The notes under the pieces: model-generated
What the model was told of the DNA's origin: nothing
The model's database searches: none
The model's input: the letters and a program-made list of their open reading frames with translations, nothing else
Shown here: piece by piece, positions 1 to 64,000 of the stretch
Layout: each line of letters begins with the position of its first letter
Position numbering within the stretch: the first letter of the stretch is position 1
Made by a program: the position numbers and the translations under genes
Source of the DNA: Klebsormidium nitens
Taxonomy: Eukaryota; Plantae; Klebsormidiophyceae
NCBI GenBank assembly: GCA_000708835.1
Contig: DF237250.1
Location: 1-64,000 of the forward strand
Direction: 5' to 3'
Length of the DNA stretch: 64,000 nucleotides

Positions 1-282
1 GAGTCAATCTTAGACACGAGAGAACCTGCTTCCAACCATCACCGGCGGTTGTATGAAGCACGCTATCGGCACTCGAATCTGGACAAATATAGAGATTGGT
101 CTTGTAAGCACTATAGCAAAGCTAAAGTGGAGATATGTTTACGCAAAGCTTTTATCCGATATTCCGAAGGCAAGAGGCTTCGACCTTCCACCATGGCAAA
201 GCTTGTAGTTGCCGGTTATTTGCAAGAAGGCAACTTGCATTCGAGGCCAATGAACGAGATCTGTCAGTGGACTTGTCAATGA
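1..282 (+). CDS. Small basic hypothetical protein, reading frame open from base 1 (5'-truncated by window)
   Basis: Frame reads ESILDTREPASNHHRRLYEARYRHSN...; C-terminal part resembles the ORF at 5728-6144 (RYR...I.L..A..R...G...P.T..KL..AG). Confidence 0.45.
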   Translation, partial: ESILDTREPASNHHRRLYEARYRHSNLDKYRDWSCKHYSKAKVEICLRKAFIRYSEGKRLRPSTMAKLVVAGYLQEGNLHSRPMNEICQWTCQ

Positions 283-434
283 TGTGCTTCTCCATTGCAT
301 GTTCCATCGGACCGGCCGTTGCTTTTCACACGTTTGCATGGAGGGCGATTTCTGTCAAGATCAAGATTTCAACGCGTCCGGATTCTAAGAATTATTTTCC
401 TTAGTACTCATCATAGGGGGTACCCAGCCCTAGA

Positions 435-2901
435 ATGAATCCGGACCTCAATGAAAGCATCTCATCGTACCGGAGCCTTGATCTCCTGCCGGTTACGTTC
501 AAGCTTACATGGAACAAACTGGATAAGAAGAAAGACGCAAGTAACTTTAGATGCTCATACTCAAGCATCGTGGATGAGATTTCTTGGGGGTTGCACGAAG
601 ACACAATTCGCAACTGTTCCGACAAGAATGCCCTTGCCCTTCTATGCGGACGATCGGGCCCAAACAGCATTATTATGATTGATATCGACTTGCCCAAAAT
701 GAATGAAAGCAAAACCTTTGCTAATGGTCTTGATGTCTGGAAACGCTTGACAAAAGCGCACGGCGAACCTCTCACCTGGACAGCCGAAACACAGAGTGGC
801 GGCTTACATTACTACTTCAGAGCGGATTCCCCCGGACTTGAACGGAAGGCAGACGCGACCAAGTTATACATCAACTCCAGCCAAACGACTATCGATTTTC
901 GAGGCAATGGCATCTGCTTCGCCACCCCCCACTACCATCATTCGTGACGGTGAAGAGCATTCATACAGATGGCTAAAGTCTCCTTGGAAAACGAAGCTCG
1001 CCCGCCTTCCGTTGTGGCTCGTAGATATCTTGAACGCTCAAGACTCCACAAAGCAAGCTGCCCAAGGGCCGGCAAAACACCCCAGCAATAATACATCAAT
1101 TGTCAGCAAAGCAAAAGCAAAACAGACAATAACCACAGAACTCTTGTCTCCGCAAGCAACCTCCTCTATCGAGGCAGAAAAGGCAATCCAAGTTGCAACG
1201 CAGCTACTGCGAAGTAGATGCAACGACCAAACAAGTTTCTACAGAGGCATCAAGCTTCGAGATGGGGAAGCCATCTTAAAGTTCAGAGTGAAGGAGAGCA
1301 GAATTTGTCCTTACGGAGAGGAACATACGAGCAACAGTTTCAGCATCATCTGCAACGGGATCTGCATGGAATACCGCTGCCTGTCAACAGGATGCAAAGA
1401 GCGACAAAGAGTGCTTCTCGGGCTGCACCATTGGCCTTCGCTTTCGATTTCCAAAGCACGTTTTGATCTGCGCCCTATCGAAGAAGCGGAGAGGATCGTA
1501 TCCAACGCTAAAAGCACTATTGACAAAGTGCAGTATCAACATGTATGTCAGCAACTCACACAAATTGCTATCGAAACGATGAACCACTATTTCTGCGTTC
1601 TAGACGGCAGCTTAAAAGTGCTTTTCATTGAAACTCTCTACGTGCAAAGAGGAAATACTTGGGTGCCAAATGACAGCATCCTTCGAACAAGAGCTGAGTT
1701 CCTGAAACGGTCCGAATCATTCAACCTGGACAGTCTCAAGATTGGCAACCTTGGGAAGGTGTGGTGCAAGTCATCAGCGAGAAGGACGCTCAATAAGGTA
1801 GTCTTCGAAGCGAACTCTCGTCTGGTTTCACCTGACAACTACAACCTATTTTACGGGTTTCCCTTTGCTTACGAAGCGCATCAACCTGTTGACATGATAG
1901 AAATCGATCCTCTCTTGAAGCATCTCAACGAGGTATTGGCAGACAATGATCCTGCTGTAGCAGAGTACATTCTAAATTGGTTAGCTCATCTTGTTCAGAA
2001 GCCGTACAAAAAAATCGGAACAGCTTTGGTCTTCAGATCTGACCAAGGCGCAGGCAAAAGCATAATCACTGACTTTGTGGGCAAACACGTCATCCGACCC
2101 CGTTATTACTTGTACTGCAACGATATGGAGAAAGTCATAGGCAAATTCAACGGAATAGCAGCAAACCTCCTCTTGGTATGCTTTGATGAGGTGAGCTCTT
2201 GGGGGGGAGCATACAAATCGAACAATCGACTTAAAAGTCTGATCACACAGGATACAACAATCCTGGAAAAGAAAGGTATCGATCCCCTTCAAGTACCCGA
2301 TCTGGCTAATTATTGGTTCAACACGAACGAAGACTGGCCCATCAAAAAAGAGGCCACAGACCGTAGGTATGCATGCTTCGAAGCATCGGACTCTAGAATC
2401 GGAGATCAACCCTACTTTGATCGGCTTTGTGAAAGCCTCACTAGCACTACAGCTGAACATTTCTATCGGTACTTGATGTCAAGAGAAGGCGTCGATAACT
2501 GGAATGCAAAACAGATCCCCAAAAGCAAGTGGAGTTCAGCCTTAAAGGAGCACTCAATCCCCTTCTGGGCAAAGATGATATGCGGTCTGCTAGACAACGG
2601 CATATTTTCAGCGGATTTGAAGACAAAGGTGCTGAGCGCAACCATATTTAAGACATATAGATCCTTCTTGGACAATCAAGGCGCCAAGGAAGATCCACCG
2701 ACACAAAAAGACGTGTTCATCGGTCGCATCAAACGGACACTTGGACTTGACGGTTTCAAAGACACCACTGGTCGCGGCTTGATCTTTCCAACGAGGAGTG
2801 AGCTCGAGAAAAGGCTGCAAGAGATACGTTTACACGTCGACGAAGTGTACTGGGAGGGGTCATGGGCGTTCGACCCAACTCTTCTAAGCTCGTCGGCTTG
2901 A
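435..2901 (+). CDS. Intronless bifunctional primase-polymerase (Prim-Pol) + Zn-finger + SF3 (D5/NrS-1-like) helicase, about 820 aa, with one +1 frameshift at ~921-930
   Basis: 435-947: IIMIDID, TQSGGLHYYF, IDFRG (AEP Prim-Pol motifs). Continues in the 796-2901 frame after GCCACCCCCC (PPTTIIRDGEEHSYRW..LPLWLVDILN). CPYGEEHTSN..YRCLSTGC Zn finger; Walker A QGAGKS, Walker B VCFDE, motif C FNTN, DRRY. Confidence 0.88.
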
Positions 2902-2929
2902 TATTTTACAATTTCTAACCCATCACTTA

Positions 2930-3990
2930 TTACTTTCTCTCGTAAGTTAGCATCGCTGTTCCCCAGTCGTGGAGCATCCTATCGGCTAACTGCTTCCTTT
3001 CAGCAATAGAATGATCATTCGCGAAATGTTCGCTGATGAAAAGGTGACGAAGGTGGTTTTGATTTAATCGCTTTCCTTTTGGAAAAGTGATCGAGCCCAC
3101 AAATTTTGTAAGGTAATTGTCTGACATGGCTTCTGTGGTATTCCCCAGCCGAGACAGAACGAAACCTCGAGGAACTAGCTCTATTGATCGTTTTATGTAG
3201 TTGTTTAGGCGCTGTGAGAGTTCAAACTCTTTTGTCCCATACTTCTTGCTCGTCTTGTATGCCTTCAGTACAAGCAGGAACTCACCACTCTTGCTCTCAC
3301 GAAGGCAATTGCCGGTATCATGAAAGGCTGCTTTGGCCTCATCGCAATAAAAGGTTCCGTCCGCTTTCTGAAGAGGAAGACCGCTGAGATCCCTTCGCTT
3401 CGGTGGCTCGTGGATATTGAACGCAAGCAGTAGGTGCTGAAACACTATTTTTACTTCGTCTCTGCTCAGGTTTGATCCACCTTTATGATTTGGCATGATG
3501 CTCCTTCGTATCTGCCTGTTAAGCTCTTCCGCTTTGGCTTTCAACTCTTCCATAGAGATCCAATTGGCAGCTTCTTTCTCTGTGGCCTTCTGTTGGCCAA
3601 CCTTCTTCATCTGATCCAACTTCTTCTCTAAGAAGCTCTCAAAATACTTTTTATAAGTCTCCTCCCAACCCTTCGCGTGAGCACAAACCATTAACGGGGT
3701 GAGTTTATTCTTATAGGTGCCAGGGTTAGGGTACTTTGCGTTGAGTTTTTCAAGTATGATATCTACTGATTTGATCCAATCCAACGTGGATGGCAAAACC
3801 TTCTTGCCAGTCACCAGGGGATGGATTATTCGCACACTGTTGAGGTACTGTTGAATGGTTATTCAGCCCGTTTTCCATCCTTGAACAGGTTGCGCAAAGC
3901 TGCCTCACCTGATGATATCGTTCGCTGTGCATCCCCTTGACTGTTGGAAGTGAATTCTATGCTCGATTGAACGGAAGCTTCTGAGTCCAT
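2930..3990 (-). CDS. Tyrosine recombinase/integrase of the viral/PLV-like type, with one frameshift at ~3862
   Basis: PPKRRD (Arg), YKTSKKYG (Lys), NHLRHLFIS (xxLRH), LADRMLHD (His), MLTYERK (Tyr). An ATG at 3990 gives 43 codons that join ITIQQYLNSVRIIHP by a -1 shift. Confidence 0.85.
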
Positions 3991-4711
3991 GACTACCTTA
4001 TACTACAGAGGCCTATAATAATTCTAAGATTAAAACGAGGCGCCTTCTTGAGATGCGTCCCCTAGGAAATCCTGTTCTAGAACTCTTGGCTGCCCGGAGC
4101 GGATACCCTGGAAAAGATGTATCGACCATTGCCTCATTTGTCCTTACCACCTCAGGTGGCCTTTCCAAATTCCTACCTTCGCTGCTGAACGTGGGTAAGA
4201 CATGGGCTGCATATCCATGAAATTTGCCCTTTTGTCTCGATTCTGGAATTCAAAGACTTCAGATAGAAACACAAGCGGCTAAGATGCACCACCGTTTGAA
4301 TTCCAGATTCAGAGACAGGATCGTCAATCTTCCGCTGTAATCCAGAATTCAAATTCCAAGGCGGCAACTTTTTCCAGTCAGTGGTCATTTTTGACAAAAA
4401 CTCCCAGAAAGTTTTGCTCCCGGGGTCCCAGATTAAGTCCTAATTCGCGCGAAATCGGGACTCCCCCTTCTAGAATGGTGACGGAGGCCATTCATCTTTC
4501 AGAGTGCTCCATGTCGGGGACACGTTGATCAGAGAGGGGCAGTTTTCGTCAATCGGCTGTCAAATTTTGCCAGGTCCACGAGCCGACCAAAGTGCTTTAG
4601 GGGGGGCGACTTCTGAAGCAGGCAGCATGATGCACTGTGCATGGTTTTTATCTGATCTTACATTCATACAGCCGGTCCATGGATAATGCATGCTCATAAC
4701 GGAGCTTTAAG

Positions 4712-5272
4712 GTGCTGCTTGCACTCGACCACAATCAATCAGATGCTTCGATCCTCCTTGAAGACACTCGGCTGGAAATCGATGCTGAAAAAGGTCGTGT
4801 ATCACAGGCTGGCACACGCGCTGGAAGCCAGCTATTTAGGGCGCTTAAATCTGACGGTGCAGCTAAAGCACCCTGCACTGTCTATGTACTGCTGAGGGAA
4901 ACGACTAGAGGCTCATTGAAGAAGCATTTCGGATATGGAGTGTATATCTCTCTGGTGAAGAAGTCCGACAGGCCGCTCGGACTTCCGTTCCAAGGTACGT
5001 TTTCATCATCAGCAACCAAATTACCGGTCAAAGAGCTTCTTGAGATGCACGCCTCCGCAGAGTCGAAGCCAAAGAAGAAGCAACAGAGCACAAAGAAATG
5101 CAAAGCTGTGAGCAAAGCTACGAAGCAGAAATCAAAGGGCCATCCAAAATCAACTACTAATAAAGGCAAGGCGAAGCGATCAGCTACTACGGGCAACTCA
5201 GAAGCCACTGGAAAATCTCAGAGCAAGGGAATGACGCTCAAATGTGTTGCAGTCGAAAGCGACGGGGATTGA
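4712..5272 (+). CDS. Hypothetical protein with Lys-rich C-terminal tail
   Basis: 186-aa ORF within the island; no family recognised; start codon non-ATG. Confidence 0.3.
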   Translation: MLLALDHNQSDASILLEDTRLEIDAEKGRVSQAGTRAGSQLFRALKSDGAAKAPCTVYVLLRETTRGSLKKHFGYGVYISLVKKSDRPLGLPFQGTFSSSATKLPVKELLEMHASAESKPKKKQQSTKKCKAVSKATKQKSKGHPKSTTNKGKAKRSATTGNSEATGKSQSKGMTLKCVAVESDGD

Positions 5273-5319
5273 GAGACGAAGGCCATGCTAGATTTATCTT
5301 TCCTCTCTGATACAAAAAG

Positions 5320-5667
5320 ATGGAGAGAGGTCATACGTACTACGTGCCAAAGCAGCCACGAGGGTTATATAGTTTGCTTCCGTTTATCGACGAGATCGAG
5401 AGCTTTCCACCCTTTCGCTATGAAGGCATCGTGGATAAAGGCCTCAGAAGTCCAGTGGACATGGATTTCCTACGGATGGGCGTTTTGCTTTTACTTCACC
5501 AACTCTGTAACGAAGACCTCGTTGTGTCAGAAGACGACGTCAAGGCCATAATCTCAGCAGGTGTTTCGTACGGTGAATGTGCAGGGTATTCCGAGAAGGA
5601 GGGAGAGCTTCTATTGTCAATCGCCAAGGGGGTACTCAAGGTCTGCAAGGATGCCGAAGACGATTGA
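5320..5667 (+). CDS. Hypothetical acidic protein (115 aa)
   Basis: ATG-initiated, protein-like composition, co-oriented with neighbouring small ORFs, AT-rich spacers on both sides. Confidence 0.45.
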   Translation: MERGHTYYVPKQPRGLYSLLPFIDEIESFPPFRYEGIVDKGLRSPVDMDFLRMGVLLLLHQLCNEDLVVSEDDVKAIISAGVSYGECAGYSEKEGELLLSIAKGVLKVCKDAEDD

Positions 5668-5727
5668 AATTTGCGTTGATCTGTTGGAAAAAAATTAATG
5701 AGAGTATAACAGAACACTTACAACAGG

Positions 5728-6144
5728 GTGGAGTCGACCAGCAGCACTGAGATAACAATCACTCGTCTTGTCCCTTGTAACCTTTGCGGAAAGAAGCATC
5801 GTATCATTCAAAATGCACTGTTTCCAAACGACTCGGAAATTCCTCTATCGTCCGAGGGCGTGCCTCTGTGCAGATTGGTCCAATTGAACAGGCAAAATCG
5901 CTATAGACGTGACAGACAGTGTGTGCTCAAGAACAAGAGTCTCTGGTATCAGAAACATAAGCAGGCTATCTTGCTACAATTAGCTGCCAAGCGTCTAAGG
6001 AGTGGAAGGACTCGGCGACCTCATCCAAAGACCATCTCGAAGTTGAAGGAAGCAGGCGTCGAGTTTGATTCTAACAATAGAATTCTTACCGCCACGTCAG
6101 AGTCAACGGCAGCCGTTGACGAGCTAAAAGCTTCGAACCCTTAG
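5728..6144 (+). CDS. Small basic hypothetical protein with CxxC (CNLC); paralogue-like to ORF 1-282
   Basis: RYRRDRQCVLKNKSLWYQKHKQAILLQLAAKRLRSGRTRRPHPKTISKLKEAG aligns by eye with the 1-282 product. Confidence 0.45.
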   Translation: MESTSSTEITITRLVPCNLCGKKHRIIQNALFPNDSEIPLSSEGVPLCRLVQLNRQNRYRRDRQCVLKNKSLWYQKHKQAILLQLAAKRLRSGRTRRPHPKTISKLKEAGVEFDSNNRILTATSESTAAVDELKASNP

Positions 6145-6254
6145 CGAAGCTCAGGCTTCTAAAACGGGGATGGATTGAGACTCGTACAAGTGTATGTTTG
6201 CCGGAAGCTGCCATGCCAGTCTATCAATGCAGGCCGTTGCATTATGAATCTGCC

Positions 6255-6555
6255 TTCGTTAGACAGCACGGACAGTAAAGACGGATATCTCAAGATCTAT
6301 GGAATAAGCTGTTCTAACGGTCAGAGACATGCCATGATGCGATGCTCATGTTTGTCTGTGAGTGTGGGCCTTCACACAGAGGTTTGACTCGATAGACAGC
6401 ACGGACAGTGAAGACGGATATCTCAGGATCTATGGAATAAGCTGTTCTAATGGGCAGAGAAATGCCATGATGCTGGCAACCCAGTTGTTTGTCCGTTAGT
6501 GTAGGCTTTCACACAGAGTTTTGACTTGATAAACGTACGGACAGTGAAGACGGAG
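6255..6555 (+). repeat. Imperfect tandem repeat, ~133-bp unit x ~2.3, each unit beginning with the triple GACAG motif
   Basis: GACAGCACGGACAGT(A/G)AAGACGGATATCTCA(A/G)GATCTATGGAATAAGCTGTTCTAA at 6262 and 6395; degenerate third start at 6531. Confidence 0.9.
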
Positions 6556-9500
6556 TTTTCGAAGGAAAGTTAGGGAGATAAACACTTGTCTGCCATACGA
6601 TTTCTAGTCAAGGATACTCGCAAAAAGCCGCTGGATCAATGGGTGCGTTCAAGTCCTCTTGTCAATCAATGACCCTGCTTACCACTCTATCGTTCCAATC
6701 TACTATGTTCCGTTGGGTTATTCATTCAGTCTCCATCCTCGATAGCCCCTGATCTGATGGCCTGCGTCTACAAGTCTCGATTCGGATGGCTTTCCTGGAC
6801 CTTCCATGCCATGGGCTCTGCAACTCTTGGCTAAATCCTGAGTAGTGCGCATGGGGGGAGCTCCAGTATCCTCGAATCTGACGCCGTCAACTAGCCTATT
6901 CGGATTGTTGTAAGCCGCCATCAGAGACTCCGACGTCTCAAATGCTTTAATGTCGATGGTACCCTCGTTTTTCAGAAAAGCTGCGAACGGATCGTTTGAC
7001 TGCTCCCAGGACTCCATGTACCTTTTGCTAGTTTCTGGCATGTCAAGTAGCCTCCTCCCGTTCTGGTACCAGTCCTTTGCTCCTATCACCAGGAATACCA
7101 GCAGCTTCTCGACCTCTGCCATCAAAATGCTTTCGAGCCCATCATCTCTGACCCCATGAAGTGGGTTTCTGGGATTGTACCCCGCCTCCTCGGGGTAGAA
7201 GAAGCGCATTGGAAAGACCAGGGTAAGCAGACGGCGCTTCAGCGCAATGGTCCACCTCTTTGCACGCGGCGGGTAGTTGGTGCAGAGAATGTGCTGCAGC
7301 CAAAAAAGCCAGGAAAGAGAGACTTAGCTCGTAAACCGGCACCTCGGGTCTTGTCGAGTTTTCAGCGGAAGTCCAAGCGTTAGTTGACAGGGTAACTGTC
7401 CACCAAGGTAAGCATGCTTCTACGAATCTAGCTTCAAAGACAGCGCAGACAGCAAACACAGACTTCTCAACACTCTCGTAGAATCCGAATGAAATGGCAC
7501 GCATTTTCGTCTCCAAGGAAGAGCTCGAGCAGACGTCTCGAGCAGATTCTGTAAAAAAAGCCCCAAACAGCGGTGTTGTCTATCAAGTGCGGACCTTCAC
7601 TTGCAAACTGTACTTCACAGACACCATGGACAGCAAAGACGGAGATTTCAAAAGAAGTCAGAAGATGAATGGATGTCTGCCCGTCAGATTAGTGCTTTAT
7701 TACTCACCAGTTGTGTCGTTTCAAACGTGACGTAGTCGCGGTAAAGCGCTCTGCTCGTGATGGTTGCCTCTCCGGTGAGCCGTTTCAAGTTGCTCTCCGC
7801 AAACTCGTCAGTTTCTTCTGACTCCAAACAAACAGCCATCCGAACCCCTTGCAGTCCTTGCGCAGATCAAAAAGAGAAGTGCTTTTAGAATTCTGCTGCA
7901 AGATCCGCATACAAAGCAGCTCGCCCTTTTCAAAAAAGATGAAGCTCTATGGTCTAGCAATGCAATTACGAATCAGCACAGCTATACCTTGCATCAGAAG
8001 GCACCTCAGACGTTGTCTAGAACTTCTTACCTGCTTCGTCCGGGCTGGCGGATCCCTTACTGGGCGGCCGCTGCCCCTTCGAGGTCACCAGCATATCCTT
8101 TGACACATCCTTGTAGAACGGACCGATTAGGCGCTTCAAGAGCGTCAACAAGAGGCTCTTTCCAGCGCCGCCCTCCCCGATCATGATGAGCATGACCTGG
8201 TTGGAGATGTGACCCGTGATGCCGTAGCCTAGAATGCGCTGAAGATAGGCTAGAGCTTCTGGGGTGTGCATGATCTCCCTCAGGAACTCGCCCATTCGAC
8301 CTAACGGCGTGTGGACCCCAGTCGAAGGCCACCTGTACCCCAACATGAACGACCACAGGAACTGCAAAAGTAGAGTGTCGGGTGTCAGACTGCCTATCGA
8401 ATTTTATCCCTCTTTCTTCTTTTCACTTCAGTCGATGCGCTGGTTGAAGCACAGCTTTGCGCACTTTCTGAAGCGCTTGAAACATACAACGGAGTTGAAG
8501 TTTACGGTTAAAAGCACGCTTGCGGAGGCCCAGGCGGCCTGATCTTGGAAAGTTGGCTACCAGTTAGATACACGAAGTACTCAACTCCGAATGAATGACT
8601 CTAAAAGAAAGACTCAAGTGAGCCGCTCTCTACCCTCATTGAGATCGTCTCGCTCCTGCCTTTCGAACTTTTGGCCCAAGCAAAGGGAGCTTTTTCATTG
8701 CAGTACGCTTCGACTGCAAGCTCACCTTGGGATGGTGCGGTACTAACTCGGCACTCGGCAGGAGGATGACGCCGTTCAGCAAGGGAAGAGCGTCTCTGTT
8801 GGAGTTGAGCAGCTTCTCGAACCCCGCATCCAGGCAATAGCCTTTCAGGGTCGTCATGATGTTGGACATCCTTGCGTTCCAACTAAAGTTGGTCAGCTTT
8901 TCTGTCTTCTTCTTCTTTCTCTTCGGGGTCCGTTCCTCGCTGCCATCATCCTCCTCGCTCTCGTCTTGCTCAATGGCAGCCCCAGTCTCCTTTTGGTACG
9001 CAGCGCTGATCTTGTTGAGTTCTCCACGGCACACCTTCTGAGCCTCCCGCCCACCTGGGTCTGCCATCCACACCGACCCTGTCCAATAGTACCACTTCTC
9101 GTTGGAGTAGACGAGCTTGTGGCCGGTGTAGGTTTGCAGGCGATCGATGATCTGAGCGCCGCCTTCATCACCTGCATAGATTGCTGTGAGTTAGCACACG
9201 CTGGCACGGAATGAGAATCCAGTCTAGCCGTTTTAGATTGCAAAGATTCATGTGTTGTGCAGATTGCTTGTGCACAATTACCACCTTTGCAGACCCCTTT
9301 TTACGCCTGAATCAAGTATCGTTTGACCCATCGAAGACCAAATAAGGCACGAGAATATGAAACCGAAGCGAAAAGCTCTGTCTTTACTGTCCGCACTGTC
9401 CATGAAGAGGACTCTATGTTAAAAGATTCGCTTGACGGACAGAATGGCTGTCAGTGCAGGGTAGGCGTGAGATCTTGATAAAAGAGATCAGGTGGTCAGA

Positions 9501-12451
9501 GAGCAGGCAGTCCAAGAAAAAAGCTTCGTATGCTTGAGAAGTGAAGAGCTGAGTGGAGTGTTTTAAGCTGGCAAAGGCCCCAAGCCCCTCTTATTTCCAT
9601 ATTTGAGTCAGTAATCTTTTCGGACAGCTGATTGAAATAGGTTCTTGGACCTTTACCCTTGAAACCTCACCTGCTGCTATCGAGAGGTTCTCCCGTAGAA
9701 ACGAAAGGGGCAACAGCTGTCGGTCCTCGTACAGTCGATCCCGCTCGCTGTTCAACGGTTCTGCATCCGAAAACGCAGCCGCGACAGGGAAGGGAAGCCG
9801 TCCGAGCTTCTTGTTTCTGCGCCCCTCGCCCTTGCACCGCTCGCTGTGGCACACATACGTGATCTCCGTTCCTCTCCTAAAGAGGCCGAACTTGTTGCTG
9901 CGGTGTGCCTGCTCTCCTGCCTTGAGGTACGGGCAAGTCGCCCGGCCCCCAGGACCGTTCTCGAAGTGATACATCACAGCTCCTGAACCTGCAATCGTGC
10001 TCAGTTCTGGCTTGCGAAAGACAGAACTATTGTCCCCGTAGCTGCTGAGCATGCCCCGCATGATCTCGACGACTTGGTGTTGCAGAACTGGATCCGCAAG
10101 ATCGGGCGGATTCACCGAAGCGGGCGCGCACGTAATCCCAGCCCCTGCCGCAGCTGCTTTCCCAGCTCCTGGACGGCTTTTTGACGCCCCGGCTGCTTTC
10201 GAAGAAGCCCGCTCGTTCAGGATCTCTATGAACCATCCAGGGAGGGGAGGCAGAGCATCTACAGCTGGTAGGTCCCCTCCGCCTGCGACAGTGTACCGCG
10301 CAACCTCCTCGCCCCGCTGATAGGAAGACGGGGGGGACGCAATCATGCCACTCGAGCTCACGCCTCGCATATCACCCCCCACTTTCTTCAACGTTTCCTT
10401 CCCCGTTTTCGGGTCCGGGATCCTGAGCTCGAACTTCGCAAAGTGCGTTGGTGTGCCTGCCTCTTAATCCCGCGTCCACGCTTCGTTGATGCGAGAAGTA
10501 GAGATGGACACCCCCACTGCCGGTGCGCACTCGCGGCCCCGTGAACGCGCCGTGCTCGCTCTCCCACTCAGCCAGCTGCTCCATGCCCCCGTCTTGAAGA
10601 TCGAAATCCAACACGAGAACGCCAGAAGGCGCTGTGTTGATCAGCAGGGGATTGTCGCGGGGGTCGAAGTATGCTGAGCTGAGGCAGTTGGCGAGCGTAG
10701 AATCTTGCCACTTCTTGGGTGGTAACATGGCCTTCTTGCCCGTCTTAGTGTTGAAACTGGTGGATGCTGAGAAAACGACGTAACCCCTCTTGACCATGGC
10801 CCGAGCTGCAGTCTCCTGCACAGTATAAAACTTTCACTTTTGAGCAGCCAGTCCAAAACTTTGTCCGCGCTGTCCGCACTGTCCATGAAGAGGACTTTGT
10901 GTTACGATGGCTTCGCTTGACCGACAGAGCGCGTGATGGATGCAATCTTTCAGAGCAGACCATTCAGTCGGAGAGCAGGCGGTCAAAGTCAAAGCTTTTT
11001 CTCTTTGCACGAGAAGTGAAAATAACTGTCTACGCTGTCCGCACTGTCCATGAAGGGGAATCGCTTATAGAAGACACAATCCATAGACAGCACCGATGTC
11101 CAACGTAAGTCCAGGCGTTGGTGGACACACTTACTGTTCACCAAGAGAAGCATGCTTCTTGCGAACTTGCCTTCAAAAACAGCGCAGATGCCAAAGACAG
11201 ACTTCTCAAACTTTCGCAAAAATCTCACAGAAGGATGCACCAACATCGTTATTGTCAGTTGAAATCAACGTCTCTGAAAGGTGGAGCTCCTTGAGGATTT
11301 GTTAGAATGACTCACCATTGGGTATACTCTGGTCTCTCCTTTCGTTTCAAGGCGCGCATTGGACCAACTCAAGCCCGAGGTCTGTTCCCCGTCCTCTTTG
11401 AACGGCTCGTCATTAGCACCTTTGCAGTCCTCCCCTGATGCTGATGGCCGCGCGAGCTCTCCCGAACCCTGCAAAGAAGTCAGAAGAAGTGACAAATCAG
11501 AACTACTGAAAAGCTCTGTCTATGCTGTCCACACTGTCCATGAAGAGGACTCTGTGTTAGATGGCCTCTCTTAACAGACAAGCATTCTGTCAGCGCGCGT
11601 GATGGATGCAGTCTTCCAGAGCAGACCAGGCAGTCAGAATCAAAAGTTGTCTTATGCACGAGAAGTGAGAAAACTCTGTCTTTACTGTCCGTGCTGTCCA
11701 TCATGGGAAATCACTTATAGAACACGCATTTGCATAGACATCACTGCTGTCATCTGGCTGAATCTTCAAGGGGCAACAGATTGCATTGAGCACAAGCCCA
11801 GGTAGAAAATGTCTCACTTAGCAGCCAGGGCTTGCGCTCTTGCCGATGCTTCCCTGGGCCGTGTTTCCCTGCAGAGACTTCCTTGCGGCTCACTGGTTGA
11901 GCCATCGGCCCCTGCTTCATTGTGTTTGCGTTTTCTGCCCCGTTCGTGTTGGATGGAAGGGGCGCTAATCTACACAGGACAATATGGAGCGTCTCAGATC
12001 AGGGGATCCTCTGTGCAGGCAATGGTCCTGCCTTGAACGTCCATTCGTTGGAGACATCATGCTGTCTCTGGAGACAAAAGCTTGACAAGGGATTCGTCTC
12101 GAAGGACAGCTTGGACAGCAAAGACAGGATCTGTGAGAACCTGATGACTGGTGTTTTTGTAATCTGCGAATAATTGTCAGGCCCATACTCATCAGATTGG
12201 GTCACTCACTGGTGCAAGTTCACCAAGGAAATTGGTCCTACAGTGACGCATCCAATCTACTCGAGTGTTTCTTCTTCTGACTTTTCTTCAAGACTCTGTC
12301 TTTACTGTCCGTGCTGTCTATGGAGCAAATCCCTGTGCGAAAACTTAAATTGATAGACAACATATCGGCATGGCATCATGACATCTTTATGCCAAAAAGA
12401 ACAGGTTATTCCATGGGTCTCAAAAGACCTGTCTTCACTGTCCATGTGGTC
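6262..12451. repeat. Dispersed family of triple GACAG-N4-GACAG-N4-GAC(A/G)G motifs (14 copies, both strands)
   Basis: Plus strand: 6262, 6395, 6531 (degenerate), 7439, 7620, 11178 (degenerate), 12105. Minus strand (CTGTC x3): 9378, 10861, 11026, 11516, 11676, 12296, 12429. Confidence 0.88.
6718..11468 (-). CDS. Spliced Prim-Pol + Zn-finger + D5_N + P4/D5-type SF3 primase-helicase (about 930 aa modelled), one +1 frameshift at ~10390-10463; further 5' exons possible
   Basis: Exons 11468-11316, 10815-9671, 9171-8726, 8361-8031, 7856-7708, 7293-6718 join through GT-AG introns with matching phases (0,1,0,1,0). Motifs: VLVLDFD, TGSGGVHLYF, DMRG, CPY..HRSN..VCHSERC, WYYWTGSVW, LLNGV..PHHPK|FLWS, GEGGAGKS, AVCLE, KRLTGEATITSRALY, LCTN, KRRLL. 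Confidence 0.85.
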
Positions 12452-13083
12452 TATGAAGGCCAATCCTATGCGAACGGATTCTCTAACCAGAACATACTCG
12501 AAGGAGAAGGACAAGGTGCAGGCAGCAGCTTTACCTTGTCATCATCCAGCTCAGCTCGAAGGGCTGCCCTCCTCTCCTCGAGAGCACTGGTGTAGAGTTG
12601 CTGTCTCGCATCCTTACCATATAAGCTCTCCATCTGCAAAACACACCAGAAATGCATCGTCAAGAACGTGACCTACCTGCACCACAGCTTTCAATGTTTA
12701 GGTTGAACAGGTTGCAACCTAGACAGAACTTCCACTCGACCACTGAAAACACCACCATCATTGACAAGCAGCCAGTGTTCTTCTAATGCTCATGACAACT
12801 TGCATCAGCGAGTGACCAGTATATTGGCCACGCGCTCACTTTGTGGGACTCTCATGAGCAAGGAAACCCCTTGACAGGGCGCCAAATCTTGATCGAACAC
12901 CTGTCTGCTGCTCAGCTAGGGTGCCCTCTGCTGGATAACATCGGGCTGCAGGGCTGCATTGGCGACGCAGGATTATGCGTGTGCTGCTCCTGAGACGTGG
13001 GTTGGACGCCTGAGCTAGCGGCTTTTGAGGGGCTAAGAAAGGATTGTGCTGGATGAATGATCGAACGAGGGGGCAGGAGCTCC

Positions 13084-13378
13084 TTTTATAGGTCCCTTTC
13101 AACCAACTGCCATGAACCAAAGTCTTCTCTGGAAGCCCTGAGTCAGACTCTCCTCCAGCGATTCCGAAGCGGTTGAGCGATTCCGAAGCCATTCGTAGCT
13201 CTCTCTGAAGAGGGGAGCTGACTCAAGACGAGTGCCAACTCAGATGGTTGAGCGCCGGTTCCGAAGCTTGCTGTCTCTCAATAGGAGACCTGACTCAGGC
13301 TTCTGAGCAGATTAGGGTTTAGCCGGCATGGCACGTGGTCGAAAAGGCACGTGGTCAATGCCTTACAGTTGCGCGAAA
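13084..13378 (-). promoter_or_regulatory. Candidate promoter upstream of the spliced primase-helicase: TATA, telo-box, G-boxes, E2F site
   Basis: Minus strand: TATAAAA 13090-13084, AAACCCTA 13320-13313, TTTCGCGC 13378-13371; CACGTG twice at ~13332 and ~13348. Confidence 0.45.
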
Positions 13379-14315
13379 ATTTTTGGCTGGTTTCTTTCCC
13401 TCCACGGTAACCCCAGAAAGTCCCTAACCCAGACCAGTTCGAGGGGCAGCTTGGCCAGGGGGGCTGGTTTCTCGGCCAGGGGGACACGTGTCGCGCGGAT
13501 ATTGGCTGAGCTTTAGCCAGCAATCTCTTGGTTAGAGGGTCCCGGCTCCCGGTCCGGTTCGGCTGACATGGCGCCCCCTGATTGGCTCCAATTTGATGCC
13601 GAACTTTCTTGGGCTTGTAGGGGCCGCAGCTGCAGTCCGAATTCAGCAAGAGTTAGCAGTCCCAAGGGGCTGACCTGTCGCTCTCTCAGTGGCCAAACTT
13701 CCATGCCGAGCTTCATATGGCTCGCTGGCCGAGCTTAGCTCGGGAGTAGAGCCACCTAAAATAACAACATATAATGACACCACAACGTTGGACAAGCCAA
13801 CTCAACCCTTGCGTGCACATGTGTTAAAGCCTATAATGATACTACAGTGTGCAAAGCAGGACATCAAAGGATGAGCCTCCCCAAGACACAGATCGTTTCA
13901 TCAATGTTGTCATGAGTACATTATATCAAAGACATGGGGCGAGGTAGGTCATGATAAGTCGAGTAGGCGGCCACTAAGTCTCCAATCAGCTGTTCCGTAT
14001 AGCATCTCGATGTCACACGGCAGTGGACCGAGTGCGACGCAGCATAGCTTAGCATGGCATGCTCACTTTGGAGAGTGGTTGCATATGCACCATAGAGGCT
14101 CGGTTTCTATATTGATTGACGCTCCAGGAAATGATGCGTATGCATGCCACTATAAGTCGCTGAATTATGAGACCACAGCAAAGCAACACATGTGTCAAGA
14201 GAATGCCTATGCCGTAGAGACTATTGAGACCTCGATAGACACCCAAGTTAAAAGCTCAGCTCTTGCTTCCTCATGTTCAGCCGCTTGATATGAGACCAAA
14301 CTTTTAGGTATCCTT

Positions 14316-17300
14316 TTAGGTATCCAATAAGGTCGGGTGGAATATCTTGCACACCGCCTGAAACTGTTCCATCGTGACGTTGGTGCTATAGGTTCTCACC
14401 TCCCTAGAGACCCCAAAAGGATAGAATAGGTCGTGCAAGCCTCGCACAAAGGACTGCAAAGCGCCTGGAATGTGCCCCAACTCTTTCAGAGATGGACCCA
14501 ACATGCTACCTCTGCGGACAAACTGGGCCTTCTCAAGATTGTTGATATCCATCTCATGTCTTCCATGGAGCTTGCCCCCGCTACATCTGTCTAACATTGA
14601 TATGAACAACCCCTCTAACATGCTGCTCTCCGTGTGAGGCTTGCCGCATAGGATAGACAGTGGGGCATATACTAGGGTGCCTGTAATCTGCTGCACACTC
14701 CCTGTGGGGCTGGTTGGTTGGTCTCTTGGATCTGTGTTTGGTGGAAGAAGCTGTAACAATGAGCAAACGATAGTTCTTAGGAAAAAGTAGCCGAAGGCTA
14801 GATGCAACGAAGTCCATGGACGCGAAGTCCTGCAGTACAGCTTCCACATCAGCTATTCAATCGTTAGGGACTCACAAAGCTATTGATATTGACGTAGTCA
14901 TCCAGTCTGTAACAGACATCTTGACAGTCAGACTTGCTGCTACAGCATATTGAAGAAGACCTCGCACCTACCTTCCCAGCCGAGAAGTCAAACAAAACAC
15001 CGCGGCCCTCGTAAACGCCAATGTTGTTTGGTGTCACGTCGCGCTGCAGCACGCGCGCCTCAATGCACCCTCGGATGGCACGCGCAACGTCGGAAGTGAC
15101 CTGAGACAAGGGGAAGCAAGATCACGAAAGTGGGGAAGTTGCGTGAACAGTGACAGTAGCTATGGTACTTGGTTACCTTTAGATGGAACCTCTACATGAT
15201 AGGGCTTCGTTCAAAAAGGGGCTCGATCATATAAAACGAATGTTAGACCACCCCTGGATGCTTGCAGAGAGCTTCTTAATCTTGTACTTAGGTAGCTTTG
15301 TGGTAGTCAAGAAACCGCCCTACAACATAGTCTAGACCAGAGCGGTTGGTAAGCGTGTAACACAGAGGACTTTGGAAGGTCTGCTTCTCGTCAAGGAAGC
15401 TAACAGCTTCATAAGCCTCCTATGTTGTCCAAGATGCTAGGAGTGAAGAGGTTCCGTGCTTACCTGAGACAGCAATTGGAGGCCAAGTTCTGACGTGACT
15501 GGTTGAGCAAACGGATGCAGCAGGACCGCGTGCCACTTCGATGACTGGTACTTTATTACATCCGCAGCGAGGAGAGTCACAACTCGTGGGACTTGGTGTT
15601 TGGTCAGCTCTGAGAGGAGCAAGGTCTGGGCACAAAAAGCAAAACCTCATTCATGGCATTTGTGTTCCACTAAGATTCAAGAATGAAGAGGAGTCTGCAC
15701 AAAGCAGCCGAAAGTCTTCTGAGGACTAAAGCAGCACTGAAGGATGAGAAAAGGAACACCCAGTAAGAGAGTGCTTTGGGACTGTCAGTAAACGAATCCG
15801 CAAATGACCATTTTGTATGGACCAATAGAAAGTAAAATTTGTTCCCTTCAAGGTTGGCAGAATAACTACGCATATGGCCAGCAAAAGAAGCTCAGCACAA
15901 TCTTCGTTTGAAGCATGTGTTATCAACAAATCAAGCAACATGAAGAACGTGGTAGATCTTGCAAGGTCTGAACTACACAACAGAACCAACCACGTATGCC
16001 TTCCAGCTATTAACATAGATCACATAAGTAGGCAGATTCGACTGACAACCAGAGATTGCTCACCTCACGCTCAGATTGATTGAGTTTCAGAATGCACCGA
16101 CCCAGCCCAGCAATCCGCGCTTGGAACACCAGACTACCCTGGCCCTGAGGCGCTGTGCCTCTGTGCACCCGAGGCGCCCTCCCTCTGTCCAACTGGGGCG
16201 CTGTGCCTCTGTGCAGCAGCTCGAGCTTTTCTATCTTCTTGTGCCCAAGCTTTTTGACAGACGGCACGGTTAGTTGCTGAAAGCCAAGTGCTTTCTTTCC
16301 GCTAGCGAGCACCCTTAGCACCCAAATGAAGCCTGGAGACTCTTCACTTACACTGAAAGGATTGGCCCAGTCCTTTGCACTGAGAGCACCTCGAGATGAT
16401 GGCGGGAGAAAAATGCCACCTCTACTGAGTTCATTGTTATCCCAATAGTCACCATATGAGATCGCTCTGGCTGCTGATCTAGCGTACTCCGGACTCTTTT
16501 TGTTTGCTGGCCGAAGCTGTGGTGCGTTTCAGGAATCGAGTGCCCCAGTTTCGCTTCGACGAAGGACACCGCTTGGGTCCAGGCAATAATTGGCGAAGCG
16601 AGAAGACTGCAGTCGGGTTTGCCTCGGGGGTTCTGAAATTCATTGCTTGAGCTATGGGTATCTTCTAGCACCATCTCGCACTTTGCAGCCTTCGCCATGG
16701 CTCCTAAGATGGTCATGAGAACAGGCTGCATGTGCTTTTCTTCTGACAGTCCTGGTTCTTTAGCTTCCGGAATTGCATCAGCAAGCGAGAGGCCTGGAAG
16801 ACCTGTCGGAAGCTTCAACTCTGGGTTTGGCTGATCATCTTCATTGTCCACGTCAACGGCCTGACCTGCTTCGTCGCGTCTCCGCTTTTCGCCAGCAGAC
16901 AGTTGCTCTGCATTTTCGCAAGAAGAGGAGGAGGAGGACATTGTTGAAAAGCATTTTCTCAACGATGCAAATAACGATGAGGACCAGAGTTGAACAAGCA
17001 ACTCATGAAAAATCCCTAAGAGCTTACCCAGGAGCATCCAGCTGCTTCTTCGCTGCTTGCAAGACAGCCTAGCATTGTAAGCATCCAGAATTGTAAACAA
17101 TTGCAATCCTCAAGTTGCAAAGAGACTGCGACAGTGCAATGGAACGTTGTTAATAGGTCAACGAGCCATCACTTACTTTGCCTCTTATAGACCGCACCCT
17201 CAGCTACTGCAGTGGGGAAGTTTTTCAAGACTTCGTTGACGGCAGTCTTCACCATCTTCTTGGATACATGAGCGAGGCACCGCATCTCCTGAACCACCTC

Positions 17301-18811
17301 CGCAAGCTGATAATGCATCTGTACAAAGTAAACGCAGTTTGAACACAGAGAGCTCTTCCGTCATAATCAACTTTAGAAGGAGGCTGAAAGCACCTCATAG
17401 TTAGAGTGGCTTTTAAAGAGAGCTTCGGTCCGCATTGCTACCGACTCAAATGGCAGAGCTGTAGAAACAGCATAAGCAGACAGTCGGCTTGCAAACCAGA
17501 AGCTAGAACAGGCCTGGTCAAGTATCGACTTTGCGGGAGTAGAGCAGCAATAGTGAAACAACAACAGATCATGCAGTGCCTGCAAAGCACGCCAAAACCT
17601 GCAATAAGGATCCAGAGCCCCATGGGCAAACATTTGCAATCTGAGATACTTCTTGAAGCAGGAACAACATGGCCAACTTGATGAAAGGACACGCTGGCCA
17701 CACCTGTCCAACATCTGTCTCGATCCAGGTTGTTTGCATACTTTTGTTGTTGCGCATTTCCAGCTGCCGCATCCGTAAAGTGTGGGACTCGACCATTTTC
17801 TGCAGGGACTCAACCTGTTTCTGCACAGCCTGGGTAGCACCGACTCCAAGCTGAGCGGCTTCAGCGGCGCCTGCAAATGTCCACCAAACGAGCAACTAAC
17901 AAGAGAGCTCGACCATATTCAGTATCATGGACAATGATCCGACCTGAACATTCAGAAACGGCTGCAAGTGCTGGAAGCCGTCTTTTGGGCTTGCAAACCC
18001 AATACATAGTAAGAAACACTCCATGCCTAGCATGCACTACTGTCCTCGGCATAGTTGGCGAAGGGAGCAACTATATCACCTGCCAACACCTTCTGATCAG
18101 CAAAGTCCCCTCTCATGCCATCATCTCCAAGCCTCCCCGCCGCTACATGCTGACCAGCAACACCAGGAAGCTCGTTTCCGTCCTTTCCAAATTGATGAAA
18201 ACCTCTAGTCCTGATATCCAAACAGACTAGCCTACTAGCTAGCCTAATCATCTCACAGAAGGAGCTGCTTACCTGCAGCTTTATCGAAAATTGCATTCCA
18301 GCCCAACAACCAGTTCCCTGGCCCTGGATACTCGCGTTCAAGTCGGTCAAGAAGCTTAGAGCGGCCATCATCAGTCATCCCTCTCCAGCGTTCCAAGGTG
18401 AGCTGCTGCTTTGCCAGGTGGTTCAGCAGGTCGGAGTCAATGTCGGAGTCGACTTCCTGCCAGCTCTTCTTCAAAGCCAGCTCTTTCTCCTGTAGTTGGG
18501 CGACAACAAAGATGTGCACCACAATGTGCAGCCCACTCTTTAGCGGCATGGACACTAATAAGAAATGCCACAAAGCTGCTCCCTGATGCCTGAATACAAC
18601 CAGCGCTGACCAGTCCCATCCTGAACTGCGGGGATTCCCTTGTCCAGACTCACCTCCTGCGAAGTGGGCCCAGGGTTGCTTTCCACGCCACCCCTAAGGA
18701 GAAGAGTCGCTGCACATAAGGAGACCACAAACAGGTGTTGAAGGTCTGACGCAGCTTTCATCCTGAACCGATCAGGGGCTGAAAGTCTGACGCAGCTTTC
18801 ATCCTGCACCG
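14316..18811 (-). pseudogene. Multi-exon Crinkler-like REase-domain + fungal-type (FunK1-like) protein kinase, one frameshift at ~16365; N-terminal 2A-like peptide
   Basis: Phase-compatible exons at ~18.8-18.65, 18.49-18.27, 17.87-17.69, 17.31-17.17 and 16.9-16.06 kb, then kinase exons at ~15.59-15.47, 15.11-14.97 and 14.75-14.32 kb. KPD..W....FVEAK..GQ..R..QQPER (REase-like); VLQRDVTPNNI, LFDFS, TGTLVYA..HT..LEGLF (kinase). Confidence 0.72.
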
Positions 18812-19834
18812 ATGAGCAACCCCCAAGCAAGTCAAGGGAACCATCACGGCAGGTCAAGACCGAAGTGGTCCACAGCCAATTGCATACTGAACCCGAGTGC
18901 TCTTTAAATGCTTGCAGACCCAGAGCCACGATCCAAGTTCCTTACCTATAAGTGACCGGCTCTGGGGCATGGACACCCAGTCCGTCATACTGTCGGACTG
19001 CTGCCAAGCTGCAAACGGTGGTGCGCTGGGTGCATCTGCCCAAAACCTCTCACTTTGGGATCCACTCCAGACTGCAACCATAAAGAGTGACATTAAGTTG
19101 CCGTCACTATTGATCGAAGTGTAGAATGCACAGCAGAAGAGGGTATAACGCATAAGAGGCGTGACAAAGAATGGGCTGCCCTTAAATGTGCATAAGAGGA
19201 CAACCGACTGAGTCAAATTGCGCCACTCGCTCACCTGATGTCCATTTTGCAGCAGGTGAGGTTCCGTCCAGGTTACGCAGCTCCTCTTCTAAACTCCTCT
19301 CCTTTGCTCTCAGGTGGCGCATCTCTGTATCCTCTGCCCATGCTGCAAGAGTATACAAAAGCATGTAAATTCTTGACAGTCTTTTCAAAGGCTCCTTGCT
19401 GACCACTGAAGAAGCAGCTATGAGCTTTGCATGAGACCTAGACCGTGTCAACAGCAGGCTCCCCAAATGCCCTCACCTGCGCGGTCTCGGTCAACTCGAA
19501 AGAAACCATTGGAAGTGGCATGAGCTCTGCACGAGTACTTCACGCTGCCCCCCTCCTTGCTTCCCCTCAGCCCGAAGTCTGCAGAGGCTCCGCATGCATG
19601 GCAGTGGAGACTGTGCAAGTCTGCAATGAAGAAGCGCAGAGGTTTGGTCATGAACCTGGAGCATAGATGTGAAAAGCATGCAAGACTTGGTGCGTGCCCC
19701 TTCCTTTTGCAAGTCATGTCTCTTTCTTCTGGCAGTGGGTTTGGAGGTTTGTGATTGACAGCAGGTATCAAGAATCAGCCTCATATCTTCTAAAGAAAAA
19801 GAAGTATGGTACGTCCCAGGGACAACCATGCCCG

Positions 19835-20413
19835 CTAAGACTCCTCAGAATCTTGTGATAAACTGCAGAGCCAGCCACCCTTCACCATTCTGACCCCACT
19901 ACCAAAAGTAGTGTTTTCGAACTTAATTCCTTTCATTATCTGAAGATTTCCTGGTACACATTGCAAGGCCAGCCCACCAGTCACCTTTCTATCTTGCAGC
20001 ACAGAGCATTCAAGCTTCTGCTCTGCCTCGGCCTCACAAGGTAAACCAATCAGAGAAGCCATGCACCAGAACTCACCTCTTTCTGCAGCTTTGCCAAGCG
20101 AATGTTCGAGGCCCTTCTTTGCTTTCTTCTTTACACTGCCAGACCCTTTGCAAGCACGGCCCCCTGTGAACATCCGAGCCGCCCGTGCCTTGGTCTTCGG
20201 CGCCCTCGACTTCTGCCCCCGCCGCCTACGAGGGGCATCCTCGATGTTGCACTTAGCATTCACAGCAGCGATGCGTGCCTCCTGCTGCTCAGCACTGATG
20301 GCGATTCTCTCCCTGTACTCAGCGGCGCGTGCATGACGAGCCTCCTGACAGACTCTGTGATCGGACTTGGACCGGCCATGAGGCCGGCCTCTAGCCATGA
20401 TGAGACAGTGCAA
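19835..20413 (-). CDS. Basic hypothetical ORF, possibly an upstream exon of the Crinkler-like kinase locus
   Basis: 192-aa ORF on the same strand; further exon-like segments at ~19.2-19.35 kb; junctions to the 2A exon not resolved. Confidence 0.3.
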   Translation of the reverse strand: MHCLIMARGRPHGRSKSDHRVCQEARHARAAEYRERIAISAEQQEARIAAVNAKCNIEDAPRRRRGQKSRAPKTKARAARMFTGGRACKGSGSVKKKAKKGLEHSLGKAAERGEFWCMASLIGLPCEAEAEQKLECSVLQDRKVTGGLALQCVPGNLQIMKGIKFENTTFGSGVRMVKGGWLCSLSQDSEES

Positions 20414-21975
20414 GGACCAGCTTTCCTGCCCCTACAAAACCAAGAGGAATATAGGAGACTGAATAGTAATTTGTCTCAACAAACATCCAGATGCACAATC
20501 ACGAGGCGTTTGCACCTTTACTACGTATGCAACTCTCACCAGTGCAGACTTACAAACACCAGAGGAACAACCCTTAAAACGGCATCCACCTTCTTCAGAC
20601 TGAGTCGCTCAGTTGCGTTCTTCAAGCTGGTCCAAAAGCGGCAGAGCCAACCTCTGCCTGACACATTGTTCTATATTATGAGGGCACATAGAGGCAACCA
20701 GATAAGCAACTTACGTTCACAAGATCCTCAGACGCGCTTCAGAGATGCGCCACTACAGCAGTCCGCAGAATGCCAATTCCTGTGCCAACTTGCCGGGCAA
20801 CCTGAAAGCCCTGAGCCACACCAAGCTGCCCTGCAGCTCCCTAAAGCCCGGCCGCTTTTAGCTCTGTCAACCCTTAGCAGGAGGTCTAAACGCTGACCGC
20901 TTAAAAATACCAGAGGTAACCATTGAAACTTTGGAGACTCAGCTGGAACAAATCAATCTCAAACGACAACGTTCTTTTATCGAAGTCCTGCGATGGGAAC
21001 GGTCTGCTTGGTAACGGTATCCCCTGTCCCTGACTGGGCTCGAACCTCAAGCGAATTGAAGGAAGTTCCGGAATATTTGTTCGGGGGGACACGTGTCAGG
21101 TTCTCACTGGTCACAATTATGCCAACAATCACTTGGTTAGTTGCTTGGTCAGGGCCAGGGTCGGGTTCACATTGGACTTTTTGCCCTAATTCGGTCTGCC
21201 ATGATTCGCAATTGGAAGTACCCATGCTGACGTTTTAGCAGTTTCGGATTACGATAGCCAGACTGGGTTCACATTGCAGTTGGGTCCGTCGAAATACGTC
21301 TCGTAATTCAAAACTCTCGTCTGGAGCCATGTGACTGACCACGTGAATCGTATTGAGTACACTATGTACACAAAACCGTCAGCAAAGGCTGAGGCGTGAC
21401 GATATCCAACCTGTACTTATCGTGATTGGGCTATCCAGATTCCAAACCGCGTTTCGATAGCCTCCCGGATTTGAGTAGGTTTTCGACTTCGATAACTTTT
21501 GAAGTTCGAAGAATTGACCGTTAGCTCGCCGACTCTGGCGGGGTGACGCCGAGTGACGCAAGTCTAGCTATCGAATCACGATAAAAGTTTTGAGAAAGTC
21601 CAATGTGAACCCGACCCAGGCTGCGCAATACCGTACGTAGACCCATCTGCATGTTGCTAGGTAGTCGGAGCTTTCCTGCCAAGATCGCCAATGCATCATT
21701 CAAGTGGCTCATTCAAGTGGCTCATGAGCAGGACGATAAAAAGTCAGCTGCCCGAGTTGTGCATCTTGGCGGCAGGCCCTGGGAAATTTGACGCCCGCAA
21801 CTTCAAGGAGCTCTTGCAAAGCTCACCGGTTGCCCGCCATGGTAGCGGAGGGTGGTGCTCAAGGTCCCCTCGAATCTCCAGTTGCTGGCTTTTATTTGCC
21901 AGCCGTAGGAGAATTTATTTGATTTTGAGGGACTTAGGTGTTTCACTACCGCAACAGATTTAGAAAGACGTCATC

Positions 21976-24900
21976 ATGGCAGGGTTTGTAGACGTCTCTG
22001 CACTTTTGCAGAGAAAGTCGTTCAAGCTAGATCTGGATTCTGGCAGAGGTGCGGAGGAAGGCGGGCAGAAGAGTGTGGCTCCGATCGGCCCTCAGAATGA
22101 AGCAACAGCCTCTGAGGTGCCCGTGGGTACAAGGCCTCCCTTCGCTTCTGAACAACGGCTCAATGGAAAGGTGCCACCGAAGTCACCACAGAGCACATTG
22201 CAGTCATCTTCTGGGGGAACAACTCCCACAACCCCCTTCCTGCAAACTCTGGTGGGCCTTGTAACTGGGAGTCATCCCAATGGGACTTCCAAGGAGAAAG
22301 ATGTGGCGGTCAGCAGTGCGCCAATGGTGGATGAGTCTGCTTCTGAGCCAGAAGTGAAAGGAGTAGCAGGACAGAGTTTGCCAGTGCCGATTGCGGATCG
22401 GGGAGACGCTCCAGGTGAAAGTTCTGAAGAAAAGGCAGTAAGGTGGAATGCAGATGGGGAACAATATCTTCTAGAACCTGAACAAACCCCCAACCTGCAT
22501 AGCTCAGGAGCGGAACAAGGTGGCTTTAGTCTGGGGATGTCAACAGCAGAGACAAAGCCGCAGACACCGAAAGAGGTTGAGCCATCAGCGGAGGAGCCTG
22601 CTATTATGGAGAGCGCCAAGAATGTGGACATGAGAGCAACTGGGGCTGTCTCTGGGGACTCCACTGCAAGTGTTGCTGATGTCACCGAGGTGGTTCCAAC
22701 GGCTGGTGTTGCCATGGTCGAGAAGCCAGCATTTAGCAGCGGGGAGCACAGCATTGTGGAGGCGCCAGATTCTCTGCAGGGCCACATGGATCCCCCCACA
22801 GAAACAAAGCATATTATTGCGGTGCAAGCTGGGACTGATGTGCAGCAAGGGACTGACGGCGGTGTCAAAGAAACTGACGGTGATACGCAGGCTCCCATAG
22901 TTGACACGGGCGGCCCTGCAGTTGCCCGGCAGGGGAGCGGGCGCTTCTCTAAGGTTGGAGGTTTGTTGAAAAGAACCCTAAGTTTTACCCGGGGCAAGGG
23001 CGGGGCCGCTGACGACCGGGGGGGTGAGCTGCCTGGCGAGGAACTTCCCTCGGAGGCGCCTAGCAAGGACTTGGAGGACGGGGACTCGGTAATAAGCTGG
23101 GTGGGTGGCGAAACCAGTAATGACCGGCCTACCGGTCAGGACCGTCATGCTGAAGTCAGCATTGAGGCTCCCGCGCCCCAGGTTGCTAGGGCGGACAGTG
23201 GCCGCTTCCGTAGTCTGCTGAAGAAGCTCATCCCGGGGGCGCCGGACGCAGGGGAAACTGCACCCCCTTCCACGGTAAGGGCAGACGGCGGAGTCCCCGT
23301 CCTCGAAACGTTCACCCTGCCGCGAAGCGTCCCCATCGGAAGCGGGGAACACAACGCCGCCGCGGCCGGCGTCAGTGCCGAGACTCCTGATTCTCACAGT
23401 GCTGGAGTTGACACCAGGACACAGCCTGGAGTTGCACAGCAGGGGAGCGGGAAAATGGGGGGCTTGCTGCGAAAGCTCAGTTACAAGCAGATTGCGACGG
23501 AAGGGGCAGAAGAGGCGGTAGGCGGGGGGAATGTGTCCGGAACAGTGTCGGCGGAGGATAAGGCTTCTGCTTTCCGCATACCGAAGTACCTGCTTCCTGG
23601 GGGGGCTGAGAAGGGGGAAAGAGGCTTGGAGCTGGAGGGAGTGGAGACCCCCCCGGCGAGCCCCATGATCGTGTTTGTTGACAGCCAAACTGGGGAAGGC
23701 GATCTGCGGCGAGAGTTGAGCGCGATTCTGGGGGCGGGCCAGGTAGGGCTCTCGTGAGAGATTTCTAGACGAACTGAGGTCTGCAACCGTACCCCCAGAT
23801 CTTTTGATTATTGTGTGGAGAGTTGTTTTTCTAAGTGCTGAAGTATTATCTAGGGTGCCGGGACACGGCTGCATTTGTTGAGGCGATTCTTTGTGACGGT
23901 TTATTTTCAGGAAATGGCTGAATCTCATAAGGACAGTTGTTGCGGCTTACCGTACATATTGATTCTGGAAGAAAGTTCGCAAATAGAGCAACCATCCGCT
24001 TGAAGTGTGTGGAAGATGATCTCAAAACCTCCGTTAGTTCAAACTAGGCACCATCAGGTTATTGTGAAGAAGCTCAGTTGAGGAATTTGACTTTTAAGCT
24101 TTTGCTGACAACTTGTTCCAATGATTGGTTTATTAAAATGGGTTATAAGGGCATAGCGTCAGTCATGTCCGCTAGGTTAGACTTATCTTGCATAATTAGT
24201 GGGGCTCATTCCGACCCATTTCAGGCAGGTATAAGTGGTCAATTGGCTCTGGTTTCGTTCGGCAAGATTCGGCACAATGTTCAGTCTGCAGATTGACTAG
24301 ACATCCTACATCGAACATCAGGTGTTTGTTCTTTTGTAGGAGGGTGAGGTGCTTGACATACTGTATTTCTTAAAATCTCCCGGCTCCCGGCTCTGCAGAC
24401 TCTTGCAGGTAACCCCTGTCATTGTTTTGATAACTAACAAGAGTCGCCTTGTTTACATTTTGTTCTCTACCACTGCCTTACCTTCACAAGAAGCCCTCCT
24501 TGTTCAAATTCCCCTTGGTTGTTCTTTAGACCAGTGTACGGAACACTCGTGTGTGCAGGTATTCGACACGGCGCATCTCTCTGCAGCAGACTTCTTGGGA
24601 GCGCTCCTCCCGAAGCTGACCGAGCTGTCGCACAAGGGAGACACGGTCGCTGCGGTGGTAAAAGATAACCTCCGGGTCCTTGTGAGTCATCCCCCGGTTT
24701 CTTGCAGCTCGTTTGGATAGCTTCTTCGAAGCCTTCAAGTTTCAACTTTGGTGGCAATGTAATGCTTCCAGTACTCAACTTCTCTCTCTTTGCCAGTGCT
24801 GGCCCTCTTTTTATCTTCAAGAGGTTGTAGGGTGAGGCTAAATATCGCCAATGCGGAATCCATGTCTGGTGTCTTCTGGTCGTATGTAATAAGCCCGGGA

Positions 24901-27900
24901 AAGAACCAACAGAATAAAGTGGAAGACCCTGGACATGCTTCTCAGTGAACCAGTGCCGATTTGAGAGTCCCCCTTGGCGTGGCCTTTCAGGATTAGTGCT
25001 GCGAGGAGGGATGATCCTCCTCTGGTTTAGCAAAGCTCTCTATCGGAAAAGCCGAAAATGGCGTTTATCAAGACTCGGTTCCATTGCCTCTTCCTTACAG
25101 GTTGTGGGAGAAGATGCACTCTTCAAATCAGTGTCGTCGGCCCTGCAAGAATCGACGGCGGGGAAGAGCATTCCGGTGGGGTGCATCCCAGCCAGTGGCC
25201 GAAGCAGCCTGGCACAAGCACTGGGCCTGGTGAGCCGTTTGCTAACACATCTTCATGGGTGAAACGATCTGGGCTGTGAAGCTTTCGGGACTCCCAATTG
25301 CTTGAAACTCCGCTGGAGACCCTCGTACCTTTAGGCGTACAGTCAAAGGTGTGTGAAGTAAAAGGCTACCAAGTAGCCAGGCACGTCGGAGACCTTTCCA
25401 AGAACTGTCAAGGTCTCTCGTTTGTCCTCCGATCGGAATAAGCAGAATTCCACTTACCAATTGTAAAGAAGAAGTCTATCAAATCATCCAGCACAATAAT
25501 CAGAAGCTCTCTCTATTGCAGAGTCAAAGTGCAGTGGAAGCCTCTCGGCAGTCGGCCATGGACCTACTCGTGCAACTGGCGGATGCCGGGACGCAGATAC
25601 TAGACTGGTGAGCGGTCGCTGAGAGTGTCTGTCAAGCAGTAGTGCAATCCCTTTTCTGCCTTTTCCTCCCACGCCCTGAACGTCTTCTTGCCACTCGAAT
25701 GCCAGATCACCTCTGATATTGTCGACGTCTCCGGCTGAGGCATTGAAGAAGTCGATCGTCGTGAAAGTGTTCCTGAGCAGGCTACAAGAACGCTGATTGC
25801 TTTAGCTGTTGTATCACTGCATCAACTATCAGCAGTCCAGCTTCACTTGCTCCCCCATCACTTTCAACAAACCATCCTTTCTTTGCTTCGTTCTTCTGGT
25901 CGAAACGAGATAAGAGGACGATAGCTGACCTCCCTTACTAATGCTGTGTCCCCGATTTTCGTTTGCTTATCAAACCAAGAGGTTAAGCTAACAACCCACC
26001 GCCATCTACTTATCCAGCTGGGAGGTTAAGCTAACCACCCACCGGAAGCGCACCGCGAGCAATCTCCCGGCATCTCTGAAGACCATTCCCGTGGAGGGGG
26101 GGAAGAGTGACTGGGTGATTTCACACCAGGGGCTTTGCTTTGGCTCGCTCCACCTTGGTGAGAACCCAGTGCTTTTTACCGGTTGGTCTGTGTCCGGGTC
26201 GTTCTCCATTTACGAACGAAAGCATTTTATACAGTTTCGGGTGAATCCCCTGTGTCGAGAGTAGTCAAAGATTGGGCCCTTAGGTGTTTTTGATTACAAT
26301 TAGAGGTCCGTTGCTTACATGTATGCATTGACTGTTGTTTTGCTCGAGAGAAGGTGCAAAGAACATACCCGCATTATGCAACAACGCTTCCAGCACTCTC
26401 GCAAAACTCACAGGCGACTGGAAATCTTTCTGCTGTTCTGAAGCTTCAACGGCATATTTGTCACCTCTTTTGAGTACAGCGAAGTCGAATCAACGCGGCC
26501 GTCGTAGGCTCGACGGCAGTTGTGGTCATCGCAATGTTCGATACTTGATGTACTCTTATGAGGGAATTCGTCCTAGGGTAGTGACGGTGTATATTGACAT
26601 CCTCGTCGCATTCTCCTGTGCGACAGACATGGGCTACGTGCGGTCTTCTGAGGCCGGAGGCAACTCGAGGGTCCCGCAACGGAAGGCCGCCGGCTGGTTT
26701 TGTGGAGCGTGCTCCAACGAGCCTCTGGTCATGTAAGCGGCTCTCTGCATCGGTTTTTGCGTTCGGAGGACGAACTTTGCTCACACTCAGAAGACTCGTT
26801 CTAGTTGTGGAGAGTAGAGAGCTTGGAGGACGGATATATTTCACAATCAGCAAAGTCATATGAATGGAGGGTTTGAGAGTAGAGAGCTTCATGTGCAACG
26901 TTCACCTCTCCAGTCATCGAAGATGGTCTTGATCGCGTCCCTTGATTTTTGAGCGGCTTGGGATTAACACCCACAGATATTGAACCCCAACGTCTACTCC
27001 CATTTTACCAGTCTATACCTCGGTACTCAATAGTTCACTTGCACTTTTCAATTCACCACTTCGGCTTTCCTGATAAGAGGACTCAAGAGTTTTTCCAGGC
27101 GCGCTTGTTATCGTTAGCAGCCAGATCCTAGGCTGCCCGAAGTCGATCATCCCTGCTCACAATTCGAATAGTCTGGTAGCGCGAAAAGGTATTTGCGCCT
27201 TCCGAAGAAAGAGCACTATCGGATACGGACGTCGTTTCCGTAGAGTGCTTTTGAGGGGAAGAGTACCATAGCATCCGGAGGTTGTTCGCACTTTACGATA
27301 TGGACGTCCTGTATTCTGAATATTTCTGAGTATCAGTGCACTTTCATGAATATTCTGGTGTGCTTGTTGTGCAGCCGCAGCCAAAACGTGGGGCGGCTAG
27401 AGATCATTCAGAACGGCATCTGGAGTTACCTGGAGCTGTCGCCCCAGATCCGGTCGCTCGAGTTTCTGAACCTTGCCGATGCGCGGCGCAAGATGAAGAC
27501 GCTCGAGGTGGGCTTCTCTTCTTTTCTCTCGCTTTGTGAACTCCGCTGAATTTGTGGAACTGAACAGCTAAAAGCCGTTCCATCGCTTTGCGTACTTCGC
27601 TGGATTGTGTGGAACTGAACACCTAAAAGCGGTTCCATCTTACTTCCCTCGCCCTTGCTTGCCTTGGTGGTCGAGAGGTCTTGGGCATTGATGCAGTATC
27701 TATGCTCGATGCGAGGCAAAGAGCGGAAGCGGCAGGGGAAATGTCTCCCCTTTCGGTTTCTCCCTTTCCTCTTCTACTTTCCACTTGTGATTGGAACTTT
27801 GAGCGTGGATGTGGGCTCGTCTTGCTTCTTGCCTTTCCTCCCCCGCTTCAGTGGAGAGAGGCCGGAGCCGTGCATGTGCTTCAACACAGGGGCAAACTGT

Positions 27901-30900
27901 TCAACCCAACGAGGTTCACGTTAGTGTGCCGTTTTCAGTGGGCGAAAGCGTTTTCTAAGGCACCACTCACGCGCAAGCCCGGATCATGCTCATGTATATA
28001 CAAAGAATTCTTGGCGAAGCCTCACACTTGATTGAACTTCAGGGGCACGGAGGTTAGAGCACTAAGTGTACGCTGATGATAGCATCTCTTTCCTCTGCAG
28101 AAAAGCGTTGCGGATGCTTATGCGGACGACGGCCTCATCGAGATTGTGGGGATTCAGGAGGGGTCCGACACCGAGATCTGCCTGGCCCAGGTGAGGCCCC
28201 GGAATTTTGCTCCGTTTCTTGGAATCTGACGAGCAGTGCCTAGCAAGCGTACGAACTCCTGCAGTCAAGTCAGTCATGGTTTAGGCTCAAACCTGGCTGT
28301 GGGCGGTTTTCAAATCATCTGCTCCTCATTCGACGTGTGGCTTCGGCTCTCAGACAACGTCACCAGCAACCTCTGTCAAGTGACGGGTTCCTATCTGCGT
28401 AGTAACCAAAAAAATTCAAGCATTACATCCTCTGTACTTCCCCTTATGTACTTGGTTCCAACCCAAGTCGAACTAGTGTCGTAACGATTGGTGTCAACCC
28501 AAGCTTTCCAGCAGTATCATCAAAGCGACTGTTGATTCTCTTCATGTTGCAGACAAACGCGGTGCGGCTTGAGCTGTTTGGGAATGCGGAGGTGGACCAC
28601 GTGAAGCTGCGGCTGGATTCAGAGGCATGGGTGCAGCCACTGGCGGGCGAGAGTATGACGGATCCCGCAGTCATCCAAGTATGACTTCCCTCCCTTTCAT
28701 TCAGTATGGTCTTGAGGTCTCAGACAGCCCGCTTTCGTTCAAGCTTTGGAGCTCGTCTACCAGCTGGCGGCACCAGAGTAACAGGTGTCTCAGTTCATAC
28801 TTGGCAGCTTCTCATACATGGTGCATGGGTATTCCATATTGGGGCAATTGCAAACCGGATTCCGCTTTCTTGTCTGCCTTGCAGCGCCTGTCTGGACAAA
28901 CACAATGAAGACCGACCAATACTTTCAGACGAACCAGCGTCAAGATCCTCTCAACCCCACTGCAAATGCGTCCTTCTCAAGGCGCCCTCACTCTTAACTG
29001 CTGGTGGGTGTCCTTTCAAAAACTTCGTTGATTGAATATACTGACCTCCATCTCTTCTTTGGCAGATTACGCACGCGGGCCAAACCCCGGTCCTGGTCAC
29101 CCCGACCACCTCTCTCAAGTGCACCACCCCTGCTGTCGTCCGCCCCCCGGTCTTCGCTCCCCCCCCTCTGGAAAGCCCCTCCGAGAAGGCCCCCGGGCTC
29201 TTCCGGCGCAGCGCGAGTCCTTTCCGCAAGGGTGGCCGCTTCCGCAGCGCCAGCCCCTTCCGTAAAGGGTCCCGTTCCCGCCAGCGCAGCCCCAGTCCTG
29301 GCCCCCGCCGGTCGCGAGAGGGGCTCGAGATCGCCCCGGAGCCGTCCGATGCCGTCCGAACGGCGCCCGACGGCGTCCGAACGGCGGCCAACGGCGTCCA
29401 ACCGGCGTCCGAGAGCGTCCGAAGCGCGTCCGACCTCGTTGCAAGCGTTTCTGAACGTGTGCGGACGTCCGAGGAGGCTTCTGACACGAGCCGCGCAGCA
29501 TCGCAGCCGCGACCCACGTCGACTGAGCGGGTCTTCAGCCCCGCAGGCCGGGGCCGGCGCGCGCAGAGCCCCGTGCCCGGCGGTCGCGCCGACCAGGAGG
29601 TCCGGGCCGCAAGCGCTCCGAAACGCCCGCACACGACCCCGACGAACAACCCCACTAAAGACTATGCGGAAGCGGCAACGGCCGCGGCCCGAGGGGGGAC
29701 TGGGTTGGGGTCGCGCCGGGCGGGGCTGTCGCTGCCCTGGACGCTCAAGGTGGACAAGCTGGTCGATACGGACAAGGTGCAACCGCAGCAGCGGCTGGCG
29801 CGGACGCCGACGGGGAGCGGGCGGCAGGAGATCTACGAGCCGGTCGCCAAGACGCTGGTCCGGACAGGTGCGGAAGGATTTGGTGCTTGGATGTTGAATT
29901 GCTTCCACGAGGAAAGGGCAGGTTCCAATCTGGCCCAGGCTTGGTTTTTGATTCGCTTCGACATAAGTTTGGTTTAGCCTGGTTTTAGCAGGAGCGAAAC
30001 CTGACAAGCTGCCTCGATAGAAAGGGCGGAAGAGCTTTTTGAGGAACAATCTGGGTCGAGTGGCACTCGTGTCGTAGAAAAGCAAGTTGTATCAAGGCCT
30101 GACCCAAGAACCTCCTCAGGCAATTGGTTGAGCAACGGTCTTCTTGCCACTTCGACCAGGTATTACCATCACGTTTCAACAGTACGCGCTCCGTCTTTCT
30201 TTGGATGACAGGCCAGGATGTACAGAGGAGAAGGGTTTCTGAATGGGTTACCAATCTTCCCGCGTTCTTGAAAGACAACTGGCCCGGCTGAGCCCTGCTT
30301 TTTCCCGCACAATCTTTACCAACTCGGAGCTCAATCCTGGCATATCCGCGACGCTTGTTACAGGAAGCGGACGGTTGACCGGCGACGAGTACGGCCGGCC
30401 CCCCTCCCCCTCCCTCTACCGCTCCTCCTCCCGGGACAACCTCGACCAAGCCACTCTCTCCCGCCCCGCATCCCCCGCTCCGCTCTACCGGTCGTCGTCT
30501 CGCGACAATCTCGAGCAGTTTGGGGGACTCTCCCGACCGGCTTCCCCGGCCTTGAGCCGTCAAAACTCCGGGAATACCGGGTACTCGCCCCGGGTGAATG
30601 TGCTGCAGCCAACCCGGTCCGAGTCCCCCGTGCAGCTGCGCGAGCGCGACCCGACCCCCGAGCGCCTGCCCCGGATGGCCGACTGGGCGACCGGGATGTC
30701 GCGGAAGAGTGCGTCGATGAGTGAGTGGCCTCTTTTCGGTCATTTTATATCGTTCACTGCATTGTGCAGAAATGGTTTTGTTTGTCGGGCCTGAGTGATT
30801 GCCGGCGGCTGGGAGGGATGTCTCTGTGGTAAGTACACGTTGCTTGAAGGCGAATAAGCATTTGAGATAAGGAGCGAGTTGGCGTTGTTTCTAAGGAACA

Positions 30901-31517
30901 TTGTGAGCCTTGCTTTGAGAATGGAGACCATTGGTGTAATCTTCTTGAACATTTAAGATCCTGATCACTGTCAGCCTGAAGTCTCCCTGGTAAGTGTGTT
31001 GTCGGTTGGACCCATTTTTGTCGTCCGTCCTGTTTCTAGTAACAATCCGTCTGCATAATCACACGTCGAGTTGACAAGATGACCTGTCGTATGAACGTTG
31101 GAAGGCAACATTCCGCCGATCCGCCCTCCTATCGACCTCTCCCTGTTGACATTTCCCCTTCTTCTCTGTGCAGCATACCACAGCGGAGTCCTCACAAAGC
31201 AGGAACGCGAGAACGCCGTAGCCATTGGGTACGGCAGCACTCTCACCCGGGAAGAGCGAGAGCGAATGCAGGCCCTCGCGTTTGGCGGGGCCTCTGGTTC
31301 CGACCGAGGAGTGACTCCCCAGCGGATCCGGTCTGCGCGCGCTCGCTACATCGGCGCCGCAGCTGCTATGTACAATATTCGGGGGCCGCTCGAGCTGGAT
31401 TTGGCTACCGACGACAAGGCCGAGAGTCCGCCGCCGCCTGTGCGCACCGCAAGGGATTATTTTTCAGGGCCTTTGACCGCGGATGGCATTCCGGCAATGA
31501 GAAGGTCGCATGCTTGA
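21976..31517 (+). CDS. Diacylglycerol kinase-like protein (plant DGK5-type fold) with long low-complexity N- and C-termini and degenerate catalytic motifs
   Basis: Exon 1 21976-23742 ends PMIVFVDSQTG...LGAGQ. Later exons: 24559-24681 (VFD..LRVL), 25101-25229 (VVGEDA..VGCIPASG), ~25520-25608, ~26018-26107, ~26619-26731 (GWF), ~27370-27508 (NGIW..IRSLEFLNL), ~28101-28190 (DDGLIEIVG..LAQ), ~28553-28678 (RLDSEAWVQPL), ~29068-29869, ~30364-30720, ~31174-31517. Confidence 0.78.
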
Positions 31518-33266
31518 GTTGGCGGCTTCAAAATGCAGGCGCTGGACATGCCAATGGCGCAGGCATGTGGTGGAGCTCTCACGTCTTACTATACTGAGCG
31601 TAAAGACCGACACTTTGATGAGACTATCGGAATTTTAGTTATAGCTTTATATCTGTTGAGTATCGCAGGGAGTCAGCCTTCGCTGTCTTGACCGATTGGA
31701 GAGTGGTGGTCTCAGAAGACGGAAATGCAGTCATAAGCAGTCATGTGCTCTGTAGAAACGCTCAAGTGTAAGCCAACCAGTGTTAGGGTAGGCGATGCTA
31801 GTCACGTTTATACTTGTGATATATGTTAAACCTTTTTTATAACCCGTGTCTCGCATCGACCCTTGAGTTACTTGTTCAAAGGGTCCGTTGAGATACCCAT
31901 TGCTTCGATTTGCAAAGTCTTGTGCAAAGTTTGAGAAGCCTGCGTGGTAGGTCCCCAGCCTCAAATCAATATGATTGACAGACATTGGAAACGCATATGG
32001 CAGGCTTGAAGTCAATGCAATTGATCGTGAACGAGTCAATCTGGTAGTGGGCCGCACGCAGCATGCGACTGTTAAGCAATTCGACTTTCATACAATCTTC
32101 AAAACGCGGCCAAGCTGGCAAGAGTCACGGTTTCTGATGCATCACCCGGAGCTGAGCAGAAGGCCTCCTTTTGAGCATTTGCAGGGTTGAGACATGTAGG
32201 TATAAAGCTTTTGCTGCTTTTGCTCAATCGCGCTCATTCACACGTACGATGTGGTGCACGCGTTCGGAAAGAATTGCAGCCCTAGCTATAGTTGCAAGAG
32301 AGGACGAGGCACGCTCAATATCCTAATAACTTGGCCAGCAGCGTGATCGGTCATGATGCATTTGCCGTGATAAGATAACCTACTAGACCGTCATTGTACT
32401 TTGTGATGATATCATTCAAAGACGCGTGGCGGCACACTTTTCTTAAGATAAGAAGTAAGCGAATACATCTAGAAGACTAGCTAATGTGTACTAATGCCAC
32501 GTACAAAACTGAGCTCTTGTCAATTGTTCCCGGCTGCTCCGCAATGGTAAGAGGAACCGGCTGACCGTGGGGCGCGCGCGTGCCGGTGCGCACTAGTTGC
32601 TCCGACGGTCGTGAAGTGGAGGTGGGGGTTGCGATTTCAACCGCTCATTGATCTGACGCCGTCCGATCTGCGTTTTGACGTTGTACCGACGGTGTGCAAA
32701 GGTTCTTTGTGCATGGTTTCAGGTTTGTGGTCATGCAGCAACGAGGAGTCACTGTTGCTGAGTCAGAATCTCGCGGGTAGGTGTTCTTCAGTTTCATGGT
32801 TTGAACACTGAGCAACACTACCGTAGGTAGTTAGCGGACTTCCCCCAGAAGTGACGGCACTGAACAGTTACAGTCGAAGTTTACTCTCCAGTAGCCAATG
32901 CGCACAAGCTGATCAGTTGATCATTTCAAGTTGGGGAGTGACTCGTGCTCAACGCAGCGCAGTGTTGCCAATCTGCCTGCAAGCCCTTTTCGCAGAAGGA
33001 TTGTCAGCTCAGGCGCTCCTTCTTCAGGATTGTGAGCTGGGGAATTGAGAGGTGAGTTAATAATCGACCAAATGCCGCCCGTTTCTATTGGTACGAAGAG
33101 GTGGTTCTGATTCTGACCACTCTGTGCTTGCGAAGCAGCTCACGTGTGTCGCAACTGGGTCAGAGAAGATCCATCATAGTCATGAGATTCAAGAGCAGGA
33201 AGTGCTAAAAAGTTGATTGCATTGAAAAAGTGGTTGAAATGAGAAGACCCTCAATGCAGGACCAAA

Positions 33267-36200
33267 ATGGCTCTTTGGAGGTTTGCCTTGTTGAGCATCT
33301 GCTTGATGCAAGCAAGTGAGTTTTCAGGTCTTGTACCCCTTTATCAAGTGGCCTTGAATCTGTTGCACTCAACTGGCTTTGTGGATACTTCTTCTCCAAA
33401 AATGCAAACACATCCTTTTGACAGTGCCAGACTAGGAGAGCTGCTTTTATAAGAATCTCGGTGGGAAACATGATAGGTTCTAGTGATCAGCGTTGACCTA
33501 GAAGAAAAAGAATCCTATTGTGAAAGGGTTGTCAAAGTGGAATCTTGAGGAGCTTTCTGCTCGCTTGTTAAACAGTAACTATTGCACCTCACTTGCAAGA
33601 CAGGTGCCAGCTTTGGAGCAACATATGCAGCTGCTTCTTTGAGTCCAAAATGATCCAGCTGGTAGTATTCACTTTGTCAAATTCCATGTCATGCAGTCAC
33701 GTCCTCCCAAGCAGACCATGAAAGAAGGCTTCTGCAGGGTAAGTAACAGAAAATTGTCTTTGTACTACCTCAGCATCAGGTAGGAATCCTTGTGAGCAGA
33801 TTCGAATCCAATCCTTGCCTGGAATTTGTGGATGGTCTTTCATGAACTATCTTTAGTATGCAATTTGCACACCGGGTTAAGGAGATGTTACTTACCAGAG
33901 CTTGTAGAGGTTTCTTGCAATTGTCCTGGTGTGCTTAGAAGGCTTCCAAGCTGCCTTCGGTTTCTTCATCTAACAATTTATTTCCTCTGTCCAGCACCAG
34001 CACCAGCACCAGACTCACCAGCACCCGGACCTAATGGACCTGCTCCACCAGGTAGGCCTTCCTTCATATGCAGCTTAAGGCAATGTCTTCCAAAGAAGGG
34101 AAATTGGTTTTCAGATTCGGCCCCTGCTCTTCCATTCAGCCGGCAATCTTCATGGATGCAATTACCACTAACTTGACAAACTAAGAAACTGCTTAGTGCA
34201 GATCGTAAAAAGCAATCAAGCTCTCTACTCGAGCTGCAAATTACTTGGAAACAGCACAGCAAAACTCTGACTATCATTCCATTCTACTCCTGAATGCAAT
34301 CGCGATTTCATTGAGGAGAGAATGCATTTTGGCCGCAGGGGCTTGCCTCGGCGACTTTTCCTTCAGCGTGCTGCAACCAAATCAAGTTACCACGCTGTTG
34401 GGAGATTGCCTTGTTGGTAACGTGGCAACTGCAAGCCAAGACTGTTGTGAAAATATTCAATTTCTAGGTAAGGACGCAATCACACTGAAACTTCCTAGAT
34501 GGATGGTGAGCTTCTTGTATAGTAGAAGACTTGCTTCAAAGCTCTGAGTGAGGTTGCGCAACTTTTCCTTTCGCTTAAAAGCAGATGATGATGGGAGATG
34601 CTCCTTTTCCACGGAAACTGCTATATGACCTCATAGGTTCGCCTAAGGTTCAACCAGACTCTGTTTCGTATATCGATGTTAACGAAGCTTTTGCTTGTTC
34701 ACAGGGCTTGCTCTTTTGGCCTTGAACTCCCAGTCAAACAGGTGAGAAGCTTGCACCCTTCTGCACAGAAGAGGACACTTTCTTAGCTCATTCTCATGAT
34801 GGTCATTGGTTGCATAAAATGAAGTGCTTGTACTTTCAGCAACTTTTGCGGAGCCATGACCCCATCTGCCAACTTGCGTGATGACTTTTGGGAGCTAATT
34901 ATCCCTCTCTCCAAACTCCAGCAACATCTATGCCATCACTGCCGACAATCCTGCCGGTCAGAATATCGCCTGCGTCAACGACTTCAAGACAAATGTCCTG
35001 ACCCCGAACAATGTCAACATTCCGTCCGATGTGAACACCTTCTGCGCGCCATACAATGTCGAAGTGTTTCCGAACATCGAAACGACACTGCAAGGTAAGC
35101 ATGTTGCATTGGCAACGCGGCTAGTAATACCCGTGATAGTGCATCTTTTGAAAAATGCGTCTCTATTTTCTTTGAAAGCCAAGGTAATCATGCTTTCAAG
35201 ATACGGGGCAATCATTTCTAGGACGCCCTCTTGCCAAGGCACTCGTTGATTGTACTCGTCTTCCAGGTTCTGCATGCCCCATCAAGGACGCCGACACAGT
35301 GTCAAGGACGGTCGACCTCAACGCGCTGGCTACAGCCTGCTACGGGCCCAACAGCTGTGAAACGGCTACAGCTGAATCAGGTACGGGGTACGCCTAATCA
35401 CTTTTTAGAAACTCTTGCTGCGTCCGCGAACTTCATCTGCAGTATGAAAGGGCTTTTGATGAGCTTCGCTTTGAAGATGTTGTCCGAAGGCCAGAGGATG
35501 ACTTCGAATGCAATCAAGGCGATTGCTGACCTAGTCCGTGTCTTTCCCTGTTCCGTGCAGGGCTTACCGTCTGTGAAAATGCGGTTGTTGCGGGAGCAAG
35601 GGACCTTGCGACGGATGATACCAACACAGCCCAGGTCACCGCTTGCGCAGAGGTCGTCAGTGCACGACTTGTGCAGACGCATTTCTATGAGAGCTACTAC
35701 TCTATCATCCAGGACTGCGGAAACGGGACTGCGGTGAGCATCTTGCCTGTCGATCCTCTTTTGAGCATGTCGGATCAAAGTTCATCCTGTCAAGTAATTG
35801 CCGCACGTCCTGACAAATGTTTGATCTGATCCATGTACATGAGGATCTCAGAAGGAGGAAAGGCGTCGAACGAAACTTCCGGTCCTTGCGGGCGTCATCA
35901 TGGATCGGGTTTCGTTCGCTCACCCTCTTGACTGACTTATGACCTTGTCGTCCTTACAGAACACGGCTCTTCCCCCTACGCTGGAGTTCGCACAGTCACC
36001 CACCAACACATTCAGCCTCCCGCCCCTGCCCCCGCGTCCCCCGACTCCGGCTCCCGCTCCGTCCCCCAACAAGCAGTCACCGGGACCCGCACCCGGTCCG
36101 GCCCCTGGCCCGGCACCGGGCCCCGCCCCCGGCCCTGCTCCCGGCCCCGCAAACTCGACTTCTCCCCCTCCCCCGGCGGTTGTCTCGCCTCCTCCCCCAC

Positions 36201-36277
36201 CCGGTGCTGCAGCCAGCACAAGCGCCAACCTGGGACTTCTCGTTGGCATTGTCCTGCTCATCGCTTCCATCTTGTAA
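33267..36277 (+). CDS. Probable secreted, GPI-anchored Cys-rich (SPARK-domain-like) protein with Pro-Ala (AGP-like) linkers
   Basis: Signal-like MALWRFALLSICLMQA then GTGAGT donor. Exons PAPAPAPDSPAPGP (~33995-34050), GACLGDF..QDCC (~34341-34467), ~34921-35094, SACPIKD..DLNALATAC (~35268-35381), CENAVVAGA..CAEVVSARL..QDC (~35561-35732). Last exon has PAPG repeats and a hydrophobic C-terminus. Confidence 0.6.
36080..36151 (+). repeat. Coding 12-bp tandem repeat (PGPA)x6
   Basis: CCGGGACCCGCA CCCGGTCCGGCC ... encodes PGPAPGPAPGPA... Confidence 0.9.
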
Positions 36278-37531
36278 GCAGGTTTACAGAACCCATGAGG
36301 AGCGATAGATGTAGGTTAGCATGAGCGACAGAGCCGAGGTACACGTTAGAAAGTGCTCGAGTAAGTAGAGGCATTGACTTCGACGAGCACCACATATTGC
36401 GCCACTATGCATGTAGATTGAAGCTTCAGTTGATTCATTTCCAGAGATCTCTCTGTTAAGATACTTACGATCTGCACCGCTTAGACTTCTGGCGAGAGAA
36501 GTAGCATGCCTGACAGCTCCGTGCCTCGAGTTGTCTTGTTTGTGGTGCCATAGATGATTACTCAACCGTTACCTTTACGAAAGAAACTTTTGTGACGGCC
36601 GGCACTGAGTGACACGTGATCGTCAAGACTCCAGCTGTTTTTTGAGGCGGCCGGATGGTCATCACGTGCCATTTCAAGGTTTCGAGCGCAGAGACCGGTT
36701 CTATGGCTTGCCAAACATGTGTTGAGGGAACTTTGTTGGTGTTCATCATGCATGATTAGAGTGACTCGCTTCTCATCATGGGGTCGATGGCCGACCGCAA
36801 CCTAGGTATGACGTTTTCAGCCTTGCGAGCTTGCCGGCGGCCGGCCGGATCGAGCTTCGGACGAAGCCGGGGTATATATACCGTATATGTCACCAACAGT
36901 GGAGAGGTGCAGAGCGCATGAGTGTATCGTGCCAAAGGTCAGGAGGTTCAGCAATCCTTCAGCCAAACTGTTGATAACTTAGTATAATACCATGTGCTAC
37001 TGCATGTAGTTCTCGTTTAAATAGACCATACAGGAGACATACGCATCGATCGCGCTCAACGCTCATGGCATGCACGACATACTCTCTTATAAAGCGGCGT
37101 GCGGGCTGAAAATTTTGGGCCCTAGGTGGTCCTACTTTGGCGAGATCTGGCAGCACGTTGCCTGCCGGGGCCTGCGTTGAAATCCAAGGCCATGACTTAC
37201 ATGAATGCATTTTAGTGACAGTGACGCAGGGTCACAGCTAGAAAAGCCAATCAACTGAGTCAGTCCGATCGCAGGTCAGGCTAACTTAACTTTTGATGTG
37301 TATGTACCAAGATGCGGCCGTCTCTAGCTAGCTCTCTAGAACATTTGCAACGAATCGGCCGAAGAATCTGGAAACCCTCGAACTAGGCACCTTGCTACTC
37401 CGGAAGCGCTCAGGCTTTCAAGTTTGTTTGCGTCTTTATAAATCAATGTTCGCACTAAGCAAGTCGTATTAAATCCTAGGTTAAAACGAATAACGACGAT
37501 TCATCAAAGGCTTTCAGCCCGGTCAGAGCTA

Positions 37532-40500
37532 TCATTTTGTTGCCGGCACCTTCAACCTGTGCGTCCTAGCATATTCGACAAATCTTTCCAGGTCCTTCTG
37601 GATGATGCCCTCGACAATCGGTGTGAGACCCTGGCACACAAACAAGTGGTGTCAGCTTATAGCAGAAGCAACAGACAGATTGATAACTTGCCAGGGCCCC
37701 GGAAGCCGCCCGAGTACCAAAAAGACAGATATGGCATTTGAATACCGTCCCGCTGTCATGGATTGCAATCCTCGCCAAAAACCGTGAAGCACCCAAGTCC
37801 GTCAAGAATACCGAAGCAGAAGTCGAAAGCAGGCCTCCAAGCACACATCATAGGGAAAGCTCAAGTTGAGGGATGGCGATGCTGGAGTCGTCTGAATTGC
37901 CAAACGCACGCGCCCTTCTTTTCCCCGTTTCTTCCAGTCCAGGGAAGCGCACGCAACAGCGCTTTGAAAGAGACGACCGAAGCTCTGGACAACCATACGT
38001 CAAAAGGACGTGGCTCAGAACTCAATGAGCGTTTTGACAAGACTCGCGGGAACCAGTGAGCATTGGAGCTTTGTCGAAGTAACATAGTAATACCCGGGCA
38101 AAATTGACTCAAAAACGGATTGCGCAGTTGTTGCAGCGAGCTATCTCCCAACCAGGAGCATGCGCACAAGAACTGACGGTAAATGTCGCATCAGCTCCTA
38201 AAATCGGCATCGGACGCGCAAAGCTTCAAGAAACTGCATGCTCGGCCCGGCGAGAAAGAACTTCGGCCAATCTTCCATATGCATGGAAGCTCTCGAAGGT
38301 TTTCAGGGATCCCCCTTGGGCGCTCACCTGGGCCAGGGGCGCCAACACGCCCGGGACCTCGTACGATATCGTCATCTGCACGAGCCAGCGACTGACGTCA
38401 GGGTTGGCTGCGCAAACGTTAGCGGGACGTACCTCCGAGCAGGTTTCGTCGAGCGTTCGCAGTACCTTTATGCTGGCATGGTTCCGTGTAACGCTGCGGC
38501 TGAGTCGCTTTCTTACATACTTGTTCAAAGTTTGGCTTCCACGATGATGGAGAATGTTCGGTCATCGCCATGAAAGCATCTTTGTACGGACTGCCGCAAT
38601 TCTGGTCAGAGCTGTGTCGTTTCAAAAGCTCTGGAACCGAGTGGTTTCGCAAGGGCTGTAGCGACCGACCTTGATTTGGCAGCTTCCGTCCCGGTTCTTG
38701 TAAAAGCGGACCGCCCCTCTGCAACAGAATGCTCAGTGGTCAGATTGCAGACCCGAATTCAATCGACGAGCACTTAACCACTTTAAGAAGACTCTGGCAA
38801 CAGGATGCTCGTCTCAAATAAACGGAGCTAACCTCAGTCCTCTTCAGGGCCCAGAATGTCAAGCCCAACGAGTGGCGAGAGATGTTGTTCGGTGCCTTCT
38901 GCACCAGAGTCAACCGGGCCAACTCGAAAGAAAAGCCCAATTTGACCTTTGAGGTCGTCAAGTCCCTTCCAGCAGCGGAATCAGATAAAAGGTTCTGGCA
39001 GTGCGCCCAGTGAAAACACTTGATTTCCAACTTAAAGAAGTCTCAATCTGGAAGACAATCGTGCAATCCGAAGGCAAATCTCTGATCTTCGTTCAATGGA
39101 TTATCAAGGTATATCTCGCTGCCTTTTCAGAATAATCAAAAAGAATATCGAAAAACAAGCCTTCCTCCTCTGCTCGAGCTACCAAGACATTGATGCGGTA
39201 GCGACGGGCTGGGACAATGTGGGGCATGCGGATCCAGCGTCCAGAAATACAGTCTGGACGTCATTAGCAAGGAAGGATCACAAAAACGATTGAGATGGGC
39301 CTCAACGTGAATAGTTACTGCGACTGCAGTCCGGCTTTACAAGATCTACTGAGGCGGTTGAATATAAAGTATTGCGCAATTAGATGAAGGGACTGACGAG
39401 AACGTCAGGGTTTGTAAGAAGACTACTCGATAACCGACAGAACACAGGGCGGTTTGAACCCCTCAAATGCCACACGCCGGGGAGTCAATCATACCGAGAC
39501 TCTACTTTGACGTACCTGTTCGCAAGGCCGTCTACAGCCCGCCAGTGAATCTTCTGGTGGTGCAATGGCTGCATGTTGCGGGCAACCCAGGAAAACGTGA
39601 AGTCCTGATCAAAGGCGTTGTACTTAAGGGTCCAACGAGAGAGGTCGGGCGTGTCTTCGAGGACCTGAGAGAGAAAAGGAAAAAGTGTGTATTCTTAGAC
39701 GACTGTCGAAGAAGGGCTTGATACTCCCCGGTTGGGTGAGATCAGAAGCTGGTTACAATGCGAAGCTGTATTCCGTAGCCACCGGAATGTCGGGCAAGCC
39801 GACGATCGCCAAAAAAAACGTTTCAGAAATAAAAACTACCCCGTTTGGGGCCGTTCGCAGAACTGTCTCCGTGATCTGATCTGTACACTTTCAAAGCCCC
39901 CGGTGACGGCTTCTTCACGGACTGATAGCCACCTATTAACAAGAGTCCCACTGCCATAAGCGGAGAAATCTTCTGCGTTGTGAGAGCAATCTCGCGATTT
40001 GAAGATGAGTACGGGCGACGAAAGTAAACATAAAGTGGAGTATTGCCGTACGAGGTTGTACAAAGCATTCGTTGCTACCCCTTTGTGCGGATTCTTGCAG
40101 TAAAAGAAGACAATTACTCACCGGAGCATTGTTAAAGCTAAGCCAAAATTGAAAATAGCACATTATCGGAAATCTGCAAACTGCTGGTGCACTTGTGGTG
40201 CTCTCGACGTTCAGCCGATGCTAGTCTGCTTCAAGTCGTCTTGGTCTCAGCTGTCCCAAATGCTAGACCTGGTACACTTATCTGCCAGCCTGCAACAGAG
40301 GCCTTTTCCTACTCCAGTCAACTTCTGATGAGGAGCAGTGCCACGCACCTTCACTGAAGAGATCCAGGGCATCCATTGAGGGATCTTCTCACGGTCTATC
40401 CAGTGCTCCCAGCACTCCTCTAGTGGCACGTCAGCTCGAACCTCCGCACTGCAGATAGTTTCAGGACAAGGGTCTGGGGCCGGCTCGAGGTTATGACCAC

Positions 40501-41776
40501 TAGCTCACAGAGTCCATTTCTCAGTAATGTGGAAAGATCTTGCCGAGCCAAGGATCTTTGATTATATCCTGTGCTTAAGATATCGACTGCTGTCTCTCTG
40601 GGAAGCTGATCAACTTCTTGGATCAGATTCTTTCACTCCCTTCTCAAAGATTTCGTTTCATTCTTCAAGCAAACCTCTTCCGCAGGTCTTCATTCTTTCT
40701 CTTCAACTGGACGCCTCTTCAGCTCTGCGCTGCGTCAATCGTGTTTTGTTTCCGGAAGAAGCGTCATAGTGACCAACCTTCGTGCAACCTCCATTCTGGT
40801 GGTAAGCTCAAAGATGTGACAACTCAGAAGAAGTATTCTGACTTTGACATCAAAATCATGTCCTACCGGGCAGGCTCTGCAGATATCTGGTCCACGGGCA
40901 AACCGACTGATCAGCCTTTGGCCCAAGAAGCAATCGTGCAACTACATGGAGACACTATCAAGACACTCGCTCTGCATGCGGACCAGCAAGTCGCAAGCTG
41001 ATGCATTCTTAGAGTCTCACCAAGTGGATCATTGACCTACTCGTGTGAGCAACAGCGCCCGTGTATGTCTTCTTTAGCTCAAGCGGGGGCGCGCCAAGCC
41101 CTTAATCTGACATTGGTGACTATTCCAGCTTAGGTGTGTCACCCATGATCGAGATACTGCAGCTGCTCTGCAGTTGCCGCAAAGCAACCACCACCAGCTT
41201 CTTCAAAGACTGCCACCGAAGATCTAATCTCAGCTTCTCTTAGCAGCACTCATGTTCCCCGGGCCCATCAAAGGCATGGGCCGGATGTGATCATACAGTG
41301 ATGAGTACTGAGCACTAGGGTGCTTGAGGAATTGGCACCACCCAACACAAAGGCACGAGAAGTCCATACACTGATACAGCAGACTGGCCTCACCCAAGTG
41401 ATAAAAGCAGAAAAGAGAAAGTGCAAAGAATAGCTCACTTATTCTCCAGCCACTGAGCCATCACCCTCCCCTCATTCCCCTCAACTCGCATGGCTGGATG
41501 TAATCTTCCGCAGATGGCTGCCATTGAAGAATTGACGCTATGACGGCAGAACATACTACTTCTTAAGGATGGAGTTTGGAGCCTTCTAACCTCACTGCTT
41601 CTACATTGCTTCTGGACAGGGCCAATACGTGCAAGTCTGCTTGGAGCTGACGGGCGGGACAGTGTGCATGCGGGAGGACCTGGACTTCTCGGACTTGACC
41701 TGTTGCGCGCATCTGCTTGCGCAGGTGCGAAGGATAGCAGGCCGCTGCACCTTTGCAAACAGCCCGACAAAGCCAT
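37532..41776 (-). CDS. Plastid-targeted polyketide cyclase/dehydrase (SRPBCC) family protein, At1g02470-like
   Basis: Exons 41776-41439 (transit peptide..QWLEN), 40448-40349 (DREKIPQWMPWISSVK), ~39663-39518 (DLSRWTLKYNAF..SWVARNMQP..QKIHWRAVDGL), ~38715-38670 (GAVRFY), ~38375-38330 (TISYEVPGVLAP), 37630-37532 (LERFVEYA). Confidence 0.9.
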
Positions 41777-42329
41777 TGGGTGACGATTGAACTAGCCGAG
41801 AGATTCAGTGGAAGATGGTCCTGAAGAGAGCCCGATTGCAAGGCGCCTGCTGAAGGGTCCTCCCTTGTGTGCTTGAAGTTGTGAACTTGATGAAGCACCT
41901 TCCACCAATCAGTGCTGTCATGCACTCCCCCTGCGGGCCCTAGCCGCAGCATAGCTCGCATGCACTGACGCAAGGCTGATGTAAATAGGCTTCTGCTCAG
42001 ATAACGGCAGCCGTCTCGGTTGCCAAGACTGTAAAATGGCCCCGACAAACAGTCGGTAATCAAGAACCGCTAGAGCCGCCAGGCGTATTTACACCTCTTG
42101 AACAGTGGCCACTCTTCCGTCGTTCGACACGTAGATCTGCGCTGCAGTACAACTTCAAGCGGACCTTCAAGCTAGCGTGAGGTCTCTCAATTCGCAAGCT
42201 AGCTTATTTGGCCCTCCGTGTTTACATCTAGCTCATTATGTCATGATGCAGGCAGCAGCTAGATCTTCCTGTTAACTGCCCCCAATGCTGTGCCATCGGA
42301 GGAGTGGGTGCGTGTGATGAGGACTCCTC

Positions 42330-45300
42330 ATGACGGTTGCTGCAAGCGCCTTGGCGCGCACCCGACTCATCAGTAGAGGCCCTTGCTGTTTGGGGAGCCA
42401 ATTCAGCTCTAGAACGTCATCCTTTCGTGCACGCAATCTCAGCAGCTTGGAACGCAACTCGCATTCCAACTACACATGCTGCAAAGCTGCTTGTGGTTCC
42501 TGCATCTGCGGCGCCTCAGCTAGGCACTCCCTCATTATCAGATCAACTCTCTTGTCAAACAGTGGAGCTGGTCCCAGATTCTCGGATAAGAGCCTTGACC
42601 TCTACAAGCACCGTCTCTCGCATTCACAGGGTGTCTTCAGGGGAGAGCTCAGAAAGCACCACACCTGTGCTGCAATTGATGCAGCATTAGTGGAAGAAGA
42701 AGTAGAGAACGTAGGAGCCATGGTCGCAGATCCCTCGAACATGGACATCAAAGAAGCGGTCCCCATACCGAACACAAGGGTCGTTGTGCGGGATCAGGAG
42801 GGTCTGGACAGAAAGAAGCGGGCAATACGAGCTGCGGGGCCGCAGAGATTGCAAATTGTATCCGACTTTGATATGACGCTGACGCGCTTCAACGTCAATG
42901 GGAAGAAGGGCCAGAGTGAGTCTGTCTAATGACTTGAATTGTAACTGTAACAAGACTCAAACCACCACAGGCATGAAGACTCACGCTGCTAAAGTAAACT
43001 AATGAAGTGCATCATCCTACTCATTTGTTCGTTTGGTCGACTGAACGAGGGATTGGGAATGAAGCATTGAGGAAACTTGGATGATGAGCAACCAACATGC
43101 ACATCCTGGTATGCAGGTTGCCACTCGCTGCTCTCACAAAAGAACGACCAGTACAACCAGATGAGGCAGGACCTGTACAAGCACTACTACCCCCTCGAGA
43201 TTGATCAGAGCATCCCGTATGACAAGAAGGTCAAGCTGATGGAGGAGTGGTGAGCCTCTTTCGGCAGGTACCCCTGTTCTTACTCTTGCTGGGAAGCCCA
43301 AGAGGCGCAGCTACACTGCAAAAAAGGGGCACAAGGCCTATCCTGTTTTTGTATGAAGCAGAACTTTTGAAGGGGGGAATACGCAGTTCTTTTGACGATT
43401 GAAAAAGCAGTAGTATACAAACAGGTCGAATTTCCAGCAGCGACGCATTTAAAGGCTGCACTCAAGCGTTGCGGTTGGTCTGTCACAACCTGCTTCAAGT
43501 AAACATACGACTCACGAGCTTTCCTCGCACAACCTTGTCCATGCGCAGACTCCTTCATATTAGTATCTGATCCTGCAGCTCTCCAGCTTGAGTCGGACAA
43601 AATTGTCTCTTGACTGCTGTCTCGGAGACACGAGGATCAAATGGAAATGTAACCAGGTCCTGGCGACCTTGGAGCACAAAGAGCTGCAAAAGCAACGTCC
43701 CGCTTCTGTCAGAGTGCTCAGCTCGTTCCGTTCTGTTCCGTTTCCTTCAGGTACGAAAAGTCTCACGCCACCCTGCTGGAAGGCGGGCTCACGCTGGACG
43801 AGATTCGGGACTCAGTCGCAAACGCGAATGTGGCGTTTAGGGAGGAGACGGCGCAGCTGTTTGAGCTGCTAGACGTAAGCTCTGAACCCCTTTGTATCTG
43901 AGATGGAGCGATCAAAGGTGCAGGCTAGCCGAAGCATCAGCGTCGGCAATCCTTCTTTTATGCTGGGCTCAAACGGAGCTGGCAGTCGGTCACAGCTCCT
44001 TGCAGGTATCGTTTCGGCTCCACTCAAGCCCCCTGCCGATCGAGCTTAGGCCCCTTGATCCAATACTAAGTGAAGTCACAACTGGTTTGGCGTGGAAACA
44101 AGACGGAGTATTGCCCTCATCCTTGTTGCGGGCCTCCTTTCCGTCCTTATCCTTGTCGTGGGCCTCTGGATCACGTCGAAAGCCACCTTCTTCGCCAGGT
44201 TCAGGAGGCACCTAAAGCACGCCGAAGTACTCTATGAGTGCCCGTCATTGGAGCTTTGTCACGCCCGTTTAACGCTCACTGTGCACTCGAAAAGGGTTCC
44301 CGTCTCATTGTCCTTTGTAAGGTGGCGGACGCCTTAAAGGAGGTCCTCTTAATCAGAGCAGAGTGGGCATCTAATCAGATTTTGTACAAAGACAAAGCCC
44401 CGTAAGTGAACTGACCGACTTTTTGAAAGCCTCCGTTGTTTGCGTTGCAGTCGAAACGGGTCCCTGTCCTGATCCTCTCTGCGGGCTTGGCGAATGTGTT
44501 CGAGGAGTTTCTCTTAACCAGAGCTGAGGGGATGTTTATGCATACGTAAACCATGCATAAAGTCCCAGAACCTTAGCCTAACCAAACGGGTTCCCTTCCT
44601 GAATTCTTTGCGGGCCTGGCGGACGTTTTGGAGGAATACTTCTGAAGAAGGGTTGAGTGAGTAATCATGCAAACGTGAAAAAGAAGTGAAGCCCCGTAAG
44701 AACATGCTGACTAACTTTTCTTTGCAGTCGAAACGGGTCCCCGTCCTGATCTTCTCGGCGGGCCTGGCGGACGTGTTGGAGGAGGTCCTCCGGCAGAAGC
44801 TGCACCGCGCGTTCGGCAACATCCGGGTCGTGTCCAACCGCATGAAGTTCGACGAAGAAGGCCGGCTACAGAGCTTTGTCGGTAAGCGGACCAGCAAAGG
44901 GTGCGAGTTTCCTTTCCAAGCAAGAGCACACGAGCTTGCACTACTAACAATAAAGCCTGAGGGTCGGGGCTCACGAGCTACGGGGTCAGCAAAGCATTCT
45001 TACTTCTGATCTGTTGTTATTGAAGTTGAGATGCTGCCATCTGTTTGGGGGAGGTGTGTAGCCAGAGAAGCACGTGTTGCGTGCATGTTGCCACACATCT
45101 TTGGAACCGTCTACTCAGTGAGACTATGCTCTTTAGTTTGTCAGACCTTCATAGGTGCACGTTCTCTTTCGCCTGGGGCTACCAACAAAGGCCCTTTGTA
45201 CGCTCCTTTTAAGGCCACCTCCCTACTGTCCAACATCAGACGCAGTACAGGGTTGTGCTCTGCCTCTGTCACCCATACAGTCATATGAACATCAGACGAC

Positions 45301-46115
45301 ATCGAAAAGCAAGAAGAAGCCCTAATTTGGCGCCCCGTTTGCAGGCAGTCTCATCCACTCACTCAATAAGAACGAGCACGCCATCGCGCTAGCGGGCCCG
45401 ATGCACGACGAGCAGGGCCGCGTCCTCGACGATCTCGAGCACCGGGAGCCGTCCGATGGAAGCACCGAGCCCGCGATCGACGGCCTGGACGGCCGAAGCG
45501 TCGTGGCGGGCCGGAACAACGTTATCCTGTTGGGGGATCACCTGGGCGACCTGGGGATGTCGCGGGGGGTAGACGTGGACGAACAGATCAGCATCGCGTT
45601 TTTGTGAGTTGTTTCCCACTATTTTTTAGTGTCCTGTATTTTCGTTGTTTTTCCCGGTTATTTGTAAGCAATTGCATCCCTGTTCTCGCGTTACGACAAA
45701 TAGTAGCCCTCTCGGGTTCCTCCTGTTTACGCCATGTTTCCGTTGCTGGAGGAAGATGATAGATGTAGAGAGTTCAGCACGTAGCGTACAGAGGTGTATC
45801 TTGTACGCATAATCGATTTGTGTCTTCTCCGAAGGCTTGTCGACTGAATGCTTCTTTCGTTCTTTGAAGACCTTTGAAGTTGTCGTCTTCCTGCCCTGCC
45901 GCGCCTTTGCATTCGTTCTAGGGGACCAAGACTAGATTGACATTTCAAGTGAACGGCATCGCAAAAGAATCTTGACATTAGAAGGCAATCCGCTCCTCCG
46001 CAGGAATGACAAGGTGGAGGAGAATCTTGAAGTTTTTGCGAGCTCGTTCGACGTGGTCCTAATCGGCGACGGGTCGATGAAGGAGGTCATAACGATCGTT
46101 GAAGACATTCTTTAG
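42330..46115 (+). CDS. NT5C3: Cytosolic/pyrimidine 5'-nucleotidase III family (HAD, UMPH-1) with probable transit peptide; start uncertain
   Basis: LQIVSDFDMTLT (HAD motif I), YYPLEID..KVKLMEEW, LLEGGLT..VAFRE, VPVLIFSAGLADVLE..VVSNRMKF, LNKNEH, NVILLGDHLGDLGM, final exon to TAG at 46115; all GT-AG joins. Confidence 0.93.
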
Positions 46116-47393
46116 TGTCCATTTTGACAACTTCTGTGGTTGCCTCCCCTCCATTGTTGCAAAGGCGATTCTTAATGCACTTGTAACATTTCCGTCAAGA
46201 CATCCTACCAGAAGTTCGAAGCGAGATACGGCATGACTTTTCGCTCCATTCGTGCGCCATTGCCGCAAAGGTTGACGATGCCCCTTGGGGTATGGATCGC
46301 AGTCTTCCTCGACTTGCCGCGCGCCTGCAATCGAGTCAACTTCAAGCTAGGCCAAATAAGAGACATGATTGAGTCGAGCCTCGAGCCTGCACCGTCGCCG
46401 CATATTTGTTTGCATCAGTGAGCGGTCATTGAACAACCATCAGGTTTAAGCACCTGAACAAACGAGAAATACATGCATGGTTGCTGCTTGCCCGTACCAT
46501 CTCTATACATCCGCGTACTTATATACCGAGTTTGCCCGCGGGCCTTCCCGGATTGAGTCTATGGTCGGGATTCGCATACATGCGGCCGCCTCAGGGCCTG
46601 CATGGCCGGGCCCTTAAGATATGCGGACTCGAAGCCGCATGCAAAGGATTGCATGCATGACATGACACTCAGTAGCTAGCTCTCGTCTGAACCTAGTAAG
46701 CGCGCGCTAGTGACGTACCGTCAAACATTGATGGGTCTCCCGCTCACTGCAAGACTACATGGCGGCGCGGCCGTTTTACCGGAAATATATATTATGGCGA
46801 AGGGGCATGCATGAAATTCCACTTGCAAGGCGCCGGCTCTCCATACATCCTTGGTTTTTTAGTATATCGCACTCCAGTCGGATGGACCTTTCTCGATCTG
46901 ACGAGTACACAGAATGATTCAACCATCTGCCCTCCTTTATTGACCAGGTTCAATCATTTTAATTACTTCCATTACCGTCTTAAATCTACGGAACAATGTA
47001 CTTCCATATATATTTGCAGCCAGATTCTCAGGATATCGCATGTGGCCATCTCTGTTTACTGTATCGCCTACATCCGCCAGTCCCAATTTTCTATCTGTTA
47101 TAATAATGCTGAGCTGAACAGCGGACAGCAATCAATTTGACCCTCCCAAGCTATAATCCAAATGTATGCCAAATCCAAACACAACTATATATACAATTTA
47201 GTCTGCTTCACAATCTGTTGACCATACGTATCTCCTCTAATCTGTCGTCACAAATTGCTCATATGAGAGCGGAAGTACTACGTATGCTGCCTATAAGGAA
47301 GTGCCCGGTTGACCAATTATGTTGAAACATAAAATAGTACATTGCATACAGCAAGGCTTCTTCATGCACAGCCCCCCGCAAATTGCCGCGTTC

Positions 47394-50300
47394 TCAGTGC
47401 TTGAGAAGGTTGAGCAGGTACAGGCTCCCGGCGCACATGAGCACGGAGCCGGCGGTCAGGAACAGGTCCGTCGAGTTTTGGGGGTGCACCTTTTTGGACT
47501 TCTCGAACATCCCCACGAGCAGGATCATCACGATGACGTGGCCCAGCTTGGTCTTGAGGTCGTCCAGGCCGTTGATCGCGAGCCACGTGGGACGTTCCTG
47601 ATATTTTCAAGCATGGTTACTCAGGGTTACGAACCGACGCAGCTGAAGGCGGATCTTGACAACTGAGAGGTTCTCGTAAGCGGAACGTAATTTTGGAGGA
47701 GGAAAAGCGGGTCAGGGCATTTGGAGCAGAGACGTTCGAGAGAGCGGCGAGCAAATGCAGAGCGGGTGCGGGAAGATCCAGTTTGAGACTTGCTTTTGCT
47801 GTCAGTATATAGAGAAAAGGGAAGTGCCAGCAAAGTACGCCTCAAAAGCAAATTTGCAGCGCCCCCAGTGCTGCCTGAACGGCCAGAATGTCCTCGAAGA
47901 CGACCGTAAGTTTCTGAACTGTCGTAATTTGACGAGCCTGGCACCTGTACATGTTCAGGCCTAGACACTGAATCAAATGCACCATATCCGACCTCAAAAA
48001 GGATCAAAGGAGACGGCACACATACCTCGAGTCGGAAGAGGCCGAAAAAGCTTGAGTTGTGGTGTTCGACTTCGCCCGGCCCTTCCAACTTCATCACAAA
48101 GAGCTCATACAACCTGGCATGCAAGAGGTTTTAGGGTTTTAGGGTTCTAGGGTTTTAGCGTTTGAGTGTACAGTTCAGAAGGCCAACTTCTCGAAGGGCA
48201 AGATCATCGAGCGCTACCGCTCTGAGGCAACTCCCTGTTGCTTTCCAGAGCTGCTTCTCACTATCGGGGAGCTGTCTCGAGCATGGCTTTGCTTCCGGAT
48301 TACGCAACTTTCGGCGGGGTGGCACTGAGACGGAAGTCGCCCCAGGTGTTGCTGTTTCGCTTGTTCTGCCTGATTACTTCGGGCTGCGGCGCGTATGGAA
48401 TGTGGACGCCGGAAAGCTGGGTTAAGATTCGAGGAGGTCTATCGTTCTCAAGATGGTCGAATGTCCACCTTCTCAAAAGCAGATTAGGAAGGGAAGAAGG
48501 TCAAGTTCGACAACGAAACAGGAATAACTTCCTAACAGAGAGTCGTAAGAGACCGAGTCAACGCTGGCGTTCTTTATGCTGACGGCTCACATCGGACAGA
48601 TTTTCGACGGGAATATTTCCCTGGGCAAAGTATTTCTCGCAGACGGACGCTTTTCATCATAGAGCTGGTTGACACTGGGATTTTGCCTGGACAAATGTTG
48701 CTCTACCGGCAGACTTCCAAGTCGTTTAGGCAAAGGTTTAGAGGACCTTTGTGACAACTCAATGTGACTGCCCAGGCAGAGTTTGGTTCGTTAGGCTGTC
48801 TTCAAAGAAACTCACCCCATCCCAAAGATGAGCATGACGGTGCCAACAAGGTACGTATCTTCACAAGACCAAAAGCAGGGCGTCAATCGTTGTACATTGA
48901 TACATCTCAAGCGTTGCTGACGTCTCTGACTTCCCAAGTCCGCGTAATAGCCTGGCAGAAGCTTGCATCAAAGCATCGAAGTCTTTCCATAAAAACACGA
49001 GGTGAATGAATGACTCGATTGAACGCCCCATTGCCTGGTCCCAAGCAATCAGAACAAGGACACGCCCAAAATGACAAGGATTCCTGAGACTCAACTGGAA
49101 GCAAGATCTAGGTTACAACGACTTGTATACCCGAGCATGCTTCTAGCTCAACTGTGGTGGCAGATTGTATGCAGGCTGCGCTGCTGTCATGGATCCTCAT
49201 TTGAGAACTGCGAACGAACTTGACTTCAAGTAACCCCTACGAAGACCTCAACTTTGCATTACAGCGACCCCGGAGTGTGCATCAAACAGCCCCAGGCCTG
49301 TGAAGATGACATGGAGGTTCTTGTCTAGTCAGCTCACCAAGCGCTTCAATCAGCTTCATGACCACCTGGCCCTTGTCGTGAGCAATCATTATAAGGGCGA
49401 TGTAACCTTGCAAAGCCCTGAACACATAGTAGCTCCCCTGCATCCAAAGAAACCGGATGTCTTCAGACAGCAGCTTCAGATCCTGGCTAGATTATGAAAC
49501 AGAATATAGCCAGGGGCTGTTCCTCCTGAAGGTTTGCGTGCATTTTCAACAGGCCCTTTCTTTGAAAGCGGAAGGACACAGAGGGAGCGCACACCGACCA
49601 AACCGAACGGATCTCAGGACTGGACAAGTGCCCTTTCAGGAAATTGGAGACGCCACCCTCTATTCAGTTCCCTCAAGTAAGTTCAGGGTTAACTTACAAC
49701 GTTCTAGTGACTCCATCCCTGAAACAAATGTTGGCAATGTTATAAGGGAGCGCTGCACAATTGGATTTAAAAGAAGAGAAGAGGACTTTCTGTACGGGCC
49801 AACTTTCACTTAAGGACTTACATCAAATGTCAAAATGAGCCAATGCTTTCTAGGTCATAGAAGACTTACTTTGAGGAAGCAGAGGAAGGAACCGAGGAGC
49901 GATCCGGCAACGCCAGCAAGTGTGAAGAATCGGCAGTTGAAGATCATCTGCAAGTGTCATAAAAGGGCAGAAAGCTATCACATTGTGTGGGACAGAAGCA
50001 TGAGATTATTGGAAAGGCCCATTGACATGTTGACATGTAACGATTCAACCAGAACAAGTGGGGTAAATTTGATTGAGGTAAGTGGAGGTGGGAGCCAAAG
50101 AGAAAACAATTCCCGTATGTTCACTCACAGATCTCTGTACAGTTAGGCCAGGCAGGCAATGCAGGGAATTACACACGCTGTCAGTTTCAACAACGTTTTG
50201 GTAACTTCATCAAGCAGCTCTCAAGTCCTGATTAAGAGCAGGGGTCTAGGACAGTGGGAGCTGCTCTCTTCTTATTTAAAAGAATGCTCAGTAGTGGTCT

Positions 50301-50856
50301 CAATCTTTGACATTGTGCACTTTCCTAAGGCGACAGGCTAACCTTCCCCTTGCAATCTTGAATCATCCTTTACAATTGAAGAAGATGACTGCACGTCAAC
50401 ATGGTTAGCAACAACTGAGGCAATGCAACGCACCTGCTCAATCCACCGCTCTGTGGCCTTCTTCGCACGCACTGTGTTCTTTGCCTCCTCCCATTCATCC
50501 TGCGTCAGCTTCGTCTCTTCCTCCAAAACGACCAGGCCGCCAGGCTCCATGTGGACTCCATCCAGCACACTTGCCTGGATTGCACCAGTGCCCCCCCTCC
50601 CAATCCTTGAGCTGGACTTGGATTGCCAGGCTATGTTAGGTTGCTTGCCATAGAATGCTGTCTTGGTCAATGCATTCACAGGATTGGCAGCATTGTAAGA
50701 ACGATGACTGGCTCTCTTGGTGGACTTGAACGTTGAGCGGAGTCCTGCGTTGCTTGGGACTGACGCCTGGGGGCGTCTCCATTCAGAACAGATGAGGCTT
50801 TGGAGAGGTGACTGCAATGCAGCAGCCTTTGGTGCTGCGAGGACGCGAATTGACAT
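47394..50856 (-). CDS. UPF0114 (YqhA-like) membrane protein with plastid transit peptide
   Basis: Exon 1 ends ERWIEQ. Later exons: IFNCRFFTLAGVAGSLLGSFLCFLK (~49955-49870), GQVVMKLIEAL (~49440-49340), TYLVGTVMLIFGMG (~48860-48816), LYELF..SSFFGLFRLE (~48113-48027), ERPTWLAINGLDDLKTKLGHVIVMILLVGMFEKSK..LKH stop. Confidence 0.9.
48129..48160 (+). repeat. Interstitial telomere-like array (TTTTAGGG)x4, two units degenerate
   Basis: TTTTAGGG TTTTAGGG TTCTAGGG TTTTAGCG inside an intron of the UPF0114 gene. Confidence 0.8.
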
Positions 50857-51168
50857 CTTAGAAGGTTTCTGGACACTACACCAGCTGATCAGCAGAGCAC
50901 TCTTTCAAGTTTCAGTTCAATGCTGTGCTCCGGATTTCAGGTGAGATCACCCCTTGCGCAATTTCGACAGCCGGACAGGTAGTGCCAGGCAGATCTGCGA
51001 ATATGCAGCTGCAGGATGGAAGGAAGCCCCGCTTTGGAAGGGAGCCCTGTGCCGCCAAAATCGAGCTACCTATGTGGAACAGCCAAGCTGAGCCCAGCTC
51101 CAGCTTCTGCTTGCACTGCAGCAGATCTCCGCAAAGTTGTGAGGTGAAGGCTGACGTCATTGCGTGCC

Positions 51169-54100
51169 ATGTGGAGCACATGGCTTTGGGGGCCGTTCGA
51201 TGAAGCGTTCGGAACCTCATCTAGGGCCCCTAGTAGGGGAGTGCGAGCGTTCGGACCTCGCCGGCAAGGCGCATTCACACCACAACTTGGAGAAGTTAGA
51301 ACCAGCTTTAGCCATGCAGGGCAGCTGAGTCCTGACTGGGCGGATATCTGCTGCAACGTTCTTCGGCTTCAAGTTCAATTGGGCGCCTGCCAGTCACTTT
51401 TCCATTTTGCTTGGACGCTGCTTACCTACAGGTACTTCCCCCAGCAAGTACTCTCTTCAGCTTTCAGGTTTTCAACAGTAGAGCGCGACGTTGGGCTTTG
51501 GAAACGCAGCATCTGGCAATGAGGACAGTTGACTTCAGTTTCATGCATTCTAGTCGGTTGTGCAGAAAGAAGGTGTAGCGCATGCCTTCGTAGATTGCCA
51601 AAGCCCTGCCAAAGATTCAAATTGCACAACCAGCATTACCACCTGTTTTTGACTGAGAAAAGCAATTGTTTTCTGCCAGCTTTTCCGCTCACTTGACAAG
51701 AGTCCGCCGCTGAACCTTGCAGACTAGCCTTTGCATAAACAAGCCACATCATTGAAAATGTCACCAGGGCGACAATTGGCACGCTTGGCGGTTGCACATG
51801 TAAGTTCAAAAGGGCTACGTCCCCTCTTTCTTCGGTGCGCCTAATTCGTGCACGTTACTTTTGAGTGTAAAGTTTCTGGTACAACCGACCTTGTTGAAAG
51901 ATTCGCTGCTGCAGTTGGTGGTGGCAATCGATATCTACTACTTATTCGCTCCCCTTATTGTACGCTTGATTGAATTTGACCGCAGGAAGTGGTGGTCGAA
52001 TCACTTTTTTGCTTGTGCACTTTGCACTCATCATGTCCTTCAAGCACAGGTTACAACTTAGTAAGCTCCATGGTCCTTCCTGCAGGTCCGGAAGATCCAT
52101 GCAGCAGCAGCAAAAGCAGGGCCGGCGCCTTCTGCGGCGAATTGGTTAGCCGGTAGGCCATTTCAAGCCATTTTGTTTGTGAATATGCTGGAGATTTCAG
52201 CAAGACAAGGTGCCCTTATTGCATCCCGTGTCCAAAGTTCCTTGTCAACACATCAACCTGTCTGTTCAGTGGGGCAATGTGTTGGCACCACCGCTTCGTC
52301 AATTGGTCATGCAACTTTGAGCGGCAGCTCCCCCGGGTCCATTCCGGGTGACCTTGTGGTGCGCAAACGTCAGTGATCCCAAACTTGGTTGCGAGGAAGT
52401 CAAGCTGCGGAGACATGCCAATCAAGAAAGACAGCGGGGCTGTGACATACCAAATGCAACAAGGCACAGAACTGAAACAGTACCTGTAGGTTAGTATTTG
52501 TTAGTTTAAATAGGTAGTAGTCATCTCCAGGACGACCCAAGTACATAGTTAGATATGCTGACCAATGTCTTCAGGGAGTGTCTTGCCTACCAGATATCTG
52601 CACCAACCAGATTCTATCCTTTTTCAGGTGGGGCAGCACTTAGTGCCGCAGAATGCCAAGTGGCAGCGTCTCAATGGCCTGCCCAGGGGATCTTCCTGCC
52701 ACAGTTCTTGCGAAGCACCGTCGCAATGGGCTCTTCCAGGATGGACGTTGTCCCCATTCACTGGACCCTTGTACAGAGGAGCTTCACTTCGAGCGCAGCA
52801 CGAATGGCGACTGCAGAGTCCAATAAAGCATCGGAGGTGGGTAGATATACCTCTTAACATATCCAAGATACGATATCAGTGTCGGCTTACATTCAAATGT
52901 GAGGCGCAGTGGTTGGTCGACCTACAGCGAGGCTGGAAAGCTTGCGCAGAGAGAGTCTGATGCCGAAGTCGAAGATTCTCACTGTGCTTCCACAAAACTA
53001 GTTCATACTCCAAGAAGTTCGCCCAAGTCAGGAGAGAAGGCCCAAGCTTTTGCGTTTTGTCTGCATCGTGGAGAAGATGTTCTCCTCAGAGGGACTTCTG
53101 GAATAGCAAGCCTTGCTGCAATGCCTGCTGCCAATCTATCGACCTTCCAGGCTTCTCATGGTGCTGGACGGCGAAGCTTCATGTTGCTTTTCCGTGATCC
53201 CTGAAAGGGGTCGGTCTCAAAAATGGCATCAGTAGCTGGGTGTAGCGAAACCCCTCCGGGCTTGACTGTTCAAATCCTTTTTTAAGATCAGGGCGCTTTC
53301 TACCGCAGGAAGCGGCGCGACGAGACAGCGAGTTGCAGCAGGCGGAGGATCCGTTCGACACCATCACCGACCGGATTCCGGAGAAGCCCGTCTCGGTGGC
53401 GGAGGGGGCGTCGTACACAGTAGTCATTGTCGCGTTCTTGGGGCTCGCGGCGGCCGCCATGTTCTATGTCGCTAAGGAGCTGCTGATCGAGCCGAAAGAG
53501 TGAGCGTTCTTCTGAGATTCGTGGTATTCTTGTGCTACAATGTTCGTTCGGGACCGCAAAACAACATGGGGTCAGAGCGTTCCTGGGGCTTGCGGCAGCC
53601 GTCATGTTCTACGTTGCAAAGGAGCTGCTGATTTAACCAAAAGAGTGAGCGGTCTTCTAAGAATTCTGCCCTTTGCGTGCAACAATCTCCGTTTGGGGAG
53701 CGCCAAAATAGTTGAGCTGCGTTTCTGATCTGTTAGACATCCGCAGAGATAGAAGTGGAGGAAAGAATGAATGGACGTGCTTATAGCTAAGTTTCATCTT
53801 CTGCAGACAATGCCTTAGCGTAGCTTAATTCTGTCAAGGGGGTAGTCATCATTACCTGAGCACTTGCAGCGGTATGAGTGGTCGACATGGGTAAAAATTC
53901 CGAATTCTCCCTCCCAGACGCTGTCAAACTCCGCCTCCAGGATGGAATTGGGGAGTTCGCGGGTTTGAATCGACACCATCACAGCGAATGTCGTCCGGGA
54001 ATCGCTAGAAAAGAATTGCATTTTTTCCTCGGTGTTCGTTGGGATTTCTTGAAGCACGCTTTCGGGGAAATAAATTCGTACAATTCGCTTCTCTCTCCAC

Positions 54101-55496
54101 TTTGAAAGGTGGCACTGGCTTTGTTATCATGGGGCGTCCCTGACGCACCCCACCGTTCGCGCAGGTACAAGGTGTTCAACAAGGCCCTAGACCGAGTTAA
54201 AAACGACAGTCAAGTAAGAACCGTTCTCGATCTTCTTCCTGCTTGTTGTGTTCGTTACCAATTCAGTTTGTCCTCATTGTGGTCGTTCGACGTCAAGTCG
54301 AGCCCGCAGTGAGGTCCTGCCTGTACCCTCCGCTTCCCTCCGTCCAGTCACGGCGATCAGAGGAACGGCTATCTTACGGACAGAGGTGCTGGCCAATGCT
54401 CTGGCTTCCTGCGATGACGTTGCTTCGTCTGGATCAGCTGTGTACGATTCACTCCTTGTCCTTTTCAACGGGGTTGCCACGTCGGTGTACACCGACGGGC
54501 ATGCAATCTCCCGAGGAGGATCTTGCCCGGAATCTTCTACAGACGATTTATTATAATAAGTTTACTGCATTGGACTTTGTGTTCCCGGAAGCAATCCAAC
54601 AACATCTGACCGATTTGTTTCACTTCCAGGTCGCGGTGCGAATAGGACGGCCGATCACGGGGTACGGTTCGGAGAGCCGAAACCGTGCTGCGCGGCAACG
54701 GATCCGGCACAATATCACGAAGGATGAGGACGGAACGGAACGCGTGCAGGTGAGGTAGTACATTTTTGTCTCTTCCCTCTTCCACGCCTTCACCCTTCAC
54801 TGCGTCCATTTTTTCTACCGCAATCACAGCTCTCATGAGCGGAGTCGCTTACTTCCTGTTTCTTCAGCGCGATGCTCTACTTTTCTTTACCGTTACGAAT
54901 TAAGTAGGAGCCAAGGCGTATGTCTGTGAGTTGAAGGTAGATCGCGAGCCGTTATCGTTCTTCATGTGCAGCATACTTGCAATTGGAGAATGTGCAGCTT
55001 CGATCAATGTCATTCAGGTCTCTCAACAAAGCCGCTAAATAAGGCTTGCCAGCCGAGAGGGATGCAGTTTGTCTAGCAAGGTCTTGCAAGTCGGACCCGA
55101 GCATGGGTCCTGCTTTGCCGGCCCTTGCGCTGGCGTCTCCATGTTTCAGAGGCATGACTTTGATTGTTACACATGGTTAAGCCTCTCGTTGGGACCGCCC
55201 CGCACCAGGCTTCCCGCCTTCATCAATCAGCGCCTGTTGTCAAAAACCCGGCTCTTAAGCAGCACTTAAAAGAGACATAGTCGGCCGACTGACATCCCTG
55301 CCTCGTTCCCTTCTCGCAGGTGCAATTTTTCCTTCGGGGGCCGAACGGGACGGGCATGGTGACCTCGGAAATGTTCAAAGATCAAGAGACGCGGGACTGG
55401 CAGTTCACGTATCTCATAGTCGACATCACTTCGCCAGTTCCGTCTCGCTTGATGCTCGAGTCCTACCTCGGTGGGCCTGCTGGTGCCGGCGGCTGA
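51169..55496 (+). CDS. TIM21: Mitochondrial inner membrane translocase subunit TIM21; 5' exon(s) uncertain
   Basis: DPFDTITDRIPEKPVSVAEGASYTVVI..KELLIEPKE (~53306-53499), YKVFNKALDRVKND (~54165), RIGRPITGYGSESRNRAARQRI (~54630-54750), FFLRGPNG..EMFKD..WQFTYLIVDI..LMLESYL (55320-55496); presequence-like exons at ~52086-52152 and ~52629-52837. Confidence 0.9.
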
Positions 55497-57056
55497 TTGG
55501 CTCACTGAATCTGGTGCATCGCTTTGGGGCCTCGATACTTCGAGATGTTGCAAATACACAGATTTCCCTGACACGAGATCAATCCTGTGGGCATGGCTTA
55601 CATTGGGCGTTGCATTTCGAAGCTCCAGAAATGCTCATTCTGATCAGTGAGTCCGAGTATTTTTGAGAAGGACCAAATGCAATGCAAGTTCAGCGAAAGT
55701 GGGCCTGCAAGAACGTCCATTTCCTGGAGTCGACATGCGTGTCCTACGCCCACTTTAAAACCGGGCGTCCAAAGGCTATGTTCCGGGTCGAGTCATGCAT
55801 GCTGATGTCAACTAATTGTTACTTTCAACGGTTAGGGCCGCATGCCACCACATTTTACTGCACGTCGATCCGTCCCCGCTCTACAACCCAAGCGTGCTGC
55901 AAGTAGCAACCACCGGCCTGCAAAGTGGTTTGGCCGAGTGAATTCAAGAATTCTAGCTGCCACCACAATTCCGGATCATTCGGAAACGGATAATTTTCCC
56001 GTAGCATCCGCATGCACCAAGTGCCAGTTTCTCAACAAGAATAACTTCTTGTTCTGCCAGTGACATGCTAGCTAATTCGAGTTAAGCATGAATGTGATAT
56101 TGCATGGGTGACACCTACCTTAGCCTCTATGGCCCCTGGCCCGGTGCCCGTCCGATCATAGGCGGGACTCCAGACTTGCTGGGTCATTGTATGTCAGCCT
56201 CTGCCTACGGCTCCCAATTATTTGAGTAGATTGCTACCGCTAGCGGTTACGGCTCTTGCAGATCGCCGTCGGAGCTTGCCAACCGCAGTGTGTGATGTAT
56301 GATCTAAACCACATGCCTAGCTTGCGAGCCATGCAACGACGGCGACGCTCCACGTGTCAGATCTCGAGTCCGCCGGCCAGTGTTCATTCTATTCTTCTCA
56401 GCACGCACCTACAGAGATGCAATTGTCAGTAGAGCATCGACCTTTGTAAGAAATGGTCGCATATGCACATCTCCAGCCTCTTGACATGGATCGATCGCTC
56501 ATGATGACGACATCAAAGTCCTCGTGAAAGATCTGCCTGCTCACTTGAATAAACCTCAGCGGCCGTATAGGCTGTATTTCAACTAGACGAGGTTTTCAAG
56601 GTCACGTCTTTGGCTTAGTAACAAACGGCCATGAACACTTAATCTGAAGAGCAACGTATTGTAGTAGTCATACTATGTCTATGAACCAATAATTCCCTGC
56701 TTTCCCACCTCGAAACTTCCGTCTACACAAAGTGGGACCGACAGAGTCGCATCCAGCGCAGCTGGACCAGTTGGTGCGTTCGTGCGTCTGTTAAGTCCTT
56801 CCTGCTCGGGAATACGAGGCCCTTGAATCATCCCTTACGAGCTTAAACGGACTAGCCCATCAGCAGCCATGCCTTACCTTCTTGTGCATACAAGGCTCTT
56901 AGCTGATGCTAGGGTAATCCTCTCCTGCGCTCTTTTATCAAACACGTCCTGTCGGCCATTTGTTATCCAAAGGAGAGTTCCCTACAGACATCTCGTAAGC
57001 TAGCCGCCTGCGCTTCCCCTTCCCTGATCATAAAGAAGCGGAGCAAGCCTGCAGCC

Positions 57057-60000
57057 ATGGCGCTGACGTTGCCCGTGAGACGGTGTCTCCTGTTACTGAC
57101 GTGGGTCGCCTTAGCGGGCTCCCTGTGGAACCATAGGAGATGTGCTCGAGAGAGCATGGCCCCAAGTAAGCCAACTTTCTCACATTTGCTGCTTTTGTAA
57201 GCTTCACGTGTGCCATGAACCCGTTGTGAATCCCATATGGCTACGATACAGTGAACAATCTGGTCTATCCTTCAGTTTTCTGTGGTTTCTCATCCTCCGG
57301 CAGTGAAACTCCGTCAGAATGGCAGGGTAGCAGAGACAGCATCTGTATCTGAGCGGGTGTCCTTTCTCGCACTTTACCCAGGCCGCTGCAAATCAGCGCG
57401 CCTTTGCCTCCTCTAACTCTTTTCTCCAACATCCATCGGTGCATGGGGTTGCTACGATTGATCAACAAACAGACTTCAAAACATGGTGGGCCGAGCCAAA
57501 TGTCAAACATACTTCACTTCAAACAGTAAAGTGCAATAGATCTTCTTTCCTGTAAGTCGCGTCTACGGAAGATTCTTCTACTGCCGAGCAACAAAAGAAT
57601 CAGACGCATCCGCATGATCCAAACCATCCGCACTACTTTCGGCACTTACCCCCCTTTAAAGGTAAGTCAAATCTGATTCTCGTTGCATCGTTGAGTGTTC
57701 TGATACGGAGTTGCTTCTTGCACTGCAGGCCAGGAACCGGTCCCTTGGAGCGTTCCTTCGGGGGGCATCCGGCCGCTCGGGGAAGAGCCCCCTACGGCGG
57801 TGTGGAGGGGGGGCGAATACCAGCTGGAGACAGCCAGTGCTGAGAGCGGGGGGGAAGCGGTGGATGAGAAGCAGCAAAGACGTATGGGCAGCATTCAAAT
57901 AGAGAGCAAAGCAAACGCCGAGAGCGTCCAAGAGGAAAACACAGAGGCAATTGACAGTCACAAAGAAGAGGATCGTGATACGGACAAACAGTTTGAAATA
58001 CGGGAGAAGGTCGCGTCACAGGAAACTGATAACGGAGAAGAAAGGACAGAGGAACAGGATACACAAGCTGACAGGAGCACTCACGAAGAAGGCAAACAAA
58101 CGGACGAGCTCTCCGAAGATCAGGGACTCACCCAACGGAACGCCTCCACGTGTCCTCCCGCACCCGCCGGCGGCCCTCCGCGCTTCTACCCCGCGCCGCG
58201 CGGCCGCACGCGCGCGCCCACGTGCGCGTGCACGCCGGTCGCGCCGTTTATTCTGCTGTCGATGCAGCGGTCCGGCAGCGGCTGGTTCGAGACGCTTCTG
58301 AACAGCCACCCGCACGTGCGCAGCCACGGGGAGGTTTTCAGTAAGAAAACGTGGCGTGGCGCGCGCGAGCGCGCGCGCCTGGATGACGTGTACAACCTGG
58401 GGCGCGTGGCGCAGGAGACGGAGTGCCTCCGGGCGGTCGGGTTCAAGTGGATGCTCAACCAGGTGAGGGGGAGCGCCCTAAAACTCACGGGGCCGATTGA
58501 TCCTTGGATCACCTGCAAAATTCGAATCACATGTGTTCGTTTCTGCACCGGCTTTGGGGCATTTCATGAAGCAGCTTTCAATATATGACCACGTATCCTG
58601 TGGGCAAGGACCAAACGCGTTTTACGAGCCCGGGCGACCGTTTCACTGAGGTATTGAACGCGAGTCATTTCGAGTGCTTGGATCCCCAAGGTGGGCAGTC
58701 CATTGGAATCCTTGCTCCGAAAGCTGCCTCTCGACAAGAACGATGGCAAGCAGAGAAGCAGGGTCCGTACGAAGAAAGAGAGTTTTGTATTCACGGTTCT
58801 GATCACTTAAGAAGAGCAACGCAACCTACGAATCCGGGCGGGGAAAAATAGCACCCCCGAACCCGTTGAAAGAACGAAGAAAGCCTTAACACGACCTTTA
58901 CCCCTGCACTTCACCCAAATTCTAACAGAAAACGACACCTTCATACCCCTTTCACGTTGTGAATTGTGCCTTTCATGTCAGCCCAATGAGTTTCACTGAA
59001 TTCGACGTGGCAGGGCGTAATGGATCACTGGCAGGACTGGCTTGAGTACGTGCGCGCGCACGGCGTGTCCGTCGTGGTGCTGTTCCGGCGGAACACGCTC
59101 CGCCGGATGGTGTCGGTCGCGGCCAACGGGTACGACAAGCAGGCCAAGCTGGTGGACGGAGAACAGCACAAGAGCCACGTGCACTCCGCCGAGGAGGTAC
59201 GCACCGGAACCGTAGTACAACCGGAAAGCCGAAATTTCGCCGTAGACTGCAAGATGTTCCTGTTTGTTTTGCATAAACAGAGGGCTTTTGGCGCATAGAC
59301 ATGGTCGGTTACGGGCTGGTTAGAAAAACCAGATTCACGTACGAACATTCACCCTGTTCAGCAGCCGAACGTCGACCATGATAAGGGCTCCTGCGTAAGG
59401 AGCCCTTATGGTAGACATGGAATTGGTACTGAATTACATACTTTTGATCTGAGAACTGATGTCGACCTTCTGGATTCTGACCGAGAATGAGACGATTGAG
59501 AATGACCAGCTTAAGCGACAGAGACCGCGAAGTTACAGTCTTGATAACCCACCTGCTTTAAGTACTTCATGTGTTCAGTTCGGCCCAGCATAATGAAGAG
59601 AGCAAGCAAAAGCAGGATCTCGACGCACAGTGCGATGCAAGGATTGGATGTGCGTCTTTGAAGAAATGCTTATGCTTATCCGTTTCCGTTCCGCGTGGCG
59701 CATACGGGAATAGAGCCGGCGGAACTTTGGTTCCCAGGACGGCGCCTAGGGTCTCTCTGATGGGATGCTTCAAAGTCACAGTGCCTGTTCGGTTCCGTTC
59801 CGCTCTGTGCACGCTGGCGGAATACAAGCCAGCGGCTGGACCCAAACCGTGTGTACTCGTTTCAGGGCAATCGCTTCCCACTCAAAGGTATCCGTCTCGT
59901 TATGCTTTGCGCAGGAGAGACGTACGGGTAAATGATAGCCCGGTTGAAGATCGTTGTGAGGCCACTTCGATTTTAAACCTACTCAGATTTTCAGGCTATT

Positions 60001-61311
60001 TTGGTCTTGAACGTTGTGTCAGACCATTTTGATCTTAAAAGCTGAATTTCTGAGATCAAAACGGCCTCAGCCAACGATCTTAAACTGGGCTTTGATTTAT
60101 AGTGATATATCGACGCCGGAGGTTCACAAGTGAATCTGGAATTTGACCATGTGGTGTTTTTTTCGCAGCGGTCGCTTCGATTAAGACGTTCCGTTCCGCA
60201 GGAAGAGCGCTGTCGGAATACAGGCTCTGTTTGATCGCTTTGCGGCGACCGCTTCTCATTCAAAGGTTCCGTTCCGTCCCGTCCAGCGCAGGCGGAAAAG
60301 CTGGCGGAATGCAGGCCAGGTGTGTTCGCATCGCAGCGATCGCTTCGCAATGAAAGCTCCCGTTCCGTTCCGCCTTGTGCAGGCGGAAAAGCTGGCGGAG
60401 TACAAGCCGGAGCTGGACCCCCGCACTCTGGTTGCCAAGCTGCGGTCGGTGCAAGCGACGCAGGAGGGCGCGCTGCGCATGCTGGCAGGAACGCGCCACG
60501 TGGTGCTCTATTATGAGGACGTCGTGGCGGATCCCAGTGTGAGCCGCTGCCAAACATTGCCGCCCCTCGCCAAAAAAGCGCGTTTCAGATTTTTGATATC
60601 AAAGTCACAGCTCATGAGTGCAAGCTGTTCAAAATATTTCGGAAGACTGTGAGGGAGCTTCTAAACATGCTTCAGCGGATACTTCCCAGCTTTACAGCGA
60701 CCTCTGGCTTCTATTGTGCTGAACCACGTGGCACGAGACGTTGCTCTGATTTGACGTTTGGACTATCAGTACCGGAATGATTTTAGATCTTCATCCAGTA
60801 CTACAATCAATGCGCATACTGTTCTCTTCGTGCAATTTCGTTTTTCCCCCGCCGATCTCTCACATGTTGCGGTCCGCTGGTGCGATACTGGAAACAATCA
60901 GAGTATGATAACTCTAAAAAATCTGTCGTGCGCTCAGTTCGACCACGTGCCAGAGACTGGGGCATACGCCCCTCCGTCGTTCGTTGCTGCTCACTACAAA
61001 TCAGAGCCCGTTTTTTGAATTCCCTGGGATCCTCTCTCAATAAAATTTGGGCGGTTACGGTGATTGAAATGTGGTTCGACTTTGGATTGATCAACGCTGA
61101 CGCTATTCCATAATAGACCCGAAGAATTCATCGCTTCCCCTGCCCACAGATGGTGGACCGCGTGCAAGACTTTCTGGGCGTGGCCCCCCGCCCGCTGCGG
61201 AGCAAGCAGGTGCCTATTCACACCCAGGGTTTGGAACACCACGTGGCCAATTGGGACCAGGTCGCGGCCGCGCTCGCGGGCACGCCGTACGAGGCGATGC
61301 TGTACGAGTAG
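57057..61311 (+). CDS. NodH-like (plant P-loop) sulfotransferase, type II membrane protein
   Basis: Anchor exon 57057-~57165. CACTP..FILLSMQRSGSGWFETLLNSHP..GEVF..VGFKWMLNQ (to ~58461), LFRRNTLRRMVS..ANGYD..KSHVHS (~59014-59196), RHVVLYYEDVV (60383-~60539), VQDFLG..QVPIH..HVANW (61151-61311). Confidence 0.92.
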
Positions 61312-64000
61312 CTTGCAAACACGTGGCGAAACTGCAGTTCACCGTTCACCCTTCACCGTTATCGATTAGCCGTCCCTTTGGAACCTACTGTTCGCGGATC
61401 CCAACGACGTTAATGTCACTTGTTCAGGCACCTTTCAGACTCCTTTCGAACTGTCACCTTTAACCGGATAATTTCACTTAGGATGTTATGCCAAGCAGCG
61501 TAGCTCCCTACTACAACCGTATCTTCTGAAGTCCAGTCTTCCAATAAAGCAATTGCGGGCTGCTTGAGGGTGTGAATCCAGGTTGTCAGGCCCTAGGGAA
61601 GAAACACCAAACTAGCTCTGAGGTCCAGATTGGAGTCAGCCACATTGAAACATGTTTTTACTTTTCTTGCCTCAAGCACTGGGTGTTCACGCCCTTGGCC
61701 AGCTCGGCCGGGCTCTAAATTGTGCACCAAAAGTCAAAATGTGTTGAATGTTCGTACGTAAGGAATTTAAGACTGATAAATTGCACGTCATGAAGACGTG
61801 ACGCTCTGCAAGGTTGGCAATTATTTCAATTGGAAAAACATGCCAATTACGGCCTTCAGCTAAGATGGAGGGAAGCCGATCGATGTATCTTTATCGATTA
61901 TTTTCATATCCCAAGCTAGCGCGCATATAGCGTCAAAAGCTGCTCGAGTGTCTTCACATTGATATGGCTCATCAAATGCGTGCAAATCTCTCGGGCTTCA
62001 CCGTTGTGATGAATGATCTTGCAAGTCAAGCGAACCATGAATGATCAATCGCCCCACGTCTCGACTCAGTCAATCTTCGTTCCATACGGCTTATCGTTAA
62101 GTTTCGGCCCCTCCGGCCATCATGGTTGCTTTAAGTTGTTTGAGAGTCTCCCGGAGAATGGGGATTTTGGGTGGAATCTGAAGAATGTTCCGGGCTGCGT
62201 TTCGAATCAAAGATTGCAAAGCTTGAATAAACAAGCACACGTTATCTTGACACCAGGGTGAGTTTTCTTCACGTCAAGATGCTGAATCTCAACAAATCTA
62301 TGCTATGCTTTCGTCTTACGAGTCCCCGGCCATTGCTGTTGAAGCGGAGCCTTGTGGGCTACTTCGAACCGCCGCTTTTTCACCCTTTTCCTGAAGTTAG
62401 CGGCGGCGAAGCGGTACCTTTCTTACCCAAATGACCTGGACAACTGTAAATGTTATTTTCGAGTACTAGGATCAGATCCGAACAGGGCTTCAGCCCTAGC
62501 GAGCATAAATTTATCATACATAGGGCTGCTTTATAATGTGCGGTTCTGATGTGCCTCTCACAACGCAGAAGATTGAACGGCAAGAGGTCTTTCAACCGCA
62601 AGTAAATCATCAAAGCTTGCTAGCTTCGGGGCCTCCTCTTTTGGTAGAGCTTGATCAACTGATGTAACTGCTAACGGTTGCAAACCTACCAGTCGCCCGA
62701 GTTTACTCGGCGTTGCCGTTCTCGTGCCGAGCGCAAACGCCTATATTTCGAAATAAGAGAGACTGGCCCTTCTTGATCACATGACGGACCCGTCACCATC
62801 GAGAGCTCGATCCTAAAAGGGCTGCGGTTGCAGAGAGCGTCAGACTATGTATACCCCACACCGCGACGTTAAGGAATGGGCGCCAGTTATAAGTTGCTAC
62901 GAAGGACATGTCGTCACACAAATAGGGTGGGGACCGGGCGGCTCAATAGTTCAGTTGTTCTATCCTCGATCCTATCGCTTTTAGCTTCGACTTGGTTCAT
63001 CTGTATGTTATGCTTCGGCGCTTTGCACCCCCGTAGACGTAGCACGGTTTGTATTCCAAGAAGGGGAACATGATTGCATCGAACGATGATATAAATACAA
63101 GGGAGCCAGCGGGAGGTGGCTGTTTCTGTAAGCCGCTCTTCCTTCTACGCGCGAAGGTTTTGCAGCCACCTCTTACATGGCTCTTTGCAAAAGTACGGCG
63201 CTTCCTTGAACTCAACGTCTTGGGACAGTCAAGCCTTACAAAGACCGTCAGAGATCTCTTACCTGACAAAAATTGATTCTTCTCGGGAGCATCGCAATTA
63301 CTTAGAGCCTTTTATTAAAGACTGTCTTGTTTAAGAAACAAGACGGGACAGGCTGTCATAGCTGATTCTGTACTTCTTTCAATTAAGAGAACCTCTCTAC
63401 ACCGCAGATATTATACTGAACAGAGTTTCTAGAACGGGTCGTTCGACGCGTTAATGGGCGTTGCACTGACGCTGCTAATGTACTCTAGTGGGCTGACTAC
63501 ATATCAGAACTCTGATTCGCTGGTTTGCCAAATCTGCTCGAATCTACCATTCAAAAAGGGGCGAACGCCGCTCAAACGACAGACGGTCAAAAAACTCTCA
63601 ATCAATTGTCCAGCATTCGGAGGCGAGAAGCAACTATCAACCTGAGCACATCACTTCTTTGAGAGCACAGGTTCAGCGATCTGACAGCATCCGCATTGAC
63701 TGGCCACCAACGGTGCATCGGACACACCTGCCGGAGCTTGCTAGTGCGTCGACGCACGTGGGCGAAGCGCGAGAAGGGCGACTAGTGAGGTGAGTTCCAA
63801 CAACAGGTTGAAAAAGTTCAAAGGGTGTGAGCCATTTGAGAAATGTATTAAATGCCTTGTTGGCAACCAGCAAGTGCATTGCAAAGAGTACTTCGAAGCG
63901 CTACAAAACGTCCGCTAGAAAGGTGCCCCATAACAAGTCACTCGAATCCCTTGTAAAGGCCTAAGCGGCACTGAGGCTCCTCTGTTGTCAACAGACCGCT

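Follow-up and report, generated by a model that had tools for sequence, protein, structure and literature searches.

A probable Polinton-like virus remnant beside a spliced Prim-Pol/D5 replicase gene with putative origin repeats in Klebsormidium nitens

Introduction

End modules combining a tyrosine recombinase (YR) with a primase-helicase are known in Polinton-like viruses (PLVs) (PMC11296320), and a recent preprint describes second replicases in PLVs (bioRxiv 2026.10.13.758929). The alga Klebsormidium nitens has seven PgVV-group MCP genes, on contigs other than the one studied here, five of the seven matching one reference at 71-100% identity (PMC10120064 Table S5).

We analysed a window of 64,000 nucleotides of a K. 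nitens scaffold. Near one scaffold end it carries two distinct units: a left one (1-6.1 kb), in which an intronless replicase (replicase 1) lies tail-to-tail with a YR and is accompanied by small ORFs, and a right one (6.4-13.3 kb), the spliced Prim-Pol/Zn/D5 helicase gene KFL_003010010 (replicase 2). On balance we favour the view that this locus is the decayed replication/integration end of an endogenous PLV together with a second, related, intron-bearing replicase with likely origin repeats.

Results

Position and continuity of the locus

The host is K. nitens, the spliced coding sequence of replicase 2 being equal to KFL_003010010 and identical to P0033. The features are collected in Table 1. 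The element reaches past the left window edge and has no defined ends within the window, where we found neither a TIR, nor a partner for one, nor an att site. The partly repeated region upstream of replicase 2 has loose ends at 13456, 13561 and 13606, which are at most candidates for an element end.

Table 1. Features of the K. nitens locus (positions in the window)
Feature	Positions	Strand	Basis or remark
Small basic ORF, 5'-open	1..282	+	weakly similar to ORF 5710-6144
Replicase 1: Prim-Pol (PF09250), Zn-finger-like, SF3 helicase (DUF5906/NrS-1-like); intronless	435..2901	+	Pfam
Tyrosine recombinase, PLV/virophage family	2930..3990	-	relatives, catalytic residues, Cre fold
Three 15-16 bp copies of one motif, alternating orientation	4237..4353	.	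between divergent YR and small-ORF block
Three small ORFs (4700-5272, 5320-5667, 5710-6144)	4700..6144	+	recurs at other loci
Three tandem 133-137 bp modules, GACAG 9-bp-period repeat	6252..6590	+	130-460 nt past replicase 2 stop
Replicase 2: Prim-Pol, Zn, D5_N, SF3 helicase; 9 exons	6412..13278	-	spliced contigs, Pfam
Replicase 2, exons 1-5	12840-13278, 12535-12633, 11818-11969, 11316-11468, 9671-10815	-	
Replicase 2, exons 6-9	8726-9171, 8031-8361, 7708-7856, 6412-7293	-	stop 6718-6720
Two origin-like modules, intron 8	7363..7670	+	
One origin-like module, intron 5	9365..9452	-	
Four origin-like modules, introns 4 and 3	10855..11751	-	
Three modules, intron 2	12085..12460	.	two form inverted pair (12105 + / 12296 -)
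Upstream region of replicase 2	13200..13610	.	partly repeated elsewhere in genome

The GC content is lower in the left part (47% vs 51.5%), and a check of CpG depletion was uninformative. A candidate E2F-like site lying upstream of each unit was dropped, its 9 occurrences not exceeding the 10.6 expected by chance. The GC difference and the position at a scaffold end would suit a contaminant or mis-joined contig. This explanation is largely refuted over 5.1-15 kb, where exact DNA contigs of run X1 span 6051-7005 and 10873-15000 and a 5682-nt contig of run X5 spans 6024-11717; the closest named proteins are also those of K. nitens, and we give it hardly any credence.

The recombinase and replicase 1

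Replicase 1 matches the Pfam families Prim-Pol PF09250 (417-944, E 6e-10) and DUF5906 (751-2898, E 7e-18), and its stop (2899-2901, +) faces that of the YR (2930-2932, -). The tail-to-tail pair of a recombinase and a Prim-Pol-helicase, proposed from sequence alone, is thus borne out by the Pfam matches, the stops, the YR residues and a Cre fold.

The catalytic set of the YR is complete (R156, K203, H269-x-x-R272, H298, Y307); among 107 aligned relatives R156, K203, R272 and H298 are invariant and Y307 is near-invariant. An AF2 model reached a pLDDT of 96.7 and replaced an earlier fold from nine sequences (pLDDT 49, Cre only at E 0.06). With this model the top Foldseek matches were Cre (E 7e-5, TM about 0.57-0.61), and a PDB sequence search gave no match. 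Catalytic set and Cre/Int fold together place the protein in the tyrosine recombinase superfamily; Pfam does not match the window YR itself, and PF00589 matches 17 of the 107 relatives. For the YR family, with P0019 as Atlas query, all 30 of 30 matches, which are sequence-feature neighbours, were viral clusters at about 0.98, most commonly Preplasmiviricota. In a FastTree phylogeny the YR sits in a clade of nine rows (support 100) that has no IMG/VR contig. The nearest viral YRs are about 20-30% identical to it, and their gene context is therefore an analogy only. Locus searches with the YR returned no close relative.

Each gene of the pair carries a 1-bp frame break, near 922 in replicase 1 and near 3862 in the YR. 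The replicase 1 relatives P0001, P0002, P0032 and K. nitens KFL_009560020 align over both of its frames or over the downstream one; P0001 is a single ORF of 924 aa, and contigs of other replicase 1 copies show a one-base difference at the break. Similarly, full-length YR relatives, 80-82% identical, align in two frames. Both breaks may be assembly errors, no contig of this copy confirming either. They had been passed over by the sequence-only reading, as had the origin-like repeats in the introns of replicase 2.

Of the small ORFs, the one at 1-282 is 37% identical to that at 5710-6144 over 43 aa, a score reached by 3 of 2000 shuffles, and has no match in Pfam or PHROG. The small ORFs likewise had no match in Pfam, PHROGs, the Atlas (one ORF searched) or the viral loci.

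Viral context

The window was compared with 41 family profiles from PLV/virophage contigs, a set that may lack PgVV-type MCPs. Only YR and helicase profiles matched, no virion gene being found, as had been stated from sequence alone; profiles built from 28 A32 and 15 minor-capsid ORFs gave no match in the window. As to the genes expected of a PLV, the integrase (YR or rve) is represented by the YR, though broken near 3862, and the replicase (pPolB or primase-helicase) by two Prim-Pol-SF3 genes.

Among long IMG/VR loci chosen by a YR motif, 75 of 78 match the window-family YR profile. A Pfam-confirmed A32 ATPase or a Sputnik-type capsid family lies within 10 kb at 43 of the 74 clustered YR loci, and an SF3 primase-helicase within 10 kb at 27 of the 74, none of these 27 having a second helicase. 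One locus (L064) has a tail-to-tail pair of YR and DUF5906 helicase, as in the window, beside a virophage capsid. The viral contigs examined yielded no Prim-Pol (PF09250) N-terminus. The recombinase and replicase 1 are likely the remnant of a PLV, the pair by itself being what such a remnant is expected to leave. The data examined link neither a capsid gene nor an ATPase gene to the left unit; presumably the capsid module lies left of the scaffold edge or was lost from this copy.

That the locus is a piece of an integrated giant virus (NCLDV) seems very unlikely. Several NCLDV-like contigs occur in K. flaccidum/nitens (PMC5294986), and giant-virus proteins are among the best BFVD structure matches of the YR model. 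Locus searches with replicase 1 gave no close relative, and the sole metagenome locus found to have a helicase like that of replicase 1, a distant one (33%), is a small virus-like contig. However, none of the NCLDV core genes (PolB, MCP, VLTF3, A32) was present among the 35 ORF pieces scanned in the window, in which spliced host genes were covered in part, and by sequence features the YR has its neighbours in the Preplasmiviricota. The Prim-Pol here is of the PF09250 type, and the D5 protein of NCLDVs has a different AEP clade.

Other copies in the genome

Several diverged copies of the left unit exist elsewhere in the genome. Over 1-2760, up to seven contigs carry another letter at one place, and the summed depth is 122-190 against 24 on the single-copy flank, a depth that is not a copy count. 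Contigs of other copies contain the small-ORF block at about 78-88% identity. At a second locus the small ORFs are joined to the 3' end of a replicase 2 paralog: a single 1947-nt X1 contig spans matches to 5320-5695, 5969-6120 and 6724-7005. Among the short Logan contigs, none has replicase 2 together with the YR or replicase 1 at a second locus. The annotated K. nitens paralogs of the replicase 2 family number eight, at 42-72% identity; one pair is adjacent on a scaffold, and most either lie on a small scaffold or belong to the first genes of theirs. In the paralog models P0034, P0035, P0201 and P0202 the Prim-Pol is unbroken.

These data support a PLV-related replication/integration element that is endogenous to the algal nuclear genome and present in several copies. 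That part of the sequence-only reading stands, with its host and its PLV-type YR. Its "capsid-less" is no more than a possibility, the left flank lying beyond the window and seven PgVV-group MCP genes being present on other contigs. Its term "self-replicating" does not suit this copy as assembled, because each of the three enzyme genes has a broken frame. Such a copy would have no self-mobility and would at most yield a helicase without most of the Prim-Pol.

Replicase 2 is a spliced gene

A second Prim-Pol-Zn-helicase on the opposite strand had been proposed, and Pfam agrees (Prim-Pol E 7e-10, D5_N E 7e-8); the gene is nevertheless not a compact viral-style ORF, since it has nine spliced exons and a frame break near 10464. 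The layout of Prim-Pol and Zn finger is common to both replicases, as had been noted from the motifs (LPLWLVDILN vs LPGWFIEILN; CPY..H.SN..Y.C.S..C), which we also see, and hhalign relates the two at P 99.3% (E 8e-21). Their helicases differ in subtype, again as read from the sequence, DUF5906/VapE-like in replicase 1 and D5_N/P4-like in replicase 2. The idea of two relatives is supported for the Prim-Pol-Zn part that they have in common. A locus search with replicase 2 gave no close relative.

Contigs of runs X6 and X7, which come from two studies, show eight GT-AG introns spliced out; we took these runs as RNA by guess, no run with the locus being on record as RNA. Their cover starts beyond 1-6000, which is not to be read as silence of the left unit. 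With its introns and spliced contigs, replicase 2 seems to behave like a host gene. The break near 10464, within the Prim-Pol, is present in DNA and RNA-like contigs, and downstream of it a frame of 725 aa is open and has Walker A/B, motif C and Arg-finger-like residues. In run X5, with another organism label, the locus is kept at about 98%, a statement that concerns sequence from 5093 rightwards, where cover at 95% begins. X5 has a one-base difference at 10464, which gives no verdict on the intactness of its copy because other 1-base exon gaps (10187, 8360) occur at a depth of 2.6. The position of intron 6 is apparently common to relatives from other samples, and a relative group at 45% identity seems to lack intron 5.

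Canonical introns, spliced contigs, an open helicase frame, the conservation in X5 and the shared intron 6 position would all suit a long-domesticated host family of viral origin that kept its helicase function, with a PLV remnant merely adjoining it and the repeats as a passive relic. Against this, the junction of small ORFs and replicase 2 recurs at a second, diverged locus, something that proximity by chance leaves unexplained; the Prim-Pol of this copy is broken in DNA and RNA-like contigs, and the N-terminal part is common to both replicases. We regard this reading as improbable.

Origin-like repeats in the introns and 3' flank

A triple GGACAG repeat with a 9-bp period occurs in 13 copies in five replicase 2 introns and the 3' flank, and in no copy in the other 58 kb of the window. 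The repeat motif has 19 matches, all within 6262-12442, against a chance mean of 0.3. The inverted pair of intron 2 folds as a long imperfect stem (z -2.3, 0 of 100 shuffles), whose geometry matches that found directly behind phage D5-like helicase genes. Introns 4 and 3 are 73% alike over 260 nt. We rejected a reading as introners: the shared parts are internal, lie in both orientations and are absent from the other 58 kb.

Of 80 viral loci carrying the triple motif, 15 had an SF3 primase-helicase within 3 kb, compared with 2 of 80 loci carrying a permuted motif (Fisher p 0.001). The motif lay within 500 nt of the 3' end of the primase-helicase at 10 loci against 2 control loci (p 0.03). These loci were not de-duplicated, L148 and L163 being near-identical, and both control matches are also triples behind helicase genes. 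The GGACAG triple is probably a replication-origin repeat, because it lies near SF3 primase-helicases in viral contigs; its position 3' of the replicase, the motif association and the stem geometry fit the origin of a Prim-Pol/D5 replicon, a proposal founded on association.

Discussion

In an intact ancestor of the favoured PLV-derived locus, the Cre-like recombinase would excise and re-insert circular DNA, the SF3 helicase would bind the repeats behind its own gene and melt them as a hexamer, the Prim-Pol would prime, and a host or own polymerase would extend. Replicase 2 may have come as a second, separately mobile Prim-Pol-SF3 module, with the N-terminal part kept and the helicase swapped, and may have remained chromosomal long enough to acquire host introns, while the origin repeat would have duplicated locally and seeded copies into introns. 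More speculatively, and in our opinion doubtfully, replicase 2 could be a capsid-less self-copying eukaryotic element, expressed like any spliced nuclear gene, with intron-borne origins, local re-replication creating new origin-bearing introns, and mobility by a PLV-type recombinase.

A related alternative, which we hold possible yet unlikely, is a capsid-less integrative element with two replicases, or an autonomous, intron-bearing Prim-Pol-D5 replicon that borrows the adjacent recombinase, spreading in the Klebsormidium genome as a transposon. The number and placement of the replicase 2 paralogs, the unbroken Prim-Pol in four models, the joining of a paralog to the small ORFs at a second locus and replicase 2's own origin-like repeats, inverted pair included, point that way; bioRxiv 2026.10.13.758929 also proposes AEP-SF3 genes as independently mobile. 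On the other hand, neither ends, target duplications nor empty sites were seen, the genome's PLV-group capsid genes are similar in number (PMC10120064), and the YR family usually accompanies virion genes. The paralogs are moreover old, and the intron position apparently shared with the 45% relative fits slow gene duplication too.

The favoured PLV-derived locus matters because a virus-type replicase family is spliced and, as it appears, transcribed in a streptophyte alga near the lineage of land plants, and retains a putative phage-type origin repeat multiplied inside its introns. It offers a concrete sequence for asking which origins PLV-type Prim-Pol-SF3 replicases recognise, lets their recently proposed independent mobility be examined, and suggests how a replicon might build new introns from its own cis-elements.

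Comparison with known systems

Like the endogenous PLVs of the PgVV (Gezel-14T) group (PMC10120064, PMC11296320), the locus has a PLV/virophage YR adjoining a primase-SF3 helicase and several diverged integrated copies in an algal genome, that of K. nitens also having PgVV-group MCPs. It differs in that neither MCP, mCP, A32 nor TIR was found in the window, from which the island runs off at the left edge, that its PF09250 Prim-Pol N-terminus has no counterpart among the viral contigs examined, and that the second replicase is intron-rich and spliced. The multi-replicase polisuviruses and mobile AEP-SF3 genes (bioRxiv 10.64898/2026.10.13.758929) share with it two replicases per element, replicase domain swaps, repeats around one replicase and multi-copy AEP-SF3 genes. 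In K. nitens, by contrast, the two replicases are both of the Prim-Pol-SF3 type, the multi-copy family belongs to a nuclear genome, and spliceosomal introns contain the repeats, a case absent from section 13 of that preprint.

Introners (intron-generating transposons) resemble the locus in that several introns of one gene share sequence; in K. nitens the similarity is intron-internal, also found outside introns and, within the window, confined to replicase 2. Finally, in pRN1-type plasmids and P4/D5-type phage primase-helicases (PMC4234260) a Prim-Pol and an SF3 helicase likewise go with a stem or repeat of origin-like character that lies 3' of the gene. Matches to phage primase/helicases are at 24-30%, and viral contigs carry GACAG triples behind D5-like genes as K. 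nitens does. The K. nitens gene differs from these systems in being eukaryotic, chromosomal and spliced, with its repeat in 13 copies and both orientations.

The left unit: replicase 1 and tyrosine recombinase

The left unit of the window (replicase 1, a tyrosine recombinase, YR, and small ORFs) is probably a broken module of a Polinton-like virus (PLV). The sequence-only reading had seen here a recombinase tail-to-tail with an intronless Prim-Pol-helicase, followed by a second replicase, and interpreted the whole as an endogenous self-replicating element or two nested relatives. The gene set stands, including the tail-to-tail pair, but as assembled the genes are interrupted: replicase 1 and YR each show a one-base frame break (near 922 and near 3862, respectively), and replicase 2, a spliced gene, also has a frame break.

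Coordinates of the replicase and recombinase genes and of the small ORFs
Feature	Position	Strand	Remarks
Replicase 1	435-2901	+	Prim-Pol PF09250 (E 6e-10), DUF5906 helicase (E 7e-18)
YR	2930-3990	-	ends 28 bp past replicase 1 stop (tail-to-tail)
Three small ORFs	4700-6144	+	beyond YR
Replicase 2	6.4-13.3 kb	-	Prim-Pol/Zn/D5_N/SF3 helicase, 9 exons

The PF09250 and DUF5906 domains of replicase 1 are split over two frames, and its relatives align over both frames without an intron. Near 922, contigs of other copies (sequencing runs X1 and X5) differ from the window by one base; no contig of the window's own copy spans this break, so that mutation and assembly error are indistinguishable there. 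We also observed that a small virus-like metagenome contig (L001:1-6842) encodes a helicase of the DUF5906 type that shares 33% identity with replicase 1, together with ORFs labelled by eye as late-transcription-factor-like and fibre-like. The small ORFs at 4700-6144 gave no family match. Two small basic ORFs of weak similarity (1-282 and 5710-6144) flank the replicase 1/YR block on both sides, which may point to a tandem or duplicated arrangement.

The window YR itself matched no Pfam family, but 17 of 107 aligned YR sequences matched PF00589. Across this alignment R156, K203, R272 and H298 never vary and Y307 hardly does. Its structure model (pLDDT 96.7) matches Cre (E 7e-5). Full-length relatives stand at 80-82%, HMMER found 1581 relatives, and the Atlas neighbours of a close relative were all viral clusters (30/30), most commonly Preplasmiviricota. 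Scanning IMG/VR with the YR motif gave at least 123 stretches, from which 78 loci with long flanks were taken; 75 of them matched the YR profile. Among the 74 clustered loci, 28 carried the A32 packaging ATPase family, 15 the Sputnik-type capsid family, 43 either of these and 27 an SF3 primase-helicase, counts which are lower bounds given flanks of at most 10 kb; two SF3 primase-helicases at one locus were seen in none of the 27. The virus contig L064 has the same tail-to-tail YR/DUF5906 pair as the window, adjoining a virophage capsid gene. In the tree, the window YR lies in its own 9-row clade, with zero viral contigs inside. Two viral contigs (L066:2623-7926 and L068:1295-3716) each bear a YR gene in two identical copies that face opposite ways, inside an inverted duplication.

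The left unit is repeated in the genome, with up to 7 contigs showing another letter at one position (80% likeness). Summed contig depth, which is not a copy count, was 122-190 over 1-2760, 74-106 over 2761-4140 and 79-97 over 4601-5980, against 24 in the flank. An X5 contig joins the helicase end to YR at ~80% likeness to the window.

Replicase 2 is a spliced gene

The spliced coding sequence of replicase 2 is identical letter for letter to KFL_003010010 of K. nitens (725 aa). Contigs from two studies (runs X6 and X7, RNA by guess) skip its eight GT-AG introns. In the spliced sequence, a 116-aa upstream frame corresponds to the first half of Prim-Pol; the frame breaks near 10464 and is followed by an open Zn-D5_N-SF3 frame. 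The DNA and RNA-like contigs of organism A align with the window across this break with no gap. The annotated K. nitens family has 8 members, two of them adjacent, and Prim-Pol is unbroken in four other family models. As the sequence-only reading had claimed, the two replicases share homologous Prim-Pol and Zn N-terminal parts (P 99.3%) and carry different helicases, DUF5906 versus D5_N.

Run X5, which bears another organism label, spans 6024-11717 at ~98%. On a 1947-nt DNA contig of run X1, two of the small ORFs recur in diverged form together with the last exon of a replicase 2 paralog, in the window order; this adjacency therefore exists at least twice.

Origin-like repeats in the introns

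A GACAG motif with a 9-bp period gave 19 matches, all within 6262-12442 (chance mean 0.3). Thirteen modules share ~120-260 bp of homology, three in the 3' flank of replicase 2 and the rest in introns 8, 5, 4, 3 and 2; introns 1, 6 and 7 contain zero modules. All five copies on the left share one orientation and 7 of the 8 on the right have the opposite one; the inverted pair in intron 2 folds into a long stem (z -2.3; 0/100 shuffles).

We compared IMG/VR loci with the triple motif to loci with a permuted motif, taking for each pattern the first 80 with flanks, not de-duplicated. An SF3 primase-helicase lay within 3 kb in 15/80 triple loci versus 2/80 permuted ones (p 0.001), and triples lay within 500 nt of its 3' end in 10 versus 2 loci (p 0.03); both permuted-control matches are likewise triples behind helicase genes. 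At several loci, inverted triples stand directly behind a D5-like gene. On phage-like contigs such GACAG triples were seen at L148:3001-3164, L144, L154 and L161, that of L148 forming a perfect stem (z -9.8). Inverted GACAG triples are a candidate general origin signature for the D5-like replicase class, and the repeats of replicase 2 a putative replication origin. In pRN1, an origin 3' of the Prim-Pol-SF3 gene has been shown, and P4 alpha binds origin repeats (PMC4234260).

In ~45% relatives from other samples, the coding sequence continues without interruption across the site of the repeat-bearing intron 5, whereas their alignment stops exactly at the site of the repeat-free intron 6, where they show the VS(L) read-through also present in the window. 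These alignments suggest that intron 6 is old and that intron 5 was gained later, unless the relatives have lost it.

Genomic setting and the capsid question

KFL_003010010 is the lowest-numbered gene on a scaffold of 108,447 bp, so the window likely starts at or near the scaffold end. From ~14 kb onward, the window carries ordinary spliced, host-looking genes. One of them (14254-17100, minus strand), of high depth in RNA-like runs, shows by eye a PD-(D/E)xK-like stretch and then a kinase-like loop; its pieces had no Pfam match, and its layout resembles the restriction-endonuclease/kinase fusions that are expanded in green algae. A MITE-like inverted repeat of 27 nt (21154-21621; 414 nt apart, 96% complementary) was also noticed, as were a 68% likeness between 21084-21168 and 13479-13560, a perfect inverted match of 20 nt between two sites 22.6 kb from each other (39967-39986 and 62555-62574) and tandem or dispersed local repeats of 75-121 nt (53432-53697, 44439-44790, 59792-60390).

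In agreement with the sequence-only reading, no virion gene was detected in the window with 41 profiles from viral loci, of which just the YR and helicase profiles matched; this set may omit major capsid proteins (MCPs) of PgVV type. For K. nitens contigs, Bellas et al. list at least 7 MCP matches belonging to cluster 86, the PgVV group; 5 of these, the reference itself among them, show 71-100% identity to a single reference (PMC10120064). The genome also carries NCLDV inserts (PMC5294986). A PLV remnant seems the more probable interpretation; a capsid-less, self-copying, intron-bearing replicon seems unlikely.

Comparison with known systems

Introns are known, in general, in viral or endogenous viral genes. 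A literature search of incomplete coverage found no report on this locus, nor on origin repeats inside replicase-gene introns. What sets the locus apart is that its second replicase is spliced and has introns bearing origin-like repeats. End modules of YR and primase-helicase have been described (PMC11296320), as have second replicases, domain swaps and AEP-SF3 genes that may be mobile (bioRxiv 10.64898/2026.10.13.758929) and the gene content of PLVs in general (bioRxiv 10.64898/2026.06.19.733378 and 10.1101/2022.07.28.501842).

Follow-up and report, generated by a model that had tools for sequence, protein, structure and literature searches.

Intronic and 3′-flanking cassettes as candidate origin-type binding sites of a virus-derived primase-helicase gene family in Klebsormidium nitens

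Fourteen boxes of GACAG words lie in and just behind a spliced primase-helicase gene in the 64-kb stretch of Klebsormidium nitens DNA analysed here (hereafter the window). All of them are copies of one cassette of about 70 bp, and all are confined to non-coding DNA. The gene has paralogs, boxes occur beside paralogous exons, and the geometry of the words is also found in phages. On balance, the cassettes are probably, though by no means certainly, origin-type binding sites for the helicase of the family itself, which have multiplied in the non-coding parts of a mobile gene of viral descent.

The pattern GACAG-N4-GACAG-N4-GACRG with at most one mismatch had 11 matches in the window, all inside positions 6262-12318; 100 dinucleotide shuffles of the 64 kb averaged 0.01 matches. 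Three further boxes (6531, 11178 and 12429) are more degenerate than these 11. Re-reading of the sequence confirmed all 14 boxes of the original prediction at their positions and on their strands (Table 1). A profile made from the 14 units, which recovers its own units by construction, added no copy to these (the best match elsewhere in the window had an E value of 0.66). The claim that boxes are absent elsewhere in the window was thus borne out by both scans, all 14 copies falling within 6.3 kb and the remaining 58 kb being free of them. Eleven boxes are located in five of the eight introns, three just beyond the 3′ end of the transcript (6573), and none in exons. Avoidance of exons had been proposed from a gene model and holds against spliced contigs from two runs of two studies. 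The proposed placement in introns and flanks was also correct in outline, except that the boxes at 12105, 12296 and 12429 belong to the intron 11970-12534 and not to an upstream flank. The three flanking cassettes stand 165-500 bp past the stop codon. Four of the intronic boxes are antisense and seven are sense, which fits binding to double-stranded DNA.

Table 1 Positions of cassettes, exons and cassette-free introns in the window.
Feature	Position	Strand	Remarks
Cassette 1	6218..6290	+	Box 6262-6284; first of three tandem repeats past 3′ end; canonical origin position
Cassette 2	6353..6423	+	TGTC at 6353, box 6395-6417; 3′ flank
Cassette 3	6490..6559	+	TGTC at 6490, box 6531-6553, first word decayed; 3′ flank
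Last exon and 3′ UTR	6573..7293	-	Stop 6718-6720; end of SF3 helicase and predicted RFX/P4-type winged helix
Cassette 4	7397..7467	+	Box 7439-7461; intron 7294-7707
Cassette 5	7577..7648	+	Box 7620-7642; intron 7294-7707
Exon	7708..7856	-	SF3 helicase
Introns	7857-8030, 8362-8725	-	Without cassette
Exon	8031..8361	-	SF3 helicase, Walker A GEGGAGKS
Exon	8726..9171	-	D5_N domain
Cassette 6	9372..9441	-	Box 9378-9400; intron 9172-9670
Exon	9671..10815	-	Prim-Pol domain; extra base near 10464
Cassette 7	10855..10926	-	Box 10861-10883; intron 10816-11315
Cassette 8	11020..11089	-	Box 11026-11048; intron 10816-11315
Cassette 9	11135..11206	+	Box 11178-11200, decayed; intron 10816-11315
Exon	11316..11468	-	Terminal ATG matching start of paralog KFL_013000030
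Cassette 10	11510..11580	-	Box 11516-11538; intron 11469-11817
Cassette 11	11670..11740	-	Box 11676-11698; intron 11469-11817
Exon	11818..11969	-	
Cassette 12	12063..12133	+	Box 12105-12127; intron 11970-12534
Cassette 13	12290..12359	-	Box 12296-12318; intron 11970-12534
Cassette 14	12423..12494	-	Box 12429-12451; intron 11970-12534; 133 bp from cassette 13
Exon	12535..12633	-	Begins with ATG (short upstream frame)
First exon, to the limit of the contigs	12840..13278	-	Intron 12634-12839 without cassette

Each box is part of a cassette in which three GACAG words at a 9-bp period are preceded, 41-43 bp upstream, by an inverted TGTC. The 14 units align almost without gaps over about 70 bp in the order TGTC-Y-R-T-Y-A-A-G, a filler of about 22-24 bp, C-T-T-C-A-T-R and the three words. 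At -41 to -43 the inverted TGTC is exact in 11 of the 14 copies and has at most one mismatch in all of them. The copies are related by duplication and therefore not independent, so the binomial p value for the inverted word was set aside. The fixed geometry, with a fourth site that played no part in choosing the copies, supports the iteron reading of the original prediction. Pairwise identity was 0.88 for the three words, 0.86 for the inverted word, 0.58 for the N4 spacers, 0.42 for the filler and 0.30-0.31 outside the cassette; the spacers are thus under constraint, and the geometry has outlasted the sequence. Therefore, words and spacing are conserved as had been proposed, but the spacers do not vary freely: they follow the patterns YRYG and YRWA, which are largely explicable as CpG decay.

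The transcript runs on the minus strand from 13278 to 6573 according to spliced contigs. Eight GT-AG introns are skipped in contigs of two runs from two studies, which are taken as RNA by inference and are not recorded as RNA, and are unskipped in a DNA run. The gene corresponds to K. nitens KFL_003010010 (100% identity over the exon stretch 8726-9169) and encodes Prim-Pol, D5_N and SF3 helicase domains. One extra base near 10464 places Prim-Pol out of frame with a Cys/His-rich linker and the helicase, whose open frame comprises 764 aa (10463-6721). This base is present in the DNA of the strain and in the spliced contigs, and is absent in a paralog and in the allele of a second source; the latter has its own insertion at 10757, which has low depth and may be an error. 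The join 11818/11468 is also out of frame. Given that the next exon ends in an ATG that corresponds to the start of a paralog, the frame upstream of it may represent a short uORF. The locus copy is expressed yet primase-broken, and with its primase frame lost it would be helicase-only, or non-autonomous and served in trans.

Fourteen K. nitens gene models (at least 13 paralogs) make up the family, two of them adjacent and eight on scaffolds of less than 35 kb. The predicted recognition-helix region differs between subfamilies. Apart from the family and from exon-sized metagenome proteins similar to it, the best (non-algal) relatives are unnamed metagenome proteins with about 30-33% identity, several of which share the layout of Prim-Pol and D5. 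Protein-based locus searches of metagenome and viral contigs found no relative. The original prediction mentioned neither the membership in a family of at least 14 genes nor the inverted TGTC site and the primase frameshift.

D5_N scored 35.2 bits (cutoff 22.4), and DUF5906 scored 25.7, just under its cutoff of 27.6 (39.8 in paralog P0161). TIGR01613 stayed under its cutoff on single exons, and Pox_D5 had no Pfam match in the gene. Prim-Pol scored 40 bits; it is out of frame with the helicase in the locus copy and in frame in paralogs P0004, P0005, P0008, P0009 and P0190. Profile matches included ASFV C962R and poxvirus D5, and a Walker A motif is present. Judged by its domain order, D5_N and then SF3 helicase, the predicted product belongs to the D5/P4-type (SF3) primase-helicases. 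The last exon was modelled from a 136-sequence alignment with a pLDDT of 86.5. Its best fold matches (VIA) were RFX5 (Z 7.2) and RFX-DBD (Z 7.0; rmsd 2.9 over 74/76 residues), followed within the top five by ASFV PrimPol (5.2), the phage P4 origin-binding domain 1ka8 (4.8) and SaPI5 PriRep (4.7), Z scores of 5-7 being middling by the tool’s own note. The model agrees with the alignment to the C-termini of the relatives. The C-terminal winged helix on which the original prediction relied is thus also predicted here, as an RFX/P4-type domain at about residues 100-191 of the last exon. The available part of PMC2777425 reports no clear footprint for the related winged helix of pRN1; therefore, binding by the winged helix cannot be assumed.

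The same triple word is found behind phage primase-helicase genes. A pattern of the window’s style occurred in 32 viral loci of IMG/VR, forming 24 independent groups. In five of the 24 it follows, at no more than about 510 bp, a primase-helicase ORF (two of D5 type, DUF3987, VapE and Toprim-AAA_25), and in one further group it stands just before such an ORF. The proportion was 1/78 for a GCAAG triple (p = 0.003), a pattern of different form, with 91 of 103 candidate ORFs scanned in the window-style search. In matched scans, each of at least 120-121 loci of which 80 with flanks were scored, ORFs of at least 200 aa ending near the motif were scanned. Pfam primase-helicases ended beside the triple in 7/80 loci for GACAG (five of D5/DUF5906 type), 4/80 for GAGAC and 1/80 for GCAAG. 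The difference from GCAAG gave p = 0.06 (0.03 when dereplicated) and that from GAGAC was not significant (p = 0.53). A PHROG rescan, which covered only the GACAG and GAGAC sets and is left out of these counts, added two helicases to the former and none to the latter.

Phage GACAG loci carry two-directional arrays, some with spacers identical to those of the window; the single GCAAG case is a two-directional array too. Among 14 phages picked by protein, none had the GACAG array word and six had clear arrays of other words following the gene. One giant-virus-sized contig, examined for closer relatives, showed no array. The motif scans gave 11 metagenome and 32 viral loci, none matching the window DNA by blastn, and nine loci in prokaryote genomes, one of them behind an AAA_25 helicase. 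The grammar of word arrays is general for such replicons and the word itself varies by lineage, so that the match of GACAG with phage arrays may be convergence. The iteron reading gains from the phage loci and from the boxes that accompany paralogs. In many phages, the primase-helicase gene is followed at its end by an array of words at a 9-bp period, which offers a simple origin finder.

In SaPI and SCCmec elements, a C-terminal domain of the helicase binds penta- or hexamer iterons, and the origin is placed directly behind the gene (PMC9371898 and PMC7581432, both available in part). The cassette resembles the origins of SaPI ori/Rep, PriRep5 and SCCmec Cch2, as described in these sources, in its short opposed iterons directly behind a helicase gene. 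The helicases there have a C-terminal winged helix, which in the algal protein is predicted (SaPI5 PriRep being one of its fold matches). However, the bacterial islands have one origin with 6-12 iterons and an AT-rich centre, whereas the algal chromosome carries 14 four-word cassettes, 11 of them in spliceosomal introns, all as candidate sites. Of the features of SaPI/P4-type origins, opposed short repeats are present (three direct words and one inverted word per cassette). The three cassettes behind the gene are in the typical position, and the 11 intronic ones are atypical. An AT-rich centre flanked on either side by two or more iterons is not seen, there being one exact word on the far side. 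Because two of these features fail, the cassette is not filed as a SaPI/P4 iteron origin. The A+T content of the filler, 55%, argues against an origin, given the AT-rich melting centre of SaPI origins.

Compared with the alpha protein of phage P4 and its ori1/crr sites, the algal gene likewise encodes a D5/P4-type primase-helicase, with a predicted winged helix resembling 1ka8. It differs in having a Prim-Pol domain in place of a DnaG-type primase, in its word, and in being eukaryotic and spliced. P4 uses a second iteron cluster apart from its ori.

If the cassettes are origin-type sites, the winged helices of the hexameric helicase would read the words, and back-to-back words would load the enzyme in the manner of SaPI origins. 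The Prim-Pol of an intact paralog could then prime synthesis. Local extra replication would yield tandem and scattered copies and might account for the spread of the family. The ancestral origin may be represented by the tandem trio of cassettes that follows the stop codon. The intron copies would have arisen from local duplication or inversion, may act as extra loading sites or as titration sites (for copy control or self-regulation), and would be kept out of exons by coding constraint.

Alternatively, the cassettes could be sites for another protein, either a host factor reading TGTC or an anti-silencing factor like VANC, and keep the gene expressed rather than replicated; we regard this as possible but rather unlikely. 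B3/ARF-type transcription factors read TGTC. The gene is spliced in two studies, its three CpG-poor box-bearing introns have observed/expected CpG ratios of 0.33, 0.46 and 0.59, and the filler is not AT-rich, all of which are compatible with this explanation. VANC motifs show exactly such a distribution, being amplified by tandem repeats in introns, intergenic DNA and terminal non-coding DNA of transposons (PMC5735166, available in part); like the VANDAL motifs described there, the cassettes are short and multiplied in non-coding DNA (14/14). However, a VANC-like gene was not seen near the locus: neither a Mutator transposase nor VANC had a Pfam match among ORFs of 55 or more aa in 3.8-26 kb, where split exons could hide one. 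In contrast to VANDAL elements, the candidate reader is a replicative helicase and the four sites have a fixed geometry. A general host site would also be expected in the 58 kb of host genes, where it is absent. Moreover, a DNA-binding domain of origin type is predicted in the product of the gene itself, and phage origins share the geometry of the cassettes.

Less likely still, the cassettes may be a dead relic, in which one ancestral viral origin was copied by local duplication, inversion and gene conversion and now decays neutrally. The copies indeed form part of longer stretches of homology (260 bp at 73%, 167 bp at 86% and 117 bp at 79% identity), the 260-bp block being common to two neighbouring introns. 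The 3′ flank consists of three tandem repeats of 133-137 bp, and the intron 11970-12534 contains an inverted pair, the segment 12264-12460 being an inverted copy, at 71-74%, of the flank repeats. These blocks show that local duplication, together with inversion, multiplied the copies. Decay is visible in the words of three of the 14 copies and in the CpG-derived changes of the spacers, and the primase frame is broken in the locus copy and possibly also in the second strain. Neutral decay, however, does not explain why the inverted word has kept an identity of 0.86 and a distance constant within 3 bp while the filler fell to 0.42. This contrast shows selection through at least most of the divergence of the copies.

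A small transposon (MITE) or satellite dispersed over the genome independently of the primase gene is very improbable. The cassette has inverted arms of about 12 bp, with two words outside the arms, and occurs in both orientations, as a MITE might; a dispersed element, however, does not agree with the clustering in 6.3 kb of the window. When one whole-genome run was searched with a 1.46-kb five-box stretch at 80% likeness, a level that may miss more divergent copies, only 18 contigs were obtained. At least five foreign box-bearing genomic contigs were among the matches listed, recognised partly by inference from matching depth values and with the paralog loci in short pieces, and four of the five also match exons of the gene. 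Therefore, a free high-copy MITE is unlikely, although a diverged family of scattered copies may exist; the genome-wide element that the original prediction had set against itself did not appear in this search of one run. No target-site duplication was seen by eye beside the cassettes. A hairpin was rejected for all 14 units, which when folded as DNA did no better than shuffles (z from -1.2 to +1.3).

A role in RNA, as splicing enhancers or structures, is hardly credible: 11 of the 14 boxes are intronic and two lie 45-47 bp from a splice acceptor, one of them kept there in a paralog, but four of the 11 are antisense, the transcript does not include the three flanking copies, splicing of three introns proceeds without any box, and the units, as DNA, fold no better than shuffles.

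The origin-type reading can be extended, more tentatively, to an undescribed class of mobile element in Klebsormidium that lacks a capsid and bears introns, and which a virus-derived primase-helicase would copy from sequence-defined origins that the element has multiplied in its own introns. The recognition helix and the word of each subfamily would co-evolve. This would be a phage-style replicon living as a eukaryotic transposon, with a rare sequence-specific origin in the plant lineage. The ends of such an element and an empty site were not found, the inverted cassette blocks inside the gene being the only inverted repeats seen. Capsid proteins and a packaging ATPase had no match in Pfam, PHROG or NCBIfam among the ORFs scanned in 1-26 kb; the window begins inside a neighbouring repeat. 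Virus-like core genes, including giant-virus D5 genes, have been reported in the Klebsormidium genome, and the available part of that report (PMC5294986) does not describe the spliced 14-member family or its repeats. Nor was a description of the family or the motif found in the open literature, supplements excepted, which included the partly available PMC5294986, PMC11244446 and PMC4642659. The literature found, available in part, defines no cognate origin for primase-helicases of D5 type from giant viruses or Polinton-like viruses, and one paper only proposes terminal repeats.

The locus offers a candidate site of 70 bp, a candidate reader of 90 residues and at least 14 paralogs with differing recognition helices, which opens the question to a direct test of binding. 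Should the sites fire, they would define a eukaryotic element that amplifies itself by means of its own primase-helicase, and introns would gain a new role as carriers of origins. Self-copying elements of this kind have not yet been described from the chromosomes of eukaryotes.

The end modules of Polinton-like viruses, or mobile helicases, combine a primase-helicase with a tyrosine recombinase, and repeats have been proposed as their origin (PMC11296320, available in part). The window may hold a similar combination: another Prim-Pol/SF3 gene, which has no introns, and an ORF resembling a recombinase are located 2.7-6 kb away, left of the gene. In contrast to the Polinton-like viruses, the algal gene has eight introns, and capsid, ATPase and terminal repeats were not found in the scanned region; defined iteron cassettes are not described in the available part of PMC11296320. 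Elsewhere in the window, a kinase-like reading of ORF 14319-14852 was rejected, as it had no Pfam support. The recombinase-like ORF (2933-3862) had no library match and no relative in the locus searches, and its sequence fits a residue pattern of tyrosine recombinases.

Immediately behind the primase gene of phages phiSP15-1, Nergal, yong1, P185, Wrath and CL2 (loci L417, L418, L422, L424, L425 and L427), there are unannotated two-directional arrays with a period of 8-11 bp. These arrays are likely origins. GACAG words occur outside the window beside ORFs without Pfam matches. Loci L037 (2481-2544) and L289 (Desulfobulbaceae MAG) carry two triple boxes back-to-back, with spacers identical to those of the window, where an ORF of 578 aa has its 3' end. 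This ORF had neither a Pfam nor a PHROG match and is possibly an unrecognised replication protein. In loci L123, L122 and L060, GACAG arrays run in two directions downstream of ORFs for which Pfam gave no match; the L060 ORF matches the PHROG 62 helicase. We consider these arrays candidate origins, which could point to new initiator families.

The window encodes a second primase-helicase to the left of the spliced primase-helicase gene (KFL_003010010). It belongs to a different subfamily and has no periodic triple word nearby; its reading frame is interrupted by a change of frame in the region of 920-945. The adjacent 310-aa ORF had no match in Pfam, PHROG, NCBIfam or PDB; it has six relatives (49-85%), and we take its residue pattern to be compatible with a tyrosine recombinase. 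Together, the two genes resemble a Polinton-like end module. Further right, the genome run holds about 2-3 related copies of region 5200-6160. Because this region is connected with the last exon of KFL_003010010 in a related contig from a second source, it may be part of the same element.

Features flanking the spliced primase-helicase gene
Feature	Position	Strand	Remark
Prim-Pol + SF3 (DUF5906) primase-helicase	417-2901	+	Intronless
ORF, 310 aa	2933-3862	-
Short ORFs	4700-5272, 5311-5667	+	Noted with region below
Region with related copies	5200-6160
5' end and promoter region	13137-13760		Loose ends at 13137, 13212
Further gene	14316-20896	-	Multi-exon-looking
ORF within 14316-20896	14319-14852
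Inverted repeats, 27 bp	21154-21621		414 bp apart, 96% complementarity

The 5' end and promoter region of KFL_003010010 is common to other transcribed loci. By eye, TGAGTCA-like words and CGRTTCCGAAGC words recur in it, and several CCAAT boxes are present. In both spliced runs, the contigs of a paralog at 8994-10593 had a depth several-fold above that of KFL_003010010 itself; such depth reflects expression poorly.

Pfam gave no match for the further gene to the right. One of its ORFs is, we presume, reminiscent of a decayed fungal-type kinase C-terminus, a reading without Pfam support. The MITE-like inverted-repeat pair sits at the boundary with ordinary host genes.

Follow-up and report, generated by a model that had tools for sequence, protein, structure and literature searches.

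An eight-intron, frameshifted and transcribed virus-type primase-helicase gene belongs to a multi-copy family in Klebsormidium nitens

What is a viral-type replicase gene doing in an algal genome, interrupted by spliceosomal introns? It might be a domesticated gene, a gene caught while gaining introns, or one member of a mobile family. The locus lies on the minus strand of the window analysed here, positions 1-64,000 (64,000 nucleotides) of contig DF237250.1 in the Klebsormidium nitens assembly GCA_000708835.1. An earlier note, made from the sequence letters, had joined small open frames between 11468 and 6718 into one primase-helicase gene with five introns.

The five introns of that model (11315-10816, 9670-9172, 8725-8362, 8030-7857, and 7707-7294) are correct in coordinates, lengths, and GT..AG ends. 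All five are skipped in contigs of six of six RNA-type runs, from five studies, and in none of one DNA run; none of the runs is on record as RNA and the label is a guess, but they behave like RNA in that they skip GT-AG introns. The four predicted junction peptides (IAAG|DEGGA, PHHPK|FLWS, DEAG|LQGVR, and TTQL|HILCTN) all occur in protein P0001, the annotated spliced product. What the earlier note had named as grounds for abandoning its model was not seen: there are spliced contigs, and the introns have canonical ends. The gene start at 11468 did not survive; this position is a splice acceptor, and the transcript continues to at least 13278. RNA contigs reveal three further introns upstream (12839-12634, 12534-11970, and 11817-11469), giving eight introns and nine exons. 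All eight are GT-AG and are skipped in contigs of 6/6 RNA-type runs and in none from the DNA run, the behavior of U2 spliceosomal introns. A single 3,604-nt RNA contig spans the transcript from 13180 to 6506, and the 3' ends of RNA contigs fall at 6412-6573. The neighboring stretch 1-6300 has no cover in three RNA-type runs, which serves only as a control against DNA carry-over and does not imply that the stretch is silent. In several runs, introns 8 and 6 are retained in low-depth RNA contigs (windows 7265-7737 and 8334-8755). The features of the locus are as follows, with "motif" in the intron entries standing for a triple-GACAG motif.

13300..13500, minus strand: likely promoter, with an E2F-type site, a telo-box, and three G-boxes as candidate motifs
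12840..13278, minus strand: exon 1, 5' leader with upstream AUGs, from RNA contigs
12634..12839, minus strand: intron 1, 206 nt, GT-AG, joint found in 6/6 RNA runs, missed in the earlier note
12535..12633, minus strand: exon 2, begins with ATG, two open frames
11970..12534, minus strand: intron 2, 565 nt, three GACAG motifs, missed in the earlier note
11818..11969, minus strand: exon 3, neither open frame continues into the open frame of exon 4 (frame break 1)
11469..11817, minus strand: intron 3, 349 nt, two motifs, missed in the earlier note
11316..11468, minus strand: exon 4, acidic open frame, ATG at its end directly before the donor
10816..11315, minus strand: intron 4 (the first of the earlier note), 500 nt, two strong motifs and one weak
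9671..10815, minus strand: exon 5, Prim-Pol motifs I and II, then III; frame break 2; C-H-C-C motif at 9834-9935
9172..9670, minus strand: intron 5, 499 nt, one motif, 8-nt repeat across the junctions
8726..9171, minus strand: exon 6, D5_N, and a basic stretch resembling a nuclear localisation signal
8362..8725, minus strand: intron 6, 364 nt, no motif
8031..8361, minus strand: exon 7, SF3 helicase Walker A
7857..8030, minus strand: intron 7, 174 nt, no motif
7708..7856, minus strand: exon 8, Walker B
7294..7707, minus strand: intron 8, 414 nt, two motifs, on the plus strand
6573..7293, minus strand: exon 9, motif C, arginine finger, C-terminal domain (likely a winged helix), stop at 6718
6718..10370, minus strand: 733-aa frame, intact after splicing; the annotation (KFL_003010010, 725 aa) begins at 10346
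6234..6586, plus strand: 3' flank, made up of tandem ~133-nt units that each contain the triple-GACAG motif, directed into the gene

The single ORF of ~930 aa that had been proposed is not encoded, since the exons of that model total 2800 nt, which is not divisible by 3. One surplus base at about 10464, between Prim-Pol motifs II and III, shifts the frame. The alignment with paralog P0003 follows one frame down to about 10450 and the next frame beyond, and 7/7 relatives inspected read through the site in a single frame. We rejected an assembly error at this position, because all six RNA runs carry the exon 10815-9671 with 0 gaps and 0 other letters; the surplus base is thus also in the mRNA, and the frameshift is both genomic and transcribed. 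A second frame break lies between exons 3 and 4, upstream of Prim-Pol, and rare splice forms, invisible in contigs, could bypass it. In the dominant mRNA, the 733-aa frame, with 18 AUGs upstream of it, is accompanied by two upstream ORFs (219 and 116 aa) and a truncated primase of 148 aa. The 733-aa frame, a Zn-finger/D5/SF3 helicase annotated as K. nitens KFL_003010010, is the only intact one, and the Prim-Pol domain is split in this copy. A programmed +1 recoding event that restores the full protein would account for the presence of the shift in the mRNA and for family-like sequence in both frames on either side. However, the seven relatives inspected stay in one frame at the site and there is a further break upstream, so we rejected it, giving it next to no probability. 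The copy could at most yield a primase-less helicase, if ribosomes pass the 18 upstream AUGs, and KFL_003010010 is probably a non-autonomous, decaying member of its family.

The region upstream of the transcript has several candidate promoter sites, namely TTTTCGCGC at 13378, which we take to be an E2F-type site, AAACCCTA at 13320, presumably a telo-box, and CACGTG at 13490, 13353, and 13337, which we regard as G-boxes. The numbers expected per 450 nt are 0.08 (E2F-type), 0.02 (telo-box), and 0.16 (G-box), for motifs that were picked after viewing the sequence. Over 13051-13500, DNA depth at 80% identity is about double that of single-copy sequence, so sequences like the promoter region are present elsewhere too.

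The assignment of the protein to the Prim-Pol/D5 primase-helicase type in the earlier note was right, as both PF09250 (Prim-Pol) and PF08706 (D5_N, E = 6e-8, in exon 6) match. The three Prim-Pol catalytic motifs are not in one frame here (I-II vs. III), whereas they are in one frame in the paralogs P0003 and P0195. The 733-aa frame contains D5_N together with the SF3 Walker A, Walker B, motif C, and arginine finger, although only the second acidic residue of Walker B is kept. It also keeps a zinc-finger-like C-H-C-C motif, which presumably resembles the UL52/PrimPol type; no Pfam match of the UL52/PrimPol kind was found for it. The predicted model of this frame (pLDDT 88, pTM 0.81) matches viral D5-type primase-helicases. 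Helices and a hairpin are predicted at about 640-725, a candidate C-terminal winged helix, with no profile match there. An Atlas search returned mainly phage clusters with the same domain set. For the fold of an outside relative (P0015), the viral matches mix giant viruses, a virophage, and phages, and therefore no donor can be named.

Is this gene alone in the genome? Protein searches found at least 14 annotated K. nitens loci on 14 scaffolds, a count that leaves out a more distant truncated K. nitens protein (P0037). The assembly is reported to comprise 1,814 scaffolds and 104 Mb (PMC4052687, consulted in part). Ten of the 14 loci lie on scaffolds under 50 kb, and among the remaining four, three have a tag number that is the first or second of the scaffold, so that most loci are on short scaffolds or close to a scaffold end; these positions probably reflect repeat-rich surroundings of the family loci. 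A quick maximum-likelihood tree was made of the helicase region, for which 142 of 201 proteins had sufficient cover. The 10 K. nitens proteins placed in it fall into a single clade (SH-aLRT 99) that divides into three deep branches, its tips being only 0.005-0.04 apart, and this helicase-region tree gave no resolved sister group for the clade. Most of the gene models are partial, and several members are transcribed, with paralog transcripts found in the RNA runs. When motifs were checked in 15 proteins (13 from K. nitens and two from outside), the primase and Walker motifs were both matched only in P0003 and the two outside proteins; P0004 is also one fused frame, but its model begins inside motif I. 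One highly covered paralog has a 74-nt deletion in both DNA and RNA, with which the split model pair KFL_006900030/40 is consistent. The DNA depth over most of the gene is 1-2.7 times single copy.

A dispersed multi-copy family with recent duplicates and decayed copies is what is expected of a mobile element. The alternative that the earlier note had offered, an intron-rich mobile-element family, thus fits at least 14 loci, near-identical recent duplicates within old subfamilies, and many partial models. We consider it probable that the family is selfish or mobile. Our fuller reading, favored on balance, is that it is an old, intron-rich, virus-derived selfish element family, and that this locus is a transcribed, eight-intron, frameshifted copy. 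The direct observations behind this reading are that the gene is spliced and frameshifted, that it belongs to a family with a single clade, and that the motif is confined to the locus.

How old are the introns? The earlier note had proposed that intron gain could be seen here by comparison with an intronless relative 4 kb away. The neighbor, at 417-2901 (plus strand), is a Prim-Pol/Zn-finger/DUF5906 helicase without D5_N, with 24% identity to the gene over about 200 aa, in the N-terminal/Zn-finger part only, and with no DNA similarity. It is split in two frames near 920-945, where a 1-nt gap at 922 distinguishes one other copy, and it has its own K. nitens paralog. We therefore rejected the neighbor as an intronless ancestor; it belongs to a different, multi-copy family. 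Furthermore, in 20 of the 33 relatives examined the match to this gene begins or ends within 3 residues of one of its junctions, a count based on the ends of gene-caller fragments, some of them from metagenomes. Matches that break at junctions often then show intron-like read-through. The relatives that break at shared junctions include proteins at 41-45% identity and one at 30%. The RNA of a paralog is joined at the intron-5 site, and a DNA contig follows exon 5 and then diverges inside intron 5. We infer that the intron positions are common to subfamilies 30-45% identical; the introns would be older than the subfamilies, because distant relatives break at the same junctions.

Introners were considered as a source of the introns. 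Five of the eight introns share internal blocks at 73-92%, and none are alike end to end. No introner-type ends were seen in the eight introns, terminal matches being at most 10/25. Of the eight, intron 5 alone is flanked by an 8-nt repeat, lying across its two junctions (9167-9175 and 9667-9674), the pattern expected if an AG/GT site had been duplicated. An introner origin was rejected on the lack of terminal inverted repeats and on the positions common to distant relatives.

Window positions 1-6200 are intronless, 46% GC, and multi-copy, with a DNA depth of about 45-195 vs. 24 (3-8 times single copy), and are a second virus-like element family. Further ORFs of this stretch are at 2930-3862 (minus strand), 4700-5272, and 5710-6144 (both plus strand). 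On the other side, at 14316-20900 (minus strand), there is an intron-rich gene that by eye looks like a degenerate FunK1-type kinase with an upstream cysteine cluster; its fragments gave no Pfam match, and its CpG ratio is low (0.58). Inside it, at 18665-18700 (minus strand), is a motif ending in VESNPGP, which we take to be of the 2A-like ribosome-skipping type. At 21964-23946 and 28951-31597, both strands carry long ORFs that overlap, have high GC or skew, and gave no Pfam match. Ordinary host genes are recognized only past 40 kb (40250-58585), and encode polyketide cyclase/START-like, pyrimidine 5'-nucleotidase, and sulfotransferase-like proteins.

The surroundings bear on whether a nuclear DNA virus with introns (Polinton-like, mirusvirus-like, or giant) integrated many times and left the loci as relics, with introns of viral origin and a decaying gene. 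The closest full-length outside relatives, at 30-33% identity, are single ORFs on contigs of 4-24 kb and share the Prim-Pol/Zn-finger/D5 layout, and a multi-copy intronless viral-type stretch adjoins the gene. AEP-SF3 fusions are described as common Polinton-like-virus replicases (PMC12220804, in part), and intron-rich viruses exist, according to sections of PMC12768974. The wider replicase group includes one fungal member, a Coemansia protein (P0040), which is also a lead to similar fungal elements. On the other hand, fragment scans saw no capsid or packaging domain nearby. The neighbor is at 3-8 times and the gene mostly at 1-2.7 times single-copy depth, so they are not one unit, and the promoter and splicing are host-like. 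Short exact peptide matching, a weak negative, found no family locus in viral contigs (IMG/VR), metagenome contigs, or genome contigs. Six IMG/VR loci from a wider alignment are 28-31% matches, and the five that could be placed in the tree fall outside the family. The best phage matches are at 25-30%, and 0/602 cover 80% of the query. We regard viral relics as an unlikely account of the family.

A domesticated host family is another reading, in which the alga uses retained viral primase-helicases to replicate or repair its own DNA, this copy being either a primase-less helicase or a pseudogene of recent origin. That the gene is transcribed in five studies, has a host-type promoter, and keeps 733 codons open counts against the selfish reading, as these features fit a host gene too. 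Clean splicing in those studies, E2F-type and telo-box motifs near the start, old shared introns, and an intact Walker A, motif C, and arginine finger across the 733 open codons all agree with a host family, as does the finding that 14 of the 24 differences listed against paralog contigs, a program-selected subset of about 1,450 rows, are at third codon positions (p = 0.01). However, this third-position bias is equally expected of an active element. The many partial or broken copies, the very recent duplicates, the clustering on short scaffolds, and the two frame breaks and 18 upstream AUGs of this copy argue the other way. Domestication, as claimed in the earlier note, was not borne out at this locus, where the primase frame is lost in one of at least 14 loci, and we think a host family a rather unlikely explanation overall. 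Viral genes of K. nitens are reported to be enriched for methylation in the available text of PMC12344493, and methylation of giant-virus genes in Klebsormidium also appears in that of PMC11244446; the expressed KFL_003010010 does not obviously follow this pattern.

The selfish-element reading draws further on the repeats of the locus. A 24-nt unit with three GACAG at 9-nt spacing has 14 occurrences, in introns 2, 3, 4, 5, and 8 and in the 3' flank, and is absent elsewhere in the window. All 14 copies lie outside exons (p about 4e-5). Two-unit matches number 21 between 6200 and 12500, against none in the remaining 57.7 kb (mean of shuffles 0.065), and stricter matches number 9, compared to 0.01 expected. 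The left copies are 5+/0- and the right copies 2+/7-, mostly inward (p = 0.02, for a split chosen after looking). The motif is embedded in larger units of 133-165 nt. Introns 3 and 4 are 73% identical over 260 nt, and introns 4 and 8 have 117 nt in common at 79%. The 3' flank has an inverted match of 72-74% to 12264-12460; as this match stops inside intron 2, exons 1-2 and the promoter lie outside it. DNA contigs join the motif blocks in other orders, so other loci carry them too. At 80% identity, DNA depth over the introns that carry the motif is about 1-2.6 times single copy. The motif had no matches in viral contigs; in 596 Gb of prokaryote genomes it had 47, all of them single and unclustered, and we treated these as chance. 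No Rfam match was found in 1-21000.

The inward repeats and the inverted match between the 3' flank and intron 2, together with the blocks of 100-260 nt that the introns have in common, would also suit a gene carried as a passenger of a larger DNA transposon, the GACAG repeats being subterminal transposase sites or small non-autonomous insertions. No target-site duplication or clear terminal repeat was seen around the whole transcript, and motif introns at about 1-2.6 times single-copy depth do not indicate an abundant small transposon. Nor does the locus look like a cut-and-paste element, as there is no transposase, no duplication, and only a degenerate inverted match that ends inside intron 2. 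A Pfam scan of 43 + 149 stop-to-stop fragments, which is weak for split genes, found no integrase, transposase, or capsid domain; the count of 43 leaves out the two Prim-Pol/DUF5906 neighbor ORFs and the gene exons. Likewise, Pfam/PHROG searches of ORF fragments found no capsid, packaging ATPase, or integrase near the replicase, in a window that starts in a repeat and with a method weak for divergent or split genes. The transposon passenger is very unlikely.

What might the repeats do in a selfish element? Short repeats adjoining a replicase gene are the layout of the iteron-type origins of P4 and PICI. P4 alpha binds origin repeats via its winged helix (PMC4234260, in part), and PICI origins have two iteron sets (PMC6092414, likewise in part). 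By analogy, the triple-GACAG motif may possibly be the replicase's own binding site, a tentative assignment. As argued in the portion of PMC4234260 that deals with pRN1, Prim-Pol/SF3/winged-helix replicases assemble at stem-loops, not iterons, and this counts against a GACAG iteron model.

The mechanism that we propose follows the selfish-element reading. A viral primase-helicase gene would have entered the nucleus and acquired its introns and a host promoter in a single episode; since then it has likely spread by DNA copying, leaving few fused and many partial copies. An intact member would give a Prim-Pol/Zn-finger/D5-SF3/winged-helix protein that enters the nucleus and may bind the triple-GACAG repeats in its own introns and flank as a loading site. 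The replicase could then unwind and prime at the repeats, amplifying its own locus. Since no integrase was found in the locus, we ascribe the insertion of new copies to host repair or to an integrase encoded elsewhere. The host-type E2F/telo-box promoter may time expression to S phase. It is conceivable, though doubtful, that this is a new class of element, a capsid-less, integrase-less, intron-rich primase-helicase gene with a cell-cycle promoter and intronic iterons as its origin, which would multiply by itself in streptophyte algal nuclei.

The usual description of viral replicase genes in algal genomes is of methylated relics with few introns, whereas this family is spliced, transcribed, and still duplicating. 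It would be a case of a viral replication gene that persists long term as a nuclear gene family in an early-branching land-plant relative. If the intronic repeats are binding sites, a replication origin would lie within introns, and the element would amount to a type of DNA transposon without its own cutting enzyme; if instead the family is domesticated, a streptophyte has an unrecognized second primase-helicase. A literature search, which covered few subscription journals, found no paper describing the family, its shared introns, or its motif. In the accessible part of PMC5294986, giant-virus core genes are reported in Klebsormidium with an apparently empty D5 column; the D5 tree and gene-context figures of that paper may include these proteins. 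A spliced, expanding viral-replicase family with a locus-confined repeat is thus apparently undescribed.

How does the family compare with known systems? The giant-virus D5-type proteins (ASFV C962R, poxvirus D5/E5), known here as search matches only, similarly have primase, Zn-binding motif, D5_N, and SF3 in one chain (Foldseek E 2.5e-24, TM 0.54, with a weak sequence match). However, the primase here is Prim-Pol (PF09250), the identity is about 14%, and the Klebsormidium gene is nuclear, spliced, and multi-copy, with no viral neighbors seen. The AEP-SF3 replicases of Polinton-like viruses and virophages, as far as the consulted part of PMC12220804 goes, have the same domain fusion and occur as repeated copies in algal genomes, whereas no capsid, packaging ATPase, integrase, or terminal repeats were found here, and the gene has eight introns, at positions that are old and shared. 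P4 alpha, PICI pri-rep-ori, and pRN1 ORF904 also combine one primase-helicase gene with adjoining short repeats in the accounts seen of PMC6092414 and PMC4234260; here the setting is a eukaryotic nucleus and the repeats lie inside introns, while pRN1 uses a stem-loop. Mirusviruses and decaying giant endogenous viral elements are known to have genes with introns (PMC12768974), and introner-invaded Polintons are another source (PMC12166617), both papers being cited from partial text. These are likewise viral genes with GT-AG introns, but the introns of the present gene are 174-565 nt long, lack introner-type ends, appear to be common to subfamilies of 30-45% identity, and are spliced in culture.
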